From the NCBI RefSeq assembly GCF_000092105.1, contig NC_014148.1:4380001-4412000 (forward strand): a stretch of 32,000 bases of DNA. Direction: 5' to 3'. The first letter of the stretch is position 1, and each line of letters opens with the position of its first letter. Of this stretch, positions 1 through 32,000 are shown piece by piece. The notes under the pieces are model-generated. The model was given only the letters and a program-made list of their open reading frames with translations, was not told the origin of the DNA and did no database searches. The stretch comes from Planctopirus limnophila DSM 3776. GTDB taxonomy: Bacteria > Planctomycetota > Planctomycetia > Planctomycetales > Planctomycetaceae. The translations under genes were made by a program, and so were the position numbers.

Positions 1-1076
1 GTTTTCGTGCCGAAGAGCAGAATCAGCCCACTGCTGACGATCCCCTGCACAATCAACGAGATATAGGGCGATTGCCGGTGTCGTGAAAGCCAACCCAGCG
101 GCGCGAGTAGCCGATGTTCCTGACCAACCGCCTGATGGACACGTGCGACGGCCAGAATCAAGCTGTTCAATCCACTGAAGGCGGAGATCGCCACAACGAC
201 ATGCATGGCCCGGGCGGCGTAATCCCCCAGCATCAGTCGAAAGAGATCACTGGGTGGTGTTTTGGATGCGGCCAAACCAGCGGCCCCCAGCCCTCGTAAA
301 TAAGCCAGATTGATTAACAGGTAGAGGATTGCTACCAGCCCCAGCCCAATCCACAACGCGCGAGGAATGTTCTTCCCCGGGTGATGAATTTCGGCTGCCA
401 CAAAGCCCGCATCGTTCCAGCCACCATAGGCGTACATCACCAGCAGCAGGGCGACTCCCAGATTGGGAATCTCACTGATGACGACCGGCTGGCTGAATCC
501 CGGATCGGCACTGCCGAAACAAAGACCTGCGACAATCAAGGCACTCAGCCCAAGGATTTTGAGCGAGACCAGAATCCATTGCACCAGAGCACCGGCCTGA
601 ATCCCGATGAGGTTGATCACCGTCAAGAGGGCGACTGCCAGCATGGCACCCCAGGCGACTTGAGAAGCAGCCGGGGTGGTAGCGAGATCCGTTAAGAACA
701 TTCGATTGGCGAACTCGGAGAAAATCCACGCCAGAGCCCCAATGCTGCCCGTCTGCACGACGGTGAGCTGCAACCAGCCAAACAGAAAACCTGCGACAGG
801 CCCATAGGCGCGTGTGAGATACCAGTATTCGCCCCCTGTTCGCGGATAAGTGGTGGCCAGCTCGGCATAACAGAAAGCGCCCATCAGTGAGATGAGTGCG
901 CCGGCAACCCACAGGCCCATCATCATGAGAGGGCTGCCACTCAAAAAGAGAACTGTGGGCGAGGTGAAGTAAATCGCACTGCCAATCACAATCGCCACGA
1001 TGAGATTGACACCATCCGCCAGTGAAAGATGCGTTCGTGAAGGTGTTGTTTCTGGCTCCTGTGTGGTGTGCGTCAC
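1..1076 (-). CDS. APC-superfamily amino-acid permease, truncated by the window edge (N-terminal ~358 aa present)
   Basis: Absent from the ORF track because it runs off the window. Hand translation of the reverse strand from GTG (1076-1074) gives VTHTTQEPETTPSRTHLSLADGVNLIVAIVIGSAIYFTSP...GAFCYAELATTYPRTGGEYWYL...MYAYGGWNDAGFVAAEIHHPGKNIPRAL. This is an uninterrupted polytopic frame with typical amino-acid-permease signatures. An in-frame stop at 1175-1173 leaves GTG 1076 as the first start codon. Confidence 0.8.
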   Translation of the reverse strand, partial: MTHTTQEPETTPSRTHLSLADGVNLIVAIVIGSAIYFTSPTVLFLSGSPLMMMGLWVAGALISLMGAFCYAELATTYPRTGGEYWYLTRAYGPVAGFLFGWLQLTVVQTGSIGALAWIFSEFANRMFLTDLATTPAASQVAWGAMLAVALLTVINLIGIQAGALVQWILVSLKILGLSALIVAGLCFGSADPGFSQPVVISEIPNLGVALLLVMYAYGGWNDAGFVAAEIHHPGKNIPRALWIGLGLVAILYLLINLAYLRGLGAAGLAASKTPPSDLFRLMLGDYAARAMHVVVAISAFSGLNSLILAVARVHQAVGQEHRLLAPLGWLSRHRQSPYISLIVQGIVSSGLILLFGTK

Positions 1077-1109
1077 TCTGTTCCTTCGCCTGAAGTCTGA
1101 GTTCTCAGA

Positions 1110-1143
1110 TTCGTATCGTTGCAGTCTTCGTATCGTTGCAGTC
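1110..1143. repeat. Perfect tandem direct repeat, 2 x 17 bp (ttcgtatcgttgcagtc)
   Basis: Read directly: 1110-1126 and 1127-1143 are identical. It lies 34-67 nt upstream of the permease GTG, in the divergent spacer shared with the ATPase gene. A 6-2-6 palindrome, tctgag-tt-ctcaga, sits just beside it at 1096-1109. Confidence 0.9.
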
Positions 1144-1418
1144 CATCGGCCGCCTCTGAGTTTAGCGTCGTCTCAATCTGAGGAAACCGTCCAGAGGGAC
1201 GACCAATTGCCAGACTTTGCTGGAATTCTGCAGAACATGCTCGCTGAAAACCACATTTCCTGCCACCCGGAAGAAGGGAGGGGTGTTATTGAACGAAGAA
1301 CGAAAAAATTCATTTTGGCAATAATGATGAGTTTTGGAGGGATTGGTAAACAATTTTGATTTCTGCAGAGATCTCTAGAGAGTTGGGCCGTAGTCTTTGC
1401 GTGTGATGCGTTGAACCG

Positions 1419-2645
1419 TTGCTGGGTATGTGCATGTCGATTTCTCTCCATCCATTAACCAAAAACGATTTGAAGATTGATGGCTCGTTGGCTCGATGTC
1501 AGTTGCCGTGGGAGAACCTGAATCTGCAGGACGCTGACTTTGCTGTGCGGGCCGTCGAACAATTGCTTCGCCTGGCGATTGATGAGCGTGCGAGTGATGT
1601 GCACCTGGTTCCCTCCCCTGCAGGATTGCAGATTGCCTTCCGGCAAGATGGTTTGCTGGAGCCGATGGGGAGCTTTCCACCTGAGGTTTCGCCACTGATC
1701 ATCAATCGCATCAAAGTTCTGGCTCAACTGCTGACTTATCGGACGGATCTGCCTCAGGAAGGCCGCCTCAGGCTTCCCGAGTTTCCGGGGGAATTGCGGG
1801 CGAGTACTTTCCCGACCATTCATGGCGAAAAGGTAGTGGTGCGCCTCTTTATTGGTTCCGGGCAGTATCGAGTGCTGGATGAGCTGGGCTATACACCTCA
1901 GGTGCAACTCGGATTGGAGCAGGCATTATTGCAGACCAGCGGGATGCTGCTGTTGACCGGGCCAGCCGGGAGTGGAAAAACGACGAGCGCTTATGCCTGT
2001 TTGAGGTGGCTGCAAGCCTATCGGAAAGGGCAATGCAGTCTGGTCTCGCTGGAGGATCCCGTCGAAGCGTTTCTTCCGGGAGTTTCGCAGACACAGGTTC
2101 GCAGGGGCACGGAATTCAATTATGCCCTCGGATTAAGGTCACTTTTACGGCAAGATCCCGATGTGATTTTTGTGGGGGAAATTCGCGATGCCGAGACGGC
2201 ACAGACGGCCTTTCAGGCCTCACTGGCGGGTCATCTGGTGATTTCCACGTTTCATGCGGGCTCAGCCGGAGATGCGATTTGCCGGCTGACAGATCTGGGA
2301 GTTGAACCTTTTCTCCTCCGCACCGGCTTGATTGCCGTGCTGTGCCAGCGACTCGTCAAACGACTGGTCAAAGATCGAGAGACTCCCTTATCAACCCGGC
2401 GATATGAGGGGCGTTTTGTCGCTGCGGAACTGATGGAGCCGGAATTGCATCACCTGGCTCGACCCATTATGCGCAAAGTGAATGGCAAGCGTCTTGAGGA
2501 ACTGGCAGCCCGGCATGGTTTCGTTCCCTTACGGGAGGCGCTCGAAGAGGCTGTCCGTACCGGGAAGACCGACTTGCCCGAAGTTTATCGAATTCTCGGG
2601 ACTCGACCAGTGGAAGAACGCCGGGATGTTGCTGAGGAATTATAG
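1419..2645 (+). CDS. GspE/PilB-family secretion ATPase (T2SS/T4P assembly ATPase), short form
   Basis: Motifs present: Walker A LLTGPAGSGKTT, Asp box SLEDPVE, Walker B DPDVIFVGEIRD, His box LVISTFHAGSA, and the N-terminal ASDVHLVP...FRQDGLL...INRIKVLAQL...PQEGRLRL motif typical of T2SS_E. There is no CxxC...CxxC zinc motif after the His box. The track start is a TTG; ATG at 1428 or 1434 is a possible true start. Confidence 0.9.
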   Translation: MLGMCMSISLHPLTKNDLKIDGSLARCQLPWENLNLQDADFAVRAVEQLLRLAIDERASDVHLVPSPAGLQIAFRQDGLLEPMGSFPPEVSPLIINRIKVLAQLLTYRTDLPQEGRLRLPEFPGELRASTFPTIHGEKVVVRLFIGSGQYRVLDELGYTPQVQLGLEQALLQTSGMLLLTGPAGSGKTTSAYACLRWLQAYRKGQCSLVSLEDPVEAFLPGVSQTQVRRGTEFNYALGLRSLLRQDPDVIFVGEIRDAETAQTAFQASLAGHLVISTFHAGSAGDAICRLTDLGVEPFLLRTGLIAVLCQRLVKRLVKDRETPLSTRRYEGRFVAAELMEPELHHLARPIMRKVNGKRLEELAARHGFVPLREALEEAVRTGKTDLPEVYRILGTRPVEERRDVAEEL

Positions 2646-2739
2646 ATTCAGATCATGGATATGTAATCGCATTGATGGTATCAACTCTCAATATTGATAA
2701 GATAAACACATCATACGGATTCCAATAAACAACGGCGGC

Positions 2740-2823
2740 GGGTGGCAGGGGTTGAGTCTTCGAACCCCCAGCGATTGTCGGCACGAACTGGGGGTTCGCG
2801 AAGACGTTTGGCGCCAGCCACCC
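2740..2823 (+). promoter_or_regulatory. Strong nested stem-loop in the 276-bp ATPase-platform spacer (candidate cis-regulatory RNA structure)
   Basis: A perfect 10-bp stem, cgaaccccca (2761-2770) / tgggggttcg (2789-2798), extends to about 14 bp with a 2-nt bulge (tcttcg...cgcgaaga). An alternative partner ggggtt lies at 2748-2753, and an outer pair gggtggc (2740-2746) / gccaccc (2817-2823) encloses it. No U-run follows. Confidence 0.35.
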
Positions 2824-2921
2824 CATGCCAAGGAGCGCAGTCGAACACTGCCATCTGTATAAGTTAAACATACATATTTTATTGATATACCGTGACCCAT
2901 TAGAAAATCTGCGGGCGCATC

Positions 2922-4010
2922 ATGTCTGCCACACCGGCTGTTGTTATCTCTTCTGCGGCACTCAGGGCTCTGAATCAAGAACTGGCCCTATTGATTCGGG
3001 CAGGAATTCCTTTAGAAATCGGGTTTCAGCAACTGGGGCGAGGTTCATCGAGTGATCTGGCCCGCCTCGCAGAACGCATTGGCGAGCGATTGCAGCAGGG
3101 ACAGGCCCTCGATCTCGCGATTGCTTCAGAAAACACGCCGGAAGCTCGGCTCTACGCCACGATTGTCCAACTCGGGATTCGCAGTGGTCGGCTTCCGGAA
3201 ATGCTCGAATCGATGGCACATCTGGGTGATCAGATGTCAGCCGTTCGTGAAGAGTTTCACAGAGTCGCGATCTACCCGACAATCGTTGTCGTGTTGACGT
3301 ATCTGTTAATCTGCGGACTGGCAATCTGGTTTATACCCCGCTGGCTCCTGACGTTGGAGATGTTTCGTATTCAGGGGGGCTGGATCGAGGTCGCTTTGCG
3401 CCTGATCCATGATTACGCCAGTTACTGGATGCCTGCGATACCGATCCTGGCGATGATTGTCCTCTGGGCTGCGGGAAGGACATCGATTGTCCGGGCAGGT
3501 CTATTGGAGACGAGAGCCAGTGTCTGGCCTGGTTTGCAGGTGGTGAGTGGCGCACTGTCATGGCTGATCGGTCTTCCGGATGCAGTGCGGTGGGTGCAAT
3601 GGCTGCATATCTGCGGCCTGCTGACGAAAGAAGGCTTGCCCATAGAAGAATGTTTAAAATCATCGAATTATCTGTTGGGAACGGGGCGTATGCAGCAAGA
3701 TTCGCGGGAAGCGTTGCAGGCCATTTCCGCCGGTATCAGCCCGGAGGCAGCGTTGTTGCGAATTCGTGATCTGCCCCCCTTTGTGGCCGATGCCATTGAG
3801 ATTGGCGTGCGTACCAATTCGCTCCCAGTGGCTCTGGAGCTGTCGACCGGTGTGATGTTTCGTCAGTTGCAGTCCCGCCTCGAATGGTTATCGGGATTGA
3901 TTCCGCTGGTGTTAACCTTGCTGATCGGGGGAGGTTGTGGAGTGCTTTATGTCGTCGCGGTCTTCGGGCCACTCATGGTCTTCTGGTCAGGGTTATCGCT
4001 CCAATCGTGA
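2922..4010 (+). CDS. GspF/PilC-like inner-membrane platform protein, paralog 1 (two T2SS_F-like halves)
   Basis: First half: ALNQELALLIRAGIPLEIGFQQL...ATIVQLGIRSGRLPEMLESMAHL, followed by a TM helix. Second half: LLTKEGLPIEECL...ADAIEIGVRTNSLPVALE, followed by a C-terminal TM helix. This is the classic duplicated GspF architecture. Confidence 0.75.
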   Translation: MSATPAVVISSAALRALNQELALLIRAGIPLEIGFQQLGRGSSSDLARLAERIGERLQQGQALDLAIASENTPEARLYATIVQLGIRSGRLPEMLESMAHLGDQMSAVREEFHRVAIYPTIVVVLTYLLICGLAIWFIPRWLLTLEMFRIQGGWIEVALRLIHDYASYWMPAIPILAMIVLWAAGRTSIVRAGLLETRASVWPGLQVVSGALSWLIGLPDAVRWVQWLHICGLLTKEGLPIEECLKSSNYLLGTGRMQQDSREALQAISAGISPEAALLRIRDLPPFVADAIEIGVRTNSLPVALELSTGVMFRQLQSRLEWLSGLIPLVLTLLIGGGCGVLYVVAVFGPLMVFWSGLSLQS

Positions 4011-4142
4011 CAAGGAAATCCAGTGTCATCAATAAAAAAGCCAAGTATGTAGTAGACAGACATGTATGCAGATGCCCATCGAACGTTGAGTCAATAATTA
4101 TCATCGGCGATCTCGCGGGTGGGGTTTTACAGAGGATGTGAG

Positions 4143-5363
4143 ATGCCTGAATATCTCTATCAAGCGATCAAGGCGAGCGATCCTTCGCCTGGAGCATTGT
4201 CGAGAACGGCAACACGCGAAATCATCCGCGGGAGGATGAAAGCGGCCAGCGACAATCTGCTGGGGGAATTGCTGCGTGAAGAGGGATTGGAGCTGATCAG
4301 TTTTGAGCGCGCCGATCGCCTGGAGTCGTTCGGGCTCGCAGTACTTCCGATTTTCCCTGAAGTCACGACCGATCATCCGGCACAGACGGAGATCCCGCCG
4401 GAACTCTGTTTACGCCTGCTGGCAGAAGAAAGCCCGTCCCGCAAAGACCGCAAAAAACTGCTGCATGCCTGGAAACGTTATCGACATGATCAGGATCTCG
4501 CGGCCACGATTCAGTTTGCCGGTACGGCATTACCAGCCGATCTGGGAGTCTACCTTAACTATTTACAAGATGGTCGTCTGACAACGGCCCTCTTACGCGA
4601 ATTGATGCTGGCACGGGCCAGAGAAAAACTGTTTCGCCAGCGGATTTTCTTTCAGATTGGAACCCCGTTTTTATGGTATATCGTCACCGTCATGATTCTG
4701 GTGGCTGCAGGGACAATTATTGTTCCTCGATTCAAAATGATGTTTGATGATTTCGGAACTCGCCTCCCGATATTTACCAGCCTGGTGATCGGATTTTATG
4801 ATTTTCTGGCTGGCTATTCGCTGATACTGCTTTTCCTGGTCGCACTGGCAATCGGCAGTTGCGTGATCCTGACGCGATTCACAACCTTCGGGCGTTTATA
4901 CCGCCGGTTGATGATCTATGTTCCTCTAATAGGCCGCCCGATATATCATTTAAAGTCAGCGACCTATACAGAAGTCTTCAGCCTGACTTTGCCCTGGTCA
5001 TTACCGCTCCCCGTGGTGGCCCGGCTTGCGGCTTTGATCGCCGAAGAGCCGCTTTTTGAAGAGTCGACCGAAGAGTGGATTGAACAGATGGAACAGGGAA
5101 AAGCTCCTCAGGATGCGTTTGGTGAAAAGACCTTTCTTCCCGCTTCAATTGCCAGTTTATTCCGCCTGAAGACTTCGCCTCATGGTTTGCAGGATGCCTG
5201 TAAGTTATTAGCAGCCTCGTTTGTCATCCGGGCCATTGCCCATGTAAAGATCGGCGTCTTCTGTATGCCTCAATTGATGGTACTGACTTGCGTACTGACC
5301 GTCGGGATTGTGTTGTTCGCCATGTTTTCACCATTGTTTATGCTGCTGAACGATTTGTCATAA
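4143..5363 (+). CDS. GspF/PilC-like inner-membrane platform protein, paralog 2
   Basis: It has a GspF-style N-terminus (MPEYLYQAIKASD), the motif TIIVPRFKMMFDDFGTRLPIFTSLVI, then TM helices, VPLIGRPIYHLKSATYTEVFSL and a terminal TM helix. I prefer ATG 4143 (AGAGGA at 4131-4136) over the track's GTG at 4119. Confidence 0.75.
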   Translation: MPEYLYQAIKASDPSPGALSRTATREIIRGRMKAASDNLLGELLREEGLELISFERADRLESFGLAVLPIFPEVTTDHPAQTEIPPELCLRLLAEESPSRKDRKKLLHAWKRYRHDQDLAATIQFAGTALPADLGVYLNYLQDGRLTTALLRELMLARAREKLFRQRIFFQIGTPFLWYIVTVMILVAAGTIIVPRFKMMFDDFGTRLPIFTSLVIGFYDFLAGYSLILLFLVALAIGSCVILTRFTTFGRLYRRLMIYVPLIGRPIYHLKSATYTEVFSLTLPWSLPLPVVARLAALIAEEPLFEESTEEWIEQMEQGKAPQDAFGEKTFLPASIASLFRLKTSPHGLQDACKLLAASFVIRAIAHVKIGVFCMPQLMVLTCVLTVGIVLFAMFSPLFMLLNDLS

Positions 5364-5441
5364 TGCAACGTCTGTTAAGGCTTTCGGGCAGGATTTTACT
5401 GAGGAGGTCGTCGTGAGTACTGAGGTTGTGGATCAATCATT

Positions 5442-7025
5442 ATGGACCTGATCAGCTTTTCGACGGGACTGAGTCCTCGAAATCTGTTTGAGCTGCTAGC
5501 GATGTTGGTATTACTCAACGTGCCGCTATTACTCATTTCTTTTTTAATGATAGCCGGTTTACGTCTCCCTGCGGCAGGCAGATCATTAACGATCCAGGGA
5601 TCCCATTGGCCAATCATTAACTCAATCCTGTTGTTTGCAGGGAGTGCGATTGTCTTTATCTTGGGAATGCTGGCTTTCATGACTCCCTGGATGCTGGTCG
5701 ATGTCTGGCTTCTCCTCAAGTTGTTGCTGGCGGTATTTTTATCGATTCCGGGGATCGCCATCGGGATTATTGGCTGGCGTGCCGCCTATATCCGCTGGAA
5801 CGTCGAGCGGGATCCTGCCCTGCGCTACGATTTACTCCACCACCGCACTCTGAAAAGTGCCCGGCTCAAGTTGCGATTTTTGGCGGTCAATCAAATCTGT
5901 CTGCTGGTGATCTGCCTGAGTATCGTTCCCGTGCTGGGTCTGGGGGCGTTTATGTTCTGGATTCTGCTGATGACCGTTTTGATGGGTGTCATCACCTGGT
6001 ATGGATTCCAGAATCGGGTGGAACAACTGGGCACTCGCTGGGCACTGGTCAGCGTGTTCAGCGGTGGGCAGGATGTGCGCGATGAACTTGTGGGCTGGGA
6101 TGATTTCCCTTCACGGGGAGTCCGTCGGCAGATGAGTGCGATCTCGAGAGATATGGATTACGGGATTGAATGGGTGCCTGCGTTGGCGGCCAGTACAGAG
6201 ATTCTCGACTCGCCAGATACGTTTCTCGCAGCGAATGCTTCGCCTCAGGCCTTAGCCAAGTCGCTCCGGCAGGATGTGCAGCAGAGTCTCAATGAATTCC
6301 AGAGTGAATTGCGACAATCGTCTCATAAGCTTTATGAAATTTTTCTGATGACGCTCCTGGTGGCTGCGGGAGTTTATGGATTTATTGGTGTATTTATCAT
6401 TCCGAAGATACTCAGGATCTTTAACGACTTTGATATCGAGACCCCGTGGTCATTGCAGATGTTGATCTCTGTGAAAGGTCACATCCTCTTGTTCGCGGGT
6501 GCTATGGTTTCGTCGTTACTGGCGACAATCCTTGTCCTGGGGATTCTGCATCGCGGTTTTACCGGCGAGCAACCGTGGGTGCTGGGCGTGTTTGGGCAGA
6601 TCTTTTATCAACTGAAGCGGCCATTAATTTTGCGGGGTTTGGCTGCGACGATTCAGGGTGGACGAAGTATTGAAGATGACCTTGATCGTCTGGCCGATGT
6701 CGAGGTTTCTACGCGATTGGCGAATCGATTGCGAATGGTGGCACAGGCGATCCGCCAGGGATATGACTGGCCCGTGGCACTGGTTAAGTATCGATTTCTG
6801 AAAAGTCATGAGTTACCGCTGATATTGACGGCACGGGAAGCTGGGCAGGTGGCATTTACATTGCGGGAAATCGCCGAGATGCAATTGCGTCAACAAAGTC
6901 GCATCTGGAATTGGTATGCGGAGTTTGTCGGTCCAATCTTTGTGATCATGATTGGTGTGTGTGGACTGTTTCTCGGTTACGGAATTATGAGCAGCTTAAC
7001 GACGATGATGAGCAGCCTGTCATGA
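5442..7025 (+). CDS. Polytopic membrane protein with a single C-terminal GspF/T2SS_F-like domain and a novel ~290-aa N-terminal region with about five predicted TM helices
   Basis: The C-terminal half contains FIGVFIIPKILRIFNDFDIETPWSLQMLI, TM helices, ILRGLAATIQGGRSIEDDL...LILTAREAGQVAFTLREIAE and a terminal TM helix. The N-terminal half is several hydrophobic helices with no motif I recognise. Confidence 0.65.
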   Translation: MDLISFSTGLSPRNLFELLAMLVLLNVPLLLISFLMIAGLRLPAAGRSLTIQGSHWPIINSILLFAGSAIVFILGMLAFMTPWMLVDVWLLLKLLLAVFLSIPGIAIGIIGWRAAYIRWNVERDPALRYDLLHHRTLKSARLKLRFLAVNQICLLVICLSIVPVLGLGAFMFWILLMTVLMGVITWYGFQNRVEQLGTRWALVSVFSGGQDVRDELVGWDDFPSRGVRRQMSAISRDMDYGIEWVPALAASTEILDSPDTFLAANASPQALAKSLRQDVQQSLNEFQSELRQSSHKLYEIFLMTLLVAAGVYGFIGVFIIPKILRIFNDFDIETPWSLQMLISVKGHILLFAGAMVSSLLATILVLGILHRGFTGEQPWVLGVFGQIFYQLKRPLILRGLAATIQGGRSIEDDLDRLADVEVSTRLANRLRMVAQAIRQGYDWPVALVKYRFLKSHELPLILTAREAGQVAFTLREIAEMQLRQQSRIWNWYAEFVGPIFVIMIGVCGLFLGYGIMSSLTTMMSSLS

Positions 7026-7717
7026 ATCAACAACTCATAAAAAACTACGACGGGGAGTCGCGAATTCATGGTTCGCTTCATTGCCATAGCGCAGGTCAGT
7101 CAGTGATGGTTTCTCGAAACCTTGATCGAGGAGCGAGAGCGGGTCTGTTTCTGCAGGATCTGTTCATCGCGATCATCTTATTCAGTGTGATGGTGGGCTG
7201 CCTCGTGCCGATGTTTTCGTTTGTCGCCCGTTCGCGGCGGCTGGCGTATCAGGAACAGCTCGCCTGTCAGATCGCAGCGAATTGTCTCGATGACATCATC
7301 GCTGCCTCAGTAAAAGATCGCGATGCCGTGTATGAAGTATTGGAAAAAGGGTGTTATCTGGAGGAATTGCCGGCTCAGTTTCTCCAACCTGAGGCCGGAT
7401 TGAGTGACTCGTTTCGCGAGCGGCTGCTCGCCAGTCTTCTTGCTGGCGAAAGATTGCCAGTCGCAAAGCTGCAGTTGACCCGGAGTCCGGGTCAGTTCCA
7501 GTGGCAGCACGATGCTCAGGTGGCTCCATTCGATGCAGGGCCACTTGAACAATGGGAGGTCGCGATTGACTGGCAGATCACACAAGGTGCAAAAACTTCG
7601 CACGAGAGGCATGCTCCACTCAGACTGAGTGGCTGGATTCCGGCCACATCGGCAGAGATGAAATCTCAGCCACCAGCCACTGCCAGCAAGGAGTTTGTTG
7701 AGGAGGGTGTTCAATGA
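7022..7717 (+). CDS. Small bitopic protein with a degenerate pilin-like N-terminal helix (putative minor pseudopilin or assembly factor)
   Basis: The start ATG at 7022 overlaps the upstream stop (ATGA at 7022-7025). The segment ...GARAG/LFLQDLFIAIILFSVMVGCLV resembles a class III signal, with Asp rather than Glu at +5. The longer track ORF from 6911 would overlap the upstream gene by 115 nt. Confidence 0.45.
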   Translation: MNQQLIKNYDGESRIHGSLHCHSAGQSVMVSRNLDRGARAGLFLQDLFIAIILFSVMVGCLVPMFSFVARSRRLAYQEQLACQIAANCLDDIIAASVKDRDAVYEVLEKGCYLEELPAQFLQPEAGLSDSFRERLLASLLAGERLPVAKLQLTRSPGQFQWQHDAQVAPFDAGPLEQWEVAIDWQITQGAKTSHERHAPLRLSGWIPATSAEMKSQPPATASKEFVEEGVQ

Positions 7718-8556
7718 GCATGCTGAAGATAACTCTTTTGCAGCAGCGGAAAGTGACTGGCAAGCTGGTGTGTGCCGATGTAGCAGTGAGTCGTACGCGA
7801 ACTTCGCCCCGGCGTGGGCATTCCTTGATTGAGATGCTGGTGGCGATCTCGGTGATCGGGATGATTATTCCACTCGTCTTCACGATGATGGTGACGATGT
7901 TGCAGGCCCAGGCAGGGCAGGCAGATCGCATGATGAGCATGATCAGCCTGCGTCGGCTGGCGACAGATTTCCGGCGGGATGTCTGGAGTGCCTCACAAGT
8001 CAAGATCTCGGCTGAAGCCAAGACCCTTCAGCTCCAGACTCCGGCCATCACTCATCCCGAAATGACGCGAAAAGCCGATCTCCCCATTACCTACCGCATT
8101 GAACAACGGCCCCATGAGCTTGTGGTTCATCGAGAAGTTTCAGGAAGCCAGACGGATGATAACTCGCCCGCTGATGCTCGCGGTACGGCAACTTCTGATC
8201 GCTATATTTTTCCCTATGCGACTGCGGAATGGATTGTTTCTGATGTAAAGGTGCGGGCCGGTGAAGGATCTGAATCGGCCTTCGTCAGTCTGGAAATCTC
8301 CTTGCCACCTCCTTTAGTCACTACTCGCACGGGATCGAGCGGCAGTGCGGACACTCCGAAATTGTGGAAGACCCGAATCTCCGCGACAGCCGGGCAATCT
8401 CAGATGATTCGTGCCCCGATCAAGCGAGAATGGCTGGGTGATCAAACGAAGGTTCACGAGGATGAACTAATTCAGCAGCCAGCCGACGCCACGACTCCCG
8501 AGAACCGGGGCCAAAAGGCTCCACCAGCGCAGAATCTTCAGGGAGTCAAGCCATGA
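7714..8556 (+). CDS. Prepilin-type N-terminal cleavage/methylation-domain protein (pseudopilin)
   Basis: The class III signal SPRRG/HSLIEMLVAISVIGMIIPLVF is close to canonical, with Glu at +5. There is an ATGA overlap with the upstream ORF (7714-7717) and AGGAGGG at 7701-7707. Confidence 0.7.
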   Translation: MSMLKITLLQQRKVTGKLVCADVAVSRTRTSPRRGHSLIEMLVAISVIGMIIPLVFTMMVTMLQAQAGQADRMMSMISLRRLATDFRRDVWSASQVKISAEAKTLQLQTPAITHPEMTRKADLPITYRIEQRPHELVVHREVSGSQTDDNSPADARGTATSDRYIFPYATAEWIVSDVKVRAGEGSESAFVSLEISLPPPLVTTRTGSSGSADTPKLWKTRISATAGQSQMIRAPIKREWLGDQTKVHEDELIQQPADATTPENRGQKAPPAQNLQGVKP

Positions 8557-9020
8557 AGTCTTTCTCTGAGGGTCAAGTACGAATTGATACGCGGTCGCGA
8601 CGTGGATCGGCGACGACGTTTGTTGTCGCTGCACTGGTGCTTTTTGGGTTGACATCCACTGCTCTGGTGATTTCAGCCGTAATGTTATTACAGCAGGGTG
8701 AAAGTACGCGCCGGACACTCCAGATGGATTATCTTGAGCGGGGAGCCGAAGAGGTACTCAGGCAAAATCCCCAGGGGATGTTCTCTGCGGAGAGCCAGCA
8801 GCGAGATGGCGTGATGAGTCAACCACAGCAGGTTCTGGAACTCGCGACCGGACGCGAGCAGGAACGGGCGCGCATTACTTACCGCCTGATCCGGGAGGAG
8901 CACCTGACTCCGCAAGAAAAGCCTGAGAGCCAACTTTGTGAAATCCAGGTTGAACTCATGATTCGTGAGAAAAAGATTGTTTCGCGGCGATCTTACTTAT
9001 GGTTATCACCGAATCAGTGA
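8553..9020 (+). CDS. PilX_N/GspK-like minor pseudopilin-like protein
   Basis: The N-terminus SRRGSATTFVVAALVLFGLTSTALVISAVMLL matches the RGxAL-type hydrophobic N-terminus of PilX/GspK-class proteins, which lack Glu+5. There is an ATGA overlap with the upstream ORF (8553-8556) and AGGGAG 7 nt upstream. Confidence 0.5.
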   Translation: MKSFSEGQVRIDTRSRRGSATTFVVAALVLFGLTSTALVISAVMLLQQGESTRRTLQMDYLERGAEEVLRQNPQGMFSAESQQRDGVMSQPQQVLELATGREQERARITYRLIREEHLTPQEKPESQLCEIQVELMIREKKIVSRRSYLWLSPNQ

Positions 9021-9091
9021 TTTGCGAATCGATTGACATTTAAAAAACAGATCAACATTCAATAATAGTTTACAGATCAAGGTCGTCTCTC

Positions 9092-10288
9092 ATGATCAGA
9101 TTATGGATGCAGTCAATGATTACCAGGCATAAGTTGACGAAGGCATGCTTGCCCGGGGCTGCACGCATGGCACACAGAGGACTCTTATTTTTTAGAACGC
9201 CCGTGACAGCTCGGCAGAGGCAGATTATCCGCACGGGATTTACCTTGATTGAGTTACTGGTGGTGATTGCGATTATCGCCATACTCATTGCGTTGCTGTT
9301 GCCGGCAGTGCAGCAGGCTCGTGAGGCGGCTCGAAGAACTCAATGTCGTAATAATCTTCAGCAACTGGTGCTGGCGATCCACAACTATATGGCGGCACAT
9401 GAAGTTTTGCCGCCCGGGAGTCAGAATGCGACAGGGCCGGTGCATAACCTGCCAGATGGCTATCACATGGGCTGGATGACACAGATTCTGCCCTATATTG
9501 AGCAACCAGCAGCTTTTCGACACATTGACTTTACCAGCTCAGTCTATTCACAAGCCAACCAGCCAGTGCGGGGGAGAGCGTTCAGCGTGATGCAGTGCCC
9601 CAGTTCTGTAAATACATTTTCTGACGAAAGCCTGCCGCAAAGCTGGGGGGGGAGTACATCGTATGCGGGAGTGCATCACCCTGTCGGGGCGTATGTCAAC
9701 TCCGGTCAATTGGGAGTTTTCTTTTTAAATAGTTCAGTCCGCTATGAAGAAATTGAAGACGGGAGTTCGAATACGTTGTTTCTGGGTGAGTATGAAGACC
9801 CGCGTGATTATGGCCCTGGGACTCTCTTGGTCAATTTGAGTTGGATGTCGGGGACTCGGGCTTCACTAAGGAATGGTGGTTTGAGAATCAATGAGTGGAG
9901 ATCACAAATATCGAATCAGTTCCAGGGGCCGATGAATCCACTGGGAGGCGAAGAGAATGCCGGTGAAATGCTTCCGGGCTGGATCGACGAAACGACCAGC
10001 GAAGAGACCCCCGACGAGGCAACGAGCGATCCTGTGGCTCAACCCGGGGAATCGGCCGGTGAACCCGAGAAGACATTGACACCTGAGGAGATTACACAGG
10101 CTCAAATCGACAGAATTGTGGCCAAGATAGGGCCTGCAACCGGTGGTTTTTCGAGTCTTCACACCGGGGGTTGTCATTTTGCCCTAGGTGACGGGAGTGT
10201 GCGGTTCTTAAGCGAAAACATCGATATGAAGACGTTTCGCATGTTGATGGATCGCCAGGACGGGCGGTTGTTGCCGAGTGACTTCTGA
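9092..10288 (+). CDS. DUF1559 / prepilin-type H-X9-DG protein (paralog 1), with an acidic insertion
   Basis: The N-terminus is [51 protein letters not shown]. The C-terminus [23 protein letters not shown] gives an exact H-X9-DG motif at 10160-10195. The true start is uncertain; in-frame ATGs occur at 9092, 9107, 9116 and 9167. Confidence 0.9.
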
Positions 10289-10533
10289 TCGAAGTTGGGA
10301 AGCTGACTTCATGGGGCGCGAGTGGAATTCTCAACACCCACCCGGACATCGGATAAGCACGTTCCGATGGATGTCATTCAGCCGGTTTCGCTACTGGAAG
10401 AGTCCTCTGTTGCTGAACCAGCTTGAGATTGTATTTCATGAAACCGAAGCTGAGTCTTATGGGTAAACAGAAATTGTGGCATGCATGATCGAGTTGATCA
10501 CGCGAAATCGAGAGTTGTTGGAGTGTGTGGACG

Positions 10534-10609
10534 AAATGTGAACAAACCGAGAGATTTTGCGACGATCGATTGTCTCAACAATTTCTCAATTGTGTTCACA
10601 TTCTGAACA
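10534..10609. promoter_or_regulatory. Operator-like TGTTCA/TGAACA palindromes upstream of the 598-aa secreted-protein gene
   Basis: aatgtgaaca (10535-10544) is the perfect reverse complement of tgttcacatt (10593-10602). The second site is also part of a 6-5-6 palindrome, tgttca-cattc-tgaaca (10593-10609). It lies about 130-200 nt upstream of ATG 10738. Confidence 0.3.
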
Positions 10610-10737
10610 CGCCATGCTACTGGTGATTTCGCTGATGGGGACACAGAGCTTCCAGCAGAGTTTTCTCTGGGCAGCGGATGTTTGCCATCATGCAGCAAAT
10701 GGTTTGAATTCCACACGATTCCTGAAGATTCGAAAGA

Positions 10738-12534
10738 ATGGGTTTCATGAGACAACTGTTCTGGATGTCTGCACTTAGCCTGATGCTGGCTGCCACGGGT
10801 TTCTGGAGTGTTCCTGAGGCCATGGCCCAGGGGACAGCAACCAAAGGGACAGCGACCAAAGGTGCTGCCGCCGCTGCAGCCGAAGAAGAGGATGATTATC
10901 TGGCCGCCGAGTTTCTCGTGCCGCCCCAGACATCATTTTTCGTGGCCTTTCCTGATGTTCCCGGCCTGGTCGAAGGTGTTAAGGCTTCGACCTTTGGCAA
11001 GCTGCTGGCGGATCCTGATTTTCAGCCATTTCTGAACGATGTGAAGGCCAAAATTGAAGAAGGTTCGAGCAAGCTGAAGGAAGAATTGGGACTGACGCTG
11101 GAAGAGCTTCTTTCAGTCCCTCAAGGTCAGGTGGCGATTGCCGTATTTCCCACGGAAAGTGGTGAAATCTCGGGGATTTTGATGGCGGATTATGGTGACT
11201 CGGAAGAGACCATCAAGACGCTCATCGGCAAGATGGAAGCGGCCCTCAAAGAAGAAGGTGCCGAGATTTCTGCCGAGAAGATGGATGATGTCAGCGTGAC
11301 GATTGTCACTTTGCCAGAAGAGAAAGTGGCAGACAGCCCTGTGAAGCAGTTGGCATACTTCCTCAGCGAAGGAACCTTTGTGTTCGCCACTTCGAAGGAT
11401 GCCGCTGCGGCCATTCTGGATCGCTGGGATGGTGAGAACGAAGACGTGTTTGCGAAGAACGAAGCCTTCACTCTGGTGATGGATAAGGTCGGTCGCAAGG
11501 ATGACAGCATTGAGCCCGACTTCAAGTGGTTCGTGAATCCCGTTCTGCTGACCGAGCAGATTGCTACCGCTGTTCAGGAACAGCAGCCACAGGCTCAGTC
11601 AGTCATTGGTATGCTCCCAGTGCTGGGGCTCGACAAGCTCAAGGGTGTGGGCGGTTCGATGATTATCGACGAAGACGACTTCGATTCGATCGTCAAGACT
11701 TATGTCCATGTGGAACAGCCAACCTCCGGCGTGATCAACTTCTTCAAGTTCCCTGCGATTGCGATGACACCTCCCAAGTGGGTCGGTGCCAATGCCGCGA
11801 TGTACACCGGTCTGAACTGGGATTTCCAGGCAGCGTATGCTGCTGGCGAAGCCTTGTATGACTCATTTGCTGGTGGTGGTGCCTGCGCCCGTTTTATGGA
11901 TTCGGTGGCCCAGCAGCCACCGAATATCCACCTGAAGAAGGATGTGATTGATCTTCTGAGTGGAAAGTTGCACTTCACTTCCACAGGAACCGGGATCTCG
12001 GAAGAGAATCCTGTTGGTGACCTGACGCTGGCAATCGAAGTCAAAGATACCAGTGCGGCGTCCAAGCTGATTGCGAAGCTGCTCGATCTGGGACTGGCCC
12101 CACACGAAACCCGTGATTTCGAAGGTCAGAAGATTTACGAATTCGAAACTCCTCAGGAAGGCATCACTCCCGCTCTGGCAGTCACTGCGAACGCGATTGT
12201 GATCACAGCCGACGTCAAAGTGATCGAAGGGATTGTTCGCGGGACGCGCACTCCTTTGTCGACCTCGCCAACTTACAGCAAGCTCTCGAAGTTCTTCCCG
12301 GCGAAAGTCTCGGCGATCACCTTCCAGAAGGGTGATGCACAGCTCAAGACGATTTACGAGCAACTCCGAGCCGGTGAAGGGATTGCTGCTGAAGCGGAAG
12401 GGCTCGACTTCAAGAAGTTGCCACCTTTCGAAAAACTGGCCAAGTATCTGCGATCTTCCGCAGGTTACTCGACCAACGACGACAGTGGCTCACTGAGCGT
12501 GCAATTCACTCTCAAGGAAGCAGATCCCAAGTAG
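10738..12534 (+). CDS. Secreted protein of unknown family (signal peptide, GTATKGTATKG repeat, poly-Ala/acidic linker)
   Basis: The N-terminus MGFMRQLFWMSALSLMLAATGFWSVPEAMAQG is a plausible Sec signal. The frame is long with uniform acidic globular composition, and an intrinsic terminator follows it. I recognise no catalytic motif. Confidence 0.7.
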   Translation: MGFMRQLFWMSALSLMLAATGFWSVPEAMAQGTATKGTATKGAAAAAAEEEDDYLAAEFLVPPQTSFFVAFPDVPGLVEGVKASTFGKLLADPDFQPFLNDVKAKIEEGSSKLKEELGLTLEELLSVPQGQVAIAVFPTESGEISGILMADYGDSEETIKTLIGKMEAALKEEGAEISAEKMDDVSVTIVTLPEEKVADSPVKQLAYFLSEGTFVFATSKDAAAAILDRWDGENEDVFAKNEAFTLVMDKVGRKDDSIEPDFKWFVNPVLLTEQIATAVQEQQPQAQSVIGMLPVLGLDKLKGVGGSMIIDEDDFDSIVKTYVHVEQPTSGVINFFKFPAIAMTPPKWVGANAAMYTGLNWDFQAAYAAGEALYDSFAGGGACARFMDSVAQQPPNIHLKKDVIDLLSGKLHFTSTGTGISEENPVGDLTLAIEVKDTSAASKLIAKLLDLGLAPHETRDFEGQKIYEFETPQEGITPALAVTANAIVITADVKVIEGIVRGTRTPLSTSPTYSKLSKFFPAKVSAITFQKGDAQLKTIYEQLRAGEGIAAEAEGLDFKKLPPFEKLAKYLRSSAGYSTNDDSGSLSVQFTLKEADPK

Positions 12535-12580
12535 TTCAGACTGAGTTCTGCTTACCACGCGGATGGTAAGTACTCTCCAA

Positions 12581-12613
12581 GCCCTCTGTCAGGTAATGGC
12601 AGAGGGCTTTTTT
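12581..12613 (+). terminator. Rho-independent terminator
   Basis: Stem gccctctg (12581-12588) / cagagggc (12600-12607), an 11-nt loop, then tttttt (12608-12613). It sits 47 nt after the stop at 12534. Confidence 0.8.
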
Positions 12614-12669
12614 GTTAGGTAAGCTCTCTCAAGGGGAGCTGGAATTCATGGTTCACCTAACAGGACATG

Positions 12670-12708
12670 CGCATGGCGCGGCTTCCTTTCATCGTACAAA
12701 GTACGATG
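12670..12708. repeat. Dispersed 16-mer cgcatggcgcggcttc followed by a hairpin (copy 1)
   Basis: The 16-mer at 12670-12685 is identical to 26544-26559. It is followed by the hairpin catcgtac-aaa-gtacgatg (12690-12708). Confidence 0.7.
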
Positions 12709-12775
12709 GCACCAGGTTATGTGTCATGGACAGCATGAAGCTCACGGGATGGCGTGTGCGATAACGACTGATTGA

Positions 12776-14611
12776 GTGGCGAGACCTGTGAATCCGCGTC
12801 AAGAGAGCAAGCCTGCAAAACGCCCCGTCCGCTCAGCGGGCGACAAACCAGCACCCGGTATGTTGTCGAAGCTGGCACAGCTCACGCCGGCTTTCTGGCT
12901 GGTGATTGGCCTCGCCACAGTGATTCGATGCTGGGGAATATGGAATCAAAGCGTCGAACACTTTGATGAAGGAGTTTACGCTTCGAACATCTGGTTCGGG
13001 CCTGACCAGGGTTACGAATATCCGGCCCGGTTTTTCTATGCGCCCCCACTCTGGCCATTGGTGCTCGAATGGACACAACTGATCGGTGCCATGCTGGGCC
13101 TTGGGCATCCCGGTTGGTTGGTCATGCTGCCGGGCATTCTTTGCGGTATTGCCCTGTGTGGAGTGATTTACTCTTTTGGCAAAGAGTTTTTCTGTGAGCA
13201 AGTGGGTTTGATCGCGGGATTGATGGCCGCCTGTTCGGATCTGCTGGCAAGTTACTCACGCACAGGTTTGACCGATATTCCCGTGACTCTCTGCATGTTG
13301 CTGGCGGTTCGCGCCATGATCCGCTCGCTCACTACTCCGGCACAGAAAAACTTCCCCTGGGGATCCATCTTCGCTGCGGGAGGCTGGACCGCTCTCGGAT
13401 GGAGCATCAAATACTCAGGCTGGCTGCCACTGGCGATTCTCCTGGCGGCTGAGTTTGCCGGCTGGATCCTCAAATGCCATGTCCTGCCGGCTGCGCGGGT
13501 GCAGAAGATGACCGTCAGCATTTGTGCGATTGCCGTCGTGCTGTGGCTCCCTGTGCTCTGGGGACTGCAAGCCACTGGTGGATATGCAGCCGTCTCGGCC
13601 AATCATGCCCAATATGTGACGGGTCTGGGGCAGTGGTTCACGCAATTCCAGAATCAATGGGAGACGATTCGGCACTACTCGACCTACTTCTCGCTGGCTC
13701 TGTTGGCATCGTGCATTGTCGCTGCGGGTTATCTTCGAGTTGGCGGGCTCACAATCTTACACTGCAACTGGTTATTACTTTTTTGCGTGTTGGCCTTGGG
13801 AACAGGTGATCTCACCATCTGGATGATTGGCGGCTTCATCGGTGCTTACTGGGGACTGATGCAGCCGAAGTTTGCGGCAGTGGAATCAGAAATCCCCGAA
13901 ATTCGCATGACACAAGCCGTCGCACCCATCGAAGTTACGAGGATCGCCGTCTTGTTTTTACTGACCTGGATGACCGGGTTATTGCTCTCGATCCCGATGT
14001 ATCGATCCTATCCACGACTGCTGACACCGATCTTGCCACCAGCGTTTCTCCTGTTTTCGTACGGGTACCATCGCTACATCGCCACGAGAACCAATATTTA
14101 TCTGAATCAAGGAGTGCTGATTGGGAAGATGCTCTCTCGCGCTAAGCAGCTTCTGGTCCTGGCACCCCTGCTCCTGCTGGGAAGCTTTTCACCACTTTTG
14201 AAGAAGCAAGAGTTTCCGTTCCATGCGTGGCAGGATCGGACTGCGATGCTGGAAACAAGTCGCACATTCCTGCAGACGGTTCGCAGGCAGACACCTTCCG
14301 GCAAGCCAGCGATCATTTACGTCTACGGTGAGCCCGCCATTTTCTGGCAATTGCGAGCGCAAGGATTTGTACTCACAGGCCCGGTGCAGGATTTAAGATT
14401 TATTGAACGCGACTCACCGGCTGAGGTCTGGCTGGTCGTGGGGCCGCACGCCCGAAGAAACTCGCAATTTCTCGAAGCGTGGAAGCAGTCGGGGATGCTG
14501 TTCACCAAAGAAAACGAATCATCAGTTCGAGTAAGCGATATTGTGCGGAGAGATGATGAATCAAAGGAAGAAACAGCCCTCTTCGAGCTGTATCGACTCC
14601 ACCCACCATAA
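12776..14611 (+). CDS. Polytopic glycosyltransferase, GT39/PMT_2 (ArnT-like) family
   Basis: It has about 12 or more predicted TM helices. The first loop carries VEHFDEGVYASNIW...FYAPPLWPLVLEW, which resembles the DE-x-x-Y and hPPL motifs of ArnT/PMT-type lipid-carrier-dependent glycosyltransferases. The C-terminal domain is soluble. The start is GTG 12776, or ATG 12860. Confidence 0.65.
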   Translation: MARPVNPRQESKPAKRPVRSAGDKPAPGMLSKLAQLTPAFWLVIGLATVIRCWGIWNQSVEHFDEGVYASNIWFGPDQGYEYPARFFYAPPLWPLVLEWTQLIGAMLGLGHPGWLVMLPGILCGIALCGVIYSFGKEFFCEQVGLIAGLMAACSDLLASYSRTGLTDIPVTLCMLLAVRAMIRSLTTPAQKNFPWGSIFAAGGWTALGWSIKYSGWLPLAILLAAEFAGWILKCHVLPAARVQKMTVSICAIAVVLWLPVLWGLQATGGYAAVSANHAQYVTGLGQWFTQFQNQWETIRHYSTYFSLALLASCIVAAGYLRVGGLTILHCNWLLLFCVLALGTGDLTIWMIGGFIGAYWGLMQPKFAAVESEIPEIRMTQAVAPIEVTRIAVLFLLTWMTGLLLSIPMYRSYPRLLTPILPPAFLLFSYGYHRYIATRTNIYLNQGVLIGKMLSRAKQLLVLAPLLLLGSFSPLLKKQEFPFHAWQDRTAMLETSRTFLQTVRRQTPSGKPAIIYVYGEPAIFWQLRAQGFVLTGPVQDLRFIERDSPAEVWLVVGPHARRNSQFLEAWKQSGMLFTKENESSVRVSDIVRRDDESKEETALFELYRLHPP

Positions 14612-14623
14612 TCGAAGCGATCA

Positions 14624-14749
14624 CCGTAGGGTCCGCTGTGCGGACCATATTAGGTATTTTTTTGTTTAATACTCGCCATTGCGTAAATACAGCTCGATAT
14701 TGAAAAAACATAGGGGCGGTAAACATGGTCCGCACAGCGGACCCTACGG
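14624..14749. repeat. 126-bp unit bounded by perfect 25-bp inverted repeats, each containing its own hairpin (REP-pair or MITE-like)
   Basis: ccgtagggtccgctgtgcggaccat (14624-14648) is the exact reverse complement of 14725-14749. Each arm holds the palindrome ggtccgc-tgt-gcggacc. The 76-bp core is AT-rich and includes a T7 run. The unit lies between the GT39 stop (14611) and the sulfatase ATG (14766). Confidence 0.85.
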
Positions 14750-14765
14750 GATTGGAGATACATAC

Positions 14766-16340
14766 ATGAGAATTCATCGACTGATTCTGGCGATATTGCT
14801 CCTGTTGACTTGCCGGGGTGCTATGGCTGCGGAGCCGGCGCCACCGAATATTCTGTTCGCCATTGCGGATGACTGGGGTTATGGGCATGCGAGTGCTTAT
14901 GGCTGCCAGTGGGTGAAGACACCCGCTTTTGATCGTGTCGCCCGCGAGGGGTTACTCTTTCAGCAGGCATATACGCCCAATGCCAAGTGCGCACCTTCGA
15001 GAGCCTGTATTCTCACCGGCCGAAACTCGTGGCAACTCAAAGAGGCGGCCAACCATTTGTGCTACTTCCCCACGGAGTTCAAAACATGGGGGGAAGCGTT
15101 GGCCGAGAAGGGTTGGCATGTGGGCTATACAACCAAAGGCTGGGGGCCTGGCGAAGCGAAAGACGAGACTGGCAAGCCCCGAGCTATGACAGGGCAACCC
15201 TTCAACAAGCAGAAGCTCACACCGCCTGCCCAGGGAATTGGGCCTAATGATTATGCCTCGAATTTTGGGGATTTTCTGGCGAGTGCACCTGCTGGTAAGC
15301 CATGGTGTTTCTGGTATGGGAGCATTGAGCCCCATCGCGATTATGAGTTTGGTTCGGGGATCAAAAAAGCGGGCAAAAAACTGAGTGAAATCGATCATGT
15401 GCCGGGTTATTGGCCCGACAATGAAACGGTTCGCACGGATCTGCTTGATTATGCCTATGAGGTGGAACACTTCGATCAACATCTGGGGCGGATGCTGAAG
15501 GCTCTTGAAGAGAAGGGGCTGCTGGAAAATACACTGGTGATCGTCACTTCTGATCACGGCATGCCGTTTCCCAGGTGCAAAGGAGGCGCCTACGAAGCGT
15601 CCAATCATGTCCCGCTGGCCATGATGTGGCCCAAAGGAATTCGAGCACCGGGGCGCTCCATCGACGACTTCGTGAGCTTTATTGATCTGGCACCGACCAT
15701 TCTTGATGTGGCATCAATCCCGTGGAATGAAACCGGGATGGCACCGGCGACCGGTCGATCACTCAGAGACATCTTCGAATCGAAACAATCAGGCCGGGTC
15801 GATGCAGCGCGCGATCATGTGCTGATTGGTATGGAGCGGCACGATATCGGTCGCCCGCTCGATGTCGGTTATCCCATTCGTGGCATCATCACGCATGAGT
15901 CGCTCTATCTGCACAATTTTGAGCCTGATCGCTGGCCCGCGTGCAATCCGGAAACGGGCTATCTCAATTGTGATGCGGGTGCGACGAAAACGGTCATTCT
16001 GGAAGCCCGGCGGAAAGCTGGAAGCGATCCTTACTGGTCACTCTGTTTTGGCAAGCGGCCACGGGAAGAGTTTTATGATCTCCAGCAGGACCGCGATTGC
16101 ATTCAAAATCTGGCTGATGACCCGACTCTGACAGCTCGCATGGAAGCACTCAAAAACCGTCTCTTTGCCCAGTTGAAGGAGGAGCAGGATCCTCGCATGG
16201 ATGGCAAGGGTTATCTTTTTGATGAATACCCGCACTCGAACAAAATCCATCGCGGCTTTTACGAACGATTTATCAAGGGCGAGAAGCTGAATACCGGCTG
16301 GGTTGATCCCACAGACTATGAGCCAGCACCCCTTGATTGA
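14766..16340 (+). CDS. Formylglycine-dependent sulfatase (arylsulfatase-A family), secreted
   Basis: Signal peptide [23 protein letters not shown]. Metal-site motif [26 protein letters not shown] gives the C-x-P-x-R formylglycine motif at 14988-15002, and there is also a VTSDHGMPF motif. I prefer ATG 14766 over the track start at 14679, which lies inside the inverted-repeat unit. Confidence 0.9.
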
Positions 16341-16405
16341 GTCGTCTTACCTAAAGCCGTTCCTTGGGGAGGTCTGGGGTACCGCCAAACGATGCCACCG
16401 ACCCA

Positions 16406-16485
16406 AGAGATCCATGGTACGTGGAGAGTCGATCAGGCATGCTTGCTCCGAACCGCAAGCATGGCACTCAGTCAATCTTCCAAGA
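16406..16485. repeat. REP-like hairpin repeat, 'family X', compact copy
   Basis: Order of elements: agagatccatggtacg (16406-16421), aggcatgcttgctc (16435-16448), cgaa, then ccgcaagcatggcactca (16453-16470). The 9-bp stem catgcttgc/gcaagcatg has an 8-nt loop. The same arms occur at 26630-26672 and 26979-26996. This copy sits between the convergent sulfatase and hydrolase genes. Confidence 0.75.
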
Positions 16486-16494
16486 AAAGCTGGC

Positions 16495-19155
16495 TCACTT
16501 TTTTGCTTCGTATAACCGGGGAGCACCACCTTCTCTCGGAACGCGGAATTCGGAACGTGAGCCGGGCATCAAGGTGTAGGTTTCGTAGGTCGAGCCCACC
16601 AGCCGGCGGTAGGTTAAAGGTGAGGCAATGCGATAGCGGTGTGTCTCACCAGGTTTGAGTGTGTAAGGCCCACCCCAGGCGACACCCAGACCTTTGGTTT
16701 CGTATGTAAAGGCTTCCTCGGACTTGTTGGTAATGCGAATGCTGGGGGTTTCGAGAGTCGCTGCCAGTTCTTCGTTCGTGGCCTGAATCTGACTGATCTG
16801 GTAACTCGCCTGCCCCAGTTGGACCGGAGGAAGTGCCGAGGCCGCTGCCTCTCCTGTGGAAATCCACTTGGTCCAGGACGAAGAGAGCTGGTCAGCCAGC
16901 AACTGATTCTCAATCGTCTGTTCATCCGTTTTGAAGTCGGGTGCATACTTGCCATTCGCAGTGACCTGAGTCTCCGCGGGGTAGACCAGTTGCAGCGTCG
17001 TTGTGCCATTCGGCAGGTCCTTCAAAACAACCTGTACTGGCATGGCAATCGACAATTCAAACTCGGCTGTGGGCTTGAAAGCAGCGGTCGCGTCGGTGCG
17101 TGTCCCCACTTTCAGTAAAGCCCGGTTGACCTTGAGAACCAGCGGAGCCGAGACCTTTTCTGAGGCTGGCAAGGCTCCCGCCAGATCACTCGCCGTGGCC
17201 AGTTGAATCGGTTCCGTCAGAACAAACACAGTGTTCGCTTCCCAACCTGCGGGGAGTTGTCGTAACCCTGGAAGGATTGTCTTCAGGAACTCAGGATCAG
17301 CCAGTTTGGCAAACGATGGTTCCGGTGCATCCATCACGTTGACCCGCGAAAGACCGCTGTCGATCGCCAACTGTGTGAGTGGCCCCAGAACCTCTGGAGA
17401 AACGGCCACACGCAGATCCAGACCTGGATCGATCTTCTTGACGGATAACTCACCCCCTTTGACAACTTCGGGACGAGCTGGTTTCGCCAAAGGATCCAGC
17501 GATGCGGCCTGAAGTGCCATCACCATGGAAACTCCCTGAGCGTCGGTCACAATCTCCTGGGGAATCAATCGCACTTGCGGAGTGCTGGTGGGCAATGGCC
17601 AGACGGCTGAGACCAGTGCACTGGCATCACCAAACGCATTGAGATTCAACTGGTTCTCCAGTTGAGCCACAATGGTAGGTGCGGCATTCCGGACTTCGCT
17701 TTCAATGCGTCCTTTGCGGCTGTAAAGACCACTCATCAGGTTTTCTCGCACCATCTCCTGCGTCAGACCAAATCCCTGGGCGGAAACATAGCCGGGCTGC
17801 GAGATCGACCAGTTATCGGGAGCAATGCTGAAAAAAACATTCAATGTCTGAAATCGCAGGCGTCCATTTTCCAGATAAGGCCGCACATCGACAGTCAGCC
17901 ACTCGGGTCGGTTGAAGCCCATGTAGATTCCAATAGCGCTGGTCTGGGCGGCATGCCGGGCACCGTTAATGTAAGTTCCACCAATGGTGAGGGTGGCGTT
18001 CCGCAGTCCCAGTTGAATCCGCAGTCGTTCGGGAGCAACCCCTTGAACCACGACTCGTTCCAGTCGAGCGCTATAGCTGATATTCGAGAACTGGACGCTG
18101 AACTGTCGGCCTGAGGCTGTTGTCGAATCAAAGATATCGGCAATTCGTCCATAGATAACACCGTTGTTACCCACCATTTGTGGTGCCGAAGCTGCGACGC
18201 TGTCGAGCACGCGATTGCCTAATCGCACCGCCATGGCACGGGGAATTTCGATAGCCGGTGTAAAGGGACGAGCAGCTTGTGAAGCGGCCAGCTTCGCCTT
18301 GGCAGCTGCGGTCGTGGGTTGATAGGCGGGTTTGGCAGCGGGGCTCTTCAGCCACTCAATGACCGAATCATTATTGAAGACTTCGTTCGTCAGATCGTGG
18401 CCAGATTCCGGGAACTCGGTGAATGTCACAGATCCGCCATCTGCGGCGAGAGCATCGGCCATGGCTTTGCCACTGGCTAGAGGAACCAGCTTATCTTTGG
18501 CACCGTGCAGTGCCCAGACGGGTGTATTTTTCAGCGGGCCGACATCTGCCGGGTTTCCACCGCCGGAAGCGATCAACACACTCTGGAAACGATCCGCATA
18601 CTTTTCGCCCAACGACCAGGCCCCAAAGCCACCCATTGACCAGCCGGCCAGTGTGATCTTTTTCGGGTCGATAGCAAAGTCTTTAGAAGCTGCATCGAGA
18701 ATGGCGATGGCGCGTTCGCCGCTGGGTGTTCCGGCCAGCCAGCCACCGGTTAATCGACCGGTTTCATCTTCACTTTGCGGGAAGACCACAATCATCGGGA
18801 AGGTCTCTCGTCGGGCCGTTACGGCTGGTCCCAGACCGACAGAGAGTGGCTTCAGACCATCTTTCCCAATCTCACCGGCTCCATGGAGGAAGAGGACAGT
18901 CGGGTATCGTTTGGTTGATTCGTAGCCTTTGGGAAGAAAGACCGTGTACTTGTGGGTTCCCAAATCGTCTTTGATTTCGCGTGTGTAGAACTGGCCGCTG
19001 GCTGCCAGCCCGGCTGGAACCTGTGCGACTGCCAATTGCTCAATAGTCAGCGGCAGGCCCGGATCAGCCGGGAATGGTTGTGCAAAGGCCTCGCGGCTAC
19101 CGGAAAAGCCCAGCAGGCTGATTGTCAGACTCAAGGAGATCCAGAGTTGTCTCAT
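16495..19155 (-). CDS. Secreted alpha/beta-hydrolase (esterase / COG4099-like predicted peptidase) fused to a ~600-aa C-terminal region of unknown function
   Basis: Signal peptide MRQLWISLSLTISLLGFSGSREAFAQ. Hydrolase motifs are VLFLHGAGEIGKDG, the nucleophile elbow GWSMGG (18628-18645), ALHGAKDKLVP and SGHD. I prefer ATG 19155 (AGGAAAG 6 nt upstream) over the track start at 19194. Confidence 0.75.
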   Translation of the reverse strand: MRQLWISLSLTISLLGFSGSREAFAQPFPADPGLPLTIEQLAVAQVPAGLAASGQFYTREIKDDLGTHKYTVFLPKGYESTKRYPTVLFLHGAGEIGKDGLKPLSVGLGPAVTARRETFPMIVVFPQSEDETGRLTGGWLAGTPSGERAIAILDAASKDFAIDPKKITLAGWSMGGFGAWSLGEKYADRFQSVLIASGGGNPADVGPLKNTPVWALHGAKDKLVPLASGKAMADALAADGGSVTFTEFPESGHDLTNEVFNNDSVIEWLKSPAAKPAYQPTTAAAKAKLAASQAARPFTPAIEIPRAMAVRLGNRVLDSVAASAPQMVGNNGVIYGRIADIFDSTTASGRQFSVQFSNISYSARLERVVVQGVAPERLRIQLGLRNATLTIGGTYINGARHAAQTSAIGIYMGFNRPEWLTVDVRPYLENGRLRFQTLNVFFSIAPDNWSISQPGYVSAQGFGLTQEMVRENLMSGLYSRKGRIESEVRNAAPTIVAQLENQLNLNAFGDASALVSAVWPLPTSTPQVRLIPQEIVTDAQGVSMVMALQAASLDPLAKPARPEVVKGGELSVKKIDPGLDLRVAVSPEVLGPLTQLAIDSGLSRVNVMDAPEPSFAKLADPEFLKTILPGLRQLPAGWEANTVFVLTEPIQLATASDLAGALPASEKVSAPLVLKVNRALLKVGTRTDATAAFKPTAEFELSIAMPVQVVLKDLPNGTTTLQLVYPAETQVTANGKYAPDFKTDEQTIENQLLADQLSSSWTKWISTGEAAASALPPVQLGQASYQISQIQATNEELAATLETPSIRITNKSEEAFTYETKGLGVAWGGPYTLKPGETHRYRIASPLTYRRLVGSTYETYTLMPGSRSEFRVPREGGAPRLYEAKK

Positions 19156-20110
19156 GATATCTTTCCTGATGTGCATGTTTTCCGCTGGGTGCATGTTTTC
19201 GCTGCGAATCAGAGGTGCCAGTTTTCAGAGTTTTCTAGCTATTCCCACCAGGCTATTCCACCGGGCTAACGATTCGACTGCCGGCCTGGTCAGAAATCAT
19301 TTCCTGAATTGGCAGAAGAGCATTCTACGGGGAAATACCGATCTCACCTCACAACCTTTACACCACTGAAATTGTTACATTGTTCTCGCAGTGCCACAGA
19401 TTGATTCAAAAGGATTTTTGGGGCCGCCTGACAGGTTTCTGGCGTTTGGAGCCCGATGCGTAAGATCATAGGCTCCGTCTTCTTTGAGATGTTGCCAAAA
19501 CACCACACGGCGTCAAAGTCAGCGAATCTTTACAGAATTGCGCAATTATCACAGTCTTGTGTCTGCACGACTGAACAGATTTGTGCAGTTCTCTTGACAC
19601 TTTACCGGAAAAATCGTCTGTAACGGCTGTTCTCTCACCGAATATCGTCTCGATGACAACTTTTTCAGGAGCAAGTGATCGGGCCATCTCGTGGGATCAG
19701 CAACTCCAGTGAGCAGGGCCTGATCAACAAGTCTCTACAGATGCTAATCGCGATGCAGAAAACTGTTCGATCCCATCGTCAAAGACAATCCCTCGAAAAT
19801 TCATCGATACAGAGTCTTCCCCGGAGCAAAAGTGCCACAAAGGCTGTCAATTCTTCCAGCTCCAGCAACTTCGTGAACCCAGGCGCTTGTATCGGAGTGC
19901 GCAGTTTTGGAGACTGATTTGTGGGGAAGTCACTTGTCAGTTTGGTCAATGACTGGCAACGGAAGGCTTCCTCAGACCATGTTTCTGTCGTCCATGCTGA
20001 GGTTGTTCCTGTCGATTTGGCCTTCTGTTTCAAAGTGAAAATCTGGTTTCGGGGTTCATTGACTCCCAATAAGCAATGCAGTCCCCTTTTCCGACTCGTC
20101 AGGACGAGAA

Positions 20111-23100
20111 ATGCCCGCCGAGAATAGACCGGCATCACCGAAGTCTCCCGAGAGCGCGCCCAAAGATGCGACGCCTGTCTCTATTCCTATTGTCTCTGCC
20201 CGCGAACGTTTGGATGCTCTCAAAGAACTCGGCCGCTACAAAATCGAGCGCAAGCTCGGTCAGGGAGGCATGGGAACTGTCTTCTTGGCCAGGGATACGG
20301 AACTGAAACGTCTGGCTGCGATCAAGATCCTACCCGAAGACAAAGCCCAGAACCCGATTCTTGTCAAACGCTTCCGTGCCGAAGCCCAGGCAGCGGCTCA
20401 ACTGCGACACGACAACATTGTGACAGTCTATGACAGTGGTGAGCAGGATGGGTTGCTTTACATTGCCATGGAATATGTCGATGGCCCGGATGTCTTTGAC
20501 CTGATTCAAAAGCGCGGACGCATTGCTCCCCGCAGATCGTTGGACATCATCCGCCAGACCACACTGGCGCTGCAGCATGCTTACGAAAAGAATATTGTTC
20601 ATCGAGATATCAAACCCTCGAACCTGATGATCCGGCGGGATGGTGTTGTCAAAATCACCGATCTGGGTCTGGCCCGTTCGATTGATGAAACACTCGAAAC
20701 AAATATCACGCGTGCCGGTACCACGGTCGGCACGGTCGATTACATGTCTCCCGAGCAAGCCCGCAACAGCAAGCTGGCCGATATCCGCAGTGATATCTAT
20801 TCACTGGGGTGCACCTGGTATCACATGCTCACAGGGACAGCTCCTTATGCCGAAGGTGCTGTCACCAACAAATTGCATGCACATGCGGTCAAACCCATTC
20901 CTGATCCACGCGATATCAATCCCGAGGTTCCTGAAGGTTTTGTCGCGGTTCTGCAGCGGATGATGGCGAAAAAGCCAGCCGACCGATATCAGACGCCTGC
21001 TGAACTTCTCAAAGATCTCGATGCCCCTTCACTGAAGCGAGTCAGTGCGGCTGATGAAATTGCCCGCGAAGTGGCGCGAGAACTGGAATCTGATGAAGCT
21101 CTGACGCCTGCCAGGGAAAACGTTTCCAGTTCCGGTCGACAAAAACTTGCCACTGCTGGAGGACAATCGTCGTCGGGTGGGTACTCGCGACCCGTTGAAC
21201 ATCGAGAATCCCGAAATGCCGATGGCCGGGAAGAAGGTCATAAGCCCTCGACCTTGCCACCCCGGCGTGCACCGGCTGGGGGCGATCCTTCCACCCCGAT
21301 TTCTTTTGACTTCCGCAAGCTCGTCATCCCACTGGTGGCGATTGCAGGTGTGGGAGCACTCATCTGGTTCGGAAAGACATTGGCCGATTTTGGCAATGTC
21401 TTTGGACTTGGCAGCACACCCGTACCGGCACCCGTACAGGGTTCATTCTTTGAAAACAATGGATCAGAGACGGAAGTCACCACTCCCACTCAGGTGACAC
21501 CGGCTGAAGCTGCAGCCGGTGCAAACCAGTCTGCGACAGGTACGAATCCATCGACAGGTCAGAATTCCGCTCAAGCTCAACAGGCCGGGGCAAGCAACAA
21601 CATGTCTCCGGCCACGACGGCTCCGCTCATCGTGCCTGAGCAAGCGAGAATTGCGGAAGTTCCCAAACCCTCGCTGACAGAACTTCCCCGCTGGACACTC
21701 GAACCTTTTTCTCAAACCGGTTTGCCAGTGATTACTGTCTCTACCTCGGCAACCGGCCCGGGGACAGCCAAAACCATCACTGAAGCGATCAAACGAATTC
21801 CTCCGGCAGGCGCGATCCTGAAGCTCTCCTCGAAAGAGCGTCACGACCTTCCCGCTGGCTTATCCATTCGCACCGAACGGCTGCTGATTACGGGTGATCA
21901 AGGCTTTGCCACAATTCATCTGCTCCCCGAATCTGATGCTTCATCCGAGACCTCGGGAAAGAAAAACACCACAGGCGAAGCTGCTCCAGGAAATGGCGTT
22001 AAGCCACTCGTCTCTGGCCTGACCATCATTTCTAAACAAGTGCAGTTGGAAAAATTGCACTGGCTGGCGGAGGCGGATGTCTCAACGAGCCTGAATGCAC
22101 TGGTTCGTGTTGAATCCCCCCGGCTGACAGTCCGTGAATCCTCAATGACGGCCCTCCTCGGATCCAATGCCAATCAAGAGCGTGCGCCGGAGAGTCTGCT
22201 CACTGCAGTTGACTGGCAGAACACAGCGAACGGTGCCACGTTCGACCGTGGCGGACAATTGCTGATCGATACGTTGTTCACTCGTGGTGCACAACTGGGG
22301 GCAGTCTCCATTTCTGGCGGTGCCAGCCAGAGCGTGCTGAGGCAATCCTTGTTTTTAGGTGGTGCTGTTCCGCTGGTGCGAATGAATCCTGCCGGTTCGA
22401 ACGGCAGCCCGAATGTCGGCACCAATGGGTCCGAAGTTCGCCGGGCATTGCTTCTCCAGCACGTCACCGCTTTGACGAGTGATTCGATCGTTGAGATTAA
22501 GCCACCTGCCGATGGTCAACCTGTTGATGGTTTGTGGCTGGGTCTGTCGGAGAGCGTGTTTGCTGGGATGTCGACAGGTAAGAAGACTTCATCGCTGATT
22601 CGAGCGGCTGGTTGGCCGCAGAATCCGAATCGTCAGGCCGATGAATCGCGCCTTGTCGATTTTTCGATTGCCAGCGAACGCAACCTGTGTTGTGGATTAT
22701 CGAGATTATACGACTCGGGTGAAAGCACAGGGCTGCAGGTGACAGACCCTCTGACCTGGAGAAGATTCTTTGCCACTGATTTTGATGGGCAGGCTCGACC
22801 AGAGTTGTGGCCTGGGAATTCACTCCCGGTGAATCCTGCTGAAATCGAAAAATGGTCGCCGGCACTGGTCGATACATCGGCCATCCCAGACGCTCCGCTC
22901 TCGAAAATCTCAGCCATACTGGGCTGTGATGTCACTCTTCTTTCGACCCCAGCTTTGACCGATCAGAGTTGGTCAAAAGTTTCGACACCACTGCTCAAAC
23001 TCAGGCAGCAACTGGACCCTGCAAATCCTAAAGAGACGACCACACTCGATCTTGCCACTTACGGGAACGATCTGGGCCAGCTCCTTTCGCGGTCGGATAT

Positions 23101-24232
23101 ACCTCAGAACGGGCATCTGGAAATCACCGGGTTTGGCATCAGGACGATGACCCCTGTCATTCTCAAGAATCGACGGCTGATCCTCACGTTTAACTCTCCG
23201 CCGGATAAAGCCCCGCTGGTCATCCAACCCAAACCTGCTGGTGATAAGAAAGGCCTCTTTGAAGTCGAGGGAGGCTCGCTGGAAATTCGTCATGCAGTTC
23301 TAAGAGGAGTTGGCGGTGGAAAACCGGCACCCGAGAACTTTTTCGTCAGTCGAGGTGGCACCATCATCTGCCGCCATGTGAAAATCGAAGGCGGGATGAC
23401 CGAAGACTGGCAACCGAAAGATATCTTCCATTTGACCGGCAGTGGCAAAGGCGAACTCAATCTGGGCTTTGTCGAATCCGTGGCTCAATCTCCCGGTCGA
23501 TTTGCAGCTTTGCAAGGTGTGCAATCTTCAGCCCTGCTGCTGCAATCTGGCATTGTGAGTGGTGTGGCCAATTTTCATGTGGAGCCGGGTCTTTCGAGTG
23601 GTACAGACTGGCATCAGATCGATCTCAGGCATGCGACGTTATTGGCAGGAGAAGGTGTTTTTCGCCTGTTTGGCACCGCAGAGGATTTTCGCTATCCACC
23701 GGTCATCACACCGGATGATCAGCGGAAGTCAAAGCCCCAGGGCAGTGTTCGCATCGTGACAGATACCAGTATCCTGGGGAAACTCAGTGGCTTTGGCCGC
23801 TCGGGCCAGCCGGCGGCACTGATCGAAGTTCCCGAACTGGCCGATCTCACCCGCTGGGCTGAATGGCATAGTCGTGAAACAGCGATCGGGCCACTCCCTG
23901 ATCTGCTGATTCGCTCAGCCAGACGACAGATTCCCCTGGAATCCACTGCGTGGCAAAAAGCGTGGACGAACCCCTCGAACACCAATCTGATCATGTCACC
24001 CGGGTTCGTGACGTTTGCGAAAAACTGGCCCTCGCAGCCGCGAGAATGGAAAGAGTTGCTCGCCAGCCAATTCCAGCTTTCTGCTGCTGCCAAAGCCGCT
24101 AAAGCGGGCGAGGGAGAACTCCCCCTGGGTGTCACGATGGAGGCGCTGGAGGAAATTGGCCCGCTCAAGAAAGGGAAGCCCGCCGCTACCAACACAGAGA
24201 AGTCGAATACCAAAACCAATCCCGGTTTTTAG
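20111..24232 (+). CDS. Membrane-anchored Hanks-type Ser/Thr protein kinase with a ~950-aa extracytoplasmic region
   Basis: Kinase motifs: LGQGGMGTVFLA (G-loop), AAIKIL, HRDIKPSNLMI (20600-20623), DLGLAR and GTVDYMSPEQ. A single TM helix LVIPLVAIAGVGALIWFG lies at about 21323-21376. It is followed by an Ala/Gln/Ser/Thr-rich low-complexity linker and a long unrecognised domain. Confidence 0.9.
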   Translation: MPAENRPASPKSPESAPKDATPVSIPIVSARERLDALKELGRYKIERKLGQGGMGTVFLARDTELKRLAAIKILPEDKAQNPILVKRFRAEAQAAAQLRHDNIVTVYDSGEQDGLLYIAMEYVDGPDVFDLIQKRGRIAPRRSLDIIRQTTLALQHAYEKNIVHRDIKPSNLMIRRDGVVKITDLGLARSIDETLETNITRAGTTVGTVDYMSPEQARNSKLADIRSDIYSLGCTWYHMLTGTAPYAEGAVTNKLHAHAVKPIPDPRDINPEVPEGFVAVLQRMMAKKPADRYQTPAELLKDLDAPSLKRVSAADEIAREVARELESDEALTPARENVSSSGRQKLATAGGQSSSGGYSRPVEHRESRNADGREEGHKPSTLPPRRAPAGGDPSTPISFDFRKLVIPLVAIAGVGALIWFGKTLADFGNVFGLGSTPVPAPVQGSFFENNGSETEVTTPTQVTPAEAAAGANQSATGTNPSTGQNSAQAQQAGASNNMSPATTAPLIVPEQARIAEVPKPSLTELPRWTLEPFSQTGLPVITVSTSATGPGTAKTITEAIKRIPPAGAILKLSSKERHDLPAGLSIRTERLLITGDQGFATIHLLPESDASSETSGKKNTTGEAAPGNGVKPLVSGLTIISKQVQLEKLHWLAEADVSTSLNALVRVESPRLTVRESSMTALLGSNANQERAPESLLTAVDWQNTANGATFDRGGQLLIDTLFTRGAQLGAVSISGGASQSVLRQSLFLGGAVPLVRMNPAGSNGSPNVGTNGSEVRRALLLQHVTALTSDSIVEIKPPADGQPVDGLWLGLSESVFAGMSTGKKTSSLIRAAGWPQNPNRQADESRLVDFSIASERNLCCGLSRLYDSGESTGLQVTDPLTWRRFFATDFDGQARPELWPGNSLPVNPAEIEKWSPALVDTSAIPDAPLSKISAILGCDVTLLSTPALTDQSWSKVSTPLLKLRQQLDPANPKETTTLDLATYGNDLGQLLSRSDIPQNGHLEITGFGIRTMTPVILKNRRLILTFNSPPDKAPLVIQPKPAGDKKGLFEVEGGSLEIRHAVLRGVGGGKPAPENFFVSRGGTIICRHVKIEGGMTEDWQPKDIFHLTGSGKGELNLGFVESVAQSPGRFAALQGVQSSALLLQSGIVSGVANFHVEPGLSSGTDWHQIDLRHATLLAGEGVFRLFGTAEDFRYPPVITPDDQRKSKPQGSVRIVTDTSILGKLSGFGRSGQPAALIEVPELADLTRWAEWHSRETAIGPLPDLLIRSARRQIPLESTAWQKAWTNPSNTNLIMSPGFVTFAKNWPSQPREWKELLASQFQLSAAAKAAKAGEGELPLGVTMEALEEIGPLKKGKPAATNTEKSNTKTNPGF

Positions 24233-24442
24233 AGTCGATCACCAGCCTCATCCTCGAACAAAAACTTTCCTGAGGAGATAGAGGATGATGAGAATGAAAT
24301 TCAGATTAGGTTTGTTTTTGATTTACCGCTAAACTTTGACCAGAATTCAGTAGTCCACATGATTTATCAACCGCCATCGACCGTTCGATGCTCTTCAAAA
24401 ATTCAACAGTCACCAGCTCATCTTCACTGCGGAGAATCTTCT

Positions 24443-25396
24443 ATGAATGGCTCACCCGTTGCGGATCATCCCCTTTTCCCTTCGGCTCTGGCACAACGTG
24501 GCCCGTCCCGAAGTCGCAGTGGATTTACTCTCATTGAACTGCTGGTGGTGATCGCCATTATTGCCCTGCTGATCGCCCTGCTATTACCTGCCGTTCAACA
24601 GGCACGCGAAGCCGCTCGGCGTACTCAATGCCTGAGTGCTCTGCATAACCTGATTCTGGCCTTCGAGAACTACGAAAGTGCCCATCGTTCCTATCCTTCC
24701 GGGTGGCTCGATTCTGGCAATGTGTGTACCGAAGCACTTTCCTTTCCTGAACCTGCTCAAATTCCCCTCGCTGGCAATCAGGTGCTCACTTTGACCAACT
24801 GGACCATGCCCGATTTCTGGGCCTGGAATGCTCTGGTCCTGGCACAGCTCGACCAATCGACCATCAATATCAACTTTGGCATCCCCCGGCTCGATTCCAA
24901 TAATAGTTGCACGCCAGTCGCCCAGAATCTGCAGGCCGCACAGACCAAGATCGATATCTTTATCTGCCCCAGTGCGACATTGCCCAATGCTCGCCCGAAC
25001 AACTACGGTTACTCCACCTACCGTGGTGCTGCCGGTACCTCGGATTCCAATGGCCCCCGCTACAATGGCATGCTCTATCGCAACAGTGCCGTCGGCAAGC
25101 GCGATGTGACAGATGGCCTGGGCCAGACGATTGTCGTTGGCGATTCGCTCTTTGGCTTCTGGTCGGATGGTTACAGCTGCTGCGTTTCTTACCCGGATGG
25201 TCAGCAACAATTGTTTGATTTCCATGCCGCCAATGGAACAATCAACCTGTTCTCCTTTGGCAGCAATCATGGCCAGATTGCTAACTTTGCAATGGCCGAT
25301 GGTTCTGGTAAGTCGATCTCAAAAGCCATCGACAGCACGATCTTCCGCGCTTTGCAGACACGCAATGGCCGCGAGAATGTTGGCGACAACTTCTAA
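24443..25396 (+). CDS. DUF1559 / prepilin-type H-X9-DG protein (paralog 2)
   Basis: The N-terminus is [40 protein letters not shown]. The C-terminus [24 protein letters not shown] gives H-X9-DG at 25268-25303. I prefer ATG 24443 (GGAGA at 24431-24435) over the track start at 24359. Confidence 0.9.
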
Positions 25397-25439
25397 CGGC
25401 CCGGCCATCGACATGTTTTCATCGCTGGCTGAGAAAATC

Positions 25440-25476
25440 CTGGCGGCTACCAGAGTGGGAGCCGCCAGATTTTTTT
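25440..25476 (+). terminator. Rho-independent terminator
   Basis: Stem ctggcggc (25440-25447) / gccgccag (25461-25468), a 13-nt loop, then a-ttttttt. It sits 44 nt after the stop at 25396. Confidence 0.8.
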
Positions 25477-25513
25477 GATCAGGTCACTCCAATTCAAAGA
25501 AAGCTCTTTCGAA

Positions 25514-26488
25514 ATGCCTGCACCTCTTTCACGCCGGGAATGGATCGCCACCACGGCAGCGACTGCTATCACTGCAGGAGCGGCATTCACTTCACAGCCA
25601 GCTCATGCCGCCGGAGTCGATTGGCAAGTGCAAGATGCCCCCCCAAAAGCTGCGCGCAGGCAACCGATTGGCGTTTCGACCTATTCCTTCTGGCAGTTCA
25701 AACCAGATCAGAAACTTTCGATTGAAGAGTGCATTCAGAAATCTTCCGCCTACGGCTTTGATGGTGTCGAGATTCTGCACCGGCAGATGACTGACGAAAC
25801 ATCCGCGGGCTTGCGCTCCATCAAGCAAGTGGCCCTGCGAGAAGGCATTCCGCTGATTGGACTTTCGACCCATCAGACATTTGTCTCTCCCAAGCCTGAA
25901 GTGCGTACAAAGAATATCGAGCACACGATTCATTGCCTCGAACTGGCACACGACCTGGGCATTCCCACCATTCGCGTCAACACCGGCACCTGGGGAACAC
26001 GCAAGAACTTCGACGACCTGATGGCTCACAAAGGGATCGAGGAAGTTCTGGAAGGCTACACCGTTGATCAAGGTTTTGAATGGGTGATCGATGCGTTTGG
26101 TGAATGTGCCCGGGCTGCGGAAAAGCTGGGTGTGGTGATGGGACTGGAAAATCACTGGGGGCTGGGCCGCACGGCCGAAGGGGTGTTGCGGGTGATTGAT
26201 GCGGTCAAATCTCCGTGGCTGGAGGCGACGGTCGATACGGGCAACTTTCTGGAAGAGCAGTACACGCAATTCGAAAAACTGTTGCCGCACGCCGTGCTGA
26301 TACAGGCCAAGACTTATTACGGCGGCGGGAACTGGTACACACTCGACCTCGATTACGCCCGCTATGCACAGTTAATCAAGGCCTCAGGATACCGCGGATT
26401 TGTCTCGCTGGAATTCGAGGGCAAAGCGAATGCTTCCGTAGCCATACCACAAAGCCTCGCGATGCTCCGCGCAGCCTTTGCAGGGTAA
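25514..26488 (+). CDS. Xylose-isomerase-like TIM-barrel protein (sugar phosphate isomerase/epimerase family) with a Tat-type signal
   Basis: MPAPLSRREWIATTAATAITAGAAFTSQPAHA carries a twin-Arg followed by a hydrophobic stretch. The body has FDGVEI...LGIPTIRVNTG...GLENHWG...DTGNF, typical of the AP-endonuclease-2/xylose-isomerase TIM fold. Confidence 0.75.
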   Translation: MPAPLSRREWIATTAATAITAGAAFTSQPAHAAGVDWQVQDAPPKAARRQPIGVSTYSFWQFKPDQKLSIEECIQKSSAYGFDGVEILHRQMTDETSAGLRSIKQVALREGIPLIGLSTHQTFVSPKPEVRTKNIEHTIHCLELAHDLGIPTIRVNTGTWGTRKNFDDLMAHKGIEEVLEGYTVDQGFEWVIDAFGECARAAEKLGVVMGLENHWGLGRTAEGVLRVIDAVKSPWLEATVDTGNFLEEQYTQFEKLLPHAVLIQAKTYYGGGNWYTLDLDYARYAQLIKASGYRGFVSLEFEGKANASVAIPQSLAMLRAAFAG

Positions 26489-26543
26489 GACGGCGTGATG
26501 TTTGACGCCAGCTACACTGAGGAGTTGCCAGACAAATGGTACA

Positions 26544-26603
26544 CGCATGGCGCGGCTTCTTGTTGTCGTGGCTTTCACGACAACCCGGCCACAAGTTGGC
26601 CGG
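26544..26603. repeat. Dispersed 16-mer cgcatggcgcggcttc followed by two hairpins (copy 2)
   Basis: 26544-26559 is identical to 12670-12685. It is followed by gttgtcgt-ggctttc-acgacaac (26562-26584) and ccggcca-caagt-tggccgg (26585-26603). Confidence 0.7.
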
Positions 26604-26629
26604 GCCACCCGGATCGAGATGACTCGGAC

Positions 26630-27015
26630 AGAGATACATGGTGCGCTCAGGTTCTGTGAGGCATGCTTGCTCAGTGCCGCTGTCTATTACACGTAACTTT
26701 TCACCCACCCATGGGTAGCACGACCCTGGAGCCCCAAAAATAAAAACAGTGCGAAAGGACGTGGTTCTTGCCCGGGTGGCAGGGGTCGGATGTCTTCATC
26801 CGCCCCCTGGTCAATCGATTTCCCCAGCGCAAATGCATCCGAAACATAGATTCATGTCTTTTCATGCTGTTCGTAAAAACGATCAAAGTCCAAAGAACTG
26901 GGGGCAAACGAGGACGTTTGACCCCAGCCACACTTCAAAAAGCCTTTCGGCAAAAGATGTGTAATAGACAGCTCAGAGCCGCAAGCATGGCACTCAAGGC
27001 GCAGTTGACTTGTCA
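26630..27015. repeat. REP-like 'family X' copy split by an internal insertion
   Basis: The left arm agagatacatggtgcg...aggcatgcttgctc (26630-26672) and the right arm ccgcaagcatggcactca (26979-26996) match the compact copy at 16406-16470. Here they are about 300 bp apart. Confidence 0.7.
26681..26970. mobile_element. 290-bp non-autonomous (MITE-like) insertion with 12-bp perfect terminal inverted repeats and an 11/12 flanking direct duplication
   Basis: The terminal inverted repeats are tgtctattacac (26681-26692) and gtgtaatagaca (26959-26970). The flanks are gctcagTgccgc (26669-26680) and gctcagAgccgc (26971-26982). The uninterrupted homologous site at 16445-16456 reads gctccgaaccgc. There is no convincing ORF inside. 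Confidence 0.5.
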
Positions 27016-27079
27016 AACAATCTTGAGGGGCGACGTCCGAAAGACCTGAGGCCAGCGAGGTCAGTGCGAGCGTTTGCCA

Positions 27080-27610
27080 TTACTGGCTGATGGACAGCGA
27101 CGAAGTTTGCAGCGCATAGCTGTCAGCCATGGCCAAGGTCCGATTGGCTGACTCTTCGGAGATGACTCGTTTGATGTGCCGGTGGCAGGCCATGCAGCCA
27201 CCCCCTGCACCACATGCCGAAATCACTTGCCGTACCGTCTGCAATTCACCGATCTGAACGGATTCGCGCACCTGATCTTCCGAGACTCGCAGGCAATGGC
27301 ACAGGTACCGCCTCTGGCTCACCTGAGAAACCCGGCAAGCCGACTCTCGCCCGTACGTTGAATCTGTCAGGCAGGAAGTGCTGGCACCACAAGGTGTGCT
27401 TGATCCACAGGGAGTGCTGGCTCCGCAGGTACCTTCCATCTCACAGTATTGCGGGCTGGGACACTCGGACGATTGTCCCGCGGCGAATGGTGCGGAGGAT
27501 GAATCCAGAGTCGCTGAACTCTGTGAAGAATCACAGTGACTCACCGTAGCGCAAGCCTCGGTGAGTGGCACATGACCATCATCAATGGGGAAAGAAATCG
27601 TCATGAACAA
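27080..27610 (-). CDS. BFD-like [2Fe-2S]-binding domain protein with a Cys-rich repeat N-terminal extension
   Basis: The C-terminal YLCHCLRVSEDQV...ACGAGGGCMACHRHIKRVI has the C-x-C...(33 residues)...C-x2-C spacing of bacterioferritin-associated ferredoxin. The N-terminal half has 8 further Cys, including the tandem repeat TCGASTPCGSSTPCGASTSC (27371-27427). Confidence 0.7.
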   Translation of the reverse strand: MFMTISFPIDDGHVPLTEACATVSHCDSSQSSATLDSSSAPFAAGQSSECPSPQYCEMEGTCGASTPCGSSTPCGASTSCLTDSTYGRESACRVSQVSQRRYLCHCLRVSEDQVRESVQIGELQTVRQVISACGAGGGCMACHRHIKRVISEESANRTLAMADSYALQTSSLSISQ

Positions 27611-27721
27611 ATTCAGTCCAACACAGGCGGGAGAATCAGGCTGGAGACTGCAATTGAGACTCAGTGTCAGAAGTCACCCTTGAGTATTGGGGTTCCACGA
27701 AGGATCGTCAACACCTTTACG

Positions 27722-27771
27722 AAAAAAAACAGCGATTGTTGTCAAAAATCATTCAGTCACAATCATCGCTG
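27722..27771 (-). terminator. Probable intrinsic terminator after the NRAMP-like gene
   Basis: On the minus strand: cagcg-atg-attgt, a 19-nt loop, acaat-cgctg, then U8 (the A8 run at 27722-27729 on the plus strand). The stem is 5+5 bp with a 3-nt bulge, so it is of moderate strength. Confidence 0.5.
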
Positions 27772-27833
27772 AAAATTGTCGTAACTATCAACACACAAGC
27801 GAGATGCAATCATTTTCACCAGTCGATCATCTC

Positions 27834-29360
27834 TCAGAACAGGTTGGCGACGAGCCTCGAGAGCTCACGGAATTGCTGAGGAATCATCATCGAGGCCACG
27901 AAAAAGATGGCGATCGTCGCCACCCAGAGCAGTCCATCGGTGAACCGGCTGGGCTGAAGTGCGGGGTGGATTTTCTGGTAGCGGAAGTAAATCGTCGCGG
28001 CAGCAATCATCGGCAGTGTAATCGCCTGAGCAATCCCGCCCAGTTGCACCAGCAGCTTCGGATCATGCAGCATGAAGTAGAAGACCAGCGCCAGCACAGG
28101 AAAGAAGAGACAGAACCGCTGAATGATCTTGAGCCGCACTTGTGCGACTCCGGCAGGAGCTGCACCTGCCAGAATCACAAAATCAGCCGCCAGCCGACTA
28201 TTGGCTGCGCAGGCCAGGTAAAGCGTTTTGAAGAGGACGGCCCCTGCTCCCACGAGAAACAGAATCCGCGTCCACTGGCCGAAGGGCCCGGCATACATAT
28301 CGGCCAGCGTATTGATGAGCTGGCTCCCTTCGGGATGCAGGCCCTGTGGATGCAGCACAGCAGCTCCCAGCAGATAAAACGCCACAGTCGAAATGGTGAA
28401 GACCACCATACTGACCCACGCATCGAGCTGCATGACTTTGATCCAGCCTTTCGCCCGGGCCTCCCATTCCGGCGAGCCATCACACCGGCCCACAAAGCGG
28501 GCATAGCCTTTCTCCAGGCACCAGTAGGGATAATAAAACAGCTCCGTTGCACCCACGCCGGTAATGCCAAAGACCGCAAAAGCAGTCATCATGCCTGCCG
28601 GGGGCGTTTGAAATCGAAAGCCGCTCGCCAGTTGATTCCAGGAGATCGAGTAGTCTGTCCACGCCAGAGCTGCGACAGCCAGCATGGTGATTGTCGTCAC
28701 ACTCACCACAATGATCGTGGTGAGCCATTCAATCCGCCGATAACCGCCCTGATAAATCAGCAGCATGGCTGCCAGGCAGGTGACAATCGCCCAGATCATT
28801 TCTGGACGAGCAGCAAACAACCCTTTTGCCGCAGGAACGAGATGCACAATACCCGCTGTCATCTGTTCGGAAAATCCCGGGAATGCCAGCTGTAAAACCT
28901 GCCCCACACCGCCCGTCATGCCTCCTAACTGCATGACCGTGCAGAGCATCATCCCGAACCACCACCAGACCAGCCAATGCGTCGGAAAGATGCGCCCCGG
29001 CAATTCGTTGAGCGCCCCCAGTGTGGGCTTTCCCGATGAGATGGCATATCGGCCTAATTCAACCTGCACAAAGACCTTGATCACACAGCTGAAGAGGATC
29101 AACCACAAGAAGACAAAGCCGTTTTTTGCGCCGAGAGATGTGGTGAGAATCAACTCGCCAGAGCCGACGATTGTTCCAGCGAGAATGATTCCCGGGCCAA
29201 TCTTAAGGAGTGCCGCCCCGAGTGACCTGGGCGGTTCCTGCACATCTTCCGGCGGGAGTGCATAAGGATCGTAAGCCGCAAGTTCTTCAGACATAGCCAC
29301 TCGCTGAACATCAAAGAGTTCGTTTTCTTCGAGAAGTCCACAGGAAATCCCGGCAAGCAT
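27834..29360 (-). CDS. NRAMP-like (LeuT-fold) polytopic transporter with non-canonical TM1/TM6 motifs
   Basis: It has about 11-12 TM helices. KIGPGIILAGTIVGSGELILTTSLGAKNGF aligns to the GPG...DPGN segment of NRAMP TM1, but reads GSGE (29154-29165). The TM6-equivalent segment reads FGITGVGATELFYYPYW rather than the MPH motif. The start could be ATG 29294 instead. Confidence 0.55.
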   Translation of the reverse strand: MLAGISCGLLEENELFDVQRVAMSEELAAYDPYALPPEDVQEPPRSLGAALLKIGPGIILAGTIVGSGELILTTSLGAKNGFVFLWLILFSCVIKVFVQVELGRYAISSGKPTLGALNELPGRIFPTHWLVWWWFGMMLCTVMQLGGMTGGVGQVLQLAFPGFSEQMTAGIVHLVPAAKGLFAARPEMIWAIVTCLAAMLLIYQGGYRRIEWLTTIIVVSVTTITMLAVAALAWTDYSISWNQLASGFRFQTPPAGMMTAFAVFGITGVGATELFYYPYWCLEKGYARFVGRCDGSPEWEARAKGWIKVMQLDAWVSMVVFTISTVAFYLLGAAVLHPQGLHPEGSQLINTLADMYAGPFGQWTRILFLVGAGAVLFKTLYLACAANSRLAADFVILAGAAPAGVAQVRLKIIQRFCLFFPVLALVFYFMLHDPKLLVQLGGIAQAITLPMIAAATIYFRYQKIHPALQPSRFTDGLLWVATIAIFFVASMMIPQQFRELSRLVANLF

Positions 29361-29435
29361 AACGAATCATTGATGTTTTCGCGATGCGTCTTGAACCTCG
29401 AAAGTCGCTGTCATTCCGAGACCGATCACACAGAG

Positions 29436-30401
29436 CTATCTGGCAGCTGGCGTGATCAGAAGCTGACGAAACTCGACCGGGCCATGATCTCCCTGGAGCA
29501 TCAGCGGGCCGGGCTCGCTTTCGTGGCTGTCGAGTGCTCCACCGGTAATTCCCGGGATCAGCTGACGATCGATGACCCGTGTGCCATTCAACACCACAGT
29601 CACCCGGCGGCCCACCAGTGTGACCTCCAGTTTTTGCCACTGGTCAGGCCCGAGAGCTGCATTGTCGGAAGGTGTGAGAAAGCCATAGACCCCGCCGATG
29701 TTATGACTGTCGATGGCCTTTCCCGAATGGTCTTCAATCTGCACTTCGTAGCGGCCGCGCAGGTAGATGCCGCTATTGCTGCCTTTTGGGTAACGAAATT
29801 CGGCCAGTAGCTGGAAATCTTCAAACGTCTGTTCGGTCAGCAGGTTATTCCCCGGCTTGGCATTGGTGAGGATGCCGTCAATGACCTGCCACCCATTGTC
29901 GGCCTTGGGAAACTGTGGTTTCCAGCCGGCAAGACCTTCTTTGGGAATGAGATTGATTGGCGTGCCCCAGGCGGTTGGAGGAGCATTATCGAGGGCCGGT
30001 GCTCTCTCGGCATTCCAGGTCAGGACTTCGCCCTGGCTCCCTGTGAGTTCGCCCTGCAGGAGATTTCCTTGCAGCGAACCTTTGATCTGAATGTTCTGCG
30101 AACCCCCTTCCCACTGAGGAGGAACGACGAACTGGAAACTGTTGCCATCGACGACAACTTCCGAAATCGGACGAGCCGAGCCAAACTGCCCGACATATCG
30201 ACCCACAATGGTTTTACGTCCAGATTTCTCGAACTCCAGCCACGAAGGGAACGTGGCACCATCGGCAGATTTCACAGTCACATCCCAGCGACCAATGAGC
30301 CCGGGTTTGACAGCCTGCTGAGCGACAAGAGGTTCGCTGCCGTGCATCACTGCAAGGGCGCAGATGGTCAGAATCCAGGTGGTCGTCTGTCGAAGTGTCA
30401 T
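29436..30401 (-). CDS. Secreted DUF1080 (3-keto-disaccharide hydrolase-like, concanavalin-type) domain protein with an extra N-terminal beta-rich domain
   Basis: Signal peptide MTLRQTTTWILTICALAVMHGSEPLVAQQ. The C-terminal half GWKPQF...NGWQVIDGILTN...FEDFQLLAEFRYPKGSNSGIYLRGRYEVQIED...GGVYG...WQKLEVTLVGRRVTVVLNG...PLMLQGDHGPVEFRQLLI is a textbook DUF1080 pattern. Confidence 0.8.
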   Translation of the reverse strand: MTLRQTTTWILTICALAVMHGSEPLVAQQAVKPGLIGRWDVTVKSADGATFPSWLEFEKSGRKTIVGRYVGQFGSARPISEVVVDGNSFQFVVPPQWEGGSQNIQIKGSLQGNLLQGELTGSQGEVLTWNAERAPALDNAPPTAWGTPINLIPKEGLAGWKPQFPKADNGWQVIDGILTNAKPGNNLLTEQTFEDFQLLAEFRYPKGSNSGIYLRGRYEVQIEDHSGKAIDSHNIGGVYGFLTPSDNAALGPDQWQKLEVTLVGRRVTVVLNGTRVIDRQLIPGITGGALDSHESEPGPLMLQGDHGPVEFRQLLITPAAR

Positions 30402-30615
30402 CTGGGCGAAACCTCAATGGCAGTGATCGGAAGAGAGATGGTCGGAGAATCCTCCACGACCGAATTCTCAGCGACATTGGCGAGAGTTCGCGGCACTTGT
30501 CAAGGATGTTTGCAAATGAGGTGCATTCTTCCATGCCATCGATGGAAGGATCGAAGCAGGAAAGCTGACGGAATGACTGATGTTTTTGAGCAGCTGACAA
30601 TCAATCTGCCCAGGT

Positions 30616-31443
30616 TCAGCGGTAGATCCACTCGGGTTCGCCATCGAGGCGGATTTCGAATTCTTTCTGATCAAATTCGTCGCCGGGACGCCAGTACTTC
30701 TGCATCAGAGTTTTGTGCTGCACCAGTGGCTGTCCGTCGGGCCCCTCAATGGTACGAATCCCATTGGAAAATCCGGTGAGATAAACCGTATAGCGTTTGG
30801 CCTTCGGATTCACGTTGCGAAAAATCGCCACACCAGAGATCGCCTGCTCATCGGGTGATTTGGGCTCTGCGGCGGGAGGAATCGGAGCGACCGCTTCCAC
30901 AGAATTCTGGAAGGTGAACTTTTCGCGTTTGTTGATGGCAGCCAGTGCTTCGGGGCTAATGGTATCCTGGATCACTTCGGGAGTTTCCGATTGTGTCACC
31001 AATGTGAATTCGGGAACGAACATGGGTGGCAGAACGGGCGGATCAAACTCGTTGACAGGCTGGTTGTCGACTTCCCGTTGAGCGATCGGACGATTGAAGG
31101 CGCGATACGTCATGTACCAGATGTATTCGGGCTTCTTTTCACCCGTTTTTGGATCTGTCACTTCGACCACGATCTGCCGCATGGGTTTGAAAGCGATATC
31201 CATGACCCACAGATCACTCTGGGCCACACGTTCTTCGGCTGTCGAAACACCTTTGACGAGTTGCTCGCCACCCAGCAGCACCTGGGCTGATACCTCTTGC
31301 GTGAAAAGCAGGCCTGTGCTGAGTGCAGTCACAGCCAGCAGGCTTCTCACAGCTTTTCCAGCCCATGGGGCAGAGCCAACAATTGTGTTCACGAGAGAGT
31401 TCGCCCGGCAGATTGCTGTCTGGTCGTTATTCAAGCGTGTCAT
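30616..31443 (-). CDS. Hypothetical secreted protein
   Basis: The frame is long and clean, with a hydrophobic signal-like segment AVRSLLAVTALSTGLLFTQEVSAQ after a ~30-aa N-region. The composition is globular and I recognise no motif. Confidence 0.55.
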   Translation of the reverse strand: MTRLNNDQTAICRANSLVNTIVGSAPWAGKAVRSLLAVTALSTGLLFTQEVSAQVLLGGEQLVKGVSTAEERVAQSDLWVMDIAFKPMRQIVVEVTDPKTGEKKPEYIWYMTYRAFNRPIAQREVDNQPVNEFDPPVLPPMFVPEFTLVTQSETPEVIQDTISPEALAAINKREKFTFQNSVEAVAPIPPAAEPKSPDEQAISGVAIFRNVNPKAKRYTVYLTGFSNGIRTIEGPDGQPLVQHKTLMQKYWRPGDEFDQKEFEIRLDGEPEWIYR

Positions 31444-31827
31444 GCAAAGCTCCGATCAGCAGATCCTGTGCGGGTCTGGCTGTCTCACAATCAGTCATAG
31501 CGAGGAAATGTCTGCGAAACCCGATTGACCTGACTTCTGACCTGAGCAGAGTAGTCAACCAATCTCACTCAGTTTCAAGGTGGACGATCTTCCTAGATAT
31601 AGAAACGTCAGCCAGAGGGGGTCAAGCCGCGATCGTCGCAACTCCTCTCGAATTGCAGAGTTCCTGCGGGTGTGGAACCGGTCGTAGCTGGATTTCCTGA
31701 AAATCGGTGCTGTCTCTACGGATTTTTGAACGGATCGGCTGGTCGATCCCCACTTCTATAGTGTGGAGCCTGGCTGGAGAGCATGCCAGTTCAAATTCTG
31801 TCGATGACAACGATTTTGCGGGGCGCA

Positions 31828-32000
31828 ATGATGCGACTGACTTTACGGACACTTCTGGCTTATCTGGATGATGTGTTGCCACCCGCTGCAGCGAAAGCCC
31901 TGGGAGAGCGGATTCGCGAAAGTGATGACGTCCAGCAACTTGTCAGCCGCATTCGAGAAGTGATCCGCAAGCGGCGTCTGAACGCCCCCGCGATCTTTCC
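31828..32000 (+). CDS. 5' end of a hypothetical protein (N-terminal MMRLTLRTLLAYLDDVLPP... helix), truncated by the window edge
   Basis: Hand translation from ATG 31828/31831 (or 31783) stays open to the window end: MMRLTLRTLLAYLDDVLPPAAAKALGERIRESDDVQQLVSRIREVIRKRRLNAPAIF. The L-x-AYLDD-x-L segment resembles the N-terminal helix of anti-sigma-like proteins but lacks the zinc-binding Cys/His. It is missing from the ORF track because no stop is in the window. Confidence 0.45.
   Translation, partial: MMRLTLRTLLAYLDDVLPPAAAKALGERIRESDDVQQLVSRIREVIRKRRLNAPAIF

Follow-up and report, generated by a model that had tools for sequence, protein, structure and literature searches.

Closest described systems

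The eight-gene block of Planctopirus limnophila that is described here resembles several known systems. With the pseudopilus module of the T2SS it shares an ATPase that is nearest to GspE, a GspF-type platform, a pilin whose N-terminal helix is like that of GspG, one minor pilin without Glu+5 (as GspK) and the lack of a retraction ATPase. It differs from the T2SS in that a secretin, GspC, GspL and GspM are not linked to it in any genome examined, in that the ATPase has no N1 domain and in that three distinct platform paralogues are present instead of one. Moreover, its subunit is a protein of 300-400 aa with a large head that has no fold match, whereas GspG has ~140 aa, and every equivalog cut-off is missed. 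Generic or unassigned TFF systems have been described that share the three key components ATPase, inner-membrane platform and pilin (Denise, Abby & Rocha 2019, PMC6668835). Like these, the block fits none of T2SS, T4aP, T4bP, MSH, Tad or Com. However, its triple platform and its DUF1559 partner are not described there, and the names Planctomycetes and Verrucomicrobia have 0 occurrences in the main text of that paper. The Sulfolobus bindosome (BasEF and BasABC) likewise consists of an ATPase, a platform and three pilin-like proteins, and has larger clients with class III signal peptides (PMC3047682). Bas is an archaeal system that serves true sugar-binding proteins, whereas the head of the block subunit has no SBP fold and sequence-level membership was not found.

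A precedent for a platform made of more than one GspF-family paralogue is the Tad/Flp system with TadB and TadC, each of which is a smaller GspF-family protein. The block ATPase, in contrast, is of another family (the TadA-type profile gave 29.5 bits only), and a Tad locus, which in P. limnophila is Plim_0794-0798, has its own secretin and peptidase. The same organism has another T4F-type cluster, after which come hypothetical genes specific to planctomycetes: the essential 'secretion' operon Plim_0401-0410, composed of E - PilT - E - F and six hypothetical genes (Rivas-Marin et al. 2023, PMC10632474). The block is instead arranged E-F-F-F-pp-pp-pp-DUF1559. In the laboratory its ATPase is non-essential (PMC10632474 supplement), and growth in rich laboratory medium does not require the system.

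Gene content, conservation and missing partners

The window, that is, the whole stretch of 32,000 nucleotides that was analysed, contains all eight ORFs between 1419 and 10288 on the + strand. ORF and profile checks bore out the original prediction of eight co-directional genes for an ATPase, three GspF/PilC paralogues, three pilin-like proteins and a DUF1559 prepilin; T2SSE, T2SSF, N_methyl, PF07596 and TIGR04294 were all matched within the block. The features are:

1419/1434..2645, + strand: short GspE/PilB-family assembly ATPase, 403-408 aa (PF00437 T2SSE, 272.8 bits)
2922..4010, + strand: F1, GspF/PilC-like, 362 aa, 3 TM, no N-domain (PF00482 T2SSF in two stretches, 106.6 bits)
4119/4143..5363, + strand: F2, 406-414 aa, N-terminal cytoplasmic domain and 3 TM (NCBIfam HofC 6e-19, GspF 1e-16)
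5442..7025, + strand: F3, 527 aa (PF00482 45.8 bits at residues 397-516, in the C-terminal half)
7022..7717, + strand: pp1, putative minor pseudopilin, ATGA overlap with the F3 stop, single N-terminal TM
7714..8556, + strand: pp2, putative minor pseudopilin (PF07963 N_methyl 22.6 bits, TIGR02532)
8553..9020, + strand: pp3, putative PilX/GspK-like minor pseudopilin, hydrophobic N-terminus, no Glu+5, ATGA overlap
9092/9116..10288, + strand: DUF1559/H-X9-DG prepilin, 390 aa from the ATG at 9116 (PF07596 189.3 bits)
10738..12534, + strand: secreted DUF3352 protein (PF11832 44.3 bits)
12579..12609, + strand: strong intrinsic-terminator-like hairpin, 13-bp stem followed by a T run

The small pilin-like ORFs are indeed joined by the ATGA start/stop overlaps that had been noticed, at 7022, 7714 and 8553, which points to translational coupling. 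From 1419 to 12534 the + strand showed no strong terminator-like site, only three weak stems of 5-6 bp inside pp1, and the hairpin at 12579..12609 is likely the 3' end of the transcription unit. The DUF3352 gene may be co-transcribed with the block in Planctopirus only; no homologue of it adjoins the block in other genomes and it lies outside the conserved block.

The order E-F1-F2-F3-pp1-pp2-pp3-DUF1559 was found at 18 further loci, 17 in species genomes and one on a metagenome contig, that span the Planctomycetaceae, Pirellulales and Isosphaeraceae; locus L004 is among them. The synteny with a DUF1559 gene on which the original prediction depended is thus real: a DUF1559 gene is the last of the conserved block in every locus, and at L020 and L084 the block ends in tandem DUF1559 genes. 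Among the neighbours in the 18 loci no flanking gene family occurred in more than four. The eight genes are one real operon of P. limnophila that is conserved across planctomycetes. In the Verrucomicrobiota two-platform variants occur, which end in an H-X9-DG pilin.

The absence of a secretin, a prepilin peptidase and GspC/L/M from the window, as had been claimed, was confirmed by Pfam searches on all large ORFs. Neither did phmmer with E. coli GspC/D/L/M/O detect any of these in the stop-to-stop segments of at least 60 aa in the window, while the positive controls elsewhere scored (GspD 1e-19 to 9e-32, GspO 6e-8). Within 10 kb on either side of any block locus a secretin, a prepilin peptidase, GspC/L/M or an alignment complex was not found, so that canonical partners do not lie just outside the window either. 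PilT, PilMNOPQ and ComEA/EC were absent in or near the block and an ABC transporter was not linked to it. Judged from sequence, the block is probably a self-contained module of the type IV filament (T4F/TFF) superfamily, an unnamed PVC-specific subtype with a DUF1559-based pseudopilus and no linked secretin.

The same genes could be the inner-membrane half of an ordinary, scattered T2SS, in which DUF1559 would be the planctomycete GspG and the pseudopilus would push folded exoproteins through an unlinked secretin, e.g. Plim_3839, with GspC/L/M equivalents that are too diverged or located elsewhere. Fragmentation is common among planctomycete operons, and roughly one in three of the orthologous ATPases is an orphan gene (e.g. 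L001, L003, L013, L015, L016, L019). The block can therefore be broken up, and its absent partners, a secretin for instance, could equally be encoded elsewhere. The chlamydial T2SS is likewise without GspL/M and minor pilins (PMC6668835). Furthermore, P. limnophila has two annotated secretin genes only, Plim_0794 in the Tad locus and Plim_3839, a second secretin without obvious partner. Against this, 0/18 of the other loci have a secretin or GspC/L/M within 10 kb, and the secretin at locus L086 is located with another, canonical E-E-F cluster and not with the block. Together with the properties of the ATPase and the pilins described below, this makes a scattered T2SS unlikely.

The motor ATPase and the platform

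The start of the ATPase is likely the ATG at 1434; the public gene call has 403 aa. The protein consists of N2 and the C-terminal ATPase domain only, and N1 and the zinc-binding loop are missing, so that the GspE profile is matched over positions 102-389 of 486 only. Walker A/B and the Asp and His boxes are intact. Compared with PDB sequences it scored 230 bits with EpsE/GspE, 200-215 bits with PilB/PilF and 95 bits with PilT. GspE being both the top profile and the top PDB relative favours the T2SS, whereas the missing N1, which docks on GspL, argues against it, as does a GspE score far under the equivalog cut-off (302 vs 630); every other NCBIfam equivalog cut-off was missed as well. In a neighbour-joining tree the short (~370-430 aa) PVC-specific ATPases split from the canonical long GspE/PilB in 59/60 bootstraps, with a thin reference set of one E. 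coli GspE and other sequences that happened to be fetched. The ATPase thus falls outside the canonical GspE/PilB sequences sampled and its clade is apart from E. coli GspE.

The PilB (277 bits) and ComGA (208 bits) profiles also matched. They are what might be expected of a surface type IV pilus or a competence-type pseudopilus, serving in adhesion, in the capture of macromolecules at crateriform pits or in DNA uptake; the minimal set of E, F and pilins is like that of the Com operons of monoderms, and pp3 is PilX-like. This is nevertheless highly improbable: PilT, PilMNOPQ and ComEA/EC are missing in or near the block, no equivalog cut-off is reached and the surface pili of P. limnophila have genes of their own (a separate PilB-PilT-PilB-PilC cluster, Plim_0407-0410, PilM and the Tad/Flp locus).

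The original prediction had pointed out that the ATPase lacks the tetracysteine zinc motif usual in GspE/PilB. The motif is indeed absent from this ATPase, in which the loop is deleted and the region contains no Cys. However, C-x-C...C-x-x-C is kept in 35/37 family members, and its loss is lineage-specific, a peculiarity of Planctopirus and no feature of the system.

In the platform, F1 has kept the Tyr-Pro of TMS1 and has lost the acidic residue of TMS3. F2 gave no match in the Pfam search; its orthologue at L004 matched PF28597 T2SSF_N and PF00482. In F3 the 3-TM core that resembles GspF occupies residues 280-527 and comes after four extra TM helices; the otherwise invariant Pro of TMS1 is missing from the F3 family. 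Compared with the PulF trimer (PMC10790770), divergence of the conserved channel residues is asymmetric across F1, F2 and F3. For each F paralogue, and also for each pp, the positional counterpart is the best cross-genome match. The NCBIfam GspF cut-off was missed (92 vs 424), which also speaks against the T2SS. F1, F2 and F3 are deeply diverged, ancient and non-interchangeable GspF paralogues. A 1:1:1 trimer of the three would fit the trimer model that was proposed for PulF (PMC10790770). The argument for a strict 1:1:1 trimer is weakened, because sister lineages carry two F paralogues, not three.

The pilins and the proposed filament

The pp2 prepilin motif is canonical (RRG/HSLIEML, the slash marking the cleavage site) and its Glu+5 is invariant in 16 orthologues. 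The class III motif of pp1 is degenerate in P. limnophila (G/LFLQD) where the orthologues have RRGFTLVE; from an alternative start at 7106, pp1 has a short basic leader. Although pp1 and pp3 of the window had no profile match of their own, 8/14 pp1 orthologues matched N_methyl PF07963. The pp3 orthologues share RRGxxL...QAxWLAESGxERA, and 7/17 matched PF14341 PilX_N (best E 6e-5). By these motifs pp1 and pp2 are predicted minor pilins that carry class III signal peptides, and pp3 is a PilX/GspK-like one without Glu+5.

The in-block DUF1559 protein also matched PF07963 (27.1 bits) and TIGR04294 H-X9-DG (38.8 bits); its predicted cleavage site is RTG/FTLIELL, of the textbook form G/FTLIE, and its C-terminal motif is [12 protein letters not shown]. 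Its sequence has 100% identity with a protein of P. limnophila DSM 3776. The N-terminus matches GspG (TIGR01710, 1e-8), H-X10-DG occurs at the same C-terminal place in E. coli GspG, and one family member is named 'PulG-like' in one public source, as a T2SS would have it; the GspG score is nevertheless far under the cut-off (35 vs 89 bits). The AF2 model (pLDDT 78.8) has an N-terminal helix of 52 residues and a beta-sheet head. In-block DUF1559 proteins from different genomes score 170-250 bits with each other, compared with 58 bits for the paralogue that lies in the same window; they form a dedicated orthologous subfamily, and the gene of the block is no random paralogue. From its gene position only, the protein is presumed to be the main filament subunit, a bulky minor or tip pilin being the alternative.

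The Pfam name of the domain, SBP_bac_10, implies a solute-binding fold. Foldseek with two DUF1559 AF2 models (pTM 0.76, 0.79) gave nothing in the PDB at E<0.001 and no solute-binding protein, and this null result on predicted models speaks against such a fold.

The DUF1559 family counts ~68 paralogues in P. limnophila and 91-100 in Tuwongella, in which the proteins fractionate with membranes and are found in detergent fractions (PMC8567305). A constant anchor with variable heads in so large a client family, these detergent fractions, the domain name and the gene content shared with Bas would all suit a bacterial bindosome counterpart. It would form no long filament; many pilin-anchored DUF1559 proteins would make up a periplasmic, membrane-tethered binding layer, with pp1-3 acting like BasABC. 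With the heads of the two models unmatched, a BasE profile score of 34 bits for a cut-off of 1000 and no linked ABC transporter, such a counterpart seems improbable.

For the self-contained filament module the following sequence of events is proposed. A prepilin peptidase encoded elsewhere (Plim_1841 or Plim_0796) would cleave the four pilin-like proteins, and pp1-pp2-pp3 would form a priming or tip complex. The hexameric ATPase would drive the hetero-oligomeric F1/F2/F3 platform, which would assemble DUF1559 subunits into a short, inner-membrane-anchored pseudopilus (endopilus). Since the block has no secretin, GspC/L/M or PilMNOPQ and its ATPase lacks the GspL-binding N1, the filament most likely operates within the periplasm of planctomycetes or uses an unlinked outer-membrane conduit. 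Further DUF1559 members could slot into the same filament core, because the first ~40 mature residues are near-identical among paralogues (36/40 N-terminal residues identical between two of them) and the heads differ. With this block, the huge orphan DUF1559 family has a testable candidate for its assembly machine. For the whole H-X9-DG family, which the original prediction had in view, it is a candidate at most: among the eight GspE-type ATPases of P. limnophila there is another one, Plim_0082, that also sits four genes from a DUF1559 gene.

Gene content and surroundings of the block

The window contains eight co-directional genes at 1419-10288 in the order E-F1-F2-F3-pp1-pp2-pp3-DUF1559, in which E is a short GspE-like ATPase, F1, F2 and F3 are GspF/PilC platform paralogues and pp1, pp2 and pp3 are small pilin-like proteins. 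The ORF listing and the Pfam and NCBIfam profile searches agree on this unit, as claimed in the original prediction. Gene calls at the block locus in the public assembly of P. limnophila DSM 3776 are 403, 362, 406, 527, 203, 280, 155 and 390 aa. E was recognized by PF00437 (T2SSE) with 272.8 bits (cut-off 24.9), F1 by PF00482 in two stretches (106.6 bits) and F3 by PF00482 in its C-terminal half (45.8 bits). The Pfam search of the window ORFs gave no match for F2, which was found by the NCBIfam profiles HofC (6e-19) and GspF (1e-16). A single N-terminal hydrophobic helix is present in each of pp1, pp2 and pp3, and the start/stop overlaps of the ATGA type that had been claimed to link them were located at 7022, 7714 and 8553. 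The surroundings are as follows.

Features of the window around the block
1-~1070, divergent: amino-acid permease, upstream of the block
10738-12534, + strand: secreted DUF3352 protein, 3' of the block
12579-12609, + strand: terminator-like hairpin after the DUF3352 gene
12776-14611: polytopic PMT_2 (GT39/ArnT-like) glycosyltransferase
24359-25396: second DUF1559/H-X9-DG prepilin, directly after the gene of a 1373-aa Ser/Thr protein kinase (region 20111-25396)
27080-29360, - strand: BFD-like [2Fe-2S] domain protein adjoining an Nramp-family transporter

The downstream genes thus encode the secreted DUF3352 protein, the PMT_2-type glycosyltransferase, a sulfatase, a hydrolase, the Ser/Thr kinase, the second DUF1559 prepilin and metabolic proteins. 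The hairpin is the only convincing terminator-like one on the + strand, and the DUF3352 gene may be a ninth, Planctopirus-specific gene in the block transcript. As a conserved member of the block it was rejected, because it is absent beside the block in other genomes. A promoter scan gave matches that were no more numerous than in shuffled sequence. The glycosyltransferase gene lies just 3' of the terminator and is not conserved with the block. The BFD-like and Nramp genes are probably a metal-homeostasis pair and have no relation to the block.

Conservation of the block and absence of linked partners

One genome per bacterial or archaeal species was scanned with an alignment of 37 ATPases. 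This resulted in 80 loci, in which the neighbouring genes were mapped by phmmer. The complete order, with the DUF1559 gene at its end, was found in 17 species genomes belonging to the Planctomycetaceae (including Gimesia), the Pirellulales (Anatilimnocola, Aeoliella) and the Isosphaeraceae, and the beginning of the block was visible on several shorter contigs. The identical arrangement of eight genes was observed on the metagenome contig L004. The synteny with a DUF1559 gene that the original prediction had singled out for checking is therefore kept. Each window protein has its positional counterpart as best match in the L004 locus (E, 53% identity; F1, 27%; F2, 25%; F3, 27%; pp2, 28%; DUF1559, 45%). 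As this is also the case for each of the three F proteins, the triplication of F must be old. No flanking gene family occurs in more than 4 of the 18 other block loci (the 17 genomes and L004), which indicates that conservation is confined to these eight genes.

A lack of conserved synteny was first suggested by two orphan ATPase relatives (52% identity), from Planctomicrobium piriforme and an Isosphaeraceae MAG, and was ruled out by the wider scan; in the ATPase tree orphans are interspersed with block-encoded orthologues. At one locus (L021) the ATPase gene lies 3.7 kb from the remaining block genes and at another (L056) it is divergently oriented, so the unit is sometimes split. Two or three tandem DUF1559 genes close the block in L020 (15179-18600) and L084 (16306-18172), which suggests alternative or additional subunits. 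In the Tepidisphaerales loci L048 (6983-8002) and L054 (11031-12152) a gene for an ECF-type sigma factor is positioned between the short ATPase and two platform genes. The Verrucomicrobiota loci L080 (9971-16202) and L082 (9947-17446) combine a short ATPase, two platform paralogues and small ORFs with an N_methyl/DUF1559-like pilin that ends in a C-terminal H-X9-DG, and are a two-platform version of the same system.

It had been claimed that the window lacks a secretin, a prepilin peptidase and GspC, GspL and GspM. These were indeed absent from its large ORFs in the Pfam search, nor did phmmer, run with the Gsp proteins of E. coli K-12 on all stop-to-stop segments of at least 60 aa, reveal them. 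The possibility had also been raised that such partners lie just outside the window; at the 18 other block loci phmmer detected no homologues of GspD, GspC, GspL, GspM or GspO within ±10 kb, a homology search that leaves room for very diverged analogues of GspC, GspL and GspM. In the same search secretins were readily found beside canonical clusters (1e-19 to 9e-32), including the planctomycete locus L086, and an A24 peptidase was detected in a Firmicute locus. In L086 (7606-18471; Planctomycetales) the secretin gene is situated about 5 kb downstream of a canonical long-ATPase E-E-F-pilin cluster, a cluster type that is essential in P. limnophila, and not near a short-ATPase block.

The published annotation of P. 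limnophila contains only two secretin genes, Plim_0794 and Plim_3839, the former within a Tad/Flp locus that has its own peptidase, Plim_0796. The annotated peptidase A24A genes are Plim_1841 and Plim_0796, and the prepilin peptidase that a type IV filament requires is consequently available in the genome. With these genes encoded elsewhere, the block could be one part of an ordinary T2SS scattered over the chromosome. This is improbable: compared with a canonical T2SS the block is without linked GspD, GspC, GspL and GspM, and its scores are far below those needed for the T2SS equivalogs (GspE, 301.9 versus 630.25; GspF, 92.5 versus 424; GspG, 35.3 versus 88.85). A surface or competence pilus, with which the block shares the generic traits of the type IV filament superfamily (a PilB/GspE-family ATPase, a GspF/PilC platform and subunits with class III (prepilin) signal peptides), is very improbable. 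It differs from the type IVa pilus in its PilB score (277.1 versus 675.65 needed) and in having neither a second ATPase in the block nor a secretin, and from the Com pseudopilus of monoderms in its scores for ComGA (208 versus 300 needed), ComGB (54 versus 240) and ComGC (32 versus 75). Planctomycetes are not named in the main text of the superfamily's reference classification (PMC6668835), in which a cluster like the block would be filed as 'generic'.

The ATPase and the three platform proteins

In its sequence the block ATPase shows a Walker A motif, an Asp box, a Walker B motif and a His box. It aligns only to positions 102-389 of the 486 of the GspE profile, which represent the N2 and C-terminal domains; the GspL-binding N1 domain of GspE is not covered. 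Of its solved relatives, EpsE/GspE (230 bits) scored higher than PilF/PilB (200-215 bits) and PilT (95 bits), and the protein fell short of every NCBIfam equivalog cut-off by a factor of about 2. Neighbour joining of 94 sequences placed the short ATPases (~370-430 aa) found in Planctomycetia, Phycisphaerae and Verrucomicrobiota in a single group, distinct from E. coli GspE as well as from long proteins of the GspE/PilB type (560-570 aa), those of planctomycetes included. The split between short and long ATPases was recovered in 59 of 60 bootstrap replicates. This answers the question of placement posed earlier in that the ATPase lies outside the canonical GspE/PilB proteins sampled, and because this reference sampling is limited the tree is no substitute for a full phylogeny.

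The original prediction had pointed out that the ATPase lacks the tetracysteine zinc motif usual in GspE/PilB. The zinc-binding loop with its four cysteines is deleted in the window ATPase (2360-2420, residues ~310-335) and in a 73%-identical relative, and the C-x-C...C-x-x-C pattern is retained by the other 35 of the 37 family members. The deletion is therefore not characteristic of the system.

Identification of the block with the essential 'secretion' operon Plim_0401-0410 was rejected: that operon is a different cluster composed of E, PilT, E and F followed by six hypothetical genes (PMC10632474). In the accessible part of the Tn-seq supplement of the same study, the genes next to Plim_0082 are different ones and both Plim_0753 and Plim_1369 are orphan genes, which leaves Plim_3387 or Plim_4189 as the block ATPase, both of them non-essential.

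The three platform proteins differ in architecture. F1 consists of the three-TM GspF core alone, F2 has a cytoplasmic domain at the N-terminus (its L004 orthologue matches PF28597 T2SSF_N as well as PF00482) and F3 carries four extra TM helices before the GspF core. All three resemble E. coli GspF more than they resemble one another. For Klebsiella PulF a trimer was proposed with a channel lined by Tyr168-Pro169 of TMS1 and Glu370-Pro371 of TMS3, residues that are said there to be shared by all GspF/PilC proteins (PMC10790770). When 16-17 orthologues of each paralogue are aligned, F1 keeps the Tyr-Pro and has lost the acidic residue, F2 keeps the Tyr-Pro and has a variable Glu/Gln, and F3 has lost the TMS1 proline and kept the TMS3 proline. 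Such a paralogue-specific relaxation would be expected if F1, F2 and F3 hold distinct places in one hetero-oligomer. A 1:1:1 F1-F2-F3 trimer is an attractive extrapolation from these alignments, not a finding. The number of F genes is two at related loci of Verrucomicrobiota and Phycisphaerae. Old, conserved in position and asymmetrically diverged at the channel residues, the three paralogues lend themselves to testing whether type IV filament platforms are trimers or dimers, which is disputed.

The DUF1559 prepilin and its putative filament

Among the small proteins, the prepilin site of pp2 is canonical; pp2 matches PF07963 above the cut-off, and its Glu+5 is invariant in 16 orthologues. The site of pp1 is degenerate in Planctopirus (G/LFLQD) and reads RRGFTLVE in most orthologues, of which 8 out of 14 match N_methyl (PF07963). 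pp3 begins with a hydrophobic 'RRGxxL' without Glu+5 that is followed by 'QAxWLAESGxERA', a pattern which is the signature of PilX/GspK-type capping pilins; PilX_N was matched by 7 of 17 orthologues (best E 6e-5). With these prepilin and PilX-type features the three proteins resemble a complex for priming or for the tip.

The DUF1559 protein of the block matches PF07596 (189.3 versus cut-off 23.3), PF07963 (27.1 versus 21.2) and the H-X9-DG profile TIGR04294 (38.8 versus 19). It has a predicted cleavage at RTG/FTLIELL and ends in a C-terminal H-X9-DG motif. At the equivalent position E. coli GspG carries H-X10-DG, which hints, as a resemblance at the level of the motif only, that H-X9-DG may equal the C-terminal hairpin of GspG. 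Block-closing genes elsewhere matched the protein over its full length with 170-250 bits, versus 58 bits for the paralogue in the same window, which indicates that the block has its own orthologous DUF1559 member. The two window proteins are identical in 36 of their first 40 mature residues and only about 34% identical in their heads. This is consistent with a single filament core, or a single machine, that constrains many paralogues.

An AlphaFold2 model of the in-block protein based on 86 sequences (pLDDT 78.8, pTM 0.76) consists of a 52-residue N-terminal helix, a head that includes a small beta-sheet, and an acidic insert that is disordered. Foldseek searches of the PDB with the full-length model and a head-only model (pTM 0.79) gave nothing at E<0.001 and no solute-binding protein among the top matches; only the helix resembles pilins, and the sequence profile likewise matched pilin N-termini alone in the PDB. 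A solute-binding head, as the Pfam name SBP_bac_10 and the analogy with the archaeal bindosome imply, was therefore rejected, and the name is not backed by a solute-binding fold. A bindosome-like display system, which the block resembles in organization only, is accordingly a doubtful candidate: the BasE score is 34.2 bits versus a cut-off of 1000 and the DUF1559 protein is without the SBP fold.

Taken together, the evidence supports that the block is a type IV filament machine of a PVC-specific subtype that has no name yet, with the DUF1559 prepilin as its cognate subunit and with no genetic dependence on a secretin or an alignment complex. The interpretation in the original prediction stands as far as the conserved secretin-less unit with an orthologous DUF1559 is concerned, and falls with respect to the zinc motif. 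From knowledge of the family, the prepilins would be processed by the peptidase, pp1-3 would act as primer and the ATPase would drive polymerization through a hetero-oligomeric platform. The product would be a pseudopilus, periplasmic or sharing a conduit, in which other DUF1559 paralogues might be incorporated. What role a pseudopilus has inside the periplasm is a question prompted by the consistent lack of a secretin.

The DUF1559/H-X9-DG prepilins rank with the largest families of paralogues in Planctomycetota. They are the largest paralogue group of P. limnophila (68 members, two essential), and Tuwongella has about 90-100 DUF1559 genes; the heavily expanded N_methyl+SBP_bac_10 family counts at least 41 genes per genome. 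Members fractionate with membranes in Tuwongella (PMC8567305). In the literature searched, neither a function or machinery for these prepilins nor a description of an E-F-F-F-pp-pp-pp-DUF1559 operon was found. The conserved operon places one orthologous DUF1559 gene behind a complete set of motor, platform and minor pilins, and thus provides a defined target for deletion in an organism amenable to genetics, in which the ATPase is non-essential. A far-reaching and rather unlikely extension is that the block serves the whole family, as a dedicated machine for a secretin-independent, periplasmic, heteropolymeric endopilus. Its core would consist of near-identical N-terminal helices, it would present dozens of interchangeable heads for the capture of substrates in the enlarged periplasm of planctomycetes, and it would be driven through an obligate F1-F2-F3 heterotrimeric platform. 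If true, the platform would be an asymmetric counterpart of the PulF trimer that occurs in nature, and the filament a new functional class across the PVC superphylum.

Outside the window, Plim_0082-0086 comprises a non-essential GspE-type ATPase gene and three hypothetical genes followed by a DUF1559 gene, according to the accessible part of the supplement of PMC10632474, and may be a second ATPase-DUF1559 pairing in P. limnophila.
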